Virus record (IMG/VR): IMGVR_UViG_2671180724_000008
Reading direction: 5' to 3' (one strand)
From: a virus
Taxonomy: Duplodnaviria > Heunggongvirae > Uroviricota > Caudoviricetes
Length of the DNA: 64,000 bases
Shown here piece after piece: positions 1 to 64,000 of this stretch (positions are counted from its first letter, which is position 1; the number at the start of each line of letters is the position of its first letter). The position numbers were made by a program, and so were the translations under genes. The notes beneath the pieces were generated by a model. The model had not been told where the DNA came from. It worked only from the letters and a program-made list of their open reading frames with translations, and made no database searches.

Positions 1-1473
1 TCTGAACACTTCTTCTTTGATCTGCCCTCTTTCAGCGAAATGTTGCAGGCATGGACCCGCAGCGGTGCGTTGCAGGAGCAGGTGGCAAACAAAATGCAGG
101 AGTGGTTTGAATCTGGTCTGCAACAGTGGGATATCTCCCGCGACGCACCTTACTTCGGTTTTGAAATTCCGAACGCGCCGGGTAAATATTTCTACGTCTG
201 GCTGGACGCACCGATTGGCTACATGGGTTCCTTCAAGAATCTGTGCGACAAGCGCGGCGACACTACCAGCTTTGATGAATACTGGAAGAAAGACTCCACC
301 GCCGAGCTGTACCACTTCATCGGTAAAGATATCGTTTACTTCCACAGCCTGTTCTGGCCTGCCATGCTGGAAGGCAGCAACTTCCGCAAGCCGACCAACC
401 TGTTTGTTCACGGCTATGTGACGGTGAACGGCGCGAAGATGTCCAAGTCTCGCGGCACCTTTATTAAAGCCAGCACCTGGTTGAATCATTTTGACGCTGA
501 CAGCCTGCGTTACTACTACACCGCCAAACTGTCTTCGCGCATTGATGATATCGATCTCAACCTGGAAGATTTCGTTCAGCGCGTGAATGCCGATATCGTG
601 AACAAAGTGGTTAACCTGGCCTCCCGTAATGCGGGCTTTATCAACAAACGTTTTGACGGCGTGCTGGCAAGCGAACTGGCTGACCCGCAACTGTACAAAA
701 CCTTTACTGATGCCGCTGAAGTGATTGGCGAAGCATGGGAAAGCCGCGAATTTGGTAAAGCTATCCGTGAAATCATGGCATTGGCTGACCTAGCTAACCG
801 CTATGTCGATGAACAGGCTCCGTGGGTGGTGGCGAAGCAGGAAGGACGCGATGCCGATCTGCAGGCGATTTGCTCTATGGGCATTAACCTGTTCCGCGTG
901 CTGATGACTTACCTGAAACCGGTACTGCCGAAACTGACAGAACGTGCGGAAGCATTCCTCAATACGGAACTGACTTGGGATGGCATCCAGCAACCGCTGC
1001 TGGGCCATAAAGTGAATCCGTTCAAAGCACTGTATAACCGTATCGACATGAAACAGGTGGAAGCATTGGTGGAAGCGTCTAAAGAAGAAGTGAAAGCTAC
1101 TGCCGCGCCAGTTACTGGCCCGCTGGCAGACGACCCGATTCAGGAAACCATCACCTTTGACGACTTTGCCAAAGTTGACCTGCGCGTGGCGCTGATCGAA
1201 AACGCAGAGTTTGTTGAAGGTTCTGACAAACTGCTGCGCCTGACGCTGGATCTCGGCGGTGAAAAACGCAATGTCTTCTCAGGCATCCGTTCCGCTTATC
1301 CAGACCCACAGGCACTGATTGGCCGTCACACCATTATGGTGGCTAACCTGGCTCCGCGTAAAATGCGTTTCGGTATCTCCGAAGGCATGGTGATGGCTGC
1401 TGGCCCCGGCGGGAAAGACATCTTCCTGTTAAGCCCGGATGCTGGTGCTAAACCTGGCCACCAGGTTAAGTAA
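1..1473 (+). CDS. metG: Methionyl-tRNA synthetase, C-terminal ~477 aa (5' end lies upstream of the window)
   Basis: Translation is recognisable as E. coli-type MetG (KMSKS motif present as KMSKSRGT; C-terminal tRNA-binding domain); the frame is open from base 1, so the gene is truncated by the window edge. Confidence 0.93.
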
Positions 1474-1493
1474 TTAAGCAACCATTCTTCACA

Positions 1494-1521
1494 ATGCCCG
1501 GCAATACGCTGGGCATTTTCA
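1494..1521 (+). terminator. Rho-independent terminator of metG
   Basis: GC hairpin atgccc...gggcat followed by a T-run, 20 bp after the metG stop. Confidence 0.6.
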
Positions 1522-1556
1522 TATAGACACAATCCCTTCTGACTTTAACAAACCCT

Positions 1557-1622
1557 AAAACAATTTGTTTTCTGCCTTTTGTTGATTGAGATAATAAGCC
1601 ACATAAGAAAACAAATTGTTTC
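1557..1622 (+). promoter_or_regulatory. Early promoter with paired inverted operator palindromes (aaaacaatttgttttc at 1557-1572 and gaaaacaaattgtttc at 1607-1622) flanking a gataat -10 element
   Basis: Near-perfect palindromes read directly; the same motif recurs at 4241, 4725, 5633/5681, 6165, 15280/15306, 45383 and 48314. Confidence 0.55.
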
Positions 1623-1634
1623 GGAGTGGTTGAA

Positions 1635-1934
1635 ATGTTGAACATTACCCAAGCCTACCAGGTGGCATTGATCAGTTCATCTCATACATCAGAGGAAGAT
1701 GCTCGCCGATTCATGATCGCAAGCAATGAGCTGGATTGGGTTTCGCAAATTGACGGCGGTTGTATTGTCCACGCCGGGTTACAGGATGATGTCTGGAAAG
1801 ACGACTTGCGTCGATATGGTATATCCGAAGGCGCGATTGCTAACATTCAGAAAGTACTTGATGTAGGCTTTGACTCTGTACATTTTGATTGTGGTGCGCC
1901 GGTCGTTGAAGGGCTTGAGTGCTGGAACTGGTAA
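1635..1934 (+). CDS. Hypothetical early protein
   Basis: ORF with ggag RBS 8 nt upstream of ATG 1635; operator promoter upstream; no recognisable motif. Confidence 0.55.
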   Translation: MLNITQAYQVALISSSHTSEEDARRFMIASNELDWVSQIDGGCIVHAGLQDDVWKDDLRRYGISEGAIANIQKVLDVGFDSVHFDCGAPVVEGLECWNW

Positions 1935-1979
1935 CAGATATTAAAGCACTGGTAGTTTGTTTTTAGGATTATCAAAGAA

Positions 1980-2714
1980 ATGAAAAAGTTGAAAAGTTTA
2001 GAAATCCCTGGGACTGGTTATAAATTCTTTATGGACAACGCGGAGTGTGCACCTAACGCGTTGGAAAAAATACAAAGTCTTATCAACAGCCTTACTGAAG
2101 AAGCGAAAGAACTGAAGAGCGAGGCGACAAAGGACAATACAGCTAAAATCCAATGCTTAAATCTCGTTTCTTATTGTTTATATCAAGTGTCCAAAACACT
2201 GATTAAAGGCAATATCTATTACGACGATGAAGACACCTCGACACCTGAAGAAAAAGATAGCGATGAAGAACTCTATGAAGATATCTCTACTAGTGCGGGT
2301 CACGCTGCCTTCGATGCTATGGGTAAATCGTCAGGCATCAGATCATTTGTTGAACAGAACAATTCGACAATAATGATTGAGTACTGTGAACAAACAAGCT
2401 CCAAGGCCATACATGTTCTTCACGATGTTGCTGCAGGGGTTCGCTGTGAGGCTGAAGCGGTCAGAAAAGATGTATTTGGTGCAGACAGTAATACCGTGAA
2501 AGCGTTCATCAACAGTGCTCTGCTAAATTCTTACTCAAACCTTATCGTCAATGCGGCACTATGCGCAAATTCTGGTGAAGAACACATTGTCATAACCGAA
2601 ACCAAATATGAGCATCAACAGTCACCAACCATAGAAGAGGTAACTGCATTGGCTATCAAACAGGCGAGTGAAATTAGTGATGAAATTCTCTCTCTGCTAA
2701 ACAAAACTAAGTAA
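1980..2714 (+). CDS. Hypothetical protein (low GC, acidic)
   Basis: 244-aa ORF, AT-rich codon usage distinct from neighbours; no recognisable motif. Confidence 0.55.
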   Translation: MKKLKSLEIPGTGYKFFMDNAECAPNALEKIQSLINSLTEEAKELKSEATKDNTAKIQCLNLVSYCLYQVSKTLIKGNIYYDDEDTSTPEEKDSDEELYEDISTSAGHAAFDAMGKSSGIRSFVEQNNSTIMIEYCEQTSSKAIHVLHDVAAGVRCEAEAVRKDVFGADSNTVKAFINSALLNSYSNLIVNAALCANSGEEHIVITETKYEHQQSPTIEEVTALAIKQASEISDEILSLLNKTK

Positions 2715-2819
2715 AACATTGATAATGGCGGTCACAATTTGATTCTTTTCTATAAGAATCCGTTGATCGCCACTACTCCCCTTCCATACCTGCAATCACA
2801 TCCTTAAATATCAATAGGT

Positions 2820-3620
2820 TATAGTTGTTTACACAAACAAGAAAACAACTGAATAACAGATCAACGAAACGTCAACGCTTTCACCCGATTTGGTCTAAAA
2901 AATTGACGTTTTCACACATCACTTCTTATACCCGTAATCCTACGCAGCAGACAGCTCCACAGCGTCCAATTTTCACCACAGACGACTCAACACACTACCA
3001 ACAAAAACACATGCTCAAAATCGCTCCCGTTGCGTTACACAACCATATAAACAACTTATTTTCAGGTATAACAAAACAACTAAATAACACATATGCCATT
3101 ACCCAAAACAACCAACCTCTTTATGGCAGGCTACCGAAAAGACCCACCTCTTCTTCCCAGGCTACCGGACAACCAACCTAACTTTCACAGGCAATCCGAA
3201 AACATTCACACGCGCGATACCCACGACACGCCATTACCCAAACAGCGAAGAAACACCTGAACCACTGAAACCCCAACGAAGTCTGTAACCGCAAGGATTC
3301 TCTCAATCCCAAAAGACACGAAACAGAACAATCACGGGAAACGCCATTACCCAATACACGAATAACTACAAAAGCCCTTCACACACTCAGACAAACAACT
3401 CAAACACAATAACGAAAGCAATCGCCCACCTGCCATTACTCCATATACGGAGAAGAACAATCACCAAAACGACGAGAACACCCCATAGAAGAACCACCGC
3501 AAAACGAACGAAACCACATACACCGACAGAGAAAACAACACACCTAATCCACCAACAGAAATAGTCGCCGTATAGAACGTTCTGGTAGGAGTGAGCATTA
3601 ACGCCTATAGAGAGGTTGAG
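2820..3620. repeat. Strand-asymmetric C+A-rich non-coding stretch with four iteron-like direct repeats GCCATTAC(C/T)C(A)A (3095, 3229, 3342, 3432)
   Basis: Top strand almost devoid of G/T over about 800 bp; repeats read directly; ORFs here are low-complexity compositional artefacts. Confidence 0.6.
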
Positions 3621-3773
3621 ACAGATAAAACACGAAGAAAACACAACATGCATAGCGAAGAAGCCAGGTATGTATAAGTGGGGAGGGAAGGAGGGGGGTC
3701 GCCTCCTTTTTCGTATTTATTCAACTCCTGATTTTATCCCCCGTAACACCCCTGCGGTCAGCCTTCGGTCCAT

Positions 3774-3912
3774 ACAGGGAAAAGGCTGCATCCCGCTACA
3801 GAAACGGCTGGGTTGCCTTCGGGGGACGGCTGGAGGTTTTCAGGGAAACGGTCGAGTTGCCTGTGTGGGTTTCGGGAAAAGGCTCGATGCCGGTTCAGGA
3901 ACGGTGGCGTAC
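3774..3912. repeat. Cluster of five direct repeats with core GGGAAA(A/C)GG (cagggaaaaggctgcatccc, cagaaacggctgggttgcc, cagggaaacggtcgagttgcc, cgggaaaaggctcgatgcc, caggaacggtggcgtacc)
   Basis: Read directly; 19-21 bp units spaced 25-35 bp apart in G-rich non-coding DNA. Confidence 0.6.
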
Positions 3913-4220
3913 CGGTATAGCGTGAGAGAGAGTTGCGGCTGCCCACCTGTAATGTGCGGGAAGAAGAGAGGCGCTCACGTGCAGGCGAACTTACTTCCCG
4001 CTGGATTCCCTCTGAATGCCCAGCTACAGCGTAATTGTGCCAGACAGCCAGCGGGTCACAATCGATTTTAGTAGGTTTTCGGGTAGAGGATTATTCTGCC
4101 CACCAGCCACTTTCGGCCACTAAATCAGAATAATGTAAAAAGTGTACTCGGTACTAAACCTGAAAACTCACTGCCAAAACCACATTCACCGGAATAAAAT
4201 CCTTTTTCGCCTATGTGTTA

Positions 4221-4257
4221 TTACGATAATAACACCAATAAGAAAACACGTTGTTTA
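4221..4257 (+). promoter_or_regulatory. Early promoter (-10 gataat) with operator agaaaacacgttgttta
   Basis: Motif family member immediately upstream of CDS 4269. Confidence 0.5.
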
Positions 4258-4268
4258 AGGATTGCTTT

Positions 4269-4598
4269 ATGTTTGCACATATCGACATCAACCAAATCAA
4301 GAAATTAACTCAAAAAGAGTTTGATCAGTTTTATGAGTTAGAAGGTTGGTCTTCCACTCTGATCAATTCGCGGTGGGTGCTTGAGCTGATGACTCGTGAT
4401 GACGCACCTGCTTTGATGATTTGCGACATGGGTGAAGATGCTGACTTTATGGATATGAGCGAATTTTGTGTGGACACATACAACCGCAGCCAGAAGTACT
4501 ACTTCACATGCGATAGCGAGAATGACGTGATTTCTAAGGTCTATCTTCACCTTGTCCAGCATTGGGACGTTCAGGAGTTTCTTGAAGTATTCGCGTAA
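4269..4598 (+). CDS. Hypothetical early protein
   Basis: ORF; ATG 4269 chosen over the upstream TTG that lies inside the operator. Confidence 0.6.
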   Translation: MFAHIDINQIKKLTQKEFDQFYELEGWSSTLINSRWVLELMTRDDAPALMICDMGEDADFMDMSEFCVDTYNRSQKYYFTCDSENDVISKVYLHLVQHWDVQEFLEVFA

Positions 4599-4706
4599 TC
4601 CCAACCAAAGCCAGCAATGCTGGCTTAACTTCATCTGTAGCCGCAGGGAAGAACCTGCATATCGCTCATGCGCCTGATCAATATGCTTTGTAGCCGTTTT
4701 CTTACT

Positions 4707-4743
4707 GGTATTATTTACGCCATTGAGAAAACAAGTTGTTTAC
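4707..4743 (+). promoter_or_regulatory. Early promoter (-10 tattat) with operator gagaaaacaagttgtttac
   Basis: Motif family member upstream of CDS 4753. Confidence 0.5.
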
Positions 4744-4752
4744 GGAGTTGTG

Positions 4753-5064
4753 ATGAAAAAATCATTGGTTCTTGGTCTGGACAAAGACCAGAAGAGAAAA
4801 GAGAAGCCTGCGCTGGTTGCTCAATTAACTTTGCTGGACATCGTTGCCAATGGAACCTCTATTCGTCTGTTCCGTGAAACAGCGGTGTCTTTCGATAAAA
4901 ACACCTTTACTCGTTATGTAATGAATGTTCGTCGCCAGCGTGGAAAAGGCTGGGTGGCATTTCAAAGAATGTGGCCGGAACATCAGCTCGAACTGGCTTT
5001 GATGGAAGTTAACCGCGTGGCCCAGCAAGAGATTCAGAGAGCATCAGTGATGGCAATAGCCTGA
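4753..5064 (+). CDS. Hypothetical early protein (basic)
   Basis: ORF with acggag RBS 5 nt upstream of ATG 4753. Confidence 0.6.
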   Translation: MKKSLVLGLDKDQKRKEKPALVAQLTLLDIVANGTSIRLFRETAVSFDKNTFTRYVMNVRRQRGKGWVAFQRMWPEHQLELALMEVNRVAQQEIQRASVMAIA

Positions 5065-5099
5065 TAATGTGCAAGTGGTAATTAGTCGACAGTACGACA

Positions 5100-5126
5100 G
5101 CCCCGCCATCCTTACGGGGCTTTTTT
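5100..5126 (+). terminator. Rho-independent terminator
   Basis: gccccg...cggggc hairpin plus tttttt. Confidence 0.65.
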
Positions 5127-5190
5127 GTATTGTAAGTACATACTTACGGCTATAAAATAGAAAAATAACCAAGACACTACGGAGAGTGAA

Positions 5191-5586
5191 ATGACCGTTA
5201 AACGCGAAAAACTGACAGTTGATGTTTACTATGCCTCTGAAACCGCCGAAGGTAAGAATGTGGCAAAAATCACCGTTGTTACGTACAACACCGAAACTGG
5301 TGCCGAAGTACAGGCCAGTACGATCGTGCGTAAAGGTGATGCCTCCGGCGGCGAGTACGCGACTCAATACCAGTCCATTCTCGATGCAACTGACCCGCTG
5401 CTGCTGAAAATCGAGAACTACTTCCGCCAGGTTGATGAAGAGGTGTTTGAAACCATGATGAGTATGGTTAATTCCGTATTCACCTCCAGCCTGAACACCA
5501 GCACCACCTGGATTGGCCAGTATGGTCTGCGCATTACCTCCGGCATTCCTGCTGACACCTTAATCCCTGAAAGCGTATTCGCTTAA
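5191..5586 (+). CDS. Hypothetical protein
   Basis: 131-aa ORF between two terminators; TAAGTA-type palindrome gtaagtacatacttac at 5132-5147 upstream. Confidence 0.6.
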   Translation: MTVKREKLTVDVYYASETAEGKNVAKITVVTYNTETGAEVQASTIVRKGDASGGEYATQYQSILDATDPLLLKIENYFRQVDEEVFETMMSMVNSVFTSSLNTSTTWIGQYGLRITSGIPADTLIPESVFA

Positions 5587-5596
5587 TCCTCTTTAA

Positions 5597-5622
5597 ATGG
5601 CGCGTAAACCGCGCCATTTTCT
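5597..5622 (+). terminator. Rho-independent terminator
   Basis: atggcgcg...cgcgccat hairpin plus T-run. Confidence 0.6.
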
Positions 5623-5632
5623 TATGCCCGAT

Positions 5633-5697
5633 AACAATTTGTTTTCTGCCTTATCTGCACTGCGATAATTACAACAACAAGAAAACAACATGTTTAC
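5633..5697 (+). promoter_or_regulatory. Early promoter with paired operators (aacaatttgttttc 5633-5646; gaaaacaacatgtttac 5681-5697) flanking -10 gataat
   Basis: Same architecture as 1557-1622. Confidence 0.55.
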
Positions 5698-5714
5698 GCA
5701 GTGAGGATATGCTC

Positions 5715-5996
5715 ATGACTGATTTCACCATTACCACCAAAGCACAAAATGTATTCCTCGAATCATGGCTGGACTTGCCGGAAACAGAACAGCAAGAAAT
5801 GGATCATGTGGAATATGACGAGCAGGTAAGCACGCGATTCTTCCACTTTGAGGGATGCGTTTACGACATTGCCGACTTCATGCGAGATGACCGCTTCCCT
5901 GAATGGCACGCAAGCTATCCACTAAACGCCTTTGCCATGCTGATGATCCGTGTGGATGATTCAGGGGATACCATCGACATCGGTCTGCTCCACTGA
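5715..5996 (+). CDS. Hypothetical early protein
   Basis: ORF; gtgagga RBS 7 nt upstream of ATG 5715. Confidence 0.6.
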   Translation: MTDFTITTKAQNVFLESWLDLPETEQQEMDHVEYDEQVSTRFFHFEGCVYDIADFMRDDRFPEWHASYPLNAFAMLMIRVDDSGDTIDIGLLH

Positions 5997-6126
5997 AGAA
6001 TAAGGTCACCAATGCTGGTGGCCTTAAATGACCATCCTGCTTCCCTCAGGCTAAAAACACCAACCTCTTACCTCCAGGCAACCGACAAACCCACCTGTTC
6101 CCGTCCGGCTACCGCAACTTTCCACT

Positions 6127-6180
6127 TTGACGCCTTATTCGTACAACGATAATTAACACAAACAAGAAAACAATTTGTTA
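6127..6180 (+). promoter_or_regulatory. Sigma70-like promoter (ttgacg -35, about 16-17 bp spacer, AT-rich -10) with operator agaaaacaatttgtta
   Basis: Read directly; preceded by CAGGC(T)A...CCG...CCAACC repeats at 6040-6110. Confidence 0.55.
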
Positions 6181-6200
6181 TTTACGATAAGGAATTAATC

Positions 6201-6683
6201 ATGAATTTTATCGCTACTGTAAACGCACCCGCACATGGCAATATCGCTGTAACGTTCTCTGACATTGAAAAACGAGTACTTGGTGCATGGCGCGACAATG
6301 AGACGGTAGAACTGTCAGCACAAGAAAAATGCATTATTGCACGCGACATCATTGGCAATCGTCGTTACTCGCGGGTATTTGAGAAAGCGTATGTGGTAAA
6401 TTCTGGATTCGGAACGTTCGTCTTTCCGGTGCGCTCCGGGCGATTCTGCCAGTCCAAGCTGATTGAGTTCGCTACGCAGATTTCTTTCTGGATTAAAACT
6501 CAATCGTCGTTCAAATTTTCCGACGATGAAGCAGTATCGCAGGGGATGCGGATCGCCAACAATGCGATTAAATGCAAAAACATTACGTATACCGCTGGCG
6601 TTGACACATGGAAACTGTTTTGCGCTAACTTTATGCTGAATGTATACGCAAGCAACCGCATCCACATCCTTGATGGCGTGTAA
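6201..6683 (+). CDS. Hypothetical protein
   Basis: 160-aa ORF; no recognisable motif. Confidence 0.6.
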   Translation: MNFIATVNAPAHGNIAVTFSDIEKRVLGAWRDNETVELSAQEKCIIARDIIGNRRYSRVFEKAYVVNSGFGTFVFPVRSGRFCQSKLIEFATQISFWIKTQSSFKFSDDEAVSQGMRIANNAIKCKNITYTAGVDTWKLFCANFMLNVYASNRIHILDGV

Positions 6684-6691
6684 CTGAGAAG

Positions 6692-6715
6692 AGGGCCAGA
6701 AACGGCCCTTTATCT
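6692..6715 (+). terminator. Rho-independent terminator
   Basis: agggcc...ggccct hairpin plus tttatct. Confidence 0.5.
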
Positions 6716-6731
6716 ATAGCCACCAGCTGCC

Positions 6732-6819
6732 GCAGGGAAATTTTCAGAAACGGCGAGGAAAGCATTCATGAGCCGACGGGAAACGGCCAGGATTTTTTCG
6801 GGAAACGGCTGCATTCGCC
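6732..6819. repeat. Second cluster of GGGAAA(A/C)GG repeats (cagggaaattttcagaaacggcgagg, cgggaaacggccagg, cgggaaacggctgcattcgcc)
   Basis: Same core as the 3774-3912 cluster, in non-coding DNA. Confidence 0.55.
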
Positions 6820-7269
6820 TTTATGTAGAAAAAACATCGGGAAGCTGGTGGAATCCAACCAGCGGTTGTCGGACAGGTGAGCGGGGAAAATTATGATGAC
6901 TTTCGTCGCCTGAGACATCCAGATTTCTTTCGTAGCATAATCACATACGTGATTAAGTGGTGTGATTATGTGAAAAATCACGCGCACATAATACGCGAGC
7001 GGATACGGAACAAAACAAAATGCCGATCCGCGCCGACAAATAAACGCGGATCATAAAGCAAGACTAAAAGCCAATGATTAACCATACTCTATAGCGCAAT
7101 ATAACGCGTTTTAAGCGCGTTAATGTGTTAAGTAATGGGTATGTACTGGTAAGGATATAAAAGCGCGTCTATGGCGTTATTTTGGCGCTTATTTTTATGT
7201 TGTTGGAGTGAGTTAAAGACAATAAAAAACGCGCTAATGATGGCGCGTTATGGTGGGAGTATTGGAAAC

Positions 7270-7294
7270 GAAAAAAGCGCCCATAGTGGGCGCT
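7270..7294 (-). terminator. Terminator of the minus-strand block (probably bidirectional)
   Basis: gcgccc atagt gggcgc hairpin flanked by A-run on plus and T-run on minus; same hairpin recurs inverted at 7777-7795. Confidence 0.6.
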
Positions 7295-7299
7295 CGATT

Positions 7300-7530
7300 T
7301 TATTTGTGTAAACTGATTTTAAATCCCATTTCTACAAACGCTTTTAACATTAAAAATATATCAGCGTCGTTCACGTCTGCTTTTTTTCGCTCCTGGTCGC
7401 TCAATAAGTCAATTTTGCGCGTCGTTTCATCTATAAGCTCGACTGCGCGCCCAGCGTAACCAGCGATCCCAGCGATGCGATTAACATAATATTCATTATG
7501 GACGTTAACGCCAGCGATAAGAACAAACAT
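7300..7530 (-). CDS. Hypothetical small protein
   Basis: 76-aa ORF in AT-rich minus-strand block. Confidence 0.45.
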   Translation of the reverse strand: MFVLIAGVNVHNEYYVNRIAGIAGYAGRAVELIDETTRKIDLLSDQERKKADVNDADIFLMLKAFVEMGFKISLHK

Positions 7531-7549
7531 GATTAAGCTCCTTAAAAAA

Positions 7550-7798
7550 TTAAATAGAATTTTGAAGTTTTCCGATTAATGCGCTTAAACGTAAGTATTC
7601 ACGTTTGCGCTTGCAATCTCGCTTGCTGTTAAGCAAATCAGAAAACGTAAAATTTAATTGGTCGCGTTGCGCGATCAAATCATCGATTAATTCCAGTTTA
7701 TAAGCGCGATACTTTGCGCGATATTCCGCGCGGATCTTGTCATAGCTGACCATCTTTAAAGCTCCTTTAAAGCGCCCACTATGGGCGCTTGATTCCAT
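7550..7798 (-). CDS. Hypothetical small basic protein
   Basis: 82-aa ORF, Arg/Lys-rich C-terminal half. Confidence 0.45.
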   Translation of the reverse strand: MESSAHSGRFKGALKMVSYDKIRAEYRAKYRAYKLELIDDLIAQRDQLNFTFSDLLNSKRDCKRKREYLRLSALIGKLQNSI

Positions 7799-7801
7799 TA
7801 A

Positions 7802-8452
7802 TTACGCTTTGAAAGCATCAGCTAAATAATTGTAGAAATCATTTTTAATGAAGCGATATTGCTGAGTACCAGCTTTCGCGCTCCCAGCTCCTTTGACTTT
7901 TTCAACAAGTCCAAGACGTTCGCAAAGATTGATCAACTGGTTGGCTTGAGTATAGCCAGCGTCCAATTTAATTTCACACGCTTTTTTAGCTTCATTCATT
8001 AAATCGAAAACAGCGCCATTGGTGAACGTGTCGATCTCGTCGTTAATCATATCGATTAAAGCAAATACACGAGATCCTGACATATCAGCGATGGAATAAA
8101 CGCATTTACCAGATTTAATTGATTTAACCAGATAAACCAGTTTTTCCAGAGAATAACTATTAGTCATTGCATCACGGAAAAATACTTCTGGCGCTTGTTT
8201 GCTTGCTTTAATCGCATAGTAGAAAACAGAGCATAATTTTTCGTCTTCTACTGCGTTTACGACGTTGTTGATGAAGTAAGCAAGTTTAGTGGTCGCAGCT
8301 TGCATATTTGCTTTGTCTGCTTTAGTGTGCGTACCATTTTTATAATGTTCGTTATATGTTTGAGTTGCCAGATCTGCTTTTTCGCGCAGTTCATCGGATA
8401 CAATGGAAGCAGCTTCAATGATGGATTTTTTAGAAATGATAATGTTAGCCAT
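7802..8452 (-). CDS. Hypothetical protein, possible winged-helix C-terminus
   Basis: 216-aa ORF; AT-rich; C-terminal segment LINLCERLGLVEKVKG resembles a wHTH recognition element (weak). Confidence 0.5.
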   Translation of the reverse strand: MANIIISKKSIIEAASIVSDELREKADLATQTYNEHYKNGTHTKADKANMQAATTKLAYFINNVVNAVEDEKLCSVFYYAIKASKQAPEVFFRDAMTNSYSLEKLVYLVKSIKSGKCVYSIADMSGSRVFALIDMINDEIDTFTNGAVFDLMNEAKKACEIKLDAGYTQANQLINLCERLGLVEKVKGAGSAKAGTQQYRFIKNDFYNYLADAFKA

Positions 8453-8689
8453 GATAATTTTTCCTTATGTAAATTTAAAATTTATTGTCGTTAGCGTCTT
8501 CGCTTTCGACGAGTTCAATTATCGATACGCGAAAAAAGATTGCAAGTGTTTTTTTAAAATTTTTTGCAGGGATGAAAGTCCTAGAAATAAAAGCGAGATC
8601 GTCGAAGGTGTTCCCTAAATAAATAATCGATTGCGGCTTTAGACCTTATATATATTTAGGTTATTTGATTTGTAGATATAAAGAAGTGA

Positions 8690-8722
8690 TGTGAAAAATA
8701 ATAACCGGACTTAGCCGGTTAT
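8690..8722 (-). terminator. Terminator for the 8736-9044 gene
   Basis: aataaccgg...ccggttatt hairpin followed by T-run on the minus strand. Confidence 0.55.
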
Positions 8723-8735
8723 TAACCTTATAGAT

Positions 8736-9044
8736 TTATTGAACAGACTCTACAGCCTTACGATTGGTGTCAAATAGCGCATCAACGAACTGTGCCGATG
8801 ACTCGCTAGATTCGCAATCCAACATTGCCCTTTCTTCATTTGCCACTTTCTTACACAGTTCCACATTCTCACCTATCGCTTTTCCTGCTTTTACGGCTGC
8901 CGAAAATTGATACATGCAAACTGATACATTCTGAGACGTTGAGCACACGTCATTCATCAGCGACTGAATGACAGGCTTATAGTCCATTGCATTTGCCGCA
9001 ACTGAGCAAAGTAAAAATAATGGTGGTAACAATATCGATTTCAT
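8736..9044 (-). CDS. Secreted small protein (N-terminal signal peptide)
   Basis: Hydrophobic leader ending in AANA; several Cys residues. Confidence 0.55.
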   Translation of the reverse strand: MKSILLPPLFLLCSVAANAMDYKPVIQSLMNDVCSTSQNVSVCMYQFSAAVKAGKAIGENVELCKKVANEERAMLDCESSESSAQFVDALFDTNRKAVESVQ

Positions 9045-9047
9045 AAC

Positions 9048-9650
9048 TCAAAAAGGCAAAATTCGTTCAACCCAATCGAACAAAACAACTATTTTTCTAC
9101 CGTTCTCGACACGTAGTGTAACCTGACAAGCATCTGCGCCTGCTGACACCCCCTCAATTTCACGGCCATCCGCCATGTACACCCTTATAGATTTGTTTGC
9201 TTTGTAGGCTTGGTTGCAAATTGCAAAAAAATCGCGGCGTGATGGCCGATTATCGACATAATCAGGGTGAACTGTTAGTCGACCTTTGAAATCGTGAGCG
9301 ATACTGTCAACCACACCTGATTCAATTGTACTAATGCGTTCAAGTGGGAGCCTTATACGATTTTCTTTGTCAAAAGGGGCTGGGCAAAGGTCAACTTTGT
9401 TACGAGATGGCATGAGGCCATAAACGTACATGCAAAACGCCTGGCCATCTTCGAGAGTGACCCTTACAGGAATTTGTTCTCTGCGCCAGAACATCAGTAG
9501 TTTTTCAACGTTAGTGTAATCTCGCGGCCAGAGTTCAGCTTGGATACCGTAGGTAATATCTTTGGTTGTCATGTCATCACAGAGTTGTTGGCAGAATGTC
9601 GATGTCACCAGAATTGCTGGTGAACACCCTGAACGCTTTTGTGTCTCCAT
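9048..9650 (-). CDS. Hypothetical protein (start uncertain; alternative ATG at 9572)
   Basis: 200-aa ORF; overlaps the upstream lipoprotein ORF by 74 nt if the 9650 start is used. Confidence 0.5.
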   Translation of the reverse strand: METQKRSGCSPAILVTSTFCQQLCDDMTTKDITYGIQAELWPRDYTNVEKLLMFWRREQIPVRVTLEDGQAFCMYVYGLMPSRNKVDLCPAPFDKENRIRLPLERISTIESGVVDSIAHDFKGRLTVHPDYVDNRPSRRDFFAICNQAYKANKSIRVYMADGREIEGVSAGADACQVTLRVENGRKIVVLFDWVERILPF

Positions 9651-9999
9651 TCTTCAGAGTCGTTTCTCGCTCTTGACGAGCGGGGTTTAGAGCACATAAA
9701 CCTGCACCTTCAAGAGATGCACCCACAATTAATTCTCCGGCATTTAAATGGAAAGTCGCTTTTTCGCCTGTAGCCAGTTTTGCGACAGTTTCGCCGTTGA
9801 TGAAAATGGAAGCATCACATCCAGCTCCTACAAAACCTGTGTCTCTCATTACCACCAACGTAGCTGGCGCTGCGCTTTGATACTTGAACACTTTGGCCTG
9901 CGGTGCTGGTTTGGCGTCATGGATTGATATTGGGCGTGATTGGCACGCGGTAAGCATCAACACTGGTAACGTTAGTAGAGGGAGAAGCGAGTATTTCAT
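9577..9999 (-). CDS. Lipoprotein
   Basis: Signal peptide with lipobox LTAC when started at MKYSLLPLL (9999). Confidence 0.55.
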   Translation of the reverse strand: MKYSLLPLLTLPVLMLTACQSRPISIHDAKPAPQAKVFKYQSAAPATLVVMRDTGFVGAGCDASIFINGETVAKLATGEKATFHLNAGELIVGASLEGAGLCALNPARQERETTLKNGDTKAFRVFTSNSGDIDILPTTL

Positions 10000-10067
10000 G
10001 ATAGTTTTAGAACAGAAAGTGAACAGTATGGGAGACTTCATCTTTGTCTCCCTAATTGATAGCGTGA

Positions 10068-10346
10068 TTATTTTAATCTGCTTAATAGCGTTTCGAGATC
10101 TTCCTTTGTCATATTAGAGTTCTCATAGATACGCATGATTTTCTCACGAGTCTTAGCGGAAGCCCCGACAGAAGATATAACCTTGTCAAAGTCGGCCATT
10201 GTCAATTGTTCCAGAATGGTATTTATGACTTCAGCCTTAGACATTTTGATATTTTTTTCTTTTAGTTTCACTTGAAACTTTCCAAGTTTGTCATTGGCCT
10301 TATCAGACAATGCTACCTGACAATAAGTTGTTTTCTTTTCGCTCAT
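10068..10346 (-). CDS. Hypothetical small protein
   Basis: 92-aa Lys-rich ORF directly upstream (in transcription order) of the 8736-9999 genes. Confidence 0.5.
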   Translation of the reverse strand: MSEKKTTYCQVALSDKANDKLGKFQVKLKEKNIKMSKAEVINTILEQLTMADFDKVISSVGASAKTREKIMRIYENSNMTKEDLETLLSRLK

Positions 10347-10348
10347 AA

Positions 10349-11908
10349 CTAATCTCGTTTCAGAACTCCAAAATCGAATGCTCCATCAATAGGCAATACA
10401 CCTTCTGCAAAGCCAGGTGTGGTGTCGATGATGTGTTTTCGCTCATAAGAGTGAGACAACAGGTATTTGTTGCTAATGTCAATGAAATCAGTGATAAAAC
10501 ACACGTTTGCCTGATTTTTTTTGGCTCGTAAGCCACGACCGACACGCTGCCTCATTTCAACTTCTGCTTTCCCACCACCAGCAAGAATGACCGCACCAAC
10601 GCTTGGCACATCAACACCGACATCCAGAATAGTCGAGCCTATTAAAACATCTATTTCTCCAGACGCTAAACTGTTCAGCTTTGCTTGCCTTGTCGCCTGG
10701 TTAGATTCCCCATAGATGAAGTCAACTCTAAGGCCGGACTCTTTCATCATTTCCATCAGGATTTGCCCGTGGCGTTTAAGACGAACCAGAGTCATACAAT
10801 TGAGAGAATGTTGCTTATAGAGCAATGCTTCGCGAACAATGGCCTCGTTACGTCCCAAATTATACACGATCCCCAACTGATAAGCCTTTTGGTAGGCGGT
10901 GCTCATACCAACTCTAAAATTGAGGTGTTTGTTGGCAAGTTCGGCCTTGATTCTGGCCTCGTCTGGCTTGTAGGCAACTTTATGATAAAGGAAGTACGGC
11001 TTTGCCAGAATGCCTCGATCAATCAGGTACTTTTCTGTGACTTTAATTTCAATTCGCCCGGCCACCGCCATCAGGCGCATGTTGGCTTCCGTCGAATCCT
11101 TCATGAACGGCGTGGCTGTAAGCGCCAGACGATAGTCTGCGTTCACACATAATCTGGCGATGTCATAGAAATTTGAGCCTGAAGACTCATGCGCCTCTTC
11201 CAGAATAAGAAGAGAGACACTTGAAAGGAAGCGTTTCACCAACTCCCGACGTTTGAGGTGGTAGCTTTTCTTATCTGGTGTTGCATCGCGTGGTGGTTCT
11301 TCGAGGAAACTTGCAAGAGTTTGAACTGTAGCGACGTTGATATGTCGTGATACCTGGAACTCACCCGAGCCAATGACTCCAACCTTTTGGTCTTTTAACC
11401 ACGGTTCGCCATTTTCGGCGCGGTAGTCGATGGATCTCTGGAAGTTTTCGGCCATTTGAAACATCAGAACAGAGCGGGTTGTTAAAAATAATGTCATTCG
11501 ACCGATACGTGCAGCTGCTTTGCAGGCAACGTTAGATTTCCCGCCACCAGTAGCGATCTGCGCAATCATCATTCCCTCTCGAACCAGTGTTTCCACAGTC
11601 TGATCCTGATACGCATAATCAGGATTGTATGGGAATGGGTTAACCGCCGGATTTGGTTTACCAAGCGCCGGGGCTTTGTCTTTGCGGATATGAACACATT
11701 TGATGCCCGCCTTGTTCAAGTTCGCCGCTACAGGCTTGGCAAAGCCAGCAGGGAACGAGTTTTTACTCCAGTTGAACATCGTGCTTGTGCCCTTCCAGTC
11801 GCCAGTCTCGACTTCGTAGCTCAACATTTGCTGCACCAGTTGCTTTACCTTGTCATCTGCGCCAGAAATAAGCGCATTTACTGCGTTAGATACAATCCGA
11901 ACAGTCAT
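10349..11908 (-). CDS. Superfamily-2 DEAD/DEAH-type DNA helicase
   Basis: Walker A ATGGGKS, DEAH-like LILEEAHE, LTATP motif III, C-terminal helicase domain with arginine-finger motif QRVGRGLR. Confidence 0.8.
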   Translation of the reverse strand: MTVRIVSNAVNALISGADDKVKQLVQQMLSYEVETGDWKGTSTMFNWSKNSFPAGFAKPVAANLNKAGIKCVHIRKDKAPALGKPNPAVNPFPYNPDYAYQDQTVETLVREGMMIAQIATGGGKSNVACKAAARIGRMTLFLTTRSVLMFQMAENFQRSIDYRAENGEPWLKDQKVGVIGSGEFQVSRHINVATVQTLASFLEEPPRDATPDKKSYHLKRRELVKRFLSSVSLLILEEAHESSGSNFYDIARLCVNADYRLALTATPFMKDSTEANMRLMAVAGRIEIKVTEKYLIDRGILAKPYFLYHKVAYKPDEARIKAELANKHLNFRVGMSTAYQKAYQLGIVYNLGRNEAIVREALLYKQHSLNCMTLVRLKRHGQILMEMMKESGLRVDFIYGESNQATRQAKLNSLASGEIDVLIGSTILDVGVDVPSVGAVILAGGGKAEVEMRQRVGRGLRAKKNQANVCFITDFIDISNKYLLSHSYERKHIIDTTPGFAEGVLPIDGAFDFGVLKRD

Positions 11909-11954
11909 AAACCTCTTTCCTTAGTGCCTTTTGTATGTTATTTGGCTATTATAA

Positions 11955-11972
11955 TAAGTAAGTGATTACTTA
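11955..11972. promoter_or_regulatory. TAAGTA-N6-TACTTA palindrome in divergent promoter region
   Basis: taagtaagtgattactta between the minus-strand helicase start and the plus-strand ParB-like gene. Confidence 0.5.
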
Positions 11973-11990
11973 GTGGATTGTAGCAATAAA

Positions 11991-12671
11991 ATGGATGTAA
12001 AAATCACGATTTTGCAGGTTGATGTTGCCAACCTTCGCCCGAATACCTGGAACACCAATTCGGTTGGTGCGCAGAATTTTGAAAAACTGAAAGGTTCTAT
12101 CGAAAAATTGGGCTTTTTTAAGCCAATTTTGGCTCGTGAACTTGAAGATGGATTTTTTGAAATCCTCGGCGGCGAACATCGCTGGCGTGCTGCTATTGAG
12201 CAAGGAATTTCAACGGTTCCGGTGCTTTCTGTGGGCAAAATTAGCGATGTCGTAGCTAAACAGATGTCACTGGTGGACAACGAGCGATACGGTGAAGACG
12301 ACCAAATCGCATTGCAACGCTTCATTGAAGAAATTCAGTCAGAACTTGACTATCAACTGTCTGAAATCGCCCCGTATGACGACGAAATCTCGATGGTTTT
12401 AGCAAAAGAGGCGGCAATCGACCTTGAAGCACTGGAGGCGTTGTCTCGTGGTAGTGATGAGCCTGTCGATACCGACAAACGAGAGAAAACCGAACGTGTG
12501 GGTGCGGAACATCAGACCATGCGCTTCAAAGTAACTTTCGATGCGTCAGATCGTGTTGCAGAAACCATAAAAAACATCATCAAAGAGCAGGCTATTAACA
12601 CCGGTAATGAAATGGAGAACGCTGGTGAGGCTCTGGTGTGGCTGGTCGACTACTACAAGGAGCGTATGTAA
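11991..12671 (+). CDS. ParB-like nuclease domain protein 1
   Basis: ParB N-terminal domain signature ILGGEHRWRAA; acidic C-terminus; alternative GTG start at 11973. Confidence 0.7.
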   Translation: MDVKITILQVDVANLRPNTWNTNSVGAQNFEKLKGSIEKLGFFKPILARELEDGFFEILGGEHRWRAAIEQGISTVPVLSVGKISDVVAKQMSLVDNERYGEDDQIALQRFIEEIQSELDYQLSEIAPYDDEISMVLAKEAAIDLEALEALSRGSDEPVDTDKREKTERVGAEHQTMRFKVTFDASDRVAETIKNIIKEQAINTGNEMENAGEALVWLVDYYKERM

Positions 12672-13339
12672 TGACCAAAAAGTTTGAAATCGTATATCGC
12701 GACCCGGCAGATCTTATTCCCTATGAGATGAATGCCAAAAAGCATGATGAACAGCAGATCCGAGATCTAGCCGCAGCCATTAAAAAGCGCGGATTTGACC
12801 AGCCAATTACGGTCGATAAGAACGACGTAATTATTACTGGCCACGGCCGCCGTGAGGCTGCAATTTTTGCTGGACTTGAGCGCGTACCGGTTATTGTTCG
12901 CGATGATCTCAGTGATGACGAGGTTCGTGCGAAGCGCCTTGAAGATAACCGACTTGCCAGCATTGATTACGATGCAATTAAGCTACAGAAAGAGCTTGAG
13001 TCGCTTGTTCTGGACGATATCGAGGTTTTCGGCTTTGAAGAGCGTGAGTTGAATGTTCTCGTTGGCAGTATGACAGAAGAAATGGACACCGACTCGCTAG
13101 TTATCGATCTTGGCGAAGAAACTAAACGACAGAAGGATGAACACACCGAGATCAGTCGTGAAGTTGCAGCGGAAGAAGTACGTGTTGTCGACGTATTGGG
13201 CTTTAAAACGCTCCCTGCTGGCTCTGCCATTGTTGTTGGTGATTTGCTTGCCCACATGGAAGAAATGACGGGAGAAAGCGGGGTAGACGCATTTGTGGCA
13301 TATGCGGAGAAGATCTCTTCCGGGGAGATGGCTGCATGA
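12671..13339 (+). CDS. ParB-like nuclease domain protein 2
   Basis: ITGHGRREAA motif; aaggag RBS; ATG overlaps upstream stop (taATG). Confidence 0.7.
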   Translation: MTKKFEIVYRDPADLIPYEMNAKKHDEQQIRDLAAAIKKRGFDQPITVDKNDVIITGHGRREAAIFAGLERVPVIVRDDLSDDEVRAKRLEDNRLASIDYDAIKLQKELESLVLDDIEVFGFEERELNVLVGSMTEEMDTDSLVIDLGEETKRQKDEHTEISREVAAEEVRVVDVLGFKTLPAGSAIVVGDLLAHMEEMTGESGVDAFVAYAEKISSGEMAA

Positions 13340-14001
13340 GCAAATACATCATCAACGTATCGTTTCAGACACGCGTAAATAAAACCACGCGCACGTTGGA
13401 AATCGCTGAGTCGTTCGGGCTTGGCCTGGACGAAAAAGAGTGGACGCTTTACGACAATCTGGAGCTGGAAGTGAAGCAGGGCGATGTGGTGTACATCACC
13501 GGCCAATCCGGTTCCGGCAAATCCGTTGTGCTGCGCGAGTTGCAACGACAGATGAAGGATGAAGGGCTGTCTGTAGCCTCCATCGATGATTTTACCTTCG
13601 ATAATGAGGTTAACGTCATCGATCAGTTGGGCAAAACGACCAGTGATGCGCTTGGGTTGTTATCTATGGCTGGTCTGAACGATGCATATCTGTTTGTTCG
13701 CAAGCCTTCTGAAATGTCAGACGGCCAGAAATATCGTCTCAAGATTGCCAAACTGATTGAGTCAGGCGCTAAAGTGTGGGCTGCTGACGAGTTCGGCGCT
13801 GTTCTCGACCGTGTAACCGCTCAGGTTGTGGCGTCTAACCTCCAGCGTGCCGCTCGAAAGGTTGGTGCGACGGTAATGGTGGCGACGACTCACGAAGACC
13901 TGAAGAACGCGCTGCGCCCGGATATGCAGATCACCAAGCACTACAAAGAACGCGTGAAGGTGGAATATCACAATGGTAGTCACGATGAGGTCCATTCATG
14001 A
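13336..14001 (+). CDS. Small ABC-type/P-loop ATPase
   Basis: Walker A GQSGSGKS, signature-like SDGQKYRLKIA, Walker B VWAADEFG; ATGA overlap with upstream gene. Confidence 0.65.
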   Translation: MSKYIINVSFQTRVNKTTRTLEIAESFGLGLDEKEWTLYDNLELEVKQGDVVYITGQSGSGKSVVLRELQRQMKDEGLSVASIDDFTFDNEVNVIDQLGKTTSDALGLLSMAGLNDAYLFVRKPSEMSDGQKYRLKIAKLIESGAKVWAADEFGAVLDRVTAQVVASNLQRAARKVGATVMVATTHEDLKNALRPDMQITKHYKERVKVEYHNGSHDEVHS

Positions 14002-14888
14002 CGGACATCATCATTAAACGCTACCGCCCTGAAGAGTTTCCGCGTCATCTGGACTTTCTGGAGCGAATGACTGTTACAAAGGGAACTGTAGAGGACTGGC
14101 ACGCTCTTAAGTCGCTTCACTACAAAACAGACGGCAAACCTTTCGCGCCAACTTACTATCGCTGCGAACTTGATGACCGTCTGGTGGGCGTCGTGGTTAT
14201 GGCTTACCCGAAACTACTGTTGGCACCTCGCCACCGCATGTTTCCTAAGTTGAAACCAACCACTAATACCACCGTGGCTAACCAGTACTGGGGTCGGTAC
14301 GTGAATAACAACTTTGCGGTGATCAGTCGCTCAGTTGTGGATACTCAGTATCGTGGCGTAGGCGTCTCTTATCGAATGATTAACCTGGTTAGCAGGATGC
14401 ATGACCGGCCAATCATTGAGATCCAGTCCTCGATGAGCAAATACAATCCCTTCGCCATGAAAGCAGGGTTTAAGTTCATCCGCCCTGAGCGACCGAAGAG
14501 CTATGAAAGTGCACTGCGTGTATTCCAGCGCCATTTCCGTTCCGACCCGGGTGATAACGAGGCGATCGTCAAAGAGTTGTTCGCAATGAGCGAGTCTCGT
14601 CGTCGCCGTGCACTGCGTGATCTGGTGGCGGACTACCACAAGAACAGTTCCCTGGCAAAAGCTGGGCGGAATCGTGGCACGACGATTCAGGACATTGCCG
14701 ACAGTCTGGTGGACGAGGCCAGCATTGTGAAGTTGCTCAAGGACATTCACAACCTGAGCTTTACGTCTCCGTTGTATGGGGTGTATCGAAACCCTGACTT
14801 TGGTCGTCGACTGCCTGACACGCTGCCACTGCTGGCATTCGACAAACAACCTTTGGATAAACCGTTAGAAATTGCTTTACCGGCATAA
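13998..14888 (+). CDS. GNAT-like (acetyltransferase-fold) protein with basic C-terminal extension
   Basis: YRGVGVSYRMINLV resembles the GNAT acetyl-CoA-binding motif; ATGA overlap with upstream ATPase. Confidence 0.45.
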   Translation: MTDIIIKRYRPEEFPRHLDFLERMTVTKGTVEDWHALKSLHYKTDGKPFAPTYYRCELDDRLVGVVVMAYPKLLLAPRHRMFPKLKPTTNTTVANQYWGRYVNNNFAVISRSVVDTQYRGVGVSYRMINLVSRMHDRPIIEIQSSMSKYNPFAMKAGFKFIRPERPKSYESALRVFQRHFRSDPGDNEAIVKELFAMSESRRRRALRDLVADYHKNSSLAKAGRNRGTTIQDIADSLVDEASIVKLLKDIHNLSFTSPLYGVYRNPDFGRRLPDTLPLLAFDKQPLDKPLEIALPA

Positions 14889-14897
14889 GGATTTGCC

Positions 14898-15164
14898 ATG
14901 ACGTTAACCGATAAACAAAAGGACATCATCAAAACGCTCAATCTCGGTTATGAGCGAGGTCATCTACTTGATCTGGACGAATTGCTTGAAGTTTTGCCGT
15001 ACAAGACAACCAAGCAAAGTATCCAGTTCTCAATTCGCGCTCTGATAAAAAAGGGGCTTGTGGAGAAAGGGCATACGCGCCAACGCAGTGACAATCGCTA
15101 TCACCGCCGAACTCTTGGGTTAACCACTTTAGGTCGAGCCAAAGCGAAGTTACTGGTGATGTAA
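14898..15164 (+). CDS. Small winged-helix DNA-binding protein
   Basis: 88 aa; ALIKKGLVEK-type wHTH segment; basic C-terminus. Confidence 0.5.
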   Translation: MTLTDKQKDIIKTLNLGYERGHLLDLDELLEVLPYKTTKQSIQFSIRALIKKGLVEKGHTRQRSDNRYHRRTLGLTTLGRAKAKLLVM

Positions 15165-15188
15165 TCGGTCTGGGAGCTTATTTAAAGA

Positions 15189-15243
15189 CCTGCTTCTGTA
15201 TATATAAATAATAAGTAACTTATTAAATATATACGGAAGCAGG
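15189..15243. repeat. 55-bp composite palindrome, copy 1 (17-bp GC-anchored arms cctgcttcYgtatatat around an AT-rich core containing aataagtaacttatt)
   Basis: Read directly; second copy at 47394-47448 in inverted orientation judged by flank match gtcttt(t)aaa. Confidence 0.85.
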
Positions 15244-15279
15244 CTTAATAAGACATGCCCAGACCTAATTAAACAACCC

Positions 15280-15322
15280 AGAAAACAAGTTGGTTAGAAA
15301 ATGCAGTAAACAAGTTGTTTTA
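15280..15322 (+). promoter_or_regulatory. Two operator motifs (agaaaacaagttggtta; gtaaacaagttgtttta) upstream of the terminase operon
   Basis: Members of the GAAAACAA..TTGTTT family. Confidence 0.5.
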
Positions 15323-15360
15323 GAGCGCATGGACGCGCTCTGTGTGTTTTAGAGGGATCT

Positions 15361-15993
15361 ATGACGGTCGAAAAAGACGAGGTAAAAACTCGCCTGACAC
15401 CAGCGGAGTGGGCCGAAGCTGAAGCCAAATGGACGTCAGGCGAATATACACTCTCAAAGCTGGAGGAAGAGTACGGCATTCGTCGTGAAACACTCTCCAG
15501 ACATTTCAAAAAGCGAGGATTAGAGAAAGGCGCGGACTCTGTTGGGAAGATGGTTCGTGAGTCTCTTAAATCTGACGCAGAGCTTCGCGCTAAAGCCCGT
15601 GCGGAAAAGATAGAAGAACGTCGTACACGTTATGACGGCTGGGCGTATGCGTTGGGGCAGATGGTGATGGTCGAAGTCACTACGGCCAAACGTGAGGGTA
15701 AGCCTTTAGGGGCGATTGAGGATTCTCTCAAGAGCTTACAGAGAGCCAGTAATACCCTTGCAAAATGCTTTGAAGTTTCGTCCAAAGCATTGGGCATGGA
15801 TCATGCGGAAAATGACGAGGAAGAAATTCCGAACCTGGTATTTGGTGAGCTTACGCCTTCCCAGGTGGCGAAATTACGTCAGGAAGACGACGAGCCTGAA
15901 ATCATCGATGACGAATTGCTTGAGACGTTGGAAGAAGAAGCTCTAAGCGAATTTGATGCGACAGATGATGGAAGTGAAGGGGAGGACGAATAA
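15361..15993 (+). CDS. Terminase small subunit (putative)
   Basis: Position directly upstream of large terminase; basic N-terminal half, highly acidic C-terminus. Confidence 0.6.
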   Translation: MTVEKDEVKTRLTPAEWAEAEAKWTSGEYTLSKLEEEYGIRRETLSRHFKKRGLEKGADSVGKMVRESLKSDAELRAKARAEKIEERRTRYDGWAYALGQMVMVEVTTAKREGKPLGAIEDSLKSLQRASNTLAKCFEVSSKALGMDHAENDEEEIPNLVFGELTPSQVAKLRQEDDEPEIIDDELLETLEEEALSEFDATDDGSEGEDE

Positions 15994-17249
15994 TGGCAAT
16001 CCCGTCCTCGCTCAGTCTTGTGCAACTGCATTCTGGACAGATGAAAGTCTTCCAGTCTCCGCATCGATTTAAAGTTGTTTGTGCTGGTCGACGCTGGGGA
16101 AAATCCCGGTTGTCGATCTCCACTATTATTCGTGCGGCGGCAAAGGAAAAAAAGCAAAGGGTCTGGTATGTCGCTCCTACTTACCAGATGGCTCGCCAGA
16201 TTTTGTGGGACGATCTACAGGAAGTTCTGCCTCGTAAGTGGGTTAGGAAAAAGAACGACACCACGATGACAATCGTGTTGAAGAACGGTTCGGAGATCGC
16301 CCTCAAAGGTGCTGATAAGCCTGACACTCTGCGCGGCGTAGCGTTGCATTTTGTAGTGCTTGATGAATTTCAGGATATGAAGGCTGACACCTGGTACAAG
16401 GTGTTACGACCTACTCTTTCATCGACACGCGGCGGTGCACTTATCATTGGTACGCCAAAAGGTTTCTCGGAATTTCACAAACTGTGGACTATAGGCCAGA
16501 ACGTAGAGCTGCAAAGAAAGGGACAGTGGAAGAGCTGGCAGTTTGTAACTGCCGATTCTCCGTTTGTGCCTACGGCGGAAATTGAAGCTGCTAAGAACGA
16601 TATGGACCCGAAATCGTTCGCTCAGGAGTACCTGGCGAGCTTTGAGAACATGTCCGGGCGCGTTTACTACCCGTTCGATCGTAACGTGCATGTAAAACCG
16701 CTTCAGTTCAACCCTCGGTTGCCTATATGGGTAGGGCAGGACTTCAACATTGACCCGATGTCTTCAGTAATTTTGCAACCTCAGCCAAATGGTGAGCTAT
16801 GGGCAATTGATGAATTGGTGCTCTTTTCCTCTAACACGGCAGAGGTTTGTGATGAGCTTGAGAGACGCTTCTGGCGCTGGAAATCACAGATAACGGTATT
16901 TCCAGATCCGGCAGGTGCTTATCGCCAACATGCTCGCGGGGAGTCTGACGTCGACATATTCAAAGAGAAGGGATTCTTACGTGTCGATTATTCGAAAAAG
17001 CACCCGCCAATTGCGGATCGTGTTAATGCTGTTAACCGAATGCTGATGACCGCATCTGGAGATATCCGGTTGTATATCGATCCGAAGTGCAAGCATTTGA
17101 TTGATTCACTGGAAAAAGTCATCTACAAGCCTGGAACACGAGATATGGATAAGACAGGTGGCATTGAGCATAGTGCAGACGCATTGGGCTATCCAGTACA
17201 TCGTAGGTATCCAGTCAAAAACCGTGTTATTCTTGGTGGTTCTCGATAG
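15993..17249 (+). CDS. Terminase large subunit
   Basis: Walker A CAGRRWGKS, Walker B VVLDEF, C-terminal nuclease-type acidic residues; ATGG overlap with TerS stop. Confidence 0.85.
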   Translation: MAIPSSLSLVQLHSGQMKVFQSPHRFKVVCAGRRWGKSRLSISTIIRAAAKEKKQRVWYVAPTYQMARQILWDDLQEVLPRKWVRKKNDTTMTIVLKNGSEIALKGADKPDTLRGVALHFVVLDEFQDMKADTWYKVLRPTLSSTRGGALIIGTPKGFSEFHKLWTIGQNVELQRKGQWKSWQFVTADSPFVPTAEIEAAKNDMDPKSFAQEYLASFENMSGRVYYPFDRNVHVKPLQFNPRLPIWVGQDFNIDPMSSVILQPQPNGELWAIDELVLFSSNTAEVCDELERRFWRWKSQITVFPDPAGAYRQHARGESDVDIFKEKGFLRVDYSKKHPPIADRVNAVNRMLMTASGDIRLYIDPKCKHLIDSLEKVIYKPGTRDMDKTGGIEHSADALGYPVHRRYPVKNRVILGGSR

Positions 17250-17275
17250 GTAAGTAATTATCTAAGGTTATTCAA

Positions 17276-18850
17276 ATGGAATTGAACGACAAACAAATTA
17301 AGGATCTGGTGGCGCGACGCCACCCGGAATACGAAAAGAAAAAAGAACATTGGGACTTCCTCGCCAGCACTTACGCTGGCGGGCGTGGTTGGTTTACAGA
17401 CAATATCTTTCGTTACTTTAAAGAGGGAGATCAGGAGTTTAAGGAGCGAGTTGAGCGTGCTTATCGCTTCAACCACACTCGTGAGGTGGTAAACCTCATC
17501 AACAAATATCTCTTTAAAGAAGACATTCATAGAAATATCGAAGAGGCACCAGAGCAGATCCGCAATTTCTGGAAACGTGCGACTCGCCAGAATGCCTCTA
17601 TTGACTCATTTATGGCCGCTATTGATTTGCAGTCGTCTATTTACGGTCGCATATGGGTTGTTGTCGATAGCACGATGAGTGGTGATGTTGAGTCAGTAGC
17701 TGACGAGAAAAAGAAAGATGCTCGCGCCTACGCCTACTGGATTTCACCTCAGCAAATGCTGGATGTGGCATGGGACGACGACGGGAATATGTTGTGGGCG
17801 TTAATTGTGGAAGTCGCTCGTGATGACGCAGATCCTTTTACTTCTACAGGTCAGGAATACCAACGTTATCGTCTGTGGACACAAAACGAGTGGTATCTGT
17901 TCCGTGAGGAAGTGAAGAAGGGCGCTGGTGGAGCAGGTCGCCGTCAGGCAAAAGTTATTTTAGAGGATAGCGGTGAGCATAATCTCGGCGTAGTTCCTGT
18001 GTTTCCTGTTGATTGTATTGGAGAAAGTGAATCACCGTATTTCAGCCCATCGTTGATCGATGATATCGCTTATCTTGATCGTGCGGTTGCAAACTATCTG
18101 TCAAACCTTGATGCCATTATTCAGGATCAGACATTTAGCCAGTTGGCTATACCGGTACAGTCGCTTTTACCTGGTGATGAAAACCACACTAAAGTGCTTG
18201 AAATGGGCACAAAGCGAGTCTTCACCTACGATTCTGAAGGTGGAAACCAGCCGTTTTATTTGTCACCAGACCCGAAACAAGCTCAGATGATCATCACTAC
18301 GATTAAGACGGTGATTAACGAAATCTACCATTCAGTTGGTGTCGCTGGTGAGCGAACGAAGCAGGACAACGCACAGGGAATTGATAACTCATCTGGTGCC
18401 GCAAAAATGTATGACTTCCAGCGTGTAAATAGCTTGCTTGTCACAAAAGCAGAGCGTCTGGAAAGGGCTGAACGCCAAATCATGCTACTGGTTGCGAAAT
18501 GGATGGGGGTAGATCTGGACGAAGACCACTCTTTAATTGCGTATCCAGAAAGTTTCGATATTCGTGGCCTTACAGATGAATTTTCTGTTGCCGAGAAACT
18601 GTCATTACTTCAGGCACCGGACTCTGTACGTCGTCACCAGATGGAAATGCTTATTGAGAAGATTTTCCCGAACATTACTGAGGCGATGAAAAAGGAATTT
18701 GATAAAGATCTCTTGAATTTTCCGCCAAAAAATGATCTAAATACCCTTGAAAATAAGTCAGTACTTACTTATGATCGTGGTGCAGCCCAAGAAAGCGGGC
18801 AAGATCAACCCCGAGGGAATGGGGACTCATCTACTCAAGAGAACGAGTGA
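17276..18850 (+). CDS. Portal protein
   Basis: 524 aa, immediately after terminase; size and position typical. Confidence 0.75.
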   Translation: MELNDKQIKDLVARRHPEYEKKKEHWDFLASTYAGGRGWFTDNIFRYFKEGDQEFKERVERAYRFNHTREVVNLINKYLFKEDIHRNIEEAPEQIRNFWKRATRQNASIDSFMAAIDLQSSIYGRIWVVVDSTMSGDVESVADEKKKDARAYAYWISPQQMLDVAWDDDGNMLWALIVEVARDDADPFTSTGQEYQRYRLWTQNEWYLFREEVKKGAGGAGRRQAKVILEDSGEHNLGVVPVFPVDCIGESESPYFSPSLIDDIAYLDRAVANYLSNLDAIIQDQTFSQLAIPVQSLLPGDENHTKVLEMGTKRVFTYDSEGGNQPFYLSPDPKQAQMIITTIKTVINEIYHSVGVAGERTKQDNAQGIDNSSGAAKMYDFQRVNSLLVTKAERLERAERQIMLLVAKWMGVDLDEDHSLIAYPESFDIRGLTDEFSVAEKLSLLQAPDSVRRHQMEMLIEKIFPNITEAMKKEFDKDLLNFPPKNDLNTLENKSVLTYDRGAAQESGQDQPRGNGDSSTQENE

Positions 18851-18871
18851 TAAGTAACAAAGGGAATTTTT

Positions 18872-19759
18872 ATGAAACTGTGGCAAATGCTTTTGGCCCG
18901 TCGTGGTCTGATGGATGTTGCTGAAGCGCATGAGCGTGGGGGCGCTGGCGGTGTAGCTGCTGATAATGAGCAGAGTACACAAGATCCTGACAAGCAGGGT
19001 GAACAAAAAGAGCAGCCGAAGGGTGATGACGAATACGCTGGCATGACTCATGAAGAGTTACTGGCCGAACTTCGCAAAACCAAGAAAGCTGGTGCTGAAC
19101 TGCTGAAAGAGAACATGAAGCGCAAAGAGAAAGAGCGCACATTGGCCGATCAGCTTGCTCAGTACGGTGAAATCGACCCGGCGCGTGCTCGCCAGCTTTT
19201 AGAAGCTGAACAGGCCGCAGAAAACGCACGTCGTGAGGCGGAGCAAGCTGAACTGGAGCGTCGTGGTGAGTTCGATGCTGTTAAAAAACAGATGATCGAA
19301 GCACACCAGGCAGAGCTGGCACAGCGTGACGAACGTTATGCAGCACTGGAAAGTGAAAACGCATCACTGAAATCTCAATTAGTCGAGATGACCGTGGGCG
19401 CTTCCTTCAGTAACTCTCTCTTCCTACGTGACAAAGTTCTGATGACTCCGGCAAAAGCCCGCGTGATCTACGGTTCTCATTTTGAAGTGGGTGAAGACGG
19501 TAGCGTAGTGGGTTATGACAAACCGGCAGGTCATAAAGAACGAGCTGTTCTGGTTGACGGTGAAGGTAAGCCGTTGCCGTTTGAATCCGCGATTGAACGC
19601 ATTGTGCGGGCAGATCCGGAAGCTGACGCATTGATGCGTAGCGAAGCCAAGCAGGGTGTAGGCTCACATTCCAAATCGACCTACACAATATCCCAACCGA
19701 AGAACAAGTCGACTATGGATAAGTTGGCCTCCGGTCTGGGGAAAATTGGACTTAAGTAA
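18872..19759 (+). CDS. Scaffolding protein
   Basis: Ala/Glu/Arg-rich coiled-coil protein between portal and capsid. Confidence 0.6.
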   Translation: MKLWQMLLARRGLMDVAEAHERGGAGGVAADNEQSTQDPDKQGEQKEQPKGDDEYAGMTHEELLAELRKTKKAGAELLKENMKRKEKERTLADQLAQYGEIDPARARQLLEAEQAAENARREAEQAELERRGEFDAVKKQMIEAHQAELAQRDERYAALESENASLKSQLVEMTVGASFSNSLFLRDKVLMTPAKARVIYGSHFEVGEDGSVVGYDKPAGHKERAVLVDGEGKPLPFESAIERIVRADPEADALMRSEAKQGVGSHSKSTYTISQPKNKSTMDKLASGLGKIGLK

Positions 19760-19784
19760 CATCTAAATCAAAGGGAATTGATAG

Positions 19785-20660
19785 ATGCCATTACTGCGTG
19801 AAGAAGCTGAAAAGCTGTCTAACAACGAACTTGAACAGGGCGTGATTGAAACCATCATCGATCGCGATGACCTGTTTGCCATCCTGCCTTTTATGAAAAT
19901 TACTTCAAAGGCATATCTGTACAACCGTGAAAAAACGCTGAGTGAAGCTACCTTCATCGACGTTAACGACACCATCCCGGAAGGTGCAGCAACCTTCGAA
20001 GAATGCGTTGCGAAACTGCGTATTCTGGCTGGTGACGTAGACGTTGATAAATTCCTGGCAACCACTATGGCCGACACCAATAACCAGTTGGCTATTCAGG
20101 TTCGTCAGAAAGTTAAAGGTCTGGCTCGTGCGTTCCGTCGCAATCTGATTTTGGGTGACTCCAGCACCAACAACAAAGCGTTTGACGGCATTCCACGCCT
20201 GATGCACGCAGATCAGAAGATCGATATCGCCGGTGCATCTATGACTTTCTCTATGTTCGACGAACTGGTCGATGCGGTGAAAGATCTTGGTGCTGACTGC
20301 ATCATGATGCGTTCAGAGCACCTTCGTGCTTACCGTGCGCTGCTGCGTACAGTAAACGTAGGTCCGTCTGAAATCATGATGGAGAACTTCGGTCGTCCGA
20401 TGCTGTGTCATAACGGCGTTCCGTTCATCATCAACGACTTCATCCCGACTGATTCTGGCAAAGCAAGCATCTACTGCTTGCATCTGTCAGAAGAGAACGG
20501 CGTTACTGGTCTGTATGGCGGCGATAACGCAGGTATCGTTGTTGAAAACATTGGTACTGTACAGAACAAAGACGCAGTACGTACCCGTGTGAAGTGGTAC
20601 TGCTCTCTGGCGAATAAGCACGATAAGGCTATCGCTGCACTGACCAATGTAAAAATTTAA
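19785..20660 (+). CDS. Major capsid protein
   Basis: 291 aa, follows scaffold; followed by a strong terminator. Confidence 0.7.
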   Translation: MPLLREEAEKLSNNELEQGVIETIIDRDDLFAILPFMKITSKAYLYNREKTLSEATFIDVNDTIPEGAATFEECVAKLRILAGDVDVDKFLATTMADTNNQLAIQVRQKVKGLARAFRRNLILGDSSTNNKAFDGIPRLMHADQKIDIAGASMTFSMFDELVDAVKDLGADCIMMRSEHLRAYRALLRTVNVGPSEIMMENFGRPMLCHNGVPFIINDFIPTDSGKASIYCLHLSEENGVTGLYGGDNAGIVVENIGTVQNKDAVRTRVKWYCSLANKHDKAIAALTNVKI

Positions 20661-20694
20661 TCAGTATAGTAGATAAGTAGTTATCTATGTTAAA

Positions 20695-20721
20695 GGGTGG
20701 GCTATACGCCCACCCTTTTTG
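20695..20721 (+). terminator. Rho-independent terminator after capsid gene
   Basis: agggtgggc tatac gcccaccct hairpin plus tttt. Confidence 0.75.
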
Positions 20722-20733
20722 TAGGAGCGAGAA

Positions 20734-21654
20734 ATGCCAGAACAAAAGATGAAGATTACGGAAGAGGCATTTTCGGATTTTACGGGGCATATGTGCCGTG
20801 CCGGATTTACCAATTCTATCTCCGATGAACCTTTAACCGAGCGGCAACAAAGTCAGCTATCTGCTTGTTTGCAGGCGGTTCCCCTCTCCCAATCCGTAAA
20901 CATAACCCCGGCTTCACCGTCAGTTTTGGTTGGGAAAACTGTTCAACTTAGTGCAGGTATTAGTATGGGTAAGAGTGCCAGTTCATTCACCTGGAAGTCA
21001 GCCAATGACCAAATTGCAACCGTTAACGGCACTGGATTAGTAACTGGCGTAGCACCAGGCAAAGTAAAAATTACTGCAACTGATCAGGAAACCCAGCTTT
21101 CCGCTTCAGTGGAAGTCACCGTAAATCCGGTAGCCGTTCAATCCGTAACGGTAACGCCAGAATCAACGTCTGTTGAGAAAGGGAAATCAGTCAGTCTGAA
21201 AGCGAATGTTCAGCCGTCAAATGCGACGAATAAGGCTGTTACCTGGTCTTCCAAAAATGAAGATAAGGCAACGGTAGACCAGAGCGGGAACGTTACTGGT
21301 GTAGAAGTTGGCACTGCGACGATTGAGATCGTTTCCCAAGATGGCAGCAAAAAGGCAACTGCAACGGTGGAAGTAACTGCGCCTGTTGTGGCTGTTACCG
21401 GCGTCGAAATCGACCCAAATAGCACAACCGTTGAGGCAAACAAAACTGTTCAGCTGACAGCAAATGTCGAGCCGGCAGGAGCCACAAATAAAACCGTTAC
21501 TTGGGAATCCAAAAATACCGAGTTTGCAACGGTTGACAGCGAAACCGGTGTTGTAACTGGTGTTGCGGCTGGTACTGCCACAATCGAGGTTACTACCCAA
21601 GATGGTAGCCACAAAGCGACAGCAACTGTAGAAGTTACTGCCGCACAGGAATAA
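20734..21654 (+). CDS. Ig-like (Big_2-type) domain protein, probable capsid decoration or head fibre
   Basis: Three repeats of the VTGV..G.ATIE(V/I)...DGS.KATATVEVT pattern. Confidence 0.7.
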   Translation: MPEQKMKITEEAFSDFTGHMCRAGFTNSISDEPLTERQQSQLSACLQAVPLSQSVNITPASPSVLVGKTVQLSAGISMGKSASSFTWKSANDQIATVNGTGLVTGVAPGKVKITATDQETQLSASVEVTVNPVAVQSVTVTPESTSVEKGKSVSLKANVQPSNATNKAVTWSSKNEDKATVDQSGNVTGVEVGTATIEIVSQDGSKKATATVEVTAPVVAVTGVEIDPNSTTVEANKTVQLTANVEPAGATNKTVTWESKNTEFATVDSETGVVTGVAAGTATIEVTTQDGSHKATATVEVTAAQE

Positions 21655-21698
21655 CCGATATTGGGCGGCTTTCGCCGCCCAAGTGGAGAGAAAGCGTT

Positions 21699-22133
21699 AT
21701 GAAACCAGCAAAAATTGTTTTATTAGAACCGCAATTTTCCGGTTATTCGGGAATGCTGTGTGGCGTTCAGTTCGAGAACGGGGTATCCGTAGCGGAGTTG
21801 CCTTTTATCGATCAGCAGAGGATTTGTGCTTCAATGCGAGCGTCAACAGTAGAGGGCAAAAATGTTTCTCCGTCTGCCGCATACAGTGATCGTGGTGAAT
21901 TGACAGCAGACCTGATTACCGAGCCAGCAGCGCCTGACATTGTGCCAATGAAACGTGGGACACCAGATGAACCGGCCAAACAGATCCAGACTTTCACACG
22001 AGAAGAGCTGGAGTCAATTGCAGACAACGAAGGTATTGCCGGTCTACGAGTTATTGGTAATCAGGTTGGTGTCAAAGCGAAAGGAATTGTCGAAATGATT
22101 GACGGCATCCTGAAAGCACAAGGCGGTGAGTAA
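21699..22133 (+). CDS. Hypothetical head-associated protein
   Basis: ORF in head-completion position. Confidence 0.5.
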   Translation: MKPAKIVLLEPQFSGYSGMLCGVQFENGVSVAELPFIDQQRICASMRASTVEGKNVSPSAAYSDRGELTADLITEPAAPDIVPMKRGTPDEPAKQIQTFTREELESIADNEGIAGLRVIGNQVGVKAKGIVEMIDGILKAQGGE

Positions 22134-22966
22134 TGGCGCAGATCGACTCGTATCGTAGCGGTGAAGCTGTTTCTCTTTCATTTGCCTTCAACGTGCTGGA
22201 TATCGAATCTGCCACCTACACAGTAAAGGACAGCACCGGGGCTATTCTCGTTGATGGCGAGCCGCTAGAAATTACCAGCGGTCAAATGTCGATTCCGGTT
22301 GTCGTGTCGGCTGAATATAACCAGCTCTCTGAGAAAGAGCGAGATCTGCGGTACGTCATTGTGAAGGCTGTTGCATCGGGTCTGACGCATGAAGAGCGGC
22401 AAATGTATGTTCTGCTGAATAGTTTTGAACTGTCGATACCAGAACAGTCGTTTGCAACTGTCGCTGATGCTCAAATGCAGGCGATCGATATGCTGAATGG
22501 GGACACTTTGCTGTCGGATGGTGAAGGCTTAATGCGCAAGCGTCTCATTGAGGCTACCAGACGAATTAAAACTTTACCGTTCTCAATCCGCAAAATTCTA
22601 CGTATCGACTTTGACCGATACGATCGCCCTCAAAATATGCTGAATGTGTATGACATTCCGTGGGGAGCAGATGGAGCGTACCGGCATGATTTAGTCGATT
22701 GGGAAAAGATGACGCAGGAGAAGTTTGAAGAGTTCCCTGACTACTTCAAAGAAGCGTTGATGCTTGCCGTTGTCAACGAAGCGTGTGAGATCGCAAATGG
22801 CAATGATGTAGCCGCAGCACGAGAGGATGGCATTTTGTCAGAGTCCATCGGTGAAACAACCAACATGTACCGTACCGGTAAAGCTGCAAACGTGCATGTG
22901 GCTCGTAGTACCTGGCGCTTGCTGGTCAGTTACATCAACAACCGTATGATTGTTCGCCGTGCGTAA
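22133..22966 (+). CDS. Hypothetical structural protein (head-tail connector region)
   Basis: 277-aa ORF; ATGG overlap with upstream gene. Confidence 0.5.
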   Translation: MAQIDSYRSGEAVSLSFAFNVLDIESATYTVKDSTGAILVDGEPLEITSGQMSIPVVVSAEYNQLSEKERDLRYVIVKAVASGLTHEERQMYVLLNSFELSIPEQSFATVADAQMQAIDMLNGDTLLSDGEGLMRKRLIEATRRIKTLPFSIRKILRIDFDRYDRPQNMLNVYDIPWGADGAYRHDLVDWEKMTQEKFEEFPDYFKEALMLAVVNEACEIANGNDVAAAREDGILSESIGETTNMYRTGKAANVHVARSTWRLLVSYINNRMIVRRA

Positions 22967-23045
22967 CGCCAGTCGCATTATTTACTTTTGGTCGAAAGGT
23001 TTTTTGGCCAGTAATGAGAGCGACCGACAACAACAGGGAGAGAGC

Positions 23046-23390
23046 ATGAATATTTCATGGCAAACAGAAATTGCGATCTACCGCTTTGGCGCAAAGAACG
23101 TTTACGGTGAGGCGCAATTACAATTCGTCAGGAAGACGAATGTCGGCGTGGTTAAGTTCGAACAGAGTAATGAGAAATCGTCAGTTCGTGCTGATAGCTC
23201 TGGTAGTCGTGGTAAGGCGAGTCTGGAGCTGTTTGATGCTGTGTTAGTTGTCCCTTTAGAAGCGGCTGTACAACTTGATGATGTACTGATCCTTGAAGGT
23301 CAAAAATTAAAGGTGTCCAGTGTTCATCGCCGCTGGGGGCTACGAGGAAGACCTGGGCATCTTGAAGTAGGGGCGAATATATGGGTCTGA
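23046..23390 (+). CDS. Head-tail connector/closure protein (putative)
   Basis: Start moved to ATG 23046 with gggagag RBS; position between head and tail genes. Confidence 0.5.
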   Translation: MNISWQTEIAIYRFGAKNVYGEAQLQFVRKTNVGVVKFEQSNEKSSVRADSSGSRGKASLELFDAVLVVPLEAAVQLDDVLILEGQKLKVSSVHRRWGLRGRPGHLEVGANIWV

Positions 23391-23854
23391 AATACGATGC
23401 GCATCAGTTCAAACGTGCGGGGAATAGACTCAACAACAGCCAGAAAGCATTTAAGCGATATCTTATTCGGGACATGGAAAAGCTGGCGCGTTTGGTTGAG
23501 CGCCTCAGCCGTGCAATGGCCCCGCTGGAAACCGGATCTCTGGAGACAGCCATCTTTGCCAGGGTGATTAAAGAAGGTTATTCAGGGCTGCGTATTGAGC
23601 TTTCTGTGTCTGGAGCAAAACCACGTCAGGGGCATCCGGGCGTAGAAGTAGGTGACTATGCTAAGTACATGGAGCTGGGTAAATACCGACTCGGTTATCT
23701 TTCTCGAATGAAGAACGTGACAAACCCACCAATTGCCGGTGTTAAACCCCGTGTTGGGCCACACTTTCTGGAAAGAGCGGTGGAAATTAGCGAGAAGCAG
23801 TTCTCAGAAGCGATTCTTGAGGCTGCCAGAAAAGCCGGATTTACGAGAGGTTAA
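23381..23854 (+). CDS. Neck/tail-completion protein (putative)
   Basis: 157-aa ORF; position. Confidence 0.5.
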   Translation: MGLKYDAHQFKRAGNRLNNSQKAFKRYLIRDMEKLARLVERLSRAMAPLETGSLETAIFARVIKEGYSGLRIELSVSGAKPRQGHPGVEVGDYAKYMELGKYRLGYLSRMKNVTNPPIAGVKPRVGPHFLERAVEISEKQFSEAILEAARKAGFTRG

Positions 23855-23855
23855 T

Positions 23856-24239
23856 GTGTTTATTGAAGCGTTTGCAAGTTTGATGCAGAAGGCAAAGATT
23901 GGCACGGTCGGGACTGACATTTTCTGTCACTACTTGCCTGCCAATGTGAAATCTGGCGTCCTGCTTATTAACCCAAATACCGGTATCAGCATCGATCATG
24001 AGCTACAGGGCTTTTATCACGAATCATTCACAATCATTGTGCGTGGTTCGTCAATTACTACGACGGTTGAGAAAGCCAATAAAATCATTGAGATGTTTCC
24101 AGTAGAGGAAACGGAATCTGGTGGTGTTTATTTTCGACTGGTACGACCGATTGCGATGCCAATCATTTATCCCAAAAATGATGGAGCATTAATAGAAGCA
24201 GGCATTCCTGTTGAATTTGCTGGCTATTTATTGAATTAA
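23856..24239 (+). CDS. Tail completion/terminator protein (putative; GTG start)
   Basis: GTG 23856 with gagagg RBS 5 nt upstream, directly after the upstream stop; the ATG at 23733 would overlap 122 nt. Confidence 0.45.
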   Translation: MFIEAFASLMQKAKIGTVGTDIFCHYLPANVKSGVLLINPNTGISIDHELQGFYHESFTIIVRGSSITTTVEKANKIIEMFPVEETESGGVYFRLVRPIAMPIIYPKNDGALIEAGIPVEFAGYLLN

Positions 24240-24313
24240 GTTAATCGGTAAGTATATACTTACTATTAGCGCAATGAATGCGTAGAATTAACGGAAAAAG
24301 GAGTTTTCCATCA

Positions 24314-25060
24314 ATGTCTAATACCCATGTAAAAAACATCAAACTTGGTGCCTGTAAGGTGTCGTTTGGTGGTGTGGATTTGGGTTACACCAAAGGTGGT
24401 GTTCAGGTTGAAGTAGCCACTGAAACGCTGAAAGTCACTGTCGACCAGCACGGGCAGACAATTATGTCCGAGCTGGTGCAGGGTCGTAACATTACCATTA
24501 CTGCGCCGCTGGCCGAGTCTGTGTTGAAAAATATGGTCGATCTGATGCCGGGGTCTACTCTGAACGAAGACGACAACGCTGTGACCATCACTTCCGCACA
24601 GGGTGTCAACCTGATCGACGTAGCCAAAGAGCTGGTTCTGACTCCGCAGGACACTACCGACTACGTTCTGACCATCCCGAAAGCTGCGACCGCAGGTAAC
24701 TTCACCATGACTTACCAGTCTGATGATGTTCGTGTGTTCTCTGTTCAGTTCAGTGCGTACCCTGATGACGAAGGCGTTCTGGGAAGAATGAGCGGCCCTA
24801 AACCGGTAAAAACCGTGTCGATCAAACCGGAATCTCCAACCGTAAAAGCTGGAGAAACTGTGCAACTGACAGCCGAAATCACTCCAGCTGATGCCGCAGA
24901 CAAAACCGGTGTTTGGGAATCCGAAGACCAGGAAAAGGCCACGGTAGATCAAACGGGTCTTGTGCGCGGTGTGGCGCAGGGTACTGCAAACATCTCCTTC
25001 ACCAGCAATAGCGGTTCTAAGAAGGCTACTAAGTCAGTAACGATTAACTCCGCAGATTAA
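24314..25060 (+). CDS. Major tail protein with C-terminal Ig-like domain
   Basis: aaaaaggag RBS; C-terminal Big_2-like segment as in lambda gpV; position before chaperone genes. Confidence 0.7.
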   Translation: MSNTHVKNIKLGACKVSFGGVDLGYTKGGVQVEVATETLKVTVDQHGQTIMSELVQGRNITITAPLAESVLKNMVDLMPGSTLNEDDNAVTITSAQGVNLIDVAKELVLTPQDTTDYVLTIPKAATAGNFTMTYQSDDVRVFSVQFSAYPDDEGVLGRMSGPKPVKTVSIKPESPTVKAGETVQLTAEITPADAADKTGVWESEDQEKATVDQTGLVRGVAQGTANISFTSNSGSKKATKSVTINSAD

Positions 25061-25073
25061 TCAGTAACTAAGC

Positions 25074-25099
25074 AGAGGCTCAGGATGAGCCTCTCTTTT
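25074..25099 (+). terminator. Rho-independent terminator/attenuator after major tail gene
   Basis: gaggctca...tgagcctc hairpin plus tctttt. Confidence 0.6.
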
Positions 25100-25115
25100 A
25101 AAAGGATTTAAACCA

Positions 25116-25433
25116 ATGACCAAATTACTCGATCTCGATTCCATTCTGCCTCCGAAGAAAAGCATCAAATTTGGCGGTCAGGAATATCCCATCGTTGAAA
25201 TGACGGTAGGTTTGTTCGTTTCCATCAAGCAGATGGAAGGCAAAGATCTCATGAACATGTCTCCTGTTGAGCAAGTGACAGCTTATGCAGATCTGGTTCG
25301 TAAGGTTATCCCTTCAGTGCCTGATGAAGTTCTTGAAAAACTGACTGTTCCGCAACTCCAGCAGATCTTCACCTTCGCTATGGAAGTGATTGATGAAGAA
25401 AACGAAAAAGCGGCTGGCGAAGGGGCAAAGTAA
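25116..25433 (+). CDS. Tail assembly chaperone (gpG-like)
   Basis: 105-aa acidic protein directly upstream of tape measure. Confidence 0.7.
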   Translation: MTKLLDLDSILPPKKSIKFGGQEYPIVEMTVGLFVSIKQMEGKDLMNMSPVEQVTAYADLVRKVIPSVPDEVLEKLTVPQLQQIFTFAMEVIDEENEKAAGEGAK

Positions 25434-25783
25434 TTTCCCGCGATGAATCCGGGACAAGGACCGTCTCAATAGATCTCGGATTCTATTTCAGTCGTGTAGT
25501 TGCTCACTACGCCGTGTCGCCATTAGAGCTACTGAACGTTCCTCTCACGATGTTCTGGATGCTCAGTCGCAATATAGACCGTCTGCGTGCGGAAGAGGAT
25601 GTCCGCAACTTACAAGTCGCTCGTGCGTCCCAGGCGGATGGCGAGGCTGTGAAGGCGTTCATGGAGGGTTTGCAACTCAGGATTGGAAGACCAGTCGTAA
25701 CAGATAAAGTCTACGATCCAAGCCAGGATAAGGCAGACCCTGACGCCAAAGAGCAACTGATGCAAATATTTGGCAGAGGATGA
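25397..25783 (+). CDS. Tail assembly chaperone T-frame segment (expected as G-T fusion via -1 frameshift)
   Basis: The -1 frame is open from 25397, overlapping the last 34 nt of the G frame; A-rich run gaaaaag at 25404-25410; overlaps tape measure start. Confidence 0.5.
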   Translation, partial: RKRKSGWRRGKVISRDESGTRTVSIDLGFYFSRVVAHYAVSPLELLNVPLTMFWMLSRNIDRLRAEEDVRNLQVARASQADGEAVKAFMEGLQLRIGRPVVTDKVYDPSQDKADPDAKEQLMQIFGRG

Positions 25784-28700
25784 CAAGGGAATGTCACAAA
25801 ACGTAGAGTTTATCCTGTCGCTGGAAGACAAACAGTTTACAGCGTCAATCGATCGTGCGGGGAAACTGCTTACTCGATTTGGTGAGCAGGTAACAAAGCC
25901 TGCTCAAAAAATCCAAACCTTTGAACGCTCTTTGGGTTCGGTCGCCCGTATCATTGGCGTTCTGGAAAGCAAGCTCGATTCTACGGCAGATAAACTACAG
26001 GATGTAGCTGCCGGTTTTGAGCTTGCTTCAGATGCTACGCGTAAAATGCGTGGCAACATCACCAGCCTCAATTCTGGTCTTAAAGCCCTGATTGAGCGCG
26101 TCGATACGACAACTTCTTCAGTAGATAAACTCACCGCGTCATTACGTAAAGTGCAATCAGAGCTAAATGATTTCTCTGATTGGGCGACCTATGCAAGCAA
26201 AAGCGCAAGCCGCTTTGGTACGGAGGTCAAAGAAGCCTCTGCGTCCGTGAGTGGCATGAATACGCGCCTTAATACCACGACGAAGCGACTCAGTAATTGG
26301 GGTGTCACAACGAGTCAGGCTGCCGAGGGACTGAAAAAGGTTCGTGAGCAGATGGACGAAGTTATCGGACGTCAGCAACTGATTAGCAAGCCGGTACGCG
26401 TTCGTACATCTGGAAGTGGCGATGGTGGTAGCGGGCGGCGTAGCGGCGCTTCTGGCCATAGCGGTAAAAGTAACGAAGGAGGTATGTTCTCTGGCCTTCG
26501 TGGCAACATTTTCCTGCTTGGCGAGATCGGAGATGCAGCCAGAACGGTTACTGACATCATGTTTGGGTGGCAGAAGCCTATTGTTGAAGCTGCGGCCGAA
26601 ATGGAACGTATGCGGGTGATGCTTCGAGGGTTGAATAAGGAGAAGTCCAACCCTGGCCAGGCTGCCGCTGATGATATGAAGTACATCGTAGACATGGCGC
26701 AAAATGCGCCGTTCGCGATGCAGGCGTTAACAGATTCCTTCGTGAAGTTTCGTTCTGCTGGCTTAGATCCAACCGATGGTTCTCTGAAGGCGCTGGTGGA
26801 CTCCGTTGCTCGTTTTGGTGGTGATAGTGAGCTGTTGAAACGTGCGGCTGTGGCCGTTCAGCAGATGTCCGGTAAGGGCGTTGTGTCAATGGAAGAGCTA
26901 CGTCAGCAATTAGGTGAAGCCGTTCCTAACGCGATGCAGGCAATGGCAGACGCCGCAGGCATCACTATGGGGGAACTGACTAAAGCCGTTGCCAGCGGTA
27001 CGGTTGAGGCAAAACAGGCGTTGTCTCTGATGTTTGTTGGTCTGCGTGCGGAGAATGAGAACGCAGCGAAAGACATGATGCAAACCTACACAGGTGCGCT
27101 GGCGCAACTTCAGACGTCATTCACGTTATTTGCTGATCGGGTTGGTCAGGCCGGATATCTGGATTCTCTATCGAAGGGGATGAAAGAACTGGCTTCAATC
27201 ATGAATAGCGCCGAAGGGATTTCGTTTGCCAATTCTTTAGGCTCGGGGTTAACGACGGCAATTGATGGGTTGCGTCAGCTTGCTCAATGGTTAGCAAAGA
27301 ACCAAGAGCTGGTAATTAATCTCGGTAAGGTCGTGGCCGCGATGGTTGCGTTCAAACTGATGCGAGCAGGGATCATGGGGGTAGTTGGCGCAGGCAGCCA
27401 GATGGTTAGCACCTTTGCCACGATGGCGACCGCCATACAGACTCCATTTAACCTCGGCGCTACAGCAGTAACCCGATTCAATCGTGCGGCACGTATGGGG
27501 CTGGCTCCGATCCCCTCTCTTATTTTCGCCATCCGTGGGGCGATTACGGGGCTTAAAGGCGCTTTTGCTGGATTAACGGCGTTCATTGCAGCAAACCCTA
27601 TAGGGGCAGCATTTACAGTTGCCACTGTAGCTGTTGCTGGCCTAATCACGTACATGACCATGCTCCGCAGCGAAACTTCAAAGGTCGTTGACGAGATTAG
27701 GAAAATACCAGAGGCGATGACGGCGGCCAAACGTGCACAAATGGCCGACCGCGCAGAAAAGCTCGAAAAGCAGATTCTTGCTGATCAACGAGCATTAAAA
27801 ACTGGTGAGGGTGTTAATTACGTATCTAACTCTGCCGGTGTTATTACTCACAAAGAGTCGAAGGCTGACATCGAAGCACGCCTGAAAAAAAATCAGGAAG
27901 AGTATCAAAAGATAACCGGCACGATAGCTCTTGGTGACGGCGCTGTAGCAAAGCGTTTGGCTAAAGAGGCTGCCGAATCTCAGATTGAGAAAATTCGAGC
28001 GGAAAACCAGATTTTCGCGGCAACATTCGTGAAAGCCCGGCAGGAGGCTCTGGATAAGATCCAGAAAATCAATGATGACGGTTCACTTTCAGATGACGAA
28101 AAGAACAAGCTATTGGCACCGTTACGTGAAACGGTAAACAAAAGCTATCTGGAGCCTGCGCAAAAACTGGTTGATTCACTTTCTTCTCGTAAGAATGCGA
28201 CCGAGAAGCAAATCGCGACTCTTAATGATCAGCTTGAAAAAGCCAAAAAGGATGGCAATACCGAGCAAATCCAGAAACTGCAAGGCAGTATTCGTGGTTA
28301 TCAGGAGCATTTGGAAGCCGTTGCTCAGGAACTTACTCAGGCAGAGTTCGAGAGAGATAACGCGGCCAAAACTGGTAAGGGCGTAATGTCAAACCAGGGG
28401 ACTGTTCTTGGGTTAGGTACAACTGATAAAGCTGCTCAGAAGGCGTTGGCGCAATATATGCGAAACCAGATGGATTCTGCGACTTATCAGCGTACTTTGC
28501 CTGACGGCACTCCGATGATGGACTTCGAAGGTAAGCCGATTATTGGGCCTAAACAACTCAAGACGCAGCTTAATTTGCAGAAAGCATCCAGCGCCAGCTC
28601 TCTGGAGAAAATGAGCGATGAAGAGCGTGCCGCAGCCATTGCTGCACTAACTAAAGCTCGTGAACAGGATGCAGCAGCTGCCGAGAAAGCAGCCCAACGA

Positions 28701-30362
28701 TCAGCTAACGCCTCGCAGCGTACGGCCAAGAAGGAACAGGCAGCGCAACAGAAACTGGCAGCCGGATACCAGAAGGCTCTGGACAAAGCCGATCAGCTTA
28801 TGGGGCAAATGGGTGAAAGCTCTAAGGCTACGGTATCGTTTGATCAGTCTCTTCGCGATACAACGAAATCGCTGACAGATTTGGCTAATGCGGTTCCTAA
28901 CGAGTTCATCACTCAAGAGATGATCGACAAGGCGAAAAAACGTCTTGAAGACCTCAAAAATGCGACACCTGAATATCGTGAGATGTTTAATCGCCGCAAT
29001 GTTGAGCAGATGATCTCCACTTGGGCACCGGAGGCGGATTCCATTATTAGTGCTGGCTATACGCCGTCTCGCGAAGAGAAAGTTGCTGATTTCGAAGACA
29101 CCTACAACCGCAATCTCAAAGCGTTGATAGAACTTCGTGATAAGGCGTCTGATCCTAAAGTTGTGGCGCTTTATACAAAGAAAATCAATCAACTGATTGC
29201 TGCTGGCAATACCGCGCTTATTAAAGAGACGGGGACTGCGACGCAGAAGTTGGCACTGGAATACGAAAACTTGGCAGAGCAGATCGAAAGCACCTGGACT
29301 GATTTGTTTAGTGGCTTAACTGATGTCCTGACTGATTTCGTTATTAACGGGAAGATGAGCTTCTCCAGCCTATCTCAGTCCATTTTGAAAGATATCACCA
29401 ATATGGTCGTGAAGTCGCAAATCACGCTGCCTCTAATGAACATGTTGGGGATGGGAACCACCGCAGCTGGTAGTTCACAGAGTGGCAATTTGCTCACTGG
29501 AGTTGCTTCTGCCGTTGCCAATCAAGGTGTACGAATGGGCAACACTGTTAATGGCGACAAGTCGGTAGGAGAAGCCACGAAGGAGACGTCCAGTTCGGTA
29601 ACTGGATTGGGGCAAACAACACAGCAGACCACCAGCGCAATTGGCACAGCAACAAATGCGATTGGTAGCTGGGTATCGGGGCTATTTGATAGCACCGAAG
29701 CCAAAGATGCTGAGACAAAAGCAGTGAAGGACTCCATCTTCTCGATGCAGAACCTCAGCTCTGTTACCGGCGCTCTGTCTGCCGCGTTTGCAATGCTTGG
29801 AGCTAATGCTTCCGGCTCTGGTAATAAGTGGTTGAATTTCGGCGCGACAGTTGCATCTGGTTTGGTTTCAGTATGGGCTGGTGGTGGATTCGATGGATTG
29901 ATGTCCGGTTCTTCTGGCTCAACTTCCGGGTTCAACAATCTGACCAGTTCTGCTGCCGATGGCACGAATGGTATTCCTGCAATTCCGAAGTTTGCAAATG
30001 GTGGCATATTCGGAAAAGACGGCGTGATCCCGCTCCGGGCATACCAGAAAGGCGGTATCGCCAACTCACCTCAATTGGCGTTGTTTGGGGAAGGCGATAT
30101 GAATGAGGCGTATGTTCCATTGCCTGATGGTCGAACAATCCCTGTAACGCTCAGTACCGATGGTATGAGTGGAGGAGGAAATGTTCTTTCTCCGGTATCA
30201 ATTGAGATCAACGTCCATAGTGACGGTAGCACAACTGAATCCGGCGATACAGAAAGCATATGGAACAATGCCGCTCAACGGATGAAAGCAATCGCGCTTG
30301 AGACTATCGCTCAAGAGAAACGCCCTGGCGGATCACTCAACCCAAACACTCAACGTAACTAA
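25770..30362 (+). CDS. Tail tape measure protein
   Basis: 1530 aa, coiled-coil and Gly/Ala-rich hydrophobic segments, position. Confidence 0.9.
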   Translation: MAEDDKGMSQNVEFILSLEDKQFTASIDRAGKLLTRFGEQVTKPAQKIQTFERSLGSVARIIGVLESKLDSTADKLQDVAAGFELASDATRKMRGNITSLNSGLKALIERVDTTTSSVDKLTASLRKVQSELNDFSDWATYASKSASRFGTEVKEASASVSGMNTRLNTTTKRLSNWGVTTSQAAEGLKKVREQMDEVIGRQQLISKPVRVRTSGSGDGGSGRRSGASGHSGKSNEGGMFSGLRGNIFLLGEIGDAARTVTDIMFGWQKPIVEAAAEMERMRVMLRGLNKEKSNPGQAAADDMKYIVDMAQNAPFAMQALTDSFVKFRSAGLDPTDGSLKALVDSVARFGGDSELLKRAAVAVQQMSGKGVVSMEELRQQLGEAVPNAMQAMADAAGITMGELTKAVASGTVEAKQALSLMFVGLRAENENAAKDMMQTYTGALAQLQTSFTLFADRVGQAGYLDSLSKGMKELASIMNSAEGISFANSLGSGLTTAIDGLRQLAQWLAKNQELVINLGKVVAAMVAFKLMRAGIMGVVGAGSQMVSTFATMATAIQTPFNLGATAVTRFNRAARMGLAPIPSLIFAIRGAITGLKGAFAGLTAFIAANPIGAAFTVATVAVAGLITYMTMLRSETSKVVDEIRKIPEAMTAAKRAQMADRAEKLEKQILADQRALKTGEGVNYVSNSAGVITHKESKADIEARLKKNQEEYQKITGTIALGDGAVAKRLAKEAAESQIEKIRAENQIFAATFVKARQEALDKIQKINDDGSLSDDEKNKLLAPLRETVNKSYLEPAQKLVDSLSSRKNATEKQIATLNDQLEKAKKDGNTEQIQKLQGSIRGYQEHLEAVAQELTQAEFERDNAAKTGKGVMSNQGTVLGLGTTDKAAQKALAQYMRNQMDSATYQRTLPDGTPMMDFEGKPIIGPKQLKTQLNLQKASSASSLEKMSDEERAAAIAALTKAREQDAAAAEKAAQRSANASQRTAKKEQAAQQKLAAGYQKALDKADQLMGQMGESSKATVSFDQSLRDTTKSLTDLANAVPNEFITQEMIDKAKKRLEDLKNATPEYREMFNRRNVEQMISTWAPEADSIISAGYTPSREEKVADFEDTYNRNLKALIELRDKASDPKVVALYTKKINQLIAAGNTALIKETGTATQKLALEYENLAEQIESTWTDLFSGLTDVLTDFVINGKMSFSSLSQSILKDITNMVVKSQITLPLMNMLGMGTTAAGSSQSGNLLTGVASAVANQGVRMGNTVNGDKSVGEATKETSSSVTGLGQTTQQTTSAIGTATNAIGSWVSGLFDSTEAKDAETKAVKDSIFSMQNLSSVTGALSAAFAMLGANASGSGNKWLNFGATVASGLVSVWAGGGFDGLMSGSSGSTSGFNNLTSSAADGTNGIPAIPKFANGGIFGKDGVIPLRAYQKGGIANSPQLALFGEGDMNEAYVPLPDGRTIPVTLSTDGMSGGGNVLSPVSIEINVHSDGSTTESGDTESIWNNAAQRMKAIALETIAQEKRPGGSLNPNTQRN

Positions 30363-30404
30363 CTATCGACTGCCCCGACCGGGGCAGTCTCACAAGGATG
30401 TGAG

Positions 30405-30740
30405 ATGGAAAGACAAACGTTTAATTGGTATCCAGATTACGAATCTGAAAAAAGCGTAAAACCGAATGTAACGGTACTTAATTTTGGTGATGACTACGAG
30501 CAGCGACAGGCTCAAGGTCTTAATCGTATTAAAGAAGAATGGTCGTTAACCTTTACCAGATCATACAACGAAATTAATGCAATCGATGACTTCCTGACTG
30601 AGCGAGCAGGCGTTGAGTCGTTCTATTGGGTTAATCCAAGAGGAAAACGGATTGTAGTTGTATGTGACAGTCATACGGTCAAGCGATATCAGGGGTACGC
30701 AGTATTAACCGCTCCATTCAGACAAGTATTTGAGGCTTAA
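30405..30740 (+). CDS. Minor tail protein (lambda gpM-like)
   Basis: 111 aa, first gene after tape measure in an M-L-K-I-J order. Confidence 0.7.
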   Translation: MERQTFNWYPDYESEKSVKPNVTVLNFGDDYEQRQAQGLNRIKEEWSLTFTRSYNEINAIDDFLTERAGVESFYWVNPRGKRIVVVCDSHTVKRYQGYAVLTAPFRQVFEA

Positions 30741-30822
30741 GTATCTGGATAAGTAAGTACTAATTTACTATCATTGTGGCGCTGACAGGATGTTAGCGCC
30801 TACTTATTTCAAGGATGAAACA

Positions 30823-31521
30823 ATGGGAATTAAAGCTGATATTCAGAGCTTATCTCCCTCTGCACTCATTGAGTTGTTCGTACTGGATATGTCGAACACA
30901 ACTTCAGGGGGGAAGCTATTCTTCCACGCCGGAACAAACGAACTGATGCAACCGGTCGTCTGGCAAGGAGTGACATACGAGCCGTGGCCAATCAAAGCAT
31001 CAGGCTTTGACAAAACTGGCCAGGGAACGTTGCCACGTCCAAAAATTCAGGTATCGAACTTTGCCGGAACCGTCTCTGCGGAAGTTCAGGCAAACGACGA
31101 TCTTGTTGGCTGCCGCATTATTCGCAAGATGACGCTGGCTCGCTTCCTCGATGCCGTTAATTTTAAAGACGGCAACCCAACAGCAGATCCAAACCAACAT
31201 TTCCCGGATGAAATGTGGTTTATCGAACAGAAAACTCTCGAAACTCATCAGGTTGTCGAGTTTGAATTGTCCAGTGTGTTCGATTTGATGGGGGTGCAAC
31301 TGCCGTATCGTCAGATCATTAAAAACACCTGCCCGTGGAAATACCGAGGGCCAGAATGCGGCTATACCGGTCCATATTTCGACAAAAATAACCAGCAGAC
31401 GTCTATGTCTGGTGCGGATTACTGCACAAAACGTTATGACGCCTGTAATGCGCGTCGGAATTATTTTGCCGACGGTGTGATCCATTTTGGCGGATTTATT
31501 GGAGCTACGCGGTATGGGTAA
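30823..31521 (+). CDS. Minor tail protein (lambda gpL-like)
   Basis: C-terminal Cys cluster CPWKYRGPECGY...C...C as in gpL; aagga RBS. Confidence 0.75.
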   Translation: MGIKADIQSLSPSALIELFVLDMSNTTSGGKLFFHAGTNELMQPVVWQGVTYEPWPIKASGFDKTGQGTLPRPKIQVSNFAGTVSAEVQANDDLVGCRIIRKMTLARFLDAVNFKDGNPTADPNQHFPDEMWFIEQKTLETHQVVEFELSSVFDLMGVQLPYRQIIKNTCPWKYRGPECGYTGPYFDKNNQQTSMSGADYCTKRYDACNARRNYFADGVIHFGGFIGATRYG

Positions 31522-32311
31522 TAAAGCAATCCCTGAGCTTGGCTCTGACGTTATGCAGCAAATCTATCTCTGCGCCATAAATCGCTACCCTAATGAAGCG
31601 TGTGGCTTTCTGGTTAGAACTAATGGCGACAAATATCGCTTTATGGAAGCGCGGAATGTTTCGGAGAACCCGCAGAACACTTTTGTAATGCACGTTGACG
31701 ACATTATGGCGGCAGAGGATGCGGGTGATGTTATCGCAATCTGGCATTCACATACTGATGAATCAGCAGAAGCATCTGATGCCGATCGTGCAGGCTGCGA
31801 AGCGACGGAAGTTCCGTGGATGATTCTGGCTATTCGCAAGAATGTTGAGGGAGATGCCCCTTTCCATTTTAGCGAGATGAATGTGATCACTCCTGATGGT
31901 TTCGAAATGCCATACCTGGGCAGACCGTATGTATTTGGCGTATTCGATTGCTGGATGTTGTGTCGGGACTATTTGAAGCGTGAGTTTAACGTCGAACTAA
32001 ACCCGAACGCACACCTGCATATTCCATCATGGTACACCGGCGATAACGACATTCTCGACCAGAACTACCGAAACGAAGGATTGGTACGGCTTGCACCCGG
32101 AACAGAGCCTCAACGTGGGGACATCTTCTTTATCCAATACGGGAAAATGCCTGACCACTGCGCGGTTTATATCGGTGATGGAATGATTCTTCATCACCAG
32201 ATCGACCGCCTTAGTTGTCGTGCTTATTACGGCGGGATGTATCAGAAACATACGACGCATCACTTGCGTCACAAAGACTTGCTCAAGGGAGATGAGACGT
32301 GTCTGAGTTAG
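31514..32311 (+). CDS. Tail assembly protein (lambda gpK-like; JAB/MPN + NlpC/P60)
   Basis: JAMM motif HSHTDESAEASDAD and NlpC/P60-type Cys in FDCWMLCRDY. Confidence 0.85.
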   Translation: MGNKAIPELGSDVMQQIYLCAINRYPNEACGFLVRTNGDKYRFMEARNVSENPQNTFVMHVDDIMAAEDAGDVIAIWHSHTDESAEASDADRAGCEATEVPWMILAIRKNVEGDAPFHFSEMNVITPDGFEMPYLGRPYVFGVFDCWMLCRDYLKREFNVELNPNAHLHIPSWYTGDNDILDQNYRNEGLVRLAPGTEPQRGDIFFIQYGKMPDHCAVYIGDGMILHHQIDRLSCRAYYGGMYQKHTTHHLRHKDLLKGDETCLS

Positions 32312-32889
32312 TTCATGTGCAGCTTGGCGGCCCTATGGCCAAACATTTTGGCCGCCACTGGCATCTAAAGGTGCGCAATACAAAACAGGCTCTGGATTTA
32401 ATTGAGGCCAACAAGCCTGGGTTTAAAGCATGGATGAAGCGCAATATCAAAACCTATGACAGATACCACATCCAGATCACCAATAAACAGGGCCACAAGT
32501 GGTCTGTGGACGAGAGTGAATATCAGATGATGGGGCAGTCTGACAATATTGCAAAAATCCGCATTACCCCTGTTCCGCGAGGAAGTGGTGGATCTGCTTT
32601 TGGATGGTTTCAGACGGTTGTTGGAGCAGTATTAATGGTTGCCTCGATATGGGTGCCCGCTCTTGCGCCTCTCGGTTTGTCACTGATGATGGGCGGTATA
32701 GCGCAAATCATATCTCCGCAAGCCACTAACGAAAGTGTGAGGCAGGCGGATAACTCGAACTCTTATTACTTTGATGGACCTCAAAACACAACAAACCAGG
32801 GGAACCCTGTACAGCTTATCTATGGCGAGGAAATTTTAGTTGGCTCACAGGTCGTGAGTTCTTCTATCACCATCGACCAGCTTATGTAA
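32299..32889 (+). CDS. Tail assembly protein (lambda gpI-like)
   Basis: 196 aa, hydrophobic Gly-rich central segment, position before J. Confidence 0.7.
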   Translation: MSELVHVQLGGPMAKHFGRHWHLKVRNTKQALDLIEANKPGFKAWMKRNIKTYDRYHIQITNKQGHKWSVDESEYQMMGQSDNIAKIRITPVPRGSGGSAFGWFQTVVGAVLMVASIWVPALAPLGLSLMMGGIAQIISPQATNESVRQADNSNSYYFDGPQNTTNQGNPVQLIYGEEILVGSQVVSSSITIDQLM

Positions 32890-32900
32890 TCAAGGATTTT

Positions 32901-35900
32901 TTGGACATGGAACAGTTCAAGAAGAAAAAATTACCGCTTCTTATTGCCGGTGCTGGTGGCAAGAAAAGTAAAAGCTCCAGCCGTACACCGGTTGAAGCTG
33001 ATGATACTGTCAATTCTCGTGCTATGGCAGCCATCCTCGACCTTCTTGGCGAGGGGGTTATCGGTGGCCTGGTAAATGGCGCAAAGTCGATCTTCATCGA
33101 CGATTTACCGATCTTGAATGAAGATGGCTCTTCCAACTTCAGCGGTATTACATGGGATTTTCGTGACGGCTCACAAGACCAGACGCCAATGGCTGGTTTT
33201 GATTTTGTTGAAACGCCTAAGTCCGTAAATATTCAGCTTAAAAAAACACACGACGTTACGGTTTCAATCGATAACGATGAAGCTGATCGCGTTCGTGTCA
33301 TCATGAAATTCCCCTCTTTACGTAGCGTTGATAAAAGCTCTGGCGATACAAATGGCACTACGGTGAAGTACAAATTCCAGATCGCCAACGGAGACGCAAC
33401 ATTTTCTGATGTAGTGGCAGAAGGTGAGAAAAGCGTTGATATCACGCTAACGGCAAAGAAAACCGGCGTGTATTACCGTAGCTATGAGCTGAAACTGCCT
33501 AAGCCTGGTCGTGCATACAAGGTTAGGGTAATTCGTCTTACAGATGATAACAGTAGCCAGTACCTCTACAACGACACATGGGTTGATTCCATAGGTGAGA
33601 TTGTAGATACACCCATGAACTACCCTAATTCTGCACTTGTTGGCTTAAAGGTCAATTCAGAGCAGTTTGGTAGCACAATGCCTTCCCGTTCGTATTTGGT
33701 GCGCGGTATCAAAATTCGAGTACCGTCAAACTACAACGAATACACCAATACTTATGTCGGCGTATGGGACGGTACTTTTAAGCTGTTGTCTTCTTCAAAC
33801 CCTGCGTGGATTCTCTACGATTTGCTTACCAATACTCGGTATGGTCTTGGGCAATTTGTGTCGGAATCCATGATTGACCTCGGCCAGCTCTACCAGATTG
33901 GTCGATATTGTGACGAAGAGGTCGATGATGGCTTTGGGGGTAAAGAGAAACGCTTTGCAATCAATACGCAGATCACTAGTCGACAAGACGCATACCGATT
34001 AATTCAGGATATTGCCGGTGCATTCCGCGGCATGGTGTTTTGGGCTGGTGGCATGGTTAACATCATGCAGGATAGCCCATCAGATCCGGTAATGATGTTT
34101 ACCAACTCCAACGTCAAAGATGGGCTGTTTACCTATAAAGGTTCTGCGCGTAAAGATCGCCCATCCGTTGCGCTCGTAACCTACAACAACAAGGAGGACG
34201 GTTATAAGCAAAACATCGAGTACGTTGAAGATCAGGACGCAATGCGCCGTTATGGTGAGCGTAAAACAGAAGTCGTAGCATTTGGATGTACAAGCCGAGG
34301 CCAGGCTCACCGAGTTGGTTTGTGGCTTTTGTATACCGCCAGAATGGAGTCGGATGTAATTACATTTACTGCCGGCTTAGACGCCTCATTTCTGATGCCC
34401 GGTGAAACCGTTCTGATTCAGAACAAATATCGTGCAGGTAAACGTAACTCCGGTCGAATTGTGGAGTTTACCAAAAACAGCATCACTCTCGATGCGCCTG
34501 TGTCGTTAGCTAAAAGCGGCAGCTTTATTCGGATATTGAATCAGGAAGGCAAAATCGTTGAACGCGATGTTCTTGAAACTGGCGAAAACATAACAAAGGT
34601 TACGTTTTCAAAAGCCCTGTCGTCAGCGGAAACGCCTGTTTTGAACGGTGTCTGGACAATTACAGAACCAGATCTCGAACCTATGCGCGTTCGCATCGTT
34701 AACATCGCGCAGGGGGAAACGCCGGGTAGCTTTGACATCACCGCTGTTGAGAACAATCCGTCTAAATATGAGGCAATCGACAATGGTGCAACGCTTATCC
34801 CGCAGAATACGACGGTATTGGACCCGACTTACTCCAAGCCATCTAATTTGCAAATCACTGAAGGGACTTATCTCTCAAGCCCGGGAAACCTGTCAGTAAA
34901 ACTGACTGCAACATGGGAAGGGAAATCTCCAGAGTATTGGATCAGTTGGCGACGTTCTGATGAAAACAATGTATCGAACTGGCAATCGGCGCGTGTAACC
35001 GAAGAGCAATACGAAATCGTTAATGTCGCGGAGAATGGACGCTACGACTTCCAACTGTATGCGGTTTCATTCAACGGTAAAAAAACAGAAATTATCAGTA
35101 CCGTTTATCAGGTGCTGGGCACAATGACACCGCCGGATGCACCAACGTCATTAACGGCCGTTGGAGACTATCGTAATGTGATACTAAATTGGGTTAATCC
35201 AGATTCGGTAGACCTTGATCACATTAATGTTTACGCATCCCAGACCAACAATCTGGATACGGCGAAACTGATCGCGGAGTCTGCAAGCACCACCTTTACA
35301 CATGCTGGTCTTGGGGATAGTGAAACGTGGTATTACTGGGTTCGAGCATCGAACAAGCGCGGCATGTTAAGTCCTCCGAACTCAAACTTGGGTACAGAGG
35401 CGACAACTCGCGATGTACTGTCGTTCCTGGAAGGTAAGATTACATCGTCTGAGCTTGGTCAGGCTCTGCTTGAGGACATCCACAGCAAAGCCTCTCAAGA
35501 AGCAGTTGACGAGTTAAATGAGCATATCAACCAGAGCGTCGAATCTTTGGAGGGGGCGGTAAACGACGTTAAGGAAGATATAGCTGAATTAGATAAGCAG
35601 TTCAGCGATAACCTCGCGGATTTTGAAATAAAATTCAACGAGCGTAGCGATGCTTTGGAGAACGCACAAACCGAGCTTAAAGGTGAGGTTTCGGCAACGA
35701 TCGACAAGGTCAATGAAGCGTTTGAAAAAATTGGTGCTACTGATGCTGCAATTGTTGAAATCGAAAACACCGTATCTGAACACGATAAAGCTCTCGCTAA
35801 TACAGTCGAGGCAATAAAGGCTGCAAGAGATGAAGCAGCAGCTCTTATTGCTAAGGAAAGCGAGGCTCGTGTTGAAGGCGATGCTGCAAACGCTAAACAA

Positions 35901-37631
35901 CTGGAAGTGTTGCAGTCAACGGTAGAGGAAAGCTCCGCTGCCGTTGAAGAAATGAAAAAGACGGTTGCAGAGGTCGATCGTGCCAGTGCAGAACTGACTA
36001 CGAACATTGAGGCGTTAGCCAAAACAAATATTGACCTGGCTCTTCGTCAAGATGAAGACCAGCGCAAGCAGATGGTCAATAACGCGAAGATCGCAACAAC
36101 ACAGAAAACCTTTGCTGATGATATGTCTGCAATGGCCACGAAGGTTGAGGAAATTCGCGTAGAAATTGGCGAAGACATTAAGGCCAGTATTCTGGAAGAG
36201 TCCACCGCTCGTGCCGATGGCGATGAAGCGTTGGCAAAGCGTGTCACTCAGCTGCAATCTAAGTTTGAAGGAGATATCAGCGCGGCGATTAGTACAGAGC
36301 AGGAGGCTCGTACATCTGCCGATGAAGCTCTGACGACACAGATCACTCAGCTTGAGTCGAAAGTAAGCAACGATATCGTCGCAGCTATTAAGGAAGAGCA
36401 AGAAGCCCGAGCAACGGAAGATTCGGCTCTGGCAAGCCAGATCACCCAACTTCAGGCAAAGGTTGATGATGATATTTCTGCTGCAATACGTAGTGAGCAG
36501 GAGGCTCGAGCAAGCGGGGACTCTGCATTAGCCAAACAAATAAACCAGCTTCAGTCAAAGGTTGACGGTGATATATCCGCTGCCATCACTCAGGAGCAGG
36601 AGGCCAGGGCAAGTGCTGACCAGGCGCTCTCACGAGAAATTAACAGCCTGCGAGCACAGACCGGAACTGATATTGCCGCAGCGGTTGCTGTAGAGACAAA
36701 GGCAAGGACTGATGCCGATAGTGCATTGTCCACTCAGATTACGTCTCTTACAGCAAAAGCTAATGATCTCGAGGCATCTCTTGCCAGAGAAACAACGGCT
36801 CGTGCAGATGGTGATACCGCTTTAACAAAAGAGGTTTCAAGTTTAAAAGCACAGACTGCGAAAGATATTAGTGCGGCCGTTGCAGTTGAAACGCAGGCTC
36901 GAACTGATGCTGACTCGGCGTTGTCATCTCAGATCACCAAGCTGACCTCTCAATACAAAGAGGATATTAAAGCGGCTGTAGCAACCGAAACGAAAACGCG
37001 TACAGAGCAAGATGCGGCACTGGCGACTCAAATCACAAACTTAGAGTCTCAAACAGCAGCCAACATTTCTGCGGCGGTCACAACTGAAACGACAGCGAGA
37101 ACGCAGGCAGATAATGCTCTAAGTGGGCGAATCGATACTCTGAAAGCAGAGGTGGATGGAAATACCGCGACAATTCAACAGCAGGCAACGGCCATTGCTG
37201 ATACCAACAAAAAAGTCTCAACCGCGTGGACGTTGAAAATGGAGACTTCAACGAGCGGAGGGCAGAAGTATGTTGCCGGTATTGCGCTTGGTATCGACAC
37301 CACCGGTCTTTCTCAGTTTTTGGTGCAGGCGGACAGATTTGGTTTGGTCAACTCTGTTAACGGGAAGATCACCACGCCATTTGTTATCGAAAACAGTATC
37401 GCCTATATGAATGGTGCGTATATCAAGGATGGCACAATCACCAATGCAAAAGTAGGCGATCTGCAATCTACCAATTTTGTTAGCGGTAGATCTGGATGGC
37501 GGTTCGGCAAAAATGGAACGCTTGAGATCAACGGTAATAGCGGAGGTAATGGGCGACTGGTCATAAATGGTCAGCGGATTGACGTTTATGACGATAACAA
37601 CGTCCTACGAGTAAGAATTGGCCTTCTGTAA
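32901..37631 (+). CDS. Tail tip/host specificity protein (lambda gpJ-like) with C-terminal tandem coiled-coil repeats
   Basis: 1576 aa; after a ~850-aa N-terminal region, about 12 tandem copies of a ~31-aa unit (DISAAI..EQEAR..AD.AL..QIT.L..KV) span ~35500-37150. Confidence 0.85.
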   Translation: MDMEQFKKKKLPLLIAGAGGKKSKSSSRTPVEADDTVNSRAMAAILDLLGEGVIGGLVNGAKSIFIDDLPILNEDGSSNFSGITWDFRDGSQDQTPMAGFDFVETPKSVNIQLKKTHDVTVSIDNDEADRVRVIMKFPSLRSVDKSSGDTNGTTVKYKFQIANGDATFSDVVAEGEKSVDITLTAKKTGVYYRSYELKLPKPGRAYKVRVIRLTDDNSSQYLYNDTWVDSIGEIVDTPMNYPNSALVGLKVNSEQFGSTMPSRSYLVRGIKIRVPSNYNEYTNTYVGVWDGTFKLLSSSNPAWILYDLLTNTRYGLGQFVSESMIDLGQLYQIGRYCDEEVDDGFGGKEKRFAINTQITSRQDAYRLIQDIAGAFRGMVFWAGGMVNIMQDSPSDPVMMFTNSNVKDGLFTYKGSARKDRPSVALVTYNNKEDGYKQNIEYVEDQDAMRRYGERKTEVVAFGCTSRGQAHRVGLWLLYTARMESDVITFTAGLDASFLMPGETVLIQNKYRAGKRNSGRIVEFTKNSITLDAPVSLAKSGSFIRILNQEGKIVERDVLETGENITKVTFSKALSSAETPVLNGVWTITEPDLEPMRVRIVNIAQGETPGSFDITAVENNPSKYEAIDNGATLIPQNTTVLDPTYSKPSNLQITEGTYLSSPGNLSVKLTATWEGKSPEYWISWRRSDENNVSNWQSARVTEEQYEIVNVAENGRYDFQLYAVSFNGKKTEIISTVYQVLGTMTPPDAPTSLTAVGDYRNVILNWVNPDSVDLDHINVYASQTNNLDTAKLIAESASTTFTHAGLGDSETWYYWVRASNKRGMLSPPNSNLGTEATTRDVLSFLEGKITSSELGQALLEDIHSKASQEAVDELNEHINQSVESLEGAVNDVKEDIAELDKQFSDNLADFEIKFNERSDALENAQTELKGEVSATIDKVNEAFEKIGATDAAIVEIENTVSEHDKALANTVEAIKAARDEAAALIAKESEARVEGDAANAKQLEVLQSTVEESSAAVEEMKKTVAEVDRASAELTTNIEALAKTNIDLALRQDEDQRKQMVNNAKIATTQKTFADDMSAMATKVEEIRVEIGEDIKASILEESTARADGDEALAKRVTQLQSKFEGDISAAISTEQEARTSADEALTTQITQLESKVSNDIVAAIKEEQEARATEDSALASQITQLQAKVDDDISAAIRSEQEARASGDSALAKQINQLQSKVDGDISAAITQEQEARASADQALSREINSLRAQTGTDIAAAVAVETKARTDADSALSTQITSLTAKANDLEASLARETTARADGDTALTKEVSSLKAQTAKDISAAVAVETQARTDADSALSSQITKLTSQYKEDIKAAVATETKTRTEQDAALATQITNLESQTAANISAAVTTETTARTQADNALSGRIDTLKAEVDGNTATIQQQATAIADTNKKVSTAWTLKMETSTSGGQKYVAGIALGIDTTGLSQFLVQADRFGLVNSVNGKITTPFVIENSIAYMNGAYIKDGTITNAKVGDLQSTNFVSGRSGWRFGKNGTLEINGNSGGNGRLVINGQRIDVYDDNNVLRVRIGLL

Positions 37632-37723
37632 TGTAGAAAAAAATATTTACATCGGTAAAAATAAGTATGTACTTACTTAATGGCGGGCAAGGATAGCCCG
37701 CCAAATCAAGGAGCATATTCAAC

Positions 37724-40700
37724 ATGTGGTACAGGGAAGGTACTATCACATTTACACAGGGTAGCAATACTCTGGTTGGGGTTGGGACAGCCTGGAACGT
37801 AACAGCTAATGGTGTGTTGCCGGGGATGATCGTCATTGGCCCCGACAATAAGCTGTATGAGATCAAGCGCGTAACAAGCGATACGAATATTGTTCTCTCA
37901 GAACCTTATACCGGCGAAACTCAGTCTGAAGTTCCGTGCCGAATCATTACGACCTATGAAGGCGACTTAACACAGTTTAGCGCGCGCTTTACTGCGCTAA
38001 TGTCGCGTATGTCGGCTGATTCCAAGTCCATGCGCAGTTGGTTGACTGCTCTTGATGAGGTGACAATCGAGCGTGAAGACGGTACAGAAGTTACCGTTAA
38101 GCCGCTGATGCAGATCGTCAACGAGCACAACGAAAACGTTGAGTGGTATAAAAATAACACCGACGCGATTGACGCTGCTGGCGACAAAGCTCGTGAGGCG
38201 GCGGCCAGTGCTGCCGCAGCAGCAGAAAGCGCCAATACCGCTGGAGAAAAAGCCTCTCAAGCGTCTCAAAGTGCATCCGCTGCGGAATCCTCACAAAGTG
38301 CTGCAAGTGCGAGTGCAACTGCTGCGAAAAAATCTGAAACGAACGCAGAATCAGCATATGTCGCGGCAGCAGAATCAGCATCTGTAGCGTCGACTAAAGC
38401 ATCGGAGGCGGCCACATCTGCGTCCAGTGCCTCTGCATCTAAGGATGCGGCTAAAGCATCAGAGGCTAACGCTTCATCGAGTGCAAACGCGGCGGCATCA
38501 TTTGCAACAGAAGCTGAAAATTCGTCTAAGGCAGCAAAAGCGTCAGAGACAAACGCAAAAGCATCTGAAACGGCAGCCGGGCAGAGTGCATCGTCTGCAA
38601 ACAGTTCGAAATCTGCGGCAGAAGCGTCAGCAAGCGCAGCCTCAGCAAGTGCGGATAGTGCTTCATCAAGTGCAACTGCGGCAGGAAAATCTGCGGAAAG
38701 CGCGTCGTCATCAGCGGCAACAGCTACCGCAAAAGCGACTGAGGCGACGAATCAGGCTACAGCCGCTAAAAATTCAGCATCAGCAGCGAAAACCTCTGAA
38801 ACAAATGCAAAGTCTTCAGAAGACAATGCCGCTTCCTCTAAGACTGCGGCTGCTGAATCTGCAAGTTCTGCGTCAGCATCAGCCACCTCGGCGTCTGCTT
38901 CAAAGGATGAGGCGACCAAGCAGGCATCAGCTGCGAAGGGTAGTGCTTCAACGGCATCCACGAAAGCAACAGAGGCGGCAGGCAGTGCGACGGCTGCATC
39001 TCAGAGCAAAACTGCTGCTGAATCCGCTGCGACTCGTGCAGAAGCTGCCGCTGATCGTGCTGAAGAGATTGCCGGTGCAGTTGCGATGGAAGACGCAAGC
39101 CTTACAACTAAAGGTGTTGTGAAACTTAGCAGTGCTGTCGATAGCACCAGCGAATCACTGGCTGCAACTCCAAAGGCAGTTAAAGCTGCGAATGACAATG
39201 CGAATAGCCGATTGGCGAAGAACCAGAATGGTGCTGATATACCAGGTAAGGATACCTTCACGAAAAATATTGGCGCTGGGCGAGCATTTGGAGGCTCTGT
39301 AAGTACAACAGCAGGAAACTGGACTACGGCACAGTTTGTCGAATGGTTGGACTCTCAAGGGGCGTTTAATCATCCGTACTGGATGTGTAAAGGCTCATGG
39401 TCGTATGGCAACAACAAAATCATTACTGATACTGGTTGTGGCAATATTCATCTTGCCGGGGCAGTAATTGAGGTAATGGGGATAAAGTCAGCAATGACGA
39501 TCCGCGTTACCACACCAACAACATCTAGCGGTGGTGGTACTGCTAACGCTCAATTTACTTATATTAACCACGGGACAGATTATTCTCCAGGCTGGCGACG
39601 AGACTACAATACAAAATACAAACCTACGCCATCGGATATAGGTGCATTATCAACATCAGGAGGGACGGTTTCAGGTCCGTTGTCTGTTACTGGTGGATTA
39701 ACTGGTTCATTGAATGGCAATGCGAGTACCGCCACGAAATTGCAGACTGCAAGAACTATCGGCGGCGTGGCCTTCGATGGATCTGCGAACATAAATTTGC
39801 CTGGTGTAAACACGGCAGGTAATCAGAGCACTACTGGTAATGCCGCAACCGCTACAAAACTTCAAACGGCAAGAACGATTGGTGGCGTTTCATTTAACGG
39901 AACTGCCAACATCGACTTGCCCGGAGTTAACAAAGCTGGCAACCAAAGCACCACAGGTAATGCTGCTACAGCTACTAAATTGCAGACAGCAAGAACCATC
40001 GGTGGTGTAAGCTTCGATGGCACTGCGAATATTAATTTGCCTGGTGTTAATGCTGCCGGTAATCAGAACACTACCGGTAACGCGGCCACAGCGACCAAGT
40101 TGCAAACTGCTAGAACTATTAACGGGGTGTCGTTTAACGGCTCTGCGAATATTTCAATACCAACAATTACGTCCAGAGGACGCGTTACTGCGCTCACCGG
40201 TACAACACAAGGTGCTGCGACTGGATTGCAGATGTACGAGGCATATAACAATGGCTACCCTTCGACTTACGGGAATGTGCTTCATCTTAAGGGCGCAACG
40301 GCCGTTGGTGAAGGTGAGTTGTTCATAGGTTGGAGCGGTACAAGTGGTGCTCATGCGCCTGTACATGTACGTTCGCGACGAGATACGGATACATCCAGTT
40401 GGTCTGAATGGGCGCAAGTTTATACGTCCAAAGACTCTATTCCAGGTGTCAATGCCACCGGTAATCAGAACACTACTGGCAACGCAGCCTCTGCAACGAA
40501 GTTGCAGACAGCCAGAACAATTGGAGGTGTGTCGTTTAATGGTACCGCCAATATTAACTTGCCGGGTGTTAATATAGCGGGTAATCAGAATACGACTGGT
40601 AACGCAGCTTCAGCCACGAAGTTACAAACGGCTCGTACCATCGGTGGTGTTAGTTTTAACGGTACAGCCAATATTAACTTACCTGGTGTGAATACGACCG

Positions 40701-41251
40701 GTAATCAGAACACTACTGGTAATGCTGCAACCGCCACAAAATTGCAGACAGCAAGGAAAATTGCTGGTGTTGCGTTTGATGGCTCTGCCGATATAACTTT
40801 GACTGCGGCTAACCTTAATGCTTATACGAAAACAGAGGTAACAAACCTTCTAAGTTCCTATGTGAAGAGCAGTGCTCTTCCAAGCATGACTGTGCGAACT
40901 TCCTCTGTATCAGGTGGGGATATGGGCATGAGTTTGTCTGCGTTCATTAGCCACCTTAAATCAAATGGAGCGTTTAGCAAAAGTTATTGGATTGGCTTTG
41001 GCGATGCTATGGGATTCAATGCTGGTAGTATCAACAATATAACGGGATTTGGTGCTGTAGAATTAGCAGAATCTATAATCGAAGTTTTTAATCTACCTAA
41101 CGGTGATTATACAATTCGTTTAACAACATCACATAAAGCTGACTACGGTGGAGTTACAAACGCAATCCTCGTTTATCACTACCGTAGTAATAGAAGTCCG
41201 TCAGGTCAATGGCTGAAATTTGCCGGTACTGTTGGGGCAACAAGCAACTGA
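37724..41251 (+). CDS. Tail fibre protein
   Basis: 1175 aa; Ala/Ser-rich low-complexity segment (~38150-39100), then about 8 tandem ~35-aa repeats GNQ(N/S)TTGNAA(T/S)ATKLQTARTIGGV(S/A)F(N/D)G(T/S)ANI.LPGVN, distinct C-terminal domain. Confidence 0.85.
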   Translation: MWYREGTITFTQGSNTLVGVGTAWNVTANGVLPGMIVIGPDNKLYEIKRVTSDTNIVLSEPYTGETQSEVPCRIITTYEGDLTQFSARFTALMSRMSADSKSMRSWLTALDEVTIEREDGTEVTVKPLMQIVNEHNENVEWYKNNTDAIDAAGDKAREAAASAAAAAESANTAGEKASQASQSASAAESSQSAASASATAAKKSETNAESAYVAAAESASVASTKASEAATSASSASASKDAAKASEANASSSANAAASFATEAENSSKAAKASETNAKASETAAGQSASSANSSKSAAEASASAASASADSASSSATAAGKSAESASSSAATATAKATEATNQATAAKNSASAAKTSETNAKSSEDNAASSKTAAAESASSASASATSASASKDEATKQASAAKGSASTASTKATEAAGSATAASQSKTAAESAATRAEAAADRAEEIAGAVAMEDASLTTKGVVKLSSAVDSTSESLAATPKAVKAANDNANSRLAKNQNGADIPGKDTFTKNIGAGRAFGGSVSTTAGNWTTAQFVEWLDSQGAFNHPYWMCKGSWSYGNNKIITDTGCGNIHLAGAVIEVMGIKSAMTIRVTTPTTSSGGGTANAQFTYINHGTDYSPGWRRDYNTKYKPTPSDIGALSTSGGTVSGPLSVTGGLTGSLNGNASTATKLQTARTIGGVAFDGSANINLPGVNTAGNQSTTGNAATATKLQTARTIGGVSFNGTANIDLPGVNKAGNQSTTGNAATATKLQTARTIGGVSFDGTANINLPGVNAAGNQNTTGNAATATKLQTARTINGVSFNGSANISIPTITSRGRVTALTGTTQGAATGLQMYEAYNNGYPSTYGNVLHLKGATAVGEGELFIGWSGTSGAHAPVHVRSRRDTDTSSWSEWAQVYTSKDSIPGVNATGNQNTTGNAASATKLQTARTIGGVSFNGTANINLPGVNIAGNQNTTGNAASATKLQTARTIGGVSFNGTANINLPGVNTTGNQNTTGNAATATKLQTARKIAGVAFDGSADITLTAANLNAYTKTEVTNLLSSYVKSSALPSMTVRTSSVSGGDMGMSLSAFISHLKSNGAFSKSYWIGFGDAMGFNAGSINNITGFGAVELAESIIEVFNLPNGDYTIRLTTSHKADYGGVTNAILVYHYRSNRSPSGQWLKFAGTVGATSN

Positions 41252-41341
41252 TTTAGACATTATTTCTAATAAGGATAATTTATAAGATGGTTGTGAGGTC
41301 GATAAATATGGCCTCACAACCGCAGTTATAAGGATATATTT

Positions 41342-41596
41342 ATGAGCTATGGTGCACAGGTTTGGTCGCCATCAAGACAGGAGATGGTCGATGCGTTGGC
41401 CCCTGTTTATTACCTCGATTATTTTACTCCCTCTGGTTCTGGAAGTAGAACATATGATGTTGAGGCGGGATTGGGAATCGACTATTACATAATGGACGTA
41501 ACCAATGGGAAATACACAAGTCTTACGGTTTCTGGAAATACCATTTCATGGTCTGGAGCTAGTGGTAATTTAAACATATTGGTTTTTCAAAAATAA
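41342..41596 (+). CDS. Hypothetical protein (post-fibre, low GC)
   Basis: 84-aa ORF; AT-rich. Confidence 0.45.
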   Translation: MSYGAQVWSPSRQEMVDALAPVYYLDYFTPSGSGSRTYDVEAGLGIDYYIMDVTNGKYTSLTVSGNTISWSGASGNLNILVFQK

Positions 41597-42204
41597 TGTA
41601 CGGAAGCAAGATATATCGATCTGACGGGAAGGTCTGGATGTCTCCTTCTTTGTCTCCTATCGTTTTTCAGAGAAAGCAGGTTGTTTCTTTATCCGGCGGG
41701 ACAGAGTTTAACACCCAAATATCTCCAGATCGTTCACCGATGATTTTTGTTGCCTATTCGAAAGCTGTTTCATTAATAGCCAACAGAATAGTGCGTAACA
41801 ACCAGGTGATTTACAGTTTCGGAGGTCAGGGTAGCGACTCTAGTGCCACGATATACGTATTTTCGAAAGGTATAGCCAAAAAAGAAACTTGGGGCATGAG
41901 TTTTTTCAATGCACAAGGGGAGGAAATCTATAATACGGCAAATATCCCACTTTCATTTACCTTTCTTAATAATACGGAGTGGAACAGCTCTGGAGGGCAT
42001 GTTTTTGATTACCCACCAGCGATAATCCCAACGTATGCGAATGTGTTCGCTGTTCCAGTACCGGGCGGAGCCATGACAATGGTTTATGGATATGCGGCAT
42101 ATGGAAATACTGTTAGCTCGATATTCGTAAACCAACTTAATGGCGGCCATAGTTTTAGCGTAAATGGCAGAGTACCGGTAATAAATAGAAATCTGTATAA
42201 CTGA
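41596..42204 (+). CDS. Hypothetical protein (post-fibre, low GC)
   Basis: 202-aa ORF; ATGT overlap with upstream gene. Confidence 0.5.
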   Translation: MYGSKIYRSDGKVWMSPSLSPIVFQRKQVVSLSGGTEFNTQISPDRSPMIFVAYSKAVSLIANRIVRNNQVIYSFGGQGSDSSATIYVFSKGIAKKETWGMSFFNAQGEEIYNTANIPLSFTFLNNTEWNSSGGHVFDYPPAIIPTYANVFAVPVPGGAMTMVYGYAAYGNTVSSIFVNQLNGGHSFSVNGRVPVINRNLYN

Positions 42205-42211
42205 TGAGTAA

Positions 42212-42445
42212 ATGATGAAAAGATTATTTCTAACAATAGCTGTTGTTCTCTCTCTTACTGGCTGCCAGAAATTGCCGACACCTATATGTTATGGTGAGGC
42301 TATCATTGGTGGACAGGAGACTGTCATACCTATATATGCTGTTAAAAAAGTGAACGACTATACCTTATACAAAGCGGGTAGCATCTATAACTGGCGATGG
42401 GTTGGAGTAGGTGCTTTCTCATCAGTCCGTTGCAATGCTGAATGA
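42212..42445 (+). CDS. Small lipoprotein (candidate superinfection-exclusion protein)
   Basis: Signal peptide with lipobox LTGC; location immediately downstream of receptor-binding genes. Confidence 0.55.
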   Translation: MMKRLFLTIAVVLSLTGCQKLPTPICYGEAIIGGQETVIPIYAVKKVNDYTLYKAGSIYNWRWVGVGAFSSVRCNAE

Positions 42446-42514
42446 TAGGTAAGTACACACCTACAACAAAAGGGTGAAATGTGATATAAATCCGCCATCC
42501 CGATTTGACTTTTC

Positions 42515-42850
42515 ATGGAGGAAAACATGTCGAACGAGATGGCGGGCGTTACAACAGAGCAAGTTGAGCGTATTGCCGCGATCGTTGCTCGGGAGGTTGT
42601 TGGCAAATTAGGTAAAGAGCTACGTGAAGAAATTGGCCAGGAGGTCAATGATCAGCTGAAAACCTACTTTGGTGATATGACCCCGGCGCAACATAGTATT
42701 CAACACTCCAATCTGGACAAACTCCTTAACCGGTTAGATTCCATCTCAAGTGGGTTCTTTGGCGGCATTGTTTCTAAAATAACGTCGTTCATTATTACCG
42801 CACTGCTTTTGGGGTTAGCCGCGTATGGCGTAAAAAATGGACTGCAATAA
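42515..42850 (+). CDS. Tail-anchored membrane protein (possible holin or lysis regulator)
   Basis: Soluble N-terminal part and single C-terminal transmembrane helix; precedes the endolysin-like gene. Confidence 0.35.
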   Translation: MEENMSNEMAGVTTEQVERIAAIVAREVVGKLGKELREEIGQEVNDQLKTYFGDMTPAQHSIQHSNLDKLLNRLDSISSGFFGGIVSKITSFIITALLLGLAAYGVKNGLQ

Positions 42851-42863
42851 CAGGAGATCAAGG

Positions 42864-43556
42864 ATGAAGACTCCGAGAGGCATTCGTAATAATAACCCCG
42901 GTAATCTTGATAAAGGATCACCGTGGCAAGGTCTGGTTGTGAATCCAGACGAACCGCGCTTTTGCACGTTTAAAGACCCTGTTTGGGGGATTCGTGCGCT
43001 GGCGGTGACTCTAATTACCTACCACGACAAACGTCGCGCAAAAGACGGCTCAAGTATCGATACCATTCGTGAAGTTATTGAACGTTGGGCACCGCCGAAT
43101 GAAAACAACACTGACGCCTACATTAATGAGGTGTCTAAAGCCGTTGGTGTAACCGCAGACATGATCATCGATCTGCATGATTACGACATCCTTCGACCTT
43201 TGGTTGAGGCAATCATTCGCCACGAGAATGGTCGAGGTCCACTAAAAACGCTGAATACCTGGTATGCGGCAGAAGTTATTGAGGAAGGTCTGCGTCGAGC
43301 TGGCGTCGTTAAGCCGGTGAAAACCGTGAAGGCTGTTCCTGTAACTAAAGAAACAGCAGGCGCAACTGTCACAGCAGGTATTGGTCTGGCGCAGCTTGCC
43401 GATGTTATGCCGCAGGTTTCCGCTGCTATGGATAAGGCACAAGGTCATATCTCTAGCGGGGATACAGTACGCATCATCTTCGGTATTGCCACTATTGTTG
43501 TGGCAGGATTCATTGCCTGGTCGCAGGTAAGAAAACACCAGAAAGGGATGGTCTAA
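42864..43556 (+). CDS. Putative endolysin/peptidoglycan hydrolase with C-terminal hydrophobic segment
   Basis: N-terminal RNNNPGN-type motif (recalled from phage muramidase-like proteins, unverified); position immediately upstream of spanins; caggag RBS. Confidence 0.5.
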   Translation: MKTPRGIRNNNPGNLDKGSPWQGLVVNPDEPRFCTFKDPVWGIRALAVTLITYHDKRRAKDGSSIDTIREVIERWAPPNENNTDAYINEVSKAVGVTADMIIDLHDYDILRPLVEAIIRHENGRGPLKTLNTWYAAEVIEEGLRRAGVVKPVKTVKAVPVTKETAGATVTAGIGLAQLADVMPQVSAAMDKAQGHISSGDTVRIIFGIATIVVAGFIAWSQVRKHQKGMV

Positions 43557-43557
43557 T

Positions 43558-43809
43558 ATGCTAGGCAGCCTGATGACAAAGCTAAAAGTTGCTTTGATTA
43601 CGCTGGCTGCCGTTCTTTTCGTTCTGGTCGGCGCTTACACGATGGGCGGAAATGCGGCGCGACGAGCAATGGAAGAGAAGGCAAAACAGGAAGACAGGAA
43701 ACGACTTCAAAGCACATTGGACGTCAAAAATGAAACACTTGATGAGTTACGGAGCAAGGATGCTTCTACTGTTCATCATGAGTTGCACAATAAGTGGTTG
43801 CGTGATTAA
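43558..43809 (+). CDS. i-spanin (Rz-like)
   Basis: N-terminal transmembrane helix followed by charged coiled-coil periplasmic domain. Confidence 0.6.
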   Translation: MLGSLMTKLKVALITLAAVLFVLVGAYTMGGNAARRAMEEKAKQEDRKRLQSTLDVKNETLDELRSKDASTVHHELHNKWLRD

Positions 43810-43960
43810 GCCTCAACCCGCTGGTGTGCTTTTCTGCGATGCGGCTACACCGCTATACATCAGCCGTGATGATCTCATGACCGAAGAGACTGAAAGAGAG
43901 GTGCTTTTTCACAATATGATAGGGGAGCGATTGTGTGGATGGGGCAGAAAAGTACCCTAA
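43730..43960 (+). CDS. o-spanin (Rz1-like lipoprotein), overlapping Rz in the +1 frame
   Basis: Signal peptide with lipobox ISGC; gene starts inside the Rz-like gene in a different frame. Confidence 0.55.
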   Translation: MKHLMSYGARMLLLFIMSCTISGCVIKPQPAGVLFCDAATPLYISRDDLMTEETEREVLFHNMIGERLCGWGRKVP

Positions 43961-44137
43961 CAGAAGAGGAGTTTTCTAACATAAAATTTGCATATTATTA
44001 GAGCACAAGGTAGATTTGGCACATGGATGTCAAGTAAATCATCCCTTGCATTAATGCTGCGACGCATACTCGTAGCCTCTAAACCCTGACAAGGGTCGCC
44101 GCTATGACATTAAGTTAATACCGGCTAAGGTGGACAC

Positions 44138-44521
44138 ATGCTGAACGAAAAACGTTCTATACAAACAATTCGCGATTGCACGAGTGTTATCGCAACTCAT
44201 GTGCTGAATAAGCGCAAACTTGAGGTGCGTAAACTTAACAACGATGCGACTGCGCCAAAAGACACTCGCTTCATCGTAACTTTCAAAGACGATGTTGAGA
44301 ATGCTGGTGCCAGTGTAAAACCGTTGGCTGAAGCGATTTTCCTGAACGATCGTGTTCGTTTCATTGTGAAGCCAGCAAAACAATACCCTGAATTAGCACG
44401 GTTTAGTGACCAATTCTCTGAAATTATTGAGAGTGCAATTCGCCGCTTTCTTAATACTCATGGTAGCATTGTCAGCAATACAACTGCTGATGGTACTGCT
44501 CTAAGATGGCACCTACACTAG
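44138..44521 (+). CDS. Hypothetical protein
   Basis: 127-aa ORF after lysis cassette. Confidence 0.5.
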   Translation: MLNEKRSIQTIRDCTSVIATHVLNKRKLEVRKLNNDATAPKDTRFIVTFKDDVENAGASVKPLAEAIFLNDRVRFIVKPAKQYPELARFSDQFSEIIESAIRRFLNTHGSIVSNTTADGTALRWHLH

Positions 44522-45258
44522 AACGCACATACTCTAAAAATCTTTATGAGTTTCCTCACCGTGGGGAAACTCGCGTTTCACGTTTTGGCTACCTCATCAA
44601 CGAAGCATCGCTTTTCAAAATATCTGAAATAACCATTATCGAGCCTGATGATGATATCTGTCTGTATATCCTGATGGAGAAAGTTGGAGCACGAGATCAG
44701 GGTGAACTGATGGACTTCATTCTGGACAGAGGCGAAGATGGAATGTCTGATTCGGACATTATTCAAGCAATTCTGCGTTCCGACATGCTCGATCAGAGCA
44801 GAAACACGATAGCAGGCAGAATTGCATTGCGTGAATACACATTCATCGAGGATGGGGTAGAGATTGACTGCTATCAGATTGCAGGTGTTGAAACAGAAAG
44901 AGCAATAAGGCAAAGGGGACTGTGCAACCTCACGTATCGCTTCCTCCTTCATTGGTACGAACATCTTGTCTGTGATTACAATCAGACCATTCCTGGCGCA
45001 AAAATCTGGGCCGGTCCATTAATGCGAACAGGTGATGTAAGAATTTACAACGCAAAAACTGAGACGTTCGAGGATGTGTTAGGCGAATATGGGATGGGAA
45101 AAGAAACCGGCTTTTTGCCGTGGAACAGAGGATTGTTACTTGATCCAGAATTAAGCTCTTGGTTTCCAAATAAGGTGCAAGTTAACGTTGAGAAATTTAT
45201 CGTACTTATCATCTCCCGCAAAACAAGAACCCCAGTTGGTTTATATCTAAAAGATTAA
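44506..45258 (+). CDS. Hypothetical protein
   Basis: 250-aa ORF; no recognisable motif. Confidence 0.5.
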   Translation: MAPTLERTYSKNLYEFPHRGETRVSRFGYLINEASLFKISEITIIEPDDDICLYILMEKVGARDQGELMDFILDRGEDGMSDSDIIQAILRSDMLDQSRNTIAGRIALREYTFIEDGVEIDCYQIAGVETERAIRQRGLCNLTYRFLLHWYEHLVCDYNQTIPGAKIWAGPLMRTGDVRIYNAKTETFEDVLGEYGMGKETGFLPWNRGLLLDPELSSWFPNKVQVNVEKFIVLIISRKTRTPVGLYLKD

Positions 45259-45382
45259 CAATTAGGCGACTTCTGTCGCCTTTTTTGTTAACAGCCATTG
45301 ATTCTCGCCTAAAAATTCTAAGGCAGCACCTACCATTTAACCTTTACACAGCAGCCGTAGGCATTTAGGCTATATCACATAT

Positions 45383-45399
45383 AAGAAAACAAGTTGTTT
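45383..45399 (+). promoter_or_regulatory. Operator motif agaaaacaagttgtttc upstream of parA-like gene
   Basis: Member of the early operator family. Confidence 0.5.
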
Positions 45400-45434
45400 C
45401 AGACAATAATAATAGACGCAAAGGGAACTCTCCA

Positions 45435-46103
45435 ATGACCAAGATCTTTGTGGTTGGCGGCACAAAGGGCGGGCCTGGCAAATCCACTGTTGCCCAGCAA
45501 ATTGCCGTTTGCCTGAAAGTCAAAAAGAAGAAGAAGGTTTATATCACTGATATAGATATTCAGCGCACGACAACAAGCTGGTGTGAAGACCGTCGACAGA
45601 ACGAAGACCTTGAGCTGATTCCTTTTGCCTACGTTCAGGATGACATCATTAAGCACCTAAAATCGCTTCAGGGTAGAGCTGAGTTTGTAGTGGTAGATGC
45701 TGGTGGCTTTGACTCCGAAATTCAGCGACAAGCGATGCTGATGGCCGACGTTATCATTATCCCGCTGCGTCCTAAGCGTCGTGATTTGAAATCTCTGCGT
45801 GACATCGATCCTATTATCGACAATGTTCGTAATGTAAACGATAAAGTGAAGGTCCGCGCGGTCATGAACCAGTGCCCGGCTTTGCCATCACAAGTGTCTC
45901 GCATTCTGGCGGCTAAAGAGATTGTCGAGACGTTTGGCATCGAGTCTGCGCCAGTCAATCTATATAACCGCAACGTCTACGATGATGCGGAAGAGTCTGG
46001 TCGTTCTATCTTCGAAATGACCGGTAGCGAGCGCGACAAAAAGGCTGAAGCCGAGTTTGAAGAATTTGTAGATTATCTGTTGAGTCTGGAGGAAGAAGAA
46101 TAA
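45435..46103 (+). CDS. ParA/MinD-family partition ATPase
   Basis: Deviant Walker A GGTKGGPGKST; small ParA size typical of type Ib partition systems. Confidence 0.8.
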   Translation: MTKIFVVGGTKGGPGKSTVAQQIAVCLKVKKKKKVYITDIDIQRTTTSWCEDRRQNEDLELIPFAYVQDDIIKHLKSLQGRAEFVVVDAGGFDSEIQRQAMLMADVIIIPLRPKRRDLKSLRDIDPIIDNVRNVNDKVKVRAVMNQCPALPSQVSRILAAKEIVETFGIESAPVNLYNRNVYDDAEESGRSIFEMTGSERDKKAEAEFEEFVDYLLSLEEEE

Positions 46104-46462
46104 TGTCCATGAAAATGGGTGACCTAGCAAAGCGCAAAGAGCCTGATGCACCGGCTAAGAACACAACTCCTTTGCGCCAACCAGTCAGACCACAGGGACG
46201 CCCGACTCGTGGCAAAGAGAAAATTAAGAGCCGCACGATGTCACTGGAGGACGAATACTTCGAACTGCTGGAGATGATGAAGTTCATCCCTCGTTTCGAG
46301 AAATTCACCCGTTCAGACGTGATTCGCGCAGCCATTTTCCATCTGGCAGAGAAGTCACCGCAGGAAATCGAGGACATCGTGAAACTTAACGAGGCGATCA
46401 CAGCTGCCGATGTCACGATGCGTACCGATGAAATCAAACGAGAGTTGATGAAAAAAGGTTAA
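46103..46462 (+). CDS. Ribbon-helix-helix centromere-binding partner (ParG-like)
   Basis: Basic disordered N-terminus, C-terminal RHH-like segment; ATGT overlap with parA-like stop. Confidence 0.55.
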   Translation: MSMKMGDLAKRKEPDAPAKNTTPLRQPVRPQGRPTRGKEKIKSRTMSLEDEYFELLEMMKFIPRFEKFTRSDVIRAAIFHLAEKSPQEIEDIVKLNEAITAADVTMRTDEIKRELMKKG

Positions 46463-46466
46463 AAAT

Positions 46467-46500
46467 CATGCATTGGCGCAATGTACGCGCCAATGCATGA
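46467..46500. repeat. Perfect 14-bp inverted repeat tcatgcattggcgc / gcgccaatgcatga (7-nt loop) between convergent genes
   Basis: Read directly; A-run upstream makes it a plausible terminator for the minus-strand gene. Confidence 0.7.
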
Positions 46501-46514
46501 CTACAGTGTCAGCT

Positions 46515-47282
46515 TTATGCCGCGCTAACACTATGTTCAGTCCTAACCACCCCAACCTTCACAAAAGGGCTACCGTAGCTTGGTGGCTTCTTGATTAATT
46601 TGCCTACATACAGTTTTCTAATATGCTCATCGGCTATTCTGCCAACAAATTCATAACGTTTTGTGTCGGGGCCAAGAGCTATATCCCTTGTAAAGTACTG
46701 CTGAGAACCGGCTTTGACCCAGCATTCAATCCGATAAACTTCCATTATCAGCCCACCATATGTAGCGTAGGCATATTTGAGATTCTCGTCTCTTGGAACC
46801 TTTGCCCATACGCCACGCGTAGCTTCATATAATGCCAGAGCGGACATTCCTGACTTGTAGGTGCTGTTTAGCAGGAAGGCAAGACCGGCGTGCTCAGGAG
46901 CAATTTCAGTTTCCTCTTGCAGCACTAAGTGATGGTAGGCGTCCAGTGATATTCTGCCCATCATGGAACCACTTCCTCGTACCTTATTCGTAAGCTCTCC
47001 GACCCCCATAAGGTCGATGCATGTCGCCTCAACAAGTTTGGCTGTGGTTTCATCCATACCATGACGAAGTATATCTATGCCTAATTTTTTATTAGCCAAA
47101 AGTTCTTTGATCCGCATGGATTTGGGAGAGTCATCGGGATACTTGATGTGATCGAGACAACGAGTCGATTTGCCTTTTCCTATGTAAAACGGTCTTTTCA
47201 TCTTGTCTTCTGTATCATAGAGACAGTAAACATAGTATTTAGCCTTATCCAATGATCTCGCGTATACCGATAAATCGTCCAT
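46515..47282 (-). CDS. GIY-YIG nuclease family protein
   Basis: N-terminal YYVYCLYD...FYIGKGKSTR matches the GIY-YIG motif; only minus-strand gene within ~35 kb of plus-strand genes. Confidence 0.65.
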   Translation of the reverse strand: MDDLSVYARSLDKAKYYVYCLYDTEDKMKRPFYIGKGKSTRCLDHIKYPDDSPKSMRIKELLANKKLGIDILRHGMDETTAKLVEATCIDLMGVGELTNKVRGSGSMMGRISLDAYHHLVLQEETEIAPEHAGLAFLLNSTYKSGMSALALYEATRGVWAKVPRDENLKYAYATYGGLIMEVYRIECWVKAGSQQYFTRDIALGPDTKRYEFVGRIADEHIRKLYVGKLIKKPPSYGSPFVKVGVVRTEHSVSAA

Positions 47283-47393
47283 TATTGCATCTCTTAGCTA
47301 CTGACTAATGCGTTCTATTTTACACATAAGTTTTTAATCAATTTAACAGGCTCAAAGTGTAGAGCTTCTGGGCGTCTAAGACGACAAGTTATG

Positions 47394-47448
47394 CCTGCTT
47401 CCGTATATATAAATAATAAGTAACTTATTAAATATATACAGAAGCAGG
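47394..47448. repeat. 55-bp composite palindrome, copy 2
   Basis: cctgcttccgtatatataaataataagtaacttattaaatatatacagaagcagg followed by tcttttaaaag; matches copy 1 at 15189-15243. Confidence 0.85.
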
Positions 47449-47555
47449 TCTTTTAAAAGACACCACCAGAACAACTCCCTTCCGTTTCCACTTCCAAAAA
47501 CTGCCACCAGTCGCTATCATCCGCCCATTGTGATAAGTAAGTAACTACCTACCAG

Positions 47556-48305
47556 GTGAGCCACATGAGCCAAATCTTTTTCGACACCATCGACAACGAC
47601 CAGTACGACTTCATGACAGAGTGGAATACCGCTGTTATGGATAAGTGGGTTGCTGAAAACATTGGTTTGTCGCGTTGCAAAGACGAGGCTGAACTCTTCG
47701 ATACGAAGTGGTTTGATTACCGCGACATGCATCCTCTTATGGCCACCTGTCTGTTTACAGAGGCATACAAACGTCAGTACTCAAATATCATGCTGACGCA
47801 CGGTCGAGAACACTTTGAAACAGCTCCGTTCACCACCGGGTTAAAACGCCTGCCTTATCAGGAGTTGTCGACTGCCAATAAAACGTCGCTATGGAAAGCA
47901 CGCCAGTTTGCTGACCGCTATTGCTGCTCATACGACTACTTTATTTCCACCGTTCTTTCCGCAGCTGCACGACGACTGTGGGACAAGCTGCCGCGTCCGC
48001 AGCATTTGTGGCAGCCAGAACTGATTGAGATATTCGAAGATAAATTAGCCAGACGCGCAACAACCCGTCTGGATGACTCTCTGGTTAGCTTTAAGCATAT
48101 GGGAGACATGCAGTTCAACCCGATTCAGGAAAGCTATTTTGAGTGGATTCTGGAGCGTTTACGCGCCATCCCCCGCAGCAAGCGCATACGCGCAATTTTC
48201 TCCGCTATCTGGCTAATGGAAATCGTTCCAGAGCGCCTTATTTCCGCCCACTTTCCAGAAGAACTGGAAGAAGCACGGCGGTTTATTGATCCCCTATCTA
48301 ATTAA
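47556..48305 (+). CDS. Hypothetical protein
   Basis: 249-aa ORF at the head of the replication module. Confidence 0.5.
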   Translation: MSHMSQIFFDTIDNDQYDFMTEWNTAVMDKWVAENIGLSRCKDEAELFDTKWFDYRDMHPLMATCLFTEAYKRQYSNIMLTHGREHFETAPFTTGLKRLPYQELSTANKTSLWKARQFADRYCCSYDYFISTVLSAAARRLWDKLPRPQHLWQPELIEIFEDKLARRATTRLDDSLVSFKHMGDMQFNPIQESYFEWILERLRAIPRSKRIRAIFSAIWLMEIVPERLISAHFPEELEEARRFIDPLSN

Positions 48306-48313
48306 CTAATACT

Positions 48314-48330
48314 AGAAAACAATTTGTTTA
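48314..48330 (+). promoter_or_regulatory. Operator motif agaaaacaatttgttta upstream of helicase gene
   Basis: Member of the early operator family. Confidence 0.5.
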
Positions 48331-48348
48331 AAAAACAAAGGAAAGCAC

Positions 48349-49689
48349 ATGACCGAACTTTGCCATACAGGACGCGGGCTGTCCGAAGAGTTTGATGAAG
48401 ATTTCCAGAACAGACTGACGGCATATTTTTGTCGTGATCACGAGTTTCTTACTCGTGCGGGAGATCTGGTTGTGCCTAGCCAATTTGCCAATGCGGCCAA
48501 TGCCATATTGGTTAATATGGTTTCGGGCTATTACCGTATGTACAAGAGCGCGCCCTCTTCATCTGCAATTCTGGATATGCTTAAGCGTGCGAAACGCGAT
48601 AAGACTATCCGTGAGGAACTATTCGCCGATGTTGTTGCTGCGTTTAAGCGCATCCTTGCAGAAAAATTGTCCGATACCTCGTACATGGTTGACCAGGTAT
48701 CAACCTTCGCAAAAAGCGTAGCGTTTGATGATGCTCTGATTAAGGCTGCTGAACTGAAAGAGAAGGGCGACTTTCAGGGGGCGATGGCAATCATGGCCAA
48801 GGTTCAGCAGATTGGATCGAATGAAGCGACCGGAATCTATGACTACTACACCTCCGCAAGTGAGCGATTGAAAGCGCGTGAATATGAGGCTTCAGAGGAG
48901 TATGTACCAAACAGTATTACAACTGGACTCCCTCTTCTCGATAGGTTGCTGTACCAAAAAGGCTGGGCAAAGCGCGAAATGGTGCTCTTCATGGGGTTCG
49001 CTAAATCCGGTAAATCGACCGCAATGGGTGAGTTTTCCATAAACGCAACGCTTGCCGGCTACAATGTTCTGTATCTCTCGCTGGAGGTTCACACCAACAT
49101 TTTGTCCGACCGCTTTGATGCAAGATTGTCGGAGACGGAAATGTCCAAGCTGGTGGAACGGCGCGATGAAGTTCATCGTAAGTTGGCAGAGTTGGGAGCC
49201 ACGAAGGGGATTGGTAGTTTGTGGGTTGTTGAGCGTCCGTCAGGAAGTATGTCACCGGCCGATCTGGACCGTATGCTTAACAGTATGAAAGCCAATGGCA
49301 TGGTGCCTGACATGGTTGTTGTCGACTACGCAGATTTGATGCGTGCCAGTTATGACCTTCGTGATGATCGCGCCAATATTCGTAGTATCTACACCGATTT
49401 ACGTGCTCTTTATGACAAACATAACGTTGCTGGGATCACGGCATCGCAGACAAACCGTGAAGGTGGCGCGTCAGAAGTTGCCACAATGATGCACGCTGCC
49501 GACAACATCGAAAAAGTACGTATTGCTGACCTGGTAATAACGATCAACAAAACCGAAGAAGAAGAAGCGAAAGGAGAGGCTCGTCTCTACTTTGCTGGTT
49601 CGCGTAACCAGCAGGGAGGGATCAGCATTCGCGTTAAACAAAACCTCGAACAAATGCGCTTCATTGAGCGAATCTTAGACGTTACCTAA
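48349..49689 (+). CDS. DnaB-like replicative helicase (RecA-fold ATPase)
   Basis: Walker A GFAKSGKST, Walker B-like VVVDYADL, size 446 aa. Confidence 0.75.
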   Translation: MTELCHTGRGLSEEFDEDFQNRLTAYFCRDHEFLTRAGDLVVPSQFANAANAILVNMVSGYYRMYKSAPSSSAILDMLKRAKRDKTIREELFADVVAAFKRILAEKLSDTSYMVDQVSTFAKSVAFDDALIKAAELKEKGDFQGAMAIMAKVQQIGSNEATGIYDYYTSASERLKAREYEASEEYVPNSITTGLPLLDRLLYQKGWAKREMVLFMGFAKSGKSTAMGEFSINATLAGYNVLYLSLEVHTNILSDRFDARLSETEMSKLVERRDEVHRKLAELGATKGIGSLWVVERPSGSMSPADLDRMLNSMKANGMVPDMVVVDYADLMRASYDLRDDRANIRSIYTDLRALYDKHNVAGITASQTNREGGASEVATMMHAADNIEKVRIADLVITINKTEEEEAKGEARLYFAGSRNQQGGISIRVKQNLEQMRFIERILDVT

Positions 49690-49770
49690 AAAATAAGCGT
49701 GGAGAACACCTCCACGCTTGATTCATTGGTGAAACAACTTTTCTTTTGCCAAACCACAAAAGAAAAACAC

Positions 49771-50952
49771 ATGAGCCTTTATGTTATATCAACATTTAGG
49801 TTGGTCACAATATTGCCTGTTAAAAGTGGAATTATCGTGAGCGAGCTGAAAGAGCTAATTACCGAATTAGATTTTGAACAATGGTTGGACACTGAAGGTA
49901 TCGTTTATCGACGTGGAGGTGTGAGTGCTCGCGGTCGTGAAGTGAATATCAAGGAGTGTCCGGTATGCGGCAGCTCCAACTGGAAGGTATATTTCAATCT
50001 GACCAGTGGCGTCGGCAAATGCTTCGCTGGTGATCATCCCGAAGAGATTCAGTTCAATAAGCTGGTCTTCCTCAAGCACTACAGCGGTAAATCACGACGA
50101 CAGTTCGAGGAATATGTGCAGAACGCTCTTCTTTCCCAGGGGTGGGCACCAAAGAAAGAAGAGATAGTGCTTGCAAGCACAGTCGAGTTAGAGGGACCAC
50201 TTGCACTCCCTCGTCATTACGAGCTTCCTATAGATGGCCGTCTTCCAGACTATCTGGTTGAACGAAACATATCACCTGAAATGGCAAAGTATTTTGACCT
50301 ACGATACTGCGTCGAAGGCAAGCACGCTTATGTAGATCCGTATACAGATCAGGTAAAAGGACAGATATTCGATATGCGAGTACTGATACCGGTTTACGAT
50401 CTGGATGGGGTAATGAAGACATTTCAGGGACGAGACATTACCGGTACAGCAGACCGCCGCTACCTCTTTCCTATGCAGCTTCCAGCTTCAGGTAAGTTTC
50501 TCTACAACGGCCATAATGCGGTCGGCAAACAGACTGTAGTTGTCTGTGAGGGGGCGTTCGATGTTATGGGGGTTAAACGAGCTATTTTTGATGAAGAAAC
50601 ATTACGTGATTACGTGGAACCGATAGGAACGTTCGGGATGCATCTATCTGGTAACACCACTCAGGATGCAGAAGATCAGTTAGGCGCGTTCCTGACGCTC
50701 AAGGCGCGTGGGTTACGTAATGTGATCATGATGTGGGATAGTGAAAAGCAAGCTATACGCAACACTATGGCCGCAGCCAGGCGACTGACCAGTATCGGTC
50801 TTAATGTCAAAGTTGCGTGTTTGGGTGAGGAAGGACTCGACCCAGGCGGTGCAACGCCAGAACAAATTATCAAAGCCTATTATCGGGCAAAACCGTATAC
50901 CAAACAGTTGGAGTTGCAAAGCAAGGTTTTGGGCATTAAGGCTCTATCGTAA
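49771..50952 (+). CDS. DNA primase (zinc-finger + TOPRIM)
   Basis: CPVCGSSNWKV...C zinc-binding motif and TOPRIM-like VVVCEGAFD; start set at ATG 49771 because the 49699 start lies inside a hairpin. Confidence 0.75.
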   Translation: MSLYVISTFRLVTILPVKSGIIVSELKELITELDFEQWLDTEGIVYRRGGVSARGREVNIKECPVCGSSNWKVYFNLTSGVGKCFAGDHPEEIQFNKLVFLKHYSGKSRRQFEEYVQNALLSQGWAPKKEEIVLASTVELEGPLALPRHYELPIDGRLPDYLVERNISPEMAKYFDLRYCVEGKHAYVDPYTDQVKGQIFDMRVLIPVYDLDGVMKTFQGRDITGTADRRYLFPMQLPASGKFLYNGHNAVGKQTVVVCEGAFDVMGVKRAIFDEETLRDYVEPIGTFGMHLSGNTTQDAEDQLGAFLTLKARGLRNVIMMWDSEKQAIRNTMAAARRLTSIGLNVKVACLGEEGLDPGGATPEQIIKAYYRAKPYTKQLELQSKVLGIKALS

Positions 50953-51027
50953 CAAACGCCGTTAAAATAAGTAGATGATTACTTATCTTTCTGTAAGAAT
51001 ACTTTCATCTGTTAGCTAGGAGTTGGT

Positions 51028-51810
51028 ATGAAAGACGAAATTCAGAAATTAGCCTGCGACATCATTGATAAAACTGGTTTAGAAATCAGCGAGAGCAATC
51101 GACTAGACATCATTGAAAAAGCGGTAAAAACAGCAATGGATCATATCGCCACTCGTTTGGTTGAGATCCCGCTACCAGGGCTACCTTATCTGAAGGTTGA
51201 GTTACACGTATGGGGTGAACCTTCTTGTGCACGGCGTTCTGCATTAGTTGTTTTTATTAGCAAAGAAAACCCGCTCAGTCTTAAAGTGCAGGTTGGTGCA
51301 TGGATGGATGGAAAAGTGATCTACACAAATACCGTTTTTTGTGCGCCAAACGACAGTATTATTGAAGAGGCTATTCAGGAATCACTTCTAACTATGCATA
51401 GCTTAGTTTTGCTGGAAGACAAGCAAAACTACGAAGAGTACTTACGGTCGATAAAAGGTGAGAGAACATTGTCACTTAAAGCCGATTTTGTTACCCCGAC
51501 AAACCTGTTGGAAGTCTTGCTTAATAAAGGGGCTAATGATGCCGTAAATGTAATCAGAGAGAGTGAGTATGCGTCTCTTTGCGACATGTGCAAAAGCCAG
51601 TTGGATCTGGTGCATATCGTTATTGATGCTGGGAAGGCATGTGATGGCGTAATGGCGGAATTTGCTGGGAAGATGGTCAGGATTGCTAACGAATTACCGA
51701 TGATAGAGCAAGAGGCTAAATCATACGCCACCAATCATGTCACAGAGCTTCTTGTCCCCTATCGCTTAGAAAGCAATCAGCGCAAGATGGTTAGCTGGGG
51801 AAGTTGGTAA
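51028..51810 (+). CDS. Hypothetical protein
   Basis: 260-aa ORF. Confidence 0.5.
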   Translation: MKDEIQKLACDIIDKTGLEISESNRLDIIEKAVKTAMDHIATRLVEIPLPGLPYLKVELHVWGEPSCARRSALVVFISKENPLSLKVQVGAWMDGKVIYTNTVFCAPNDSIIEEAIQESLLTMHSLVLLEDKQNYEEYLRSIKGERTLSLKADFVTPTNLLEVLLNKGANDAVNVIRESEYASLCDMCKSQLDLVHIVIDAGKACDGVMAEFAGKMVRIANELPMIEQEAKSYATNHVTELLVPYRLESNQRKMVSWGSW

Positions 51811-51865
51811 TCTCTCCGCGCGTCGTTTTTTACGCAAATAACGATAGGTAAGTACAAGATTATTT

Positions 51866-52348
51866 ATGGCGGTAGTTGTGAAAGCTGATTTGTCAAAAAT
51901 CCCCTCTATTTCAGGAAATAATGGTTATTCACTTCGTTGTGAGGAAGTAAAGATAAACGGTGAGTCGGCATATTGCAGCTACTCCGTTTGCCAGCACACC
52001 ATTCTTGCCTTCAAAGAAAACCGTCTTCCTCGAACTTCATTCCAGTCGTGCGCAACCACTATCAAAGCAGGCAAATGCAAGGCGTTAAAAATGATGGTTG
52101 AAGAGATTCGTAAAGGAGAATCTCTGTATTTCGAAGATATGACCGCGCTCATTAAGGAGGTTGAAGAACGGAATAAACAAGCCAGAACTATAAAACGAAA
52201 ACGTGACAGTGTAACGATTAATAGCATGGTTAAGAAGAGCACCACATCACAAACAGCGATCACTGACGTGTATGCGGCGTTGCTTGAAGAAACAACAAAA
52301 GAAACACATGAGCAAATCGATCAACATATGGAGGCAAAACAACAATGA
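51866..52348 (+). CDS. Hypothetical protein (Cys-containing, basic)
   Basis: 160-aa ORF. Confidence 0.5.
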   Translation: MAVVVKADLSKIPSISGNNGYSLRCEEVKINGESAYCSYSVCQHTILAFKENRLPRTSFQSCATTIKAGKCKALKMMVEEIRKGESLYFEDMTALIKEVEERNKQARTIKRKRDSVTINSMVKKSTTSQTAITDVYAALLEETTKETHEQIDQHMEAKQQ

Positions 52349-53667
52349 AAAAGTTGATCGCACTTAAGCATAAGCTGGACGAAATGAAAGCTATGGGAAC
52401 CAATGCAAAAAAAGAGGCATTGGCCAACATGGATGACTTCGAGCAAAGCATGGTTTCATTGATGCTCAACCCTTTCATCCGTTTTGGGGTAAAGAAATAC
52501 AAAGTGGCAGAGCCGCTTAGTGAGTCCGTCCCAAGTGACGAAAAAGCCATTGATATACTGAATAAGCTGGCCTCTCGCGAGCTGACGGGGAACGCAGCAA
52601 TAGCTGCTGTTGAGTCTATCGTGGCGTCAATGTGCGCCGATGGGCAGGACGTGTTCCGTCGTTTCCTCTTAAAAGATCCGAAAGCTGGCGTTGGGATTAG
52701 CCTATGCAACAAGGTTTTTGAAAATCCCATTCCGAAATTCGAGGTGCAGCTGGCGTCACCGTATAAAGAAAAAGGCGACAAATACCCCTTCAAGCCAAAT
52801 CCTAAAGCAAAATGGCCGATGATTGGCAGCCTTAAGCTCGATGGTTTGCGAGTAATTTGCGAGGTTATTGTTGACGAGGAAGAGGTGAACTTCCTTTCTC
52901 GTACTGGTAATCCAATCACGTCTCTCGATCACCTAAAGCCAGCCATGCTCGAATTAGGCAAACTTTCAGGCCACAAACACATCTTCTTCGATGGTGAAGG
53001 AACAGCCGGTTCATTTAACAAGTCCGTATCTGCATTGCGCAAAAAGAACGTGCAGGCAATTGGCGCTATTTATCATGTTTTCGACTTCTTCCTACCGGAA
53101 TGGCGGGCACAGGCTAAATCCAAAGAGTATGCAAAGACAGGTATGAAGCTGAAAGAGCGCCTGGCTATTCTCGTGGCGTTGTTCAAAAACGATCGCAGTG
53201 AAGACTACGCGCAAGACATTCACCTACATCCGTTCTACATCATCCATAGCCACGAAGACTTCATCGAACGCTTCATGAAACGCCTGGACGATAACGAAGA
53301 AGGGGAGATGGGCAAAGATCCGAACTCTGTTTACGAGTTTAAACGTACCCGCAGCTGGTGGAAGTTAAAAGACGAAGATTCAGAAGATGGTGAAATTATC
53401 GACTTTGAGCCGGGCGACCCGGACTCTGGTTTTGCCAACACACTTGGAAAAATTGTTATTCGTCTTGAAAACGGCGTCATCGTTCGTGCGAGCGGCATTA
53501 AGCATAAATATCTGGACGAGATCTGGAACAACAAAGAGAAGTACCGTGGTCGTATTGTCGAGGTTCATTGTCACGAGAAAACACCGGACGGCAGCTTACG
53601 CCACCCACGACTGAAATGGCCGCGTTGCTTACGCGATACAGAAGATCGAATCGGAGATAAAGAATGA
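52345..53667 (+). CDS. ATP-dependent DNA ligase
   Basis: Adenylation motif GSLKLDGLR (KxDG), size 440 aa. Confidence 0.8.
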   Translation: MKKLIALKHKLDEMKAMGTNAKKEALANMDDFEQSMVSLMLNPFIRFGVKKYKVAEPLSESVPSDEKAIDILNKLASRELTGNAAIAAVESIVASMCADGQDVFRRFLLKDPKAGVGISLCNKVFENPIPKFEVQLASPYKEKGDKYPFKPNPKAKWPMIGSLKLDGLRVICEVIVDEEEVNFLSRTGNPITSLDHLKPAMLELGKLSGHKHIFFDGEGTAGSFNKSVSALRKKNVQAIGAIYHVFDFFLPEWRAQAKSKEYAKTGMKLKERLAILVALFKNDRSEDYAQDIHLHPFYIIHSHEDFIERFMKRLDDNEEGEMGKDPNSVYEFKRTRSWWKLKDEDSEDGEIIDFEPGDPDSGFANTLGKIVIRLENGVIVRASGIKHKYLDEIWNNKEKYRGRIVEVHCHEKTPDGSLRHPRLKWPRCLRDTEDRIGDKE

Positions 53668-53843
53668 TGCTCGGCTGGATGATTGCATTTTTAGCGGTTG
53701 GTTTTTTAATCGGTATTGTGGTGATGTCCAGTTGCATCAATGACTACATTAAAAGCGGTGTTATAGAACGACGCGGTCGTATTTATCGCATTGTAGAAAT
53801 AACCCACACAGTGAAGGAGATTAAGGATGATCGTATTAAGTAA
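53664..53843 (+). CDS. Small membrane protein (59 aa)
   Basis: Below the ORF-track cutoff; transmembrane helix plus RIYRIVEITH motif shared with the 54039 paralogue; ATGA overlap with ligase. Confidence 0.4.
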   Translation: MMLGWMIAFLAVGFLIGIVVMSSCINDYIKSGVIERRGRIYRIVEITHTVKEIKDDRIK

Positions 53844-54042
53844 GCGGGAGAAGGAAACGCTTCATGAAATCAGTAAGTGGCCGGAGTTCCCTGAGTACTG
53901 GAAGCCTAAAACGCGGGCTAAGTTAGAGCGGTTAGGGTTGGTTGCAAACGTTTCTGAAACGTGGTGTTCGGCCAACTACCAGTTAACTGATAAAGGGAAA
54001 GTATTGCTACAGCAATTAGTAGAATCAGGAGCGTTCAAATGA
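53827..54042 (+). CDS. Hypothetical small protein
   Basis: 71-aa ORF; ATGA overlap with next gene. Confidence 0.45.
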   Translation: MIVLSKREKETLHEISKWPEFPEYWKPKTRAKLERLGLVANVSETWCSANYQLTDKGKVLLQQLVESGAFK

Positions 54043-54191
54043 TTCCATACATCTCATTAGCTTTTATGGGTGGCTTCCTTATTGGCTTCGGCATCTGTCG
54101 TGATTTAATTAAGCAGGAACTTAAAACCAAAACACTGTGCATCGGAAAGCGTGTGTATCGGGTAGTTCATGAAACAAAGGTGAAAAAATGA
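54039..54191 (+). CDS. Small membrane protein (50 aa), paralogue of 53664-53843
   Basis: MIPYISLAFMGGFLIGF... single transmembrane helix; RVYRVVHETKV motif; ATGA overlaps on both sides. Confidence 0.4.
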   Translation: MIPYISLAFMGGFLIGFGICRDLIKQELKTKTLCIGKRVYRVVHETKVKK

Positions 54192-54478
54192 GCAATTTAA
54201 CTTCTTGGGAATGGTGGTTGGCCACCTATTTCTTAGCGGCCGGAGTCGCATTCGCCTTTTACGTAGGTCAGTTAGTCGTAAAACTGTTGCTGATTAAATT
54301 TGCTAGTCATAAACGTATCGATGATGGTCTGTGGCGTCTTGGCACCCTGGTGGAAACTCGCTACGGGCAACTTAAGGAGAACGAAACCATTACTATCCAA
54401 GCGAAACGATTCACTGCCACCATCACAAGAACACCTAGTCGTAGAGTGGCATTGATCAAAAAAGTCACAACCGAATAA
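54188..54478 (+). CDS. Small membrane protein (96 aa)
   Basis: N-terminal transmembrane helix; basic C-terminus. Confidence 0.5.
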   Translation: MSNLTSWEWWLATYFLAAGVAFAFYVGQLVVKLLLIKFASHKRIDDGLWRLGTLVETRYGQLKENETITIQAKRFTATITRTPSRRVALIKKVTTE

Positions 54479-54868
54479 AAACATATTGATAAGTATTTAC
54501 TTACTTATCTTTTGTGTATAAGATGACTTTGTTTTCGTTGAGACGCGACTGTTTGAACTTAAATACAAGTGCAAACGAAGAAGTCTATCTGGCAGTAGCC
54601 TAATAAGCCAAACACCAGCGAGGTCAGTTTCCAGCCTCGTTACCGAAATGGGACACACTGAGCGAGTGTGATTGCAGAACGCAGGAGGGAACATTCATGT
54701 TCCCTCCGATGAAGTAACAGAATGGGCGGTTGGTATATTTTCAACTCCATATGACTCCCGGATTCTTAGCCACTGACCGCCCATCCTGTTACGTCATTTT
54801 GTTCAATTATGTCGTTTATACTGGGTTAAAAAGCGGCGACGTAGCCCGGCTGGTATGGTTAGCCAGCA

Positions 54869-54990
54869 CACAACGTTGAGGCCATTACATTTTTATCAAT
54901 TCTAAGGTTCTATTCACAGAGATACCGGCGAGCGTTGATATGTAACATGTTGGGCAAACATTCAATCGGAGTAGTGGCCTCAACGTTGTG
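54869..54990. repeat. Long-range inverted repeat (20-bp arms cacaacgttgaggccattac / gtagtggcctcaacgttgtg, ~80-nt loop)
   Basis: Read directly; one of five large hairpins in the tRNA region. Confidence 0.6.
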
Positions 54991-55255
54991 AAGACGGGAT
55001 TGTTGTGTAGGTTTAACCACTGTTGCCATTGGTGCCTGTTTTCACAACAAATGATTCCATACATCACATTGTATAAATTACAAAGTAGGTGCTGTCCTCA
55101 GAAACATCATCTACTTAAAGATTTTGCCTTCTACTATTGAGCGAAGTCGAAAGCGTCTGGCACTAACGAAAAGTGCAAGTAGCGGTGCGTTTCCTGGCAG
55201 AAACTAAACCGTCGCGATTGGCACTGTTGAGTAATAAATACTGGCAGTGCTGAAT

Positions 55256-55331
55256 TGATGGTGTAGCTCAGCGGTAGAGCAGTTGGCTGTTAACCAACTG
55301 GTCGGTGGTTCGAATCCACCCACCATCGCCA
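55256..55331 (+). tRNA. tRNA-Asn (anticodon GTT), phage-type
   Basis: Manual cloverleaf fold: acceptor GATGGTG/CACCATC, anticodon loop CTGTTAA, T-loop GGTTCGAATCC, encoded CCA; differs from E. coli tRNA-Asn. Confidence 0.85.
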
Positions 55332-55336
55332 ATTTA

Positions 55337-55423
55337 GGGGAGTTAGTCCGTAGAGGTAGCGGTGTAGACTGTAAATCTACTGTCATTGCGACTCGGGTGG
55401 TTCGACTCCATCACTCCCCACCA
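55337..55423 (+). tRNA. tRNA-Tyr (anticodon GTA) with long variable arm
   Basis: Acceptor GGGGAGT/ACTCCCC, anticodon loop CTGTAAA, T-loop GGTTCGACTCC, encoded CCA. Confidence 0.8.
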
Positions 55424-55427
55424 AATT

Positions 55428-55503
55428 GCCGGTTTAGCTCAGTTGGTAGAGCGCCTGCCTTGTAAGCAGGATGTCAGCGGTTCGTGTCCGTTAACCGGCA
55501 CCA
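55428..55503 (+). tRNA. tRNA-Thr (anticodon TGT)
   Basis: Acceptor GCCGGTT/AACCGGC, anticodon loop CTTGTAA, T-loop GGTTCGTGTCC, encoded CCA. Confidence 0.8.
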
Positions 55504-55507
55504 ACAT

Positions 55508-55595
55508 AATATTGAGAACATTGGCGTAACGGGGTCATATCCCAATCTATGAATAAATGTTACGTTGCCGCGTGACAACCAGTGTTCTCAACATT
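55508..55595. repeat. Nested inverted repeat immediately 3' of tRNA-Thr (aatattgagaacattgg / ccagtgttctcaacatt with inner cgtaac/gttacg)
   Basis: Read directly; candidate processing element or small structured RNA. Confidence 0.55.
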
Positions 55596-56170
55596 GTGGT
55601 GAATGCACAGGCTGATGTGCCGCAACTACAGTAGTGCGCGCTTTGCGGGGCTTGCTACAACCCTGTGTCGGAGATCAGCGCCGACCATCACAATTTGGCT
55701 CTCTTGCAACAGCATAACGCTGAAATATGTCCAACCTGGTGCGGCCTGTTCACCCGCCGTTAGCTCCACGAAACGGAGCGCACAACAGATAAGAGAACTT
55801 CCCATATGGGGCTTGGCTTAAATGCATCGAGTTCTCTTATCGCTGTGTCACAGACAAATTTCCGACAGCCCTGTTTATCATCGGACGCAACCTAAAAGGT
55901 CGAGGCAAAGCCAGGTAATAGCGGAGGGAGTGACACAGCACACAACAGGTAAGAGCATTTGTAGAGTTCGACTCTCTACCGTGGGCTTTTTCCCGCGATG
56001 CGAGCCATAAATGCTCTTTCCGTTGTGGTGGATTCGCAGACTGATGCGATAGCTTTCTTGGATGTTAGGGAAATGCGGCCGCAAATCTTCCCTTTCGCGA
56101 GCGGTGATCGTCCGTAGTCCTAATTGGCTGCACCGTATGCCGGAGATTCAGTACCGGCCACCACAACGGC

Positions 56171-56257
56171 CGGAGAGTAGGGAGCATGGTGCTCAAGCGG
56201 TCTTGAAAACCGTCCCATTGTGCAAACGATGATGGTTCGATTCCATTACTCTCCGCC
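56171..56257 (+). tRNA. tRNA-Ser (anticodon TGA) with long variable arm
   Basis: Acceptor GGAGAGT/ACTCTCC, anticodon loop CTTGAAA, T-loop GGTTCGATTCC, encoded CCA. Confidence 0.8.
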
Positions 56258-56260
56258 AGA

Positions 56261-56336
56261 CACAGCGTTGAGCGGTTTGGCCTTTTAATCAACTCGATTA
56301 AGACTCCGCTAACATAAACCAGACCGCTCAACGCTG
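56261..56336. repeat. 19-bp-arm inverted repeat immediately 3' of tRNA-Ser (acagcgttgagcggtttgg / ccagaccgctcaacgctgt)
   Basis: Read directly; one mismatch, 38-nt loop. Confidence 0.6.
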
Positions 56337-56414
56337 TGATAGACAATTACGGCAGACGTTCTTAACCATAGCTTGCTAACATCCTAGCAACACTTTTTTT
56401 CAGCGCAAAATTCA

Positions 56415-56436
56415 AAGGGGCTTCGGCCCCTTTTTT
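56415..56436. terminator. Bidirectional rho-independent terminator
   Basis: ggggc ttcg gcccc hairpin with A-run upstream and tttttt downstream; sits between the tRNA region and the end of the minus-strand gene. Confidence 0.7.
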
Positions 56437-56453
56437 GAAAGCAATGGGCAAGT

Positions 56454-57788
56454 TCATGCCAAATTATCCAGATTTCTTTTCTTTTTTTCAATTATATTTC
56501 TCGCGCCAGAAAAAATTTTACTCAAAATAATTGATTTGCTTGCTCTATTATTAAGATGTAACAACGCGCTATAAAATACATAGTTATCTATTTTACTATT
56601 TAAAGTATTCCCAAGCTTCCCGTTATATGTGCTATTAATAGTATTAAAATATACATGTTCAGGACCTATATTACAAATACCCCTATCAACTCGCTTTAAA
56701 TAATGTTTAACTAAAGAAATAGCATCTTCCTTATCATTAATAACATAAAGTCCTGAGCGTTTACCTAGCTTGCTGTCCGAGAATAATTTATAACCAACAA
56801 GTTCATTTAACGTATTATCCACTTTTGTCAACTCTTTGTTGGCAATCTCCAAATAATACTCAATCTCTTTCTCCATATTACTTATTAAAGAGTTAAATTC
56901 TGCTCGTAACAAATCACCACCAGGTGATTTATAACTCCATAAAATTGAATTGGTAATACGTACTACGTCAGATACTTCTGGTTTCTCTGAATAGTTTTTG
57001 TATCTAGTGCAAATAATGCTGTGCTTTATATATTCTCTAACTAATGATCGATAATCCCTTTCGAAAAGGTTTTTGACATCTAGTCTTCCATTGCTTGTTG
57101 TTATTAAGGTGGTGTTTAAAACTGGGTCGCCTTCAAAAAAATTATATTTATTTAGTAATCGTTTTAGCTTGTGTGAATTATGTGATGTTTCGCCATAATA
57201 ATTTATCCCAAAAATAGCAATTATTAGCATAACATCAGGAGTGATGAAATGTCGTAATTGCTCGGCATAAACTTTTTTATCTTCGATTTTCGAAGATGGA
57301 GAGTAAAAACCTTTGTCTATATATTCTAATATTGAAACAATATTACTAACATAACGTATAAAAACTTGATTCATTACAACGGAATCATAAACCTGATGCA
57401 AATAATCTACTCTCAAGTTGTTTTTTATTTTTTCCCCTGTACTAGATGATAACTCTTCTTTTACCTGCCCAAGTAGCTTTTCGTGGTGCTCCAGCAATGT
57501 TTTAAACCATTGTTCAAATGATGATTTTCTTGCCTCAGTTAATGAATCTGATGTTATCTGGACAGCTTTCATAGCTGCTTTCGCACTTTTCTTTGCTTCA
57601 TAAGCGTTCCATGCTGAAGCACAAAAAGCTGCCGCCGTGATGCAACTGGTAAAAATAGAAATCCTATCTGCAACATTCAAGCTCCAGAACCAATCAGACG
57701 ATGAAATCAAAACCACAGATATTACGGGAACAATGAAAATCAAAACAGGCATGTATGTACTCGCTCTAATAGTTATTAGTCGAGGCAA
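56454..57788 (-). CDS. Low-GC 444-aa membrane-anchored protein of unknown function (candidate abortive-infection or defence cargo)
   Basis: Two N-terminal transmembrane segments then a large Lys/Asn/Tyr/Ile-rich soluble domain; strongly AT-rich codon usage unlike the rest of the element; own promoter and terminator. Confidence 0.6.
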   Translation of the reverse strand: MPRLITIRASTYMPVLIFIVPVISVVLISSSDWFWSLNVADRISIFTSCITAAAFCASAWNAYEAKKSAKAAMKAVQITSDSLTEARKSSFEQWFKTLLEHHEKLLGQVKEELSSSTGEKIKNNLRVDYLHQVYDSVVMNQVFIRYVSNIVSILEYIDKGFYSPSSKIEDKKVYAEQLRHFITPDVMLIIAIFGINYYGETSHNSHKLKRLLNKYNFFEGDPVLNTTLITTSNGRLDVKNLFERDYRSLVREYIKHSIICTRYKNYSEKPEVSDVVRITNSILWSYKSPGGDLLRAEFNSLISNMEKEIEYYLEIANKELTKVDNTLNELVGYKLFSDSKLGKRSGLYVINDKEDAISLVKHYLKRVDRGICNIGPEHVYFNTINSTYNGKLGNTLNSKIDNYVFYSALLHLNNRASKSIILSKIFSGARNIIEKKKRNLDNLA

Positions 57789-57845
57789 ATATTATATAAA
57801 TCTCGTTATGATTTACAGACATGTATACGTATTGCTAATTATCAC

Positions 57846-57883
57846 CAACAAATGATAGGTGTGTACATATCTATCATTTGTTG
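57846..57883. promoter_or_regulatory. Perfect 13-bp inverted repeat caacaaatgatag / ctatcatttgttg in the divergent promoter region
   Basis: Read directly; lies between the start of the minus-strand 444-aa gene and the plus-strand glutaredoxin gene. Confidence 0.55.
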
Positions 57884-57930
57884 TAAAATTAATGTATACG
57901 CTATGAATACACTAATAATATGAGGTAATC

Positions 57931-58176
57931 ATGACTATCGTTATCTACGGACGAGATAACTGTTCATACTGCAAACGTGCGGTCGAGCTGGCGAAGCAAC
58001 TAAAGGGACATGGCTACGGTGATTATGAGTACATCGACATCACTACTACCGGTATCGATAAGGAAAAACTTAGCGAAATTGTTGGTAAACCGGTAGAGAC
58101 TATACCCCAGGTACTGATCGATGGCCAGCCGATTGGCGGATACACAGAACTGGCTGCATACGTCAGCACCCTCTGA
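57931..58176 (+). CDS. Glutaredoxin (NrdH/Grx-like)
   Basis: 81 aa with CSYC active-site motif near the N-terminus and thioredoxin-fold length. Confidence 0.75.
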   Translation: MTIVIYGRDNCSYCKRAVELAKQLKGHGYGDYEYIDITTTGIDKEKLSEIVGKPVETIPQVLIDGQPIGGYTELAAYVSTL

Positions 58177-58180
58177 TTTT

Positions 58181-58206
58181 AACGGCTCACAGGAGCCGTT
58201 TTTATT
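58181..58206 (+). terminator. Rho-independent terminator after glutaredoxin gene
   Basis: aacggctc acag gagccgtt hairpin plus ttta. Confidence 0.6.
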
Positions 58207-58254
58207 CCCACCAAACTCACTCCCGTTTCCCTTAAAATTCAAAAAACAACGTCA

Positions 58255-58288
58255 AAATGATTCCATACCTACTATGTATGGAATCATT
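58255..58288. promoter_or_regulatory. 13-bp inverted repeat aatgattccatac / gtatggaatcatt (7-nt spacer) upstream of integrase
   Basis: Read directly; the half-site aaatgattccatac also occurs at 54031-54050 and 55046-55063. Confidence 0.55.
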
Positions 58289-58386
58289 CGTGAAAATGAG
58301 TTACTTTTACTCTTGATCCTATAAGAATCTATGCCTAATATACTGTTTACTTATACAGTGAATCGGCGTAACTCGGTGATTGTCAT

Positions 58387-59490
58387 ATGAAAAATAGCTT
58401 TGACAGAGCACGCGCTGCGGAGAACACCTCAAAAGAGGCGATTGAGTATCTCGAAAGAGCATCTCAAATGCAGGCCGTTATGATCTCGCAGGTTAGCAAT
58501 GACATGAGATTCTCGGACGCATTCATGTTATTCACTCGCTTATCTCTGCTTATAACCAGACGTCGGCCAGAGATCGCTGTTCATTGTATTTTGATACATG
58601 TTTTGCCGCACATTGCTGATGTAAAAGTAAGTGACATTAATAGGTTCATGGTGAACCAACTGGTAAACCCACTAATACTGGATGGCAAAATTGTTATGGG
58701 CCGCCGCGTTTTCTCTCTGATGAAGCAGTTCCTTAGCTGGTGCGCCTTCCAGGGGATGATAGACGTGTCACCGTTAAACGATATGTCACTAAACAAAGTT
58801 GCCGGTGGCGCAAAGCCCACACCTCGCGAGCGGAAGCTGACCGACGCAGAGGTATGGGTGTTCTGGAATATATGGGACTACTTCAATGTGTGCGCTGGTA
58901 CAAAATGGGCGGCCAGGCTGTGTCTTGTATCAGCAAGACGACCTGACGAAGTACTGCGGGCTAAAAAAAGTGAGTTCAATCTTAAGCGTGGGGTTTGGAA
59001 TCAAGGCAAGAGAAACAAGTCAGCACGTGAGCATTCGCTGCCTTTAAGCACATTAATGCGCACATGCATTGAAGAGTTGTTCGAATACGGTAAAGACAGC
59101 CAGTGGCTCGTGCCTTCGAATAAAAAAATCGGGAAAGACCTTCCTATGTCTAAAGTGGCAATAGCCCAGGCATTACGTCGTATTCTGGAACGACCAGAAC
59201 TGATGGAGCTTGAGCCATTTACACCCCGAGATTTGCGCCGTACTGCGCGTAGTTACTTCCCAGCATTAGGCATAAGCCAGGAGGTATCACGCAAAATCAT
59301 GAACCACAGTCTTGAGGGGATAGATCGGGTCTACGACCGGCACGATTATATGGACGAGATGCGAGACGCCTTAGAAAGTTTCTCGACGTACATCGCATCA
59401 ATCGTAGAGCAACCGGATTTAGACGAAATTGACCACAAATTCAAGGGAGATCGTCTATCAACAGAGCTTATTCGTGTAAATTTTTCATAG
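58387..59490 (+). CDS. Tyrosine integrase (site-specific recombinase)
   Basis: C-terminal catalytic pattern: Arg in RRPDEV, HSLEGIDRVYDRHDY region with His/Arg and terminal Tyr; 367 aa. Confidence 0.85.
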   Translation: MKNSFDRARAAENTSKEAIEYLERASQMQAVMISQVSNDMRFSDAFMLFTRLSLLITRRRPEIAVHCILIHVLPHIADVKVSDINRFMVNQLVNPLILDGKIVMGRRVFSLMKQFLSWCAFQGMIDVSPLNDMSLNKVAGGAKPTPRERKLTDAEVWVFWNIWDYFNVCAGTKWAARLCLVSARRPDEVLRAKKSEFNLKRGVWNQGKRNKSAREHSLPLSTLMRTCIEELFEYGKDSQWLVPSNKKIGKDLPMSKVAIAQALRRILERPELMELEPFTPRDLRRTARSYFPALGISQEVSRKIMNHSLEGIDRVYDRHDYMDEMRDALESFSTYIASIVEQPDLDEIDHKFKGDRLSTELIRVNFS

Positions 59491-59871
59491 AGACTTTATG
59501 GCCTCAACAACCTTTTGTGATGCGCCTTTCTCTTTACCGAATCGCTCGTTATATGCAGCAAGAACCTGTTTTTCGTCCTCGTTAAGAGGAGCGGTGCCTT
59601 CTTTGTATAAAAATGCTGCGAGTTCAGGTTGGCGTTCTTCCAGCACCATCATCATAAGACGACTTGGCTCAATACCCAGCGCCAGCGCCAGCGGACGAAC
59701 CTTATCGATAGGCAAAGGAATTTTGCCACTTTTAATTAAAGAAAGGTTGTTGGCATTTTTATAACCAATAAGTCTGGCTATTTGGGCCTGACTCATAGGT
59801 GAGGATTCAATCAGCCCTGCGATAAAAGCAGCATAGCGACTTTCTATAAATTCAATCTTGTTGTCAGACAT
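59485..59871 (-). CDS. XRE-family helix-turn-helix transcriptional regulator (CI/Cro-like repressor)
   Basis: HTH segment SQAQIARLIGYKNANNLSLIKSG; convergent with integrase, 6-nt overlap. Confidence 0.75.
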   Translation of the reverse strand: MSDNKIEFIESRYAAFIAGLIESSPMSQAQIARLIGYKNANNLSLIKSGKIPLPIDKVRPLALALGIEPSRLMMMVLEERQPELAAFLYKEGTAPLNEDEKQVLAAYNERFGKEKGASQKVVEAIKSL

Positions 59872-60122
59872 TGTTACAACCTTTGCGCGTTTAATTCTCT
59901 CTGGTAAGTGCTTACCGATATTACATCAAAGGTTAGGGTTGTAAAGCTATTATCATTTTTTTCGGCAGGCACTTGTAAGACCGAGCAAAGGTCCATGCAT
60001 GGAGAAAAACTAGCCCAAAATAGGTAAGAAAATTAACTTGCATCTGATATAGATGTATTCAGTATTGATACAAATTTTAGTAGTATTCCTTACCATAGTA
60101 TAAGTTAGAATGGATTGATTGA

Positions 60123-60335
60123 ATGAAAACCACTATTTCCAGCCTAATCGCTCTTGAGATCGGACACGTACAGAAATTAGCTGATGAGTGTGTAGCTGAC
60201 ATCCTCACCGATCTACCGAATGAGCAGATTCAGGTTGGTGTGAATGACACAACTGGCTTTATATTCGAACTTAACAACAAACGCTTCACGCTTCTCAATA
60301 CCGGCTCCGGGTCTTTAGCCGTCAGAATCTGTTAA
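60123..60335 (+). CDS. Hypothetical small protein
   Basis: 70-aa ORF divergent from the repressor gene. Confidence 0.4.
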   Translation: MKTTISSLIALEIGHVQKLADECVADILTDLPNEQIQVGVNDTTGFIFELNNKRFTLLNTGSGSLAVRIC

Positions 60336-60433
60336 CCCCTCTTCTCCCTGCGCGAATGGCTTAGTTCCCTGTTCGCGCAGTGCTACATTAAACACACTAG
60401 TAAATAATTTGTTTTCATAACAAAGGATTAGCC

Positions 60434-62542
60434 ATGTCTAAAAAACGTTCCATCAAAGAGGTTCAGGACTTCCGTGACAGTGTAAAACGAGTAGTCGCTC
60501 TCCTTTCAGGTAAAAACATCCCTGTTGCAGAACGAGGGGACGACGCTTATGTACGCTATAACGATGATGGAGAGCCAATTCTCGTAAACATCCCATCAAT
60601 CCCGGATAACGCAACACCGGCATTGATGAATGCTGTGCGCGGATTTCTCGATCATGAGGTTGCTCACATTTTGTTTACCGATATTCGTGTGTCCAACAAA
60701 ATGAGAGAAAAAGGACGCGTTCCTTCCTGGTCGCTATGGAATGCCTTAGAAGACGTGTTCATCGAGCGAAAAATGGGGCAGGTCTTTAACGGAACAAGAC
60801 GTAATCTGATGGCAACTCAGCGCCTTATAATCGAAAAAGTCTTTAAACCAAAGGCTTCAGAGGCTATTGCTTATTGTGGCAAAGATCAGCGCGCGCTTTT
60901 TCTAAACTTCTTTCTCTGTCCGGTTGTAAGAGCCTGGGATGGCCAAGCACCGTTCGTAGATTTCATGGATGAATACTGGCCTGTCATTGAGAAACCAATT
61001 TCATTATTAAAAGAACATGGTATCGATGTGGCCGTGCGTAACATGTCTTGCACCGAGGATTGTGTAAAGGTGGCTGCGACCATAGCTAAGATCCTCAAAG
61101 ACACTGAAAGTGAAAGCAAAGGTAAGGAGTCAGCTCCGGGAAAAACTTCCGATCCTTCAGACGCTGACCAGACGGATGCCTCTGGAGAAAACAATGAAGA
61201 CAACGAAGATCATGAGACACCCTCAGCGTTAGATAATCACAAATCTATCGAATCAGAATCACACAGTAAGCACAAACATGATAATAACGACAGTGATGAT
61301 TCAGATAATTCTGAATCATCAGAAACAATATTCGATGATACAGAAAATGATAAAGAGGTATCAGATTCTGATGCTTCTGATAACGCGGCGTCAGAATCAT
61401 TAACCGCTGGCCACGAAAAAAGAAAAACGACAGAAGACGGCTCTTCAGATATTCCAACTCCGTCAAAAATGAGTCTGGAAGAGGCTTTAGAGGAGCTGGA
61501 TAGCATAGAAGATGAAGTCGGAGGCATGACAGAAGATGCTCTATCCGAAACGATTAAAAGCGAGTTAACAGAAAGCTCGAAAAGCGAATACAGGCCATAC
61601 AATCGCTCATACGACTTCATCGGCTCGATTGATCAGGCAGAAGCCCATATCAAACGGCTTATTAAAACATTCTCCGATATTGATTTAGGAGGATATCCAA
61701 TCAGCCGCTATCGCATCGTTCCTGAAGGCAACCAGCTCTTCGACAAATATATTGAAAAGCATCTTTCGTCAGGTGTTTCGTCGACGCTGGCAAAAGACCT
61801 GGAGCGAGCAATAGCAAGCAGAAACAGAGTTCAGTTTATACCGGGCCAGCGTCGGGGGCGCATTCATGGTTCTAGTATCTACAGATTAGCAATGAATGAT
61901 GATCGCGTGTTTCGTAAAAAAGAAGAATCTAAAGCCGTTAACGCCTGTGTTCAACAAGTGATTGATTTATCAGGTTCAATGAGTGGCGAAACGATAAAAC
62001 TAGCTCTTGCAAGTGCATATACCATCGCCGATGCTCTTGATCGAATAAATGTTCCCAACATTATCACCGGCTTCACTACATTTGGCAGTCATCTGGCAGC
62101 GATAGAACTTAAGGCTATCAAGTATGAGTTCTCTCGCTTTGAATCTTTAATGCTACCTATCATCAAAAATTGGAATGAAAAAGCAAATTCTCGCGAAGTT
62201 CGCTCACGTATGGGGTGCGTAGGCTACACATTCCCACTTCTTAATAACGTGGATGGTGAAAGCATAGCCAGCCTTGCATCGTTATTTTCCGGTCGCATGG
62301 AGGACAGGAAGATCATGCTTGTTCTGAGCGATGGCGAGCCGCTGGCTGTTGGGAGAGGTTTTGACGCTCATTTGCGTTCGGTTGCGAAGCAAATTGAAAC
62401 GCAGACTGACATTGATTTGATGGCAATTGGCATCATGACTGACGCACCGGAGAGATTTTACGCAAATCATGCCCTGGTAACGAGCGTTGATAGTCTTGGT
62501 TCATCTGTAGTTACTGAACTATCTCGTATCATTTTGAAGTGA
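60434..62542 (+). CDS. von Willebrand factor A (vWA) domain protein with acidic Ser/Asp-rich linker (CobT-like)
   Basis: C-terminal MIDAS motif DLSGSMSGE; long acidic low-complexity linker around residues 230-330; 702 aa. Confidence 0.7.
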   Translation: MSKKRSIKEVQDFRDSVKRVVALLSGKNIPVAERGDDAYVRYNDDGEPILVNIPSIPDNATPALMNAVRGFLDHEVAHILFTDIRVSNKMREKGRVPSWSLWNALEDVFIERKMGQVFNGTRRNLMATQRLIIEKVFKPKASEAIAYCGKDQRALFLNFFLCPVVRAWDGQAPFVDFMDEYWPVIEKPISLLKEHGIDVAVRNMSCTEDCVKVAATIAKILKDTESESKGKESAPGKTSDPSDADQTDASGENNEDNEDHETPSALDNHKSIESESHSKHKHDNNDSDDSDNSESSETIFDDTENDKEVSDSDASDNAASESLTAGHEKRKTTEDGSSDIPTPSKMSLEEALEELDSIEDEVGGMTEDALSETIKSELTESSKSEYRPYNRSYDFIGSIDQAEAHIKRLIKTFSDIDLGGYPISRYRIVPEGNQLFDKYIEKHLSSGVSSTLAKDLERAIASRNRVQFIPGQRRGRIHGSSIYRLAMNDDRVFRKKEESKAVNACVQQVIDLSGSMSGETIKLALASAYTIADALDRINVPNIITGFTTFGSHLAAIELKAIKYEFSRFESLMLPIIKNWNEKANSREVRSRMGCVGYTFPLLNNVDGESIASLASLFSGRMEDRKIMLVLSDGEPLAVGRGFDAHLRSVAKQIETQTDIDLMAIGIMTDAPERFYANHALVTSVDSLGSSVVTELSRIILK

Positions 62543-62637
62543 TTAAAACAGCCTTAACGATAAGTAACTACTTATGATAGTTAATGATATATTTATATAA
62601 GAAGTTGAACGCTCATTAGAGAACAAAGGAAAAACGC

Positions 62638-63873
62638 ATGACTACTACTGCACTGCAAAATGAAAAAAATCCTTCTGATTACCTTGTTTGCAAGTGGTGC
62701 GGAAAATCATTTCACTATTTTAAGTCCCATGTAGCCTATGGTAATTGCGAGGGCATTCCTGAGTCGGTAAAAGATGCCGATCCTGACACCGTACTGAAAA
62801 TGTACACAACGCAGTTTCCAGATGAACCAACGCTATCGAAAAAGGCACTTGATGCAATTCAAGCTAAACGTGCCGAGCAAAAAAGCGAAATGGCCAAATC
62901 TTCTGGTGTGACCAGTAGCCCAGGCTACATAGGCACAGTTGAGTACAAGACAGATCTGGTCGCAGCTCACGAACTGCTAGACGTAACGGTGGAAGAACTC
63001 GGAACAAAACGTGGGACGCCGCTCATGGTTAGCGTCAACGTCAATACGCCGTTTCCAGAGTTCGTTCCTGAAGTGAAGAAGGGCTACGTATATGGCGACT
63101 TCGAACTGATCAAAGACATTTTCATGATGCTTGAACTTGGCATACCAGGCTATTTGTGGGGACATGCAGGAACAGGCAAATCGTCATTGCCTACACAGCT
63201 ATGTGCTTTGCTCAATCGTCCGTTGATCCGTGCCCAACATACAGCATCAATGGAAGAAGCTCATGTTACGGGTCAAATTCTGGCGCGTGATGGCTCTACG
63301 TATTTCGAGCCAGGCTTGCTTGCGCTCGCAATGAAGCATGGCTGGGTTTACCTCGCGGATGAATACGACTTTGCGTTTCCACAAATTCTTGGCGTGTATC
63401 AGCCAGTGCTGGAAGGTGAAGCGTTGGTCATCAAAGAGGCGACACCAGAATGGCGTCGCATTACTCCGCATAAACGGTTTGCTTTTATTGGCACTGGCAA
63501 CACGAACGGATCTGGTGATGAAACCGGCTTGTACCAGGGTACAAACATCCAGAACGCCGCGAACTTTTCGCGTTTTGGCATCGTTTCGAATGTGAAATAC
63601 ATGAGCAAAGAGGCAGAGATCAACATGTTGATAAATGCCGGCATTGTGGATGAGTACGCTGAAAAGATGGTTAAGTTTGCCGGTATCGTTCGCGATGGTT
63701 ACGAAGAACACAATATCAGCCAACCGATTGGGCCTCGTGAGCTTTTGTTGTCGGCCAAGATTGGAATGATGCGAGGCGACTTTGTGACAGGTATTGAGCG
63801 TTCTTTCATTAACAAACTCCCTTCAGCTTCTGCACAAGCGGCTCGTGAAGTTGTTCAAAAAATATTTGGTTGA
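62638..63873 (+). CDS. AAA+ ATPase (MoxR/CobS-like)
   Basis: Walker A GHAGTGKSS, Walker B VYLADEYD; N-terminal CxxC...C segment; directly downstream of the vWA gene. Confidence 0.75.
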   Translation: MTTTALQNEKNPSDYLVCKWCGKSFHYFKSHVAYGNCEGIPESVKDADPDTVLKMYTTQFPDEPTLSKKALDAIQAKRAEQKSEMAKSSGVTSSPGYIGTVEYKTDLVAAHELLDVTVEELGTKRGTPLMVSVNVNTPFPEFVPEVKKGYVYGDFELIKDIFMMLELGIPGYLWGHAGTGKSSLPTQLCALLNRPLIRAQHTASMEEAHVTGQILARDGSTYFEPGLLALAMKHGWVYLADEYDFAFPQILGVYQPVLEGEALVIKEATPEWRRITPHKRFAFIGTGNTNGSGDETGLYQGTNIQNAANFSRFGIVSNVKYMSKEAEINMLINAGIVDEYAEKMVKFAGIVRDGYEEHNISQPIGPRELLLSAKIGMMRGDFVTGIERSFINKLPSASAQAAREVVQKIFG

Positions 63874-63882
63874 TCGTGCGTA

Positions 63883-64000
63883 AAGGATGTTTCGGCTCTC
63901 TTATCGCTGCTTCTGAAACTGGTAAGGCTTGTCTGGTGTGTCCAGACAAGCCCGATTGTCACCAATCAGCAAAAGAAGTTGCGATTTCGATGCACGGGAA
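63883..64000 (+). CDS. Partial Cys-rich ORF running off the window (GTG start, uncertain)
   Basis: Open frame with C..C...C..C pattern to the last base; too short to classify. Confidence 0.25.

Follow-up and report, generated by a model that had tools for sequence, protein, structure and literature searches.

The tyrosine recombinase gene (int) found in this 64-kb stretch of DNA (hereafter the window) and a 33-bp palindromic site just upstream from it probably constitute a self-contained, two-part multimer-resolution module of the Cre/loxP kind, carried by an extrachromosomal phage-plasmid. The pair is a backbone module of the SSU5 supergroup and not an insert. Residence on plasmids, combined with the presence of a conserved target of its own next to the gene, suggests that Int most likely separates plasmid copies rather than inserting or excising an island. 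We infer that Int binds and catalyses strand exchange at the site and that its role is in dimer resolution. New in this analysis are a LexA box predicted over the int promoter, a set of distant oriented half-sites and a palindrome, GGTAAGTGCTTACC, at the promoter of the neighbouring helix-turn-helix (HTH) regulator gene.

The window belongs to a circular phage-plasmid

The entire window is collinear with Cyrano/pLF82, a circular E. coli phage-plasmid of the SSU5 supergroup. The alignment runs end to end along the circularly permuted Cyrano sequence (91557 to 108379, then 1 to 46703) and reveals no host DNA in the window, all of which is phage-plasmid sequence. The metG gene (40-1473), beside which the initial annotation had placed a "left junction" and an att site, is itself borne by the element (CYRAN_100 in Cyrano); thus, no att junction exists there. 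Nor is there an integrase that placed the element beside metG, as nothing has integrated: metG is plasmid-borne and the int module is never chromosomal in the genomes surveyed. Among 5,426 complete E. coli genomes, 252 carry the module, at 254 places, every one of them on a plasmid (254/254, 0 chromosomal). The complete labelled records among the genome loci are likewise plasmids (4/4). In PLSDB the int family is found on 932 plasmids, including Y. pestis pMT1 and Salmonella plasmids of pHCM2 size (about 106 kb), and some of the carriers have resistance genes. The Cyrano plasmid is present in about 5.5 copies per chromosome (PMC9928086). The element-borne metG, the plasmid-only places and the collinearity with Cyrano rule out an integrated element with its att site at metG, and this false annotation is now removed.

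Int is a tyrosine recombinase lacking an arm-binding domain

58387-59490, plus strand: tyrosine recombinase ("integrase", Int), 367 aa; PF00589, E = 4.7e-10

Int comprises a core-binding and a catalytic domain, with no arm-binding domain. Among 61 sequences, the catalytic residues R185, K211, R284, H307 and Y316 vary little or not at all, and the His-II position is an arginine (R281) throughout the family. The arm-binding domain PF13356 (DUF4102) is present in the outgroup proteins (P0114-P0120) and absent from all those above them in the hit list (P0001-P0113); aligned against the P4-type outgroup, the Int family has an N-terminal deficit of approximately 80 residues. Both comparisons indicate that the family lost this domain. 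The closest solved folds to the AF2 model (pLDDT 87.5) are lambda Int chains, including the 75-356 construct (E = 2e-7 to 1e-6). In the Foldseek ranking, lambda Int, Tn1549 Int and Xer proteins precede Cre, which comes at rank 34 (E = 4e-3, 10% identity). Int also matches the NF007246 (PRK09692) integrase-domain model (E = 1.5e-8) and phrog_1 "integrase"; searching PDB sequences gave no match, and no PADLOC model matched. In both fold and sequence, Int is closer to the integrative lambda/P4-type enzymes than to Cre or Xer, which counts against resolution.

A true integrase, with the palindrome as attP core and the phage-plasmid occasionally integrating into the chromosome or another replicon, would fit the descent of Int from P4/lambda-type integrases. 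A 7-bp overlap between crossover points, the length of the spacer described below, is typical of that branch. Moreover, the contigs bearing a few of the family members are very large (0.5-0.9 Mb), an observation that also counts against plasmid resolution. For one such member, P0006, the large-contig places collapsed as similar, with mostly the same neighbour genes; since these neighbours are unchanged, the site is no junction there. The absence of the module from the chromosome in all complete E. coli genomes (0/254 places), the lack of an arm-binding domain and of arm-type repeats adjoining the core, and the perfect symmetry of the arms compared with typical attP cores make this reading very improbable. 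Surveys of phage-plasmids also speak against it, chromosomal captures being rare and apparently integrase-independent (PMC12977533).

The Cyrano annotation lists no further site-specific recombinase. Host XerCD was considered as an alternative resolution system and set aside: a search of Cyrano for a dif/cer-like site gave nothing convincing, the one match having 5 mismatches. The papers searched gave nothing specific on the function of the pMT1/pHCM2 integrase and leave the role of the gene unaddressed.

A symmetric 33-bp site accompanies the recombinase gene

58256-58288: full recombination-type site; 13-bp arms AATGATTCCATAC and GTATGGAATCATT, 7-bp spacer

The arms are perfect 13-bp inverted repeats and the spacer, CTACTAT, is asymmetric and AT-rich. 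The inverted repeat reported ahead of the integrase at 58255-58288 is real, at 58256-58288. By our own arithmetic, about 0.001 perfect 13-bp inverted repeats at one fixed spacing are expected by chance in 64 kb. As single-stranded DNA, the site folds with -12.1 kcal/mol (z = -6.3), a value equalled by none of 200 shuffles. The palindrome was listed by a local inverted-repeat scan and missed by the whole-window scan; the miss is probably a tool artefact caused by the extra half-site copies (see below). The site lies 98 bp upstream from int and 24 bp upstream from the -35 of the int promoter.

An inverted repeat of the 13-7-13 type is found upstream of all 65 related int genes (Int identity 45-100%), at distances ranging from 45 to 250 bp. 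It also precedes int on non-phage megaplasmids of Pantoea and Rahnella; on megaplasmids of Pantoea, Rahnella and Erwinia, conservation is confined to int and the site, and the neighbours are GGDEF, H-NS, MFS and LysR genes. No protein other than the recombinase accompanies the site at every locus. Symmetry holds at arm positions 3-13 in at least 59 of the 63 distinct sites, and in the flanks at chance level only. Two arm substitutions separate the variants ATGATTCCATAC and TGACTCCAGAC, each mirrored on the opposite arm. All 180 plasmid records inspected (180 places) contain a single copy of the site. Together, these comparisons support the palindrome as a true functional site linked to the recombinase.

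Other roles for the palindrome were considered. It is not the grxA terminator, as the actual hairpin followed by a T-run lies at 58181-58200. It is not an operator for the HTH protein either, because it persists beside int at the megaplasmid loci, where the HTH gene is absent. Its arms resemble the T-arm of a nearby tRNA-Ser (common sequence GATTCCAT), a likeness that is not significant (about 0.1 expected by chance). A literature search for the arm sequences returned only unrelated primer coincidences among the matches listed.

The palindrome, standing just upstream of int, could be only an operator, recognised by Int itself for autoregulation or by another factor, and no crossover site, which would count against resolution. 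Its location 24 bp ahead of the -35 agrees with this, as do the single copies of the arm motif scattered in the element, reminiscent of the dispersed operators of a regulator. On the other hand, the recombinase is the sole constant companion of the site, 13-7-13 with an asymmetric, AT-rich spacer is the geometry of a crossover site, and the distance to the gene varies by some 200 bp (45-250). Furthermore, the left arm is precisely where homology between lineages begins (breakpoints 58251-58256), so that exchange of DNA at the site is indicated. In PhiR41_1, 5.9 kb left of the site are replaced, the replacement ending at the site. We consider an operator-only function improbable. The spacer occurs in either orientation relative to int, which is neutral for resolution, though the resolution model does not predict it.

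Variable DNA left of the site is very unlikely to be a mobile island

54039-54053, plus strand: half-site H1, ATGATTCCATACATC; one site arm plus ATC, exact 12-mer match
55051-55065, plus strand: half-site H2, ATGATTCCATACATC; some 200 bp ahead of the tRNA cluster, in non-coding DNA
56172-56258: tRNA-Ser
56454-58176: variable cargo left of the site (AbiC-like ORF and grxA)
56454-57788, minus strand: AbiC-like ORF, GC 34-39%
57931-58176, plus strand: glutaredoxin gene grxA
58993-59004, minus strand: degenerate half-site copy within int, 2 mismatches in the window

The flank to the left of the site is unalignable in any of the 8 lineages compared. Segment 56441-57930 of the window has no counterpart in Cyrano, and no PADLOC model matched the AbiC-like cargo protein. 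Block 55333-60335 is missing from a single relative, phage SSU5, in which int and the HTH gene have been lost jointly. As SSU5 propagates without the module, the latter is dispensable for lytic growth; this also counts against a resolution role.

Extra half-sites lie 2-6 kb from the full site, on both sides of it and in both orientations. H1 overlaps the start codon of a 50-aa ORF, is oriented toward the full site and is conserved in Kluyvera, Klebsiella and SSU5. H2, also oriented toward the full site, stands out as the longest stretch without variation in an intergenic alignment that has otherwise diverged; it has one mismatch in SSU5, which lacks int. The copy within int is an exact 14-mer in Kluyvera and pMT1 and an exact 13-mer in Klebsiella; part of the match may be a coincidence due to the VWNQG codons. 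The "spacers" next to the half-sites differ within a genome and do not match the spacer of the full site, making strand exchange between them unlikely. H1 and half-site H3 are inverted to each other and have 20 identical bp in common in E. coli. A synthetic query for the H1 x H3 inversion junction found none in 368 plasmids; the latter result and the differing spacers argue against inversion of the shufflon/Rci type, notwithstanding the occurrence of half-sites in both orientations. To our knowledge, oriented half-sites at kilobase distances are a feature of no known simple resolution system, and no resolution model explains them.

The integrase had been suggested to mark a nested island (about 56.4-59.9 kb), integrative or excisable, with the tRNA-Ser or the palindrome as att site. 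Indeed, the cargo between H2 (55051) and the full site differs between lineages, H2 and the left site arm are direct repeats, and SSU5 lacks 55333-60335 as a single block. However, the 3′ end of the tRNA-Ser is not repeated: between the tRNA region and the remainder of the window, only chance-level 11-13-mers recur. The end-points of the SSU5 deletion do not fall at half-sites, and the half-site spacers, being unlike that of the full site, render strand exchange unlikely. The synthetic H2 x site deletion junction has no contiguous match in any of 200 matching plasmids, which argues against excision of the cargo between these two sites. Lastly, int belongs, with the site and the HTH gene, to the ancestral backbone, and the CobT/CobS neighbours are kept across genera. 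With neither repeats of the tRNA-Ser nor excision or inversion junctions at the site or half-sites (200-368 plasmids), a nested island is extremely unlikely.

The int promoter carries a putative LexA box and converges on a regulator gene

58313-58341, plus strand: putative int promoter; -35 TTGATC (58313-58318), 17-bp spacer, -10 TAATAT (58336-58341)
58341-58360: LexA (SOS) box TACTGTTTACTTATACAGTG; CTGT-N8-ACAG core perfect at 58343-58358
59485-59871, minus strand: HTH (XRE-like) regulator, 128 aa; phrog_8 "transcriptional regulator", E = 7.5e-12
59903-59916: palindrome GGTAAGTGCTTACC, candidate operator over the HTH transcription start
59918-59945, minus strand: leftward sigma-70-type HTH promoter; -35 TTTACA, 16-bp spacer, -10 TAATAT
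60042-60087, plus strand: second conserved intergenic block, ATCTGATATAGATGTATTCAGTATTGATACAA...TAGTAGTATT, from alignment conservation
60123-60335, plus strand: small conserved ORF, 70 aa, phrog_2627; first gene of the rightward operon

The int promoter was read from the sequence; its score of 8/12 falls below the threshold of the scanning tool, which therefore made no call. The block containing it is conserved in the alignment of E. coli, Kluyvera, Y. pestis pMT1, Buttiauxella and Klebsiella elements. The LexA box matches the consensus at 16/20 positions and abuts the -10. It is kept in 7 loci from these 5 genera, invariably 50-52 bp past the site, a conservation over the predicted int promoter from which we infer LexA control of int. 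Only one good LexA box is present in the window and two in the whole 108-kb Cyrano, the second preceding a gene for an S24 peptidase (UmuD-like). Phage-plasmids of Xenorhabdus, Photorhabdus and Morganella lack the box despite having the same int-HTH arrangement.

The HTH gene converges with int, as initially annotated, the two overlapping by 6 bp in the window. The overlap of the 3′ ends is 6-9 bp in E. coli, Klebsiella and Citrobacter elements, and a weak terminator-like hairpin, inside the HTH gene (59711-59727), is all that is found between the two. The HTH gene adjoins int in all SSU5-type phage-plasmids and is missing at the megaplasmid loci. Its product matches Pfam HTH_19 below threshold (E = 0.0015, 18.9 bits vs a cut-off of 30.2) and has no S24 self-cleavage domain by Pfam; a PDB sequence search returned nothing useful and PADLOC gave a weak "control protein" match only. 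The homologue in Cyrano, CYRAN_45, was regarded as a putative repressor by the authors of that study and is expressed in the lysogen (PMC9928086).

The anatomy of the HTH intergenic region is that of a regulatory switch, in keeping with its first description as a lysogeny-switch region: the leftward promoter is conserved, and so is the palindrome that covers its start. This promoter is the only promoter-like match made by the scan across 58150-60450, and both its hexamers fall within conserved alignment blocks. The GGTAAGTGCTTACC palindrome lies 2-15 bp downstream from the -10 and is related to a genome-wide family of 20-bp palindromes (ATAGGTAAGTnCTTACCTAT). The CTCTGGTAAGTGCTTAC block that holds it is invariant in six lineages, the background identity being about 70%. 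Additional GGTAAG/CTTACC hexamers are found at 60023 and 60089, bringing the number to 4 in about 250 bp (0.12 expected), a density unmatched by other 251-bp stretches of the window. Motifs of the GGTAAG type are thus present by the HTH gene as proposed initially, but only the first palindrome is conserved in relatives, the other two half-sites not being so. The HTH protein is likely to be the prophage repressor, and the GGTAAG motifs are candidate repressor operators. The second conserved block is probably the rightward promoter/control region of the operon comprising the small ORF, CobT, CobS and DnaE.

An SOS-repressed promoter would be unexpected for a housekeeping resolvase. The LexA box could instead belong to an SOS-coupled switch: LexA cleavage would fire int, and head-on transcription, through antisense effects or transcriptional interference, would lower the level of the HTH repressor and trigger the lytic cycle, with recombination by Int as an additional or secondary activity. 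Such a switch would be compatible with resolution. Consistent with it are the conserved LexA box, one of just two good ones in Cyrano, the 6-9 bp overlap of int and HTH gene with only a weak hairpin between them, and the lack of an S24 domain in the HTH protein of elements that are nonetheless inducible. Ciprofloxacin or mitomycin C induces Cyrano and other SSU5-like phage-plasmids (PMC9928086; PMC9600943). Against it, the three genera named above keep the arrangement without the box, an unrecognised LexA-controlled antirepressor may lie elsewhere in the element, and the HTH protein is a repressor by prediction only. We regard the switch as rather unlikely. A more elaborate version, restricted to the SSU5-type elements of E. 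coli, Klebsiella and Yersinia, would have the int transcript colliding with the repressor gene to bring about induction, and Int also occupying the oriented half-sites over about 9 kb in a higher-order complex. This appears unlikely; we know of no described precedent among plasmid prophages for a recombinase acting as both the sensor arm of the SOS response and an architectural protein.

Discussion

Plasmid multimer resolution remains the interpretation that we favour. Int monomers would bind the two 13-bp arms, two sites would synapse, and strand exchange would span the asymmetric 7-bp spacer, in the manner of Cre on loxP or XerS on difSL. Since each monomer has one site, the natural substrate would be the direct-repeat pair in a plasmid dimer. 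Recombination would convert multimers to monomers, enabling ParAB to partition a low-copy plasmid. If different plasmids also recombined at the site from time to time, the hotspot of cargo exchange to its left would be explained. LexA is predicted to repress int transcription in the clade of E. coli, Klebsiella and Yersinia elements, and the likely prophage repressor would be the product of the convergent HTH gene, whose own promoter is overlapped by a palindrome.

Clinical Enterobacterales commonly harbour phage-plasmids of the SSU5 supergroup. Although integrases are generally described as missing from phage-plasmids, int is present in every group analysed here. Assigning a defined 33-bp target to this enzyme offers a testable explanation for stable inheritance and would account for the exchange hotspot, where morons, defence-like genes and tRNAs occur directly left of the site. 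The two natural classes of arm specificity (ATGATTCCATAC and TGACTCCAGAC), with the enzyme, are a candidate for a new tool pair of the Cre/lox kind. The LexA box beside a putative repressor gene provides a concrete lead on how SOS-inducible plasmid prophages might sense DNA damage.

Comparison with known recombination systems

The closest functional parallel is Cre/loxP of P1: a tyrosine recombinase of a plasmid prophage adjoins its own simple target, made of two 13-bp inverted arms and a short asymmetric spacer, with one site per genome and no arm-binding domain in the enzyme. In P1 the role of Cre/loxP is multimer resolution (PMC7969092), and the same would be expected of Int. The differences are that Int has no detectable sequence relationship to Cre, that its spacer is 7 bp long instead of 8, that its promoter has a LexA box, that half-sites lie at kilobase distances and that its activity is a prediction. 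The resemblance is one of function, not of family membership. The integrases of P4, CP4-57 and lambda give the best sequence and fold matches to Int, and the catalytic residues agree; Int differs from them in having neither PF13356 nor arm sites, in its perfectly symmetric core and in never being found at a chromosomal junction.

In XerS/difSL of streptococci, TnpI/IRS of Tn4430 and ResD/rfsF of F, the site lies directly upstream from the recombinase gene, the two moving together as a module. The int module resembles these systems, here compared by their general descriptions, in having a gene-adjacent site. In TnpI/IRS, extra copies of the recombinase-binding motif serve as accessory sites beside an inverted-repeat core; these Tn4430 repeats fall within about 100 bp of the core, whereas the half-sites of the int module are 2-6 kb away.

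The integron gene intI is a LexA-controlled recombinase gene. Control of induction by LexA is documented in the phage-plasmids N15 and GIL01 (PMC11652158). The likeness to the present element lies in the SOS box over a tyrosine recombinase promoter, predicted here, and in the nature of an SOS-inducible plasmid prophage. In N15 the target of LexA is an antirepressor gene; here it would be a recombinase gene that converges on the gene for a putative repressor.

The element and its metG gene

The initial annotation read the window as an integrated element with an att junction at metG, and suspected a nested island around the distant integrase. Both interpretations proved wrong, although the features on which they drew (palindrome, recombinase, convergent HTH gene, GGTAAG cluster) are real.

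40-1473, left edge of the window: phage-plasmid-borne metG, methionyl-tRNA synthetase gene (Cyrano counterpart CYRAN_100)

Local alignment showed the entire window to be collinear with circularly permuted Cyrano (91557->108379->1->46703), where CYRAN_100 is annotated as a full-length MetRS gene. Megablast of 55-64 kb gave 96-99% identity to E. coli plasmids ~110 kb in size, as well as to phages Cyrano, CMS-2020a and PhiR41_1. The first 8 kb, metG included, are ~97% identical to the same plasmids, whereas chromosomal metG is only 90-95% identical to the window gene. Hence the window holds no chromosomal junction, and the question of why an integrase lies 57 kb from an att junction no longer arises. 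Carriers have two metG genes, the plasmid copy and the chromosomal one. Cyrano/pLF82 is an SSU5-like phage-plasmid; ciprofloxacin induces it, and it is maintained at ~5.5 copies per chromosome (PMC9928086).

A recombinase and its palindromic site

58256-58288: palindrome, AATGATTCCATAC-CTACTAT-GTATGGAATCATT, found by a local inverted-repeat scan
58387-59490 (+): recombinase ORF (int), PF00589 match

The palindrome has a fold z-score of -6.3. Its identification as the grxA terminator was rejected, the terminator being separate, at 58181-58200. With each species represented by a single genome, a scan identified 62 loci of the Int family (45-86% identity). All 62, as well as four of four additional phage or plasmid loci, carry upstream of int, at a distance of 45-250 bp, an inverted repeat that is perfect or nearly so and has a 7-bp spacer. 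The arms are of two types, ATGATTCCATAC in Escherichia, Klebsiella, Kluyvera, Yersinia, Buttiauxella and Chimaeribacter, and TGACTCCAGAC in all remaining loci. The types differ at two positions (T/C and T/G), each change being mirrored on the opposite arm. These double changes separate two clades, and the evolutionary events behind them may be few. Symmetry of arm positions 3-13 holds in 59-63 of the 63 distinct sites; at flanking positions it is at chance level only. Each plasmid has one copy of the site (180 records). Alignments between lineages start exactly at the left arm, with nothing alignable leftward; in PhiR41_1, the 5.9 kb left of the site are replaced, the replacement ending precisely at the site. 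Megaplasmid loci, where the neighbours are GGDEF, H-NS, MFS and LysR genes, conserve nothing but int and the site, which excludes the HTH protein as the site's partner. Comparative evidence thus argues that recombinase and palindrome are one module. No description of the site was found in the searchable literature.

Int conserves the catalytic residues Arg, Lys, Arg, His and Tyr; the His-II position is Arg across the whole family. The nearest outgroup proteins are P4-type integrases carrying the arm-binding domain PF13356, an N-terminal segment missing from the Int family. The AlphaFold model (pLDDT 87.5) most resembles lambda Int chains, among them the 75-356 construct (core-binding plus catalytic domains); Cre is a remote structural match. 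Int thus descends from the integrase branch, whereas its site has the simple architecture of the Cre/Xer type.

The spacer is found in both orientations relative to int, even between nearly identical elements. In a comparison of the window (58269-58275) with PhiR41_1 (9014-9020) and NZ_CP072690.1, it is inverted (CTACTAT against ATAGTAG) in some elements whose Int is >99% identical. The Pantoea-type clade also has both orientations (26 vs 13). Legitimate site-specific recombination by the recombinase itself cannot flip the spacer; template switching inside the palindrome is a plausible neutral cause.

Oriented half-sites

54039-54053 (+): half-site, exact, arm extended to ATGATTCCATACATC
55051-55065 (+): half-site, exact, arm extended to ATGATTCCATACATC, non-coding
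Cyrano 47010 (-), just past the window's right end: third half-site, in dnaE, 6 kb right of the site

The arm 11-mer occurs five times in complete Cyrano (two arms plus three half-sites) against 0.05 expected, and all half-sites point toward the full site. Their positions are conserved in Kluyvera, Klebsiella, pMT1 and SSU5, including wobble positions inside dnaE. The non-coding half-site is the sole invariant run of its intergenic region and is mutated in SSU5, itself without int; the unrelated replacement DNA of PhiR41_1 bears its own plus-strand half-site. Half-sites are absent from the other arm-type clade, and synthetic-junction searches yielded neither inversion nor deletion products. 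Our best guess is that they are accessory Int-binding sites.

The int coding sequence itself bears the arm motif across its VWNQG codons (58993-59004, minus strand). Degenerate in E. coli, the motif is an exact 14-mer in Kluyvera and pMT1 (L002-L004, position 6607), an exact 13-mer in Klebsiella (L086, position 13478) and has one mismatch in Buttiauxella (L005, position 6607). It may be a coincidence or a fourth half-site.

Variable DNA left of the site

56454-57788 (-): 444-aa ORF of low GC (34-39%), sub-threshold matches to PF16872 (E = 2.9e-4; putative AbiC abortive-infection family) and phrog_18168

In the variable zone left of the site, this ORF, with no PADLOC match and no Cyrano counterpart, resembles strain-specific cargo of a defence type. 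The tRNA region, whose gene content varies among close relatives, belongs to the same zone. The window (55257-55503, 56172-56258) has tRNA-Asn, -Tyr and -Thr, then, after ~670 bp, -Ser; in Cyrano the genes for Asn, Thr and Ser are tightly clustered, and Asn is the only one in SSU5 and pJN2-26. Cyrano also carries the 555-bp CYRAN_43 (L001 4506-5060) between grxA and the palindrome, with no counterpart at 58176-58256 of the window; its expression in lysogens is reported to be ~723-fold over prophage background (PMC9928086). The insertion is an example of the site's left flank acting as a hotspot for morons.

Phage SSU5 (L087 12601-12664), which gave the group its name, lacks the block 55333-60335, tRNA-Asn running straight into CobT. 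Missing are the extra tRNAs, cargo, site, int, HTH gene and small ORF, consistent with loss of a lysogeny-and-maintenance module, SSU5 having been isolated as free virions.

The HTH gene and predicted SOS control

59485-59871: HTH gene, 128 aa, convergent with int and overlapping it by 6 bp
59903-59916: palindrome GGTAAGTGCTTACC
59945-59918 (-): predicted leftward promoter, TTTACA -35, TAATAT -10

Together with GGTAAG/CTTACC hexamers at 60023 and 60089, GGTAAGTGCTTACC forms the window's densest such cluster, initially annotated as operators. Palindrome and promoter lie in a block invariant in six lineages (CTCTGGTAAGTGCTTAC...GATATTACA...GGGTTGTAAAG), the palindrome over the predicted transcription start; conservation does not extend to the half-sites at 60023 and 60089. 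The rightward promoter is probably in a second conserved block, at 60042-60087. A 20-bp family (consensus ATAGGTAAGTnCTTACCTAT), to which the palindrome is related, has 11 matches in the window, where 0.11 would be expected, and ~17 copies in Cyrano, mostly intergenic, some positionally conserved across genera.

20-bp motif starts: 11954, 15211, 17246, 18753, 20669, 42445
20-bp motif starts, continued: 47416, 47533, 50967, 51682, 54489

These AT-rich palindromes are genome-wide. Most precede operons on the plus strand, and conservation of some extends to Klebsiella, Citrobacter, Kluyvera and SSU5. By analogy with P1 they could be dispersed repressor operators, or else a phage-specific promoter or RNA element.

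Between site and int start codon lies a conserved putative promoter (TTGATC -35, 17-bp spacer, TAATAT -10), directly followed by a predicted LexA box, TACTGTTTACTTATACAGTG, with a perfect CTGT-N8-ACAG core. The box keeps its offset unchanged across E. coli, Kluyvera, pMT1, Buttiauxella and Klebsiella and is absent from loci of the other arm-type clade. Cyrano has just one other good LexA box, TACTGTATGTGTATACAGTA at 89277 (L083), outside the window and 34 bp upstream of the S24-peptidase (UmuD-like) gene CYRAN_98. SSU5-like phage-plasmids are SOS-inducible (PMC9928086; PMC9600943), and a self-cleavage domain is lacking in the HTH protein. A candidate SOS input is therefore the int promoter, which converges on the HTH gene. 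We consider such a role, rival or complementary to plasmid multimer resolution, rather unlikely.

Distribution and proposed role

Int homologues occur across Enterobacterales, mostly on contigs of about 100-120 kb. Family loci include Y. pestis pMT1, Kluyvera, Buttiauxella, Xenorhabdus, Photorhabdus and Morganella, and large plasmids of Pantoea, Rahnella and Erwinia. Of 5,426 complete E. coli genomes, 252 carry the module; its 254 places include no chromosomal one. The family occurs in 932 PLSDB plasmids; in the phage collection the module was found only in E. coli and Klebsiella phage-plasmids. The Cyrano annotation contains no second site-specific recombinase, nor did we find a convincing XerCD site in Cyrano. 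Given these data and the single site per monomer, multimer resolution would be the most economical function of the module. The best-supported reading of the sequences is a widespread, new, Cre/loxP-like recombinase-and-site pair that would act on plasmids as Cre/loxP does, under clade-specific SOS control. The role proposed for Int is that of Cre in P1, where it resolves multimers (PMC7969092).

Follow-up and report, generated by a model that had tools for sequence, protein, structure and literature searches.

A CobT/CobS-like gene pair heading a phage-plasmid replication operon is probably not a cobalt chelatase and carries a metallopeptidase-like head

The DNA analysed here, called the window below, is a 64,000-nt part of a 110-kb element, an SSU5/pHCM2-type phage-plasmid of E. 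coli. Two neighbouring genes of the window encode a CobT-like protein of 702 aa and a CobS-like ATPase of 411 aa, with 96 nt between them, and both open reading frames lie exactly where the first-pass annotation of this DNA had drawn them. The features of the locus are the following (coordinates, strand, description and basis).

58387-59490, + strand: integrase, upstream of the pair.
59485..59871, - strand: divergent HTH regulator, putative prophage repressor (PHROG 8 at 7.5e-12; weak HTH_19 match).
60123..60335, + strand: 70-aa ORF, first of the same-strand gene string (PHROG 2627, function not known).
60434..62542, + strand: CobT-like adaptor, 702 aa (ORF; Pfam CobT and CobT_C; PHROG 1576 at 4e-299).
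60434..61093, + strand: N-terminal domain, residues 1-220, predicted gluzincin-like fold.
60653..60667, + strand: H74-E-V-A-H78 (HExxH) motif (conservation among relatives).
60740..60766, + strand: N103-A-L-E106-D107-V-F-I-E111, second conserved helix, candidate third metal ligand (conservation; model helix 99-117).
61094..61588, + strand: acidic, Ser-rich, low-complexity tether, residues 221-385 (composition).
61907..62536, + strand: vWA domain, residues 492-701, with MIDAS D511-x-S513-x-S515, T548/T549 and D633 (Pfam CobT_C; 9uka_G alignment).
62638..63873, + strand: CobS-like MoxR-class AAA+ ATPase, 411 aa (ORF; AAA_5; PHROG 249 at 2.8e-106).
62689..62730, + strand: C18-x2-C21-x4-H26-x4-H31, zinc-finger-like, in the N-terminal extension (conservation; model).
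63160..63183, + strand: Walker A, G175-HAGTGKS-182 (motif in alignments).
63358..63363, + strand: Walker B, D241-E242 (invariant in alignments of relatives; pairs with DE of solved CobS).
63876..64000, + strand: start of an unannotated 67-aa ORF that runs off the window, between the ATPase gene and dnaE (translation; L001 19878-20081).

The pair belongs to a same-strand string that leads from the repressor region through both genes into dnaE, SSB, exonuclease and RecA. The start of dnaE lies ~180 nt after the ATPase gene, ~54 nt past the window end (L001 20056). The intervening 67-aa ORF shows a weak match to the N-terminus of a ~180-aa protein that phiK7B1 and a Rhizobium phage encode between their CobS-like and DnaE genes, and a distant relative (L249) has a small ORF at the position matching the 70-aa one. 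With the HTH regulator and the integrase close by, it was fair to describe the pair as adjacent to the lysogeny switch, but dnaE is the more telling neighbour. The operon link to DnaE was absent from the first-pass annotation, as was the anti-restriction homologue discussed below. Also, the locus lies near a stretch of low GC content that contains an AbiC-like ORF.

In the 702-aa protein, Pfam CobT (PF06213) covers residues 9-294 (1.3e-27) and CobT_C/vWA (PF11775) residues 492-701 (3.4e-82), while solved CobT (PDB 9uka_G) aligns over residues 440-697 (9.6e-17). The protein does close with a vWA domain bearing an intact MIDAS, as had been claimed: D511-L-S-G-S515 is present, the alignment pairs the motif with DnSGS, GFTT and SDG of 9uka_G, and D511, S513, S515, D633 and G634 are invariant among relatives. 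The acidic linker described earlier is there too, but its length of ~100 residues was an underestimate, since the stretch spans 165 residues (51 D/E, 31%; 44 S/T, 27%; 14 K/R). Among close relatives this tether ranges from 161 to 254 aa, and bona fide CobT and plasmid homologues also carry comparable acidic linkers.

Judged from sequence and a structure model, the N-terminal part of this adaptor looks like a protease head of the metallopeptidase kind, a trait that did not figure in the first-pass annotation. HExxH plus the downstream N..ED..IE pattern is retained in 148 of 150 relatives, taken as representatives of 50% clusters (H74, E75 and H78 99-100%; N103 96%; E106 100%; D107 99%; E111 100%). 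Among distinct copies from diverse viral loci, 54 of 56 have HExxH, the other two being cut by contig ends. In the model, helices 62-81 and 99-117 carry HExxH and the downstream Glu respectively, the arrangement by which zincins are recognized; the modelled domain is gluzincin-like, and its structural likeness to proteases is only moderate. By contrast, HExxH was found in none of the four bona fide CobT checked (Rhizobium, Cereibacter, Pandoraea, Sphingomonas), where the position reads DSMALR, DAFALR and similar. Pseudomonas phage phiK7B1 keeps the gene with SEISK replacing HExxH and both histidines lost, so catalysis is dispensable at least in that phage.

The 411-aa protein matches Pfam AAA_5 over residues 173-293 (1.7e-15) and solved CobS (PDB 9ujv) at 3.8e-26, and its Walker A and B motifs, already recognized as being of the MoxR/CobS type, are accompanied by R312 and R367, invariant across relatives. 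In front of this core, an N-terminal extension of ~100 aa was not found by alignment in cellular CobS or in Vcrx089, the homologous ATPase of IncC plasmids. The CxxC...C segment reported there was right about C18 and C21 but not about C37, which is not conserved, whereas H26 and H31 are: in 98 distinct N-termini, C18 is present in 99%, C21 in 74%, H26 in 100% and H31 in 86%, and in a second alignment of relatives C18 is invariant, with C21 and H31 at 90% or more. An AF2 model, made along the lines proposed in the first-pass annotation, has an overall pLDDT of 86 and shows in the zinc-finger-like region a beta-hairpin (16-25) and a helix (28-33) at pLDDT 83-94. It superposes best on CbbQ and NorQ (Foldseek; CbbQ2 6l1q, TMt 0.86; NorQ 9qh8, TMt 0.87; E 1e-14), and the matches include NorQ-NorD vWA complexes. 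An AAA_5/CbbQ-type fold, intact catalytic motifs and a neighbouring vWA gene with a complete MIDAS place the protein in the MoxR class.

Gene order was surveyed in 80 diverse loci at 41-92% identity, 72 of which have room to show the neighbours. This co-occurrence analysis across phage genomes, also suggested earlier, gave CobT-like, CobS-like and DnaE in this order on one strand in 72/72 loci with room, and the same order occurs in phiK7B1, the Rhizobium phage and an Ectothiorhodospira prophage. Throughout this wide phage lineage, the two genes are a constant, core part of the replication operon and not island cargo. Common descent within one broad lineage might account for such a shared order without any functional coupling. 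In the Cyrano lysogen, the CobT-like (7.8), CobS-like (6.7) and DnaE (10.1) genes are expressed at about the background (~9.6). The repressor stands at 95.8; this gene, CYRAN_45, is the orthologue of the HTH regulator of the window, is annotated as 'putative repressor' and is 10-fold over background, and CYRAN_46, orthologue of the 70-aa ORF, is weakly expressed.

We tentatively favour, as a good possibility, that the pair is a remodeller of the MoxR/vWA type to which a metallopeptidase is tethered. It would act early in lytic growth, its likeliest opponent being a host protein dangerous to phage DNA. As a gene family the pair is not new, and the functional reading is inferred: the analysis shows domain identities, motif conservation, operon position, lack of CobN and low expression in a lysogen, and complex formation, proteolysis and the target are proposals. 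By analogy with CobS, NorQ and CbbQ, the ATPase should assemble into a hexameric ring, carrying its extra zinc-finger-like N-terminal module. The C-terminal vWA/MIDAS of the adaptor would dock on the ring and latch an acidic residue of the target protein, and the 165-residue tether would join it to the gluzincin-like head with its intact HExxH...E. The ring could then spend ATP on pulling or unfolding the captured host protein, while the tethered head would cut it. Since the genes stand at the head of the string into dnaE and are not expressed while the element persists as a plasmid-prophage, their action would fall early in lytic development or upon entry into a new host. The target class may be host proteins that threaten, or compete for, incoming or replicating phage DNA, with type I restriction enzymes as the leading candidate by analogy with Vcrx089.

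This analogy has an experimental side in the plasmids. Across 99% of the AAA core, Vcrx089 and the ATPase of the window are ~30% identical (E 3e-21). Together with Vcrx090 it confers evasion of type I restriction-modification (PMC7498323), and deletion of vcrx089-090 raises restriction 424-fold by EcoBI and 906-fold by EcoKI (PMC11602122), a phenotype assigned to these two genes rather than to the vWA protein or any phage copy. The operon region of Vcrx089 also encodes an HExxH-linker-vWA protein (HEAAH, NVLEDCRIE, DMSSS) of the same architecture as the 702-aa protein. In the same sense, ArdC shows that type I systems can be evaded by means of a metalloprotease domain (PMC7213743). However, the score of the SSU5-type ATPase against Vcrx089 (100 bits) does not exceed that against true CobS (100-116 bits), and the tree is star-like, with the phage and Vcrx089 clades as deep, roughly equidistant branches, so that function is not transferable by homology. 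In addition, tblastn found no Vcrx090/DUF3150 homologue in the window or in related phage loci (best Vcrx090 E 0.79).

The strongest alternative, possible although somewhat unlikely in our view, is a replication-accessory remodeller or maturation factor that assembles, activates or metal-loads the phage replisome. In one version the PHP domain of the neighbouring DnaE would receive its metal from the pair, much as NO reductase receives iron from NorQ-NorD; in another the pair would strip host replisome components and let the phage polymerase take over. The dnaE order (72/72 loci with room, phiK7B1, the Rhizobium phage and L249) is consistent with it, and so is the low expression in step with DnaE in the lysogen. 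In cyanophage P-SSM7 the pair adjoins the sliding clamp (gp45) and clamp-loader (gp44) genes, and in IncC plasmids family members neighbour ssb-bet-exo. Besides, MoxR/vWA pairs are commonly chaperones for cofactor insertion or activation, and no structures match the ATPase model better than NorQ and CbbQ. Yet the pair is also found in elements without DnaE (T4-like cyanophages, ICP2-like phages, IncC plasmids), so a DnaE-specific role cannot be general, and a chaperone would not need the conserved, catalytic-looking protease motif.

A more improbable alternative is a remodeller whose HExxH head binds metal or serves as a scaffold without proteolysis, perhaps in self-processing or regulation of the adaptor, and whose target lies outside DNA defence and replication, for example in the virion or in takeover of host physiology. 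The moderate likeness to proteases and the phiK7B1 gene, retained after losing both histidines, point this way. There is also a precedent in CLCA proteins, which combine an HExxH zincin and a vWA domain in one polypeptide and cleave themselves; CLCAs are assigned as zincins in one report (PMC3650047). Against this, the near-universal H, E, H and downstream acidic residues argue for a selected catalytic or metal site, and the genes always lie amid DNA-metabolism genes.

A genuine cobaltochelatase motor that hijacks host CobN to raise cobalamin synthesis is hardly credible. Pairs of this kind are indeed widely annotated as CobT/CobS, as the first-pass annotation said, and also as 'porphyrin biosynthesis'; the homology extends over the AAA+ and vWA domains, and viral cobST have been published as hypothetical cobalamin boosters of archaeal viruses and cyanophages (PMC8651126). 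However, the NCBIfam equivalog scores fall 6- to 11-fold under the cut-offs (CobT 67.6 bits vs 759, TIGR01651; CobS 87.2 vs 558.6, TIGR01650). The annotation of the whole 110-kb element, to which the search was confined, contains neither CobN nor any cob gene, which agrees with the earlier doubt about a chelatase role without CobN and leaves no complete chelatase partner set nearby. The ribonucleotide reductase of the element is class Ia and B12-independent, and E. coli has only a salvage pathway, de novo B12 needing heterologous cobN/S/T (PMC6249242). Taken together, these points make a chelatase role implausible. The HExxH head, lacking in the four real CobT checked, and the silence of the genes in the lysogen add to this. 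Members of the family also occur widely on elements whose hosts are enterobacteria, Vibrio cholerae and Acinetobacter, which are not known to have a CobN-dependent aerobic route. On these sequence comparisons, the pair probably belongs to a mobile-element branch of the CobT/CobS superfamily and is not a cobalt chelatase, and the label is probably wrong on function in view of the motor-like look and the lead position in a DNA-replication operon.

Equally far-fetched is a prophage-borne anti-phage defence of the vWA-MoxR conflict-system type guarding the lysogen, as hinted at by the first-pass annotation: AAA+/vWA pairs do occur in predicted NTP-dependent conflict systems (Kaur et al. 2020, PMC7159879), and the locus is near the immunity region and the low-GC patch with the AbiC-like ORF, but PADLOC yields only a 16-bit DrmE match (residues 340-536, beginning in the acidic linker), the pair is at background expression in the lysogen, it holds one fixed position as core genes throughout a wide lineage of phages instead of being variable cargo, and the annotation of window and element has no effector or VMAP-like third gene, the neighbours being replication genes. 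The anti-restriction phenotype of the homologous plasmid ATPase suggests counter-defence rather than defence.

The remodeller reading can be widened, at a strength that we regard as unlikely, to one ancient counter-defence or host-takeover machine common to phages, phage-plasmids, conjugative plasmids and ICEs, in which a CobS-like ring and a MIDAS adaptor would capture a host DNA-targeting complex, with a type I restriction enzyme as leading target, and cut it via the tethered zinc protease. If this were true, the viral cobST 'auxiliary metabolic genes' of cyanophage and virome surveys would not be B12 genes, and the CobST of the cellular cobaltochelatase would have branched off from this machine and lost its protease site.

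Compared with known systems, the pair resembles CobS-CobT of the aerobic CobNST enzyme in having two adjacent genes, a MoxR-class AAA+ ATPase (9ujv) and a partner in which an acidic linker joins a helical N-domain (Pfam CobT) to a C-terminal vWA/MIDAS (9uka_G). It differs in gene order, phage T then S against S then T in four bacterial chelatase loci, in the HExxH kept by its N-domain, and in the N-terminal extension with the zinc-finger-like motif. NorQ-NorD and CbbQ-CbbO are the systems that the ATPase model fits best (TM 0.83-0.87, target-normalised) and, by analogy, give the expected principle of an AAA+ hexamer with a vWA/MIDAS adaptor engaging the target. Their adaptors have no HExxH head, unlike the phage adaptor, and these systems act on metabolic enzymes whose genes lie close by (NO reductase, Rubisco); no such enzyme is encoded beside the phage pair. 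The vWA-MoxR-VMAP systems, reportedly described by Kaur et al. in 2020 as host-encoded three-gene systems with effector-bearing VMAP proteins, share the AAA+ MoxR and vWA core, whereas the phage pair is a core phage gene set without the third effector gene and without a real PADLOC match. CLCA proteins, compared by architecture alone, likewise unite an HExxH zincin and a vWA/MIDAS in one chain, but they are eukaryotic or secreted and have no AAA+ partner. Plasmid R388, too, is a mobile element, and its ArdC contains a zinc-metalloprotease domain and is required by the recipient cell against type I hsdRMS (PMC7213743); ArdC works as one protein, has an ssDNA-binding domain and lacks an AAA+ or vWA partner, and the likeness is one of description, with no sequence relationship claimed. 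Finally, in Vcrx089-090 (hde operon of IncC plasmids and SXT/R391), Vcrx089 has no counterpart of the N-terminal extension, and ssb-bet-exo-DUF3150 separates the vWA gene from the ATPase gene, which are adjacent in the phage. Nevertheless, both systems have a homologous CobS-like ATPase and an HExxH-linker-vWA gene, and the plasmid one is likewise borne by a mobile element, lies amid ssDNA and recombination genes, and is active on entering a new host, as may hold for the phage pair.

Both open reading frames proposed by the first-pass annotation were confirmed, with 702 and 411 aa, and we consider it well supported that they encode a mobile-element form of the CobS/CobT AAA+/vWA machine. They lie among the following genes of the window:

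55257-56258, four tRNA genes (Asn-GTT, Tyr-GTA, Thr-TGT, Ser-TGA), upstream of a low-GC patch
56454-57788, minus strand, 443-aa ORF in this 36% GC patch, between the tRNA cluster and the glutaredoxin gene
58387-59490, plus strand, tyrosine integrase, kept although the prophage is plasmid-form
59485-59871, minus strand, HTH regulator, convergent with the integrase gene
60434-62542, plus strand, CobT-like protein, ORF of 702 aa
62638-63873, plus strand, CobS-like ATPase, ORF of 411 aa
63876-64000 and on to ~64079 (19878-20081 in L001, a related annotated locus running past the window end), unannotated 67-aa ORF with a GTG start, containing GKACLVCPDKPDC, between the ATPase gene and dnaE

In Pfam, the 702-aa protein matches CobT over residues 9-294 (1.3e-27) and CobT_C/vWA over residues 492-701 (3.4e-82), and the 411-aa protein matches AAA_5 over residues 173-293 (1.7e-15). 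The former belongs to phrog_1576 (4e-299), of unassigned function in PHROGs, and the latter to phrog_249 ('porphyrin biosynthesis', 2.8e-106). The MIDAS, Walker A and Walker B motifs read earlier from the sequence were all confirmed: DLSGS (511-515) aligns with solved CobT 9uka_G (9.6e-17), and GHAGTGKS (175-182) and DE (241-242) align with solved CobS 9ujv (3.8e-26). The acidic linker is also present, but it spans 165 aa (residues 221-385; 31% D/E, 27% S/T) and not the ~100 aa first estimated; close relatives have linkers of 161 to 254 aa. An initial homologue search with the 702-aa protein gave close relatives only among the matches listed. The idea that this tether is a DNA mimic like Ocr or ArdA was not adopted because bona fide CobT carries a similar acidic linker.

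The window region shares 99.3% identity with E. coli plasmids, p009_B (NZ_CP048306) among them, and 97% with the phage-plasmid Cyrano; Salmonella phage SSU5 is a more distant relative, and the element is accordingly a phage-plasmid of the SSU5/pHCM2 type. In annotated records that continue beyond the window end, dnaE (Pol III alpha) begins ~180 nt after the ATPase gene and is followed, in order, by genes for a UvsY-like mediator, a gp32-type SSB, a 5'-3' exonuclease and RecA, while helicase, primase and ligase genes are found upstream. The pair is directly preceded by a 70-aa ORF, the divergent HTH regulator and the integrase. In a scan for promoters and terminators, 59400-64000 gave no more sites than shuffled sequence did, and operon boundaries are therefore drawn from gene order only. 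The 3' ends of the integrase and regulator genes overlap by 6 nt, and the integrase-regulator-CobT arrangement recurs in an Ectothiorhodospira contig. The 67-aa ORF overlaps the dnaE start, and its N-terminus is weakly similar to a ~180-aa protein at the same position in phiK7B1 and a Rhizobium phage.

With the window protein as lead, only near-identical SSU5-like loci were obtained, and a diverse set was recovered with the Rhizobium phage orthologue as lead. It comprises 80 viral loci, most from genomes of ~105-118 kb, whose ATPases are 41-92% identical to that orthologue. The order CobT-like, CobS-like, DnaE on one strand was found in 72/72 loci with room for it, the remaining 8 being contig ends, and the median gaps were 137 nt and 1.5 kb, in that order. 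The same order occurs in Pseudomonas phage phiK7B1, Rhizobium phage RHph_N1_15 and the Ectothiorhodospira contig, the last of these also having an integrase and small ORFs divergently upstream, just as the window does; the neighbours of the pair in cyanophage P-SSM7 are the gp45 clamp and the gp44 clamp loader. Therefore, the pair belongs to the fixed core of the early/replication gene string and is not variable cargo, and its membership in a lytic/early replication operon is well supported. In published RNA-seq of a Cyrano lysogen, the CobT-like and CobS-like genes stand at 7.8 and 6.7 and DnaE at 10.1, with a local background of ~9.6 and a repressor value of 95.8 (PMC9928086). Both genes are off in the plasmid-prophage state, which argues against a lysogen-protecting defence system and against a metabolic moron. 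The NTP-dependent conflict (defence) system suggested in the first-pass annotation was thus not borne out, PADLOC having returned only a 16-bit DrmE match that begins in the acidic linker and was rejected as compositional.

The 443-aa ORF has a sub-threshold match to the putative abortive-infection family putAbiC (PF16872, 2.9e-4) and matches PHROG 18168. In the same variable stretch Cyrano carries other genes: CYRAN_41, which is upstream of the glutaredoxin gene, and CYRAN_43, which lies between that gene and the integrase and is expressed in the lysogen 723-fold over background. This low-GC stretch looks like a variable moron/defence hotspot. Outside the window, p009_B carries a host-like metG (methionyl-tRNA synthetase) and apbC (L093, 44359-47650). 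Unusually long RecA genes are present in relatives (16375-17188 in L249, the Ectothiorhodospira contig, and 29159-31498 in L002, Cyrano), one of them with Pfam intein-splicing matches, and these sequences suggest that RecA may be intein-interrupted in this phage lineage.

A cobalt chelatase role was considered implausible from the beginning, and the searches agree. Scores against the NCBIfam equivalogs are far below the cut-offs, with 67.6 bits vs 759 for the CobT-like protein and 87.2 bits vs 558.6 for the CobS-like one. Neither CobN nor any other cob gene is annotated elsewhere on the complete 110-kb element, whose ribonucleotide reductase is the B12-independent class Ia NrdAB. E. coli has the salvage pathway only, and engineered de novo synthesis needed heterologous cobN, cobS and cobT (PMC6249242). 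It has been proposed that viral cobST hijacks the host CobN (PMC8651126); with no CobN annotated on the element and a salvage-only host, there is nothing here for such a mechanism to act on. That the pair is not a chelatase in this host is therefore well supported. The Cyrano orthologues (17231-20670) are labelled 'dimethylbenzimidazole phosphoribosyltransferase' and 'cobalamin synthetase', apparently through a confusion of names with the unrelated CobT and CobS of Salmonella nomenclature, from the salvage (nucleotide-loop) pathway. Naming of this type is a propagating mis-annotation. The four bona fide cobS-cobT loci inspected (L011, L012, L250, L251) have the order S then T, whereas the phage pair has the reverse; three of the four adjoin genes for a BolA-family and a J-domain protein, and not cobN.

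The N-terminal domain of the 702-aa protein (N-domain, residues 1-220, of putative gluzincin-like fold) contains H74-E-V-A-H78 followed by N103-x-x-E106-D107-x-x-I-E111. An exhaustive search with residues 1-235 against 1.84 billion representatives gave 1148 clusters at E<=1e-3. HExxH occurs within the N-terminal 300 residues in 148 of the best 150 of these clusters, one of the two exceptions being a fragment, and in an alignment of 129 full-length members H74, E75, H78, E106, D107 and E111 are conserved at 99-100%. Of 56 distinct copies from diverse viral contigs, 54 carry the motif; contig ends truncate the remaining two. HExxH is absent from bona fide CobT in all four cobS-cobT loci compared (replicons of Rhizobium, Cereibacter, Pandoraea and Sphingomonas, with CobS 76-88% identical to solved CobS); its position is taken by DSMALR, DAFALR or similar, while the rest of the domain aligns. 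The motif is kept in a cyanophage homologue annotated as 'peptidase', in an ICP2-like vibriophage homologue and in those of an IncC plasmid, an Azotobacter plasmid and a Pseudomonas megaplasmid, and among the mobile-element homologues compared it is lost only in Pseudomonas phage phiK7B1, which has SEISK. Thus, a conserved metallopeptidase-like head present here and lacking in cellular CobST is well supported.

Comparison of this head with known proteins gave little. Foldseek of the N-domain model against the PDB returned nothing below E=2, and a weak selecase match was not counted as evidence. A profile of five N-domains matched PDB sequences at chance level only (AcrIIA26 and hnRNP M); the similarity of the N..ED..IE helix (window 60740-60766, residues 103-111) to the anti-CRISPR AcrIIA26 (9zq6_B, E 0.11) is weak and probably due to chance. 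In Pfam at E up to 10, the isolated N-domain matched CobT only, and the ATPase N-extension and the pre-vWA segment matched nothing. When distant N-domains served as the profile for another homologue search, only 13 proteins, mostly fragments, were found, and our literature search found nothing joining CobT with HExxH, zincin or MoxR.

The best superpositions of the ATPase model (pLDDT 86) are with CbbQ2 (6l1q) and NorQ, including NorQ-NorD vWA complexes (E ~1e-14, TM 0.83-0.87 normalised to target); the protein is thus a motor of the MoxR/CbbQ/NorQ type, a kind always working through a vWA adaptor. It differs from cellular CobS and from plasmid Vcrx089 by an N-terminal extension of ~100 residues. 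Residues 11-85 of the extension are confidently modelled, with C18/C21 on a beta-hairpin and H26/H31 around a short helix, a predicted zinc-finger-like arrangement. Of the CxxC...C segment reported before, C18 and C21 are conserved and the third cysteine is not; H26 and H31 are conserved too. The presence of this zinc-finger-like extension here, and its lack in cellular CobST, is well supported.

The AAA core matched 2276 plasmid records by tblastn, 1015 of them conjugative, with IncC plasmids and Pseudomonas megaplasmids included. Sets of CobS-like ATPase, DUF3150 and HExxH-vWA genes are found in conjugative plasmids at:

L008 (IncC plasmid), 8902-16895
L010 (conjugative plasmid), 7896-12074
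L009 (conjugative plasmid), 7824-12607

The IncC order is ATPase (Vcrx089), 302-aa protein, ssb, bet, exo, DUF3150 and VWA protein, so that vcrx090-ssb-bet-exo splits the set, whereas nothing separates the three genes in the Azotobacter plasmid. The plasmid clade may thus have a third subunit of its own in DUF3150. Roy et al. showed that vcrx089-090 allow a type I R-M system of the recipient to be evaded (PMC7498323), and in an independent study restriction of pKAZ3 without these genes rose 424-fold by EcoBI and 906-fold by EcoKI (PMC11602122); the system is listed in AntiDefenseFinder. The TnSeq of the first study compared Cas+ and cas-deleted recipients (PMC7498323). As we read it, both carried the R-M system, so genes needed only for anti-restriction could not show up. 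Our literature search found no mechanistic follow-up paper on Vcrx089. Pairwise BLAST puts the window ATPase at equal distance from all three comparison groups, with 100-116 bits for true CobS, 100 bits for Vcrx089 and 117 bits for the Azotobacter homologue. A crude NJ tree is star-like, cellular CobS being a single clade amid at least five deep mobile-element clades; function is therefore not transferable by homology alone. Local tblastn found no homologue of Vcrx090 or DUF3150 in the phage loci.

Anti-restriction is the leading candidate role, although a tentative one, and a part in replisome maturation or takeover comes close behind as a slightly more doubtful reading. The pair would act as NorQD, CbbQO and CobST do, with a ring, a MIDAS adaptor and a target; the tethered head would add proteolysis of the captured target, which may be a host protein interfering with phage DNA. 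ArdC, in which a metalloprotease domain underlies type I R-M evasion, constitutes a precedent (PMC7213743).

The gene family has long been known and is widely annotated, the novelty being the functional reading and the use of HExxH as a criterion. Hundreds of clinical enterobacterial phage-plasmids have the pair annotated under cobalamin or porphyrin biosynthesis, and cyanophage and virome surveys count it as an 'auxiliary metabolic gene'. Should it be a protease-armed AAA+/vWA remodeller for DNA entry or replication, those metabolic inferences would be wrong, and there would be a testable mechanism for a widespread, conserved early function of large temperate phages, IncC/SXT resistance elements and marine cyanophages. 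The pair could represent a novel kind of device for anti-restriction or host takeover. The presence or absence of HExxH also provides a simple sequence criterion dividing mobile-element proteins from true CobT. The IncC VWA protein shares the architecture of the window protein, with HEAAH, NVLEDCRIE, a low-complexity linker and DMSSS.
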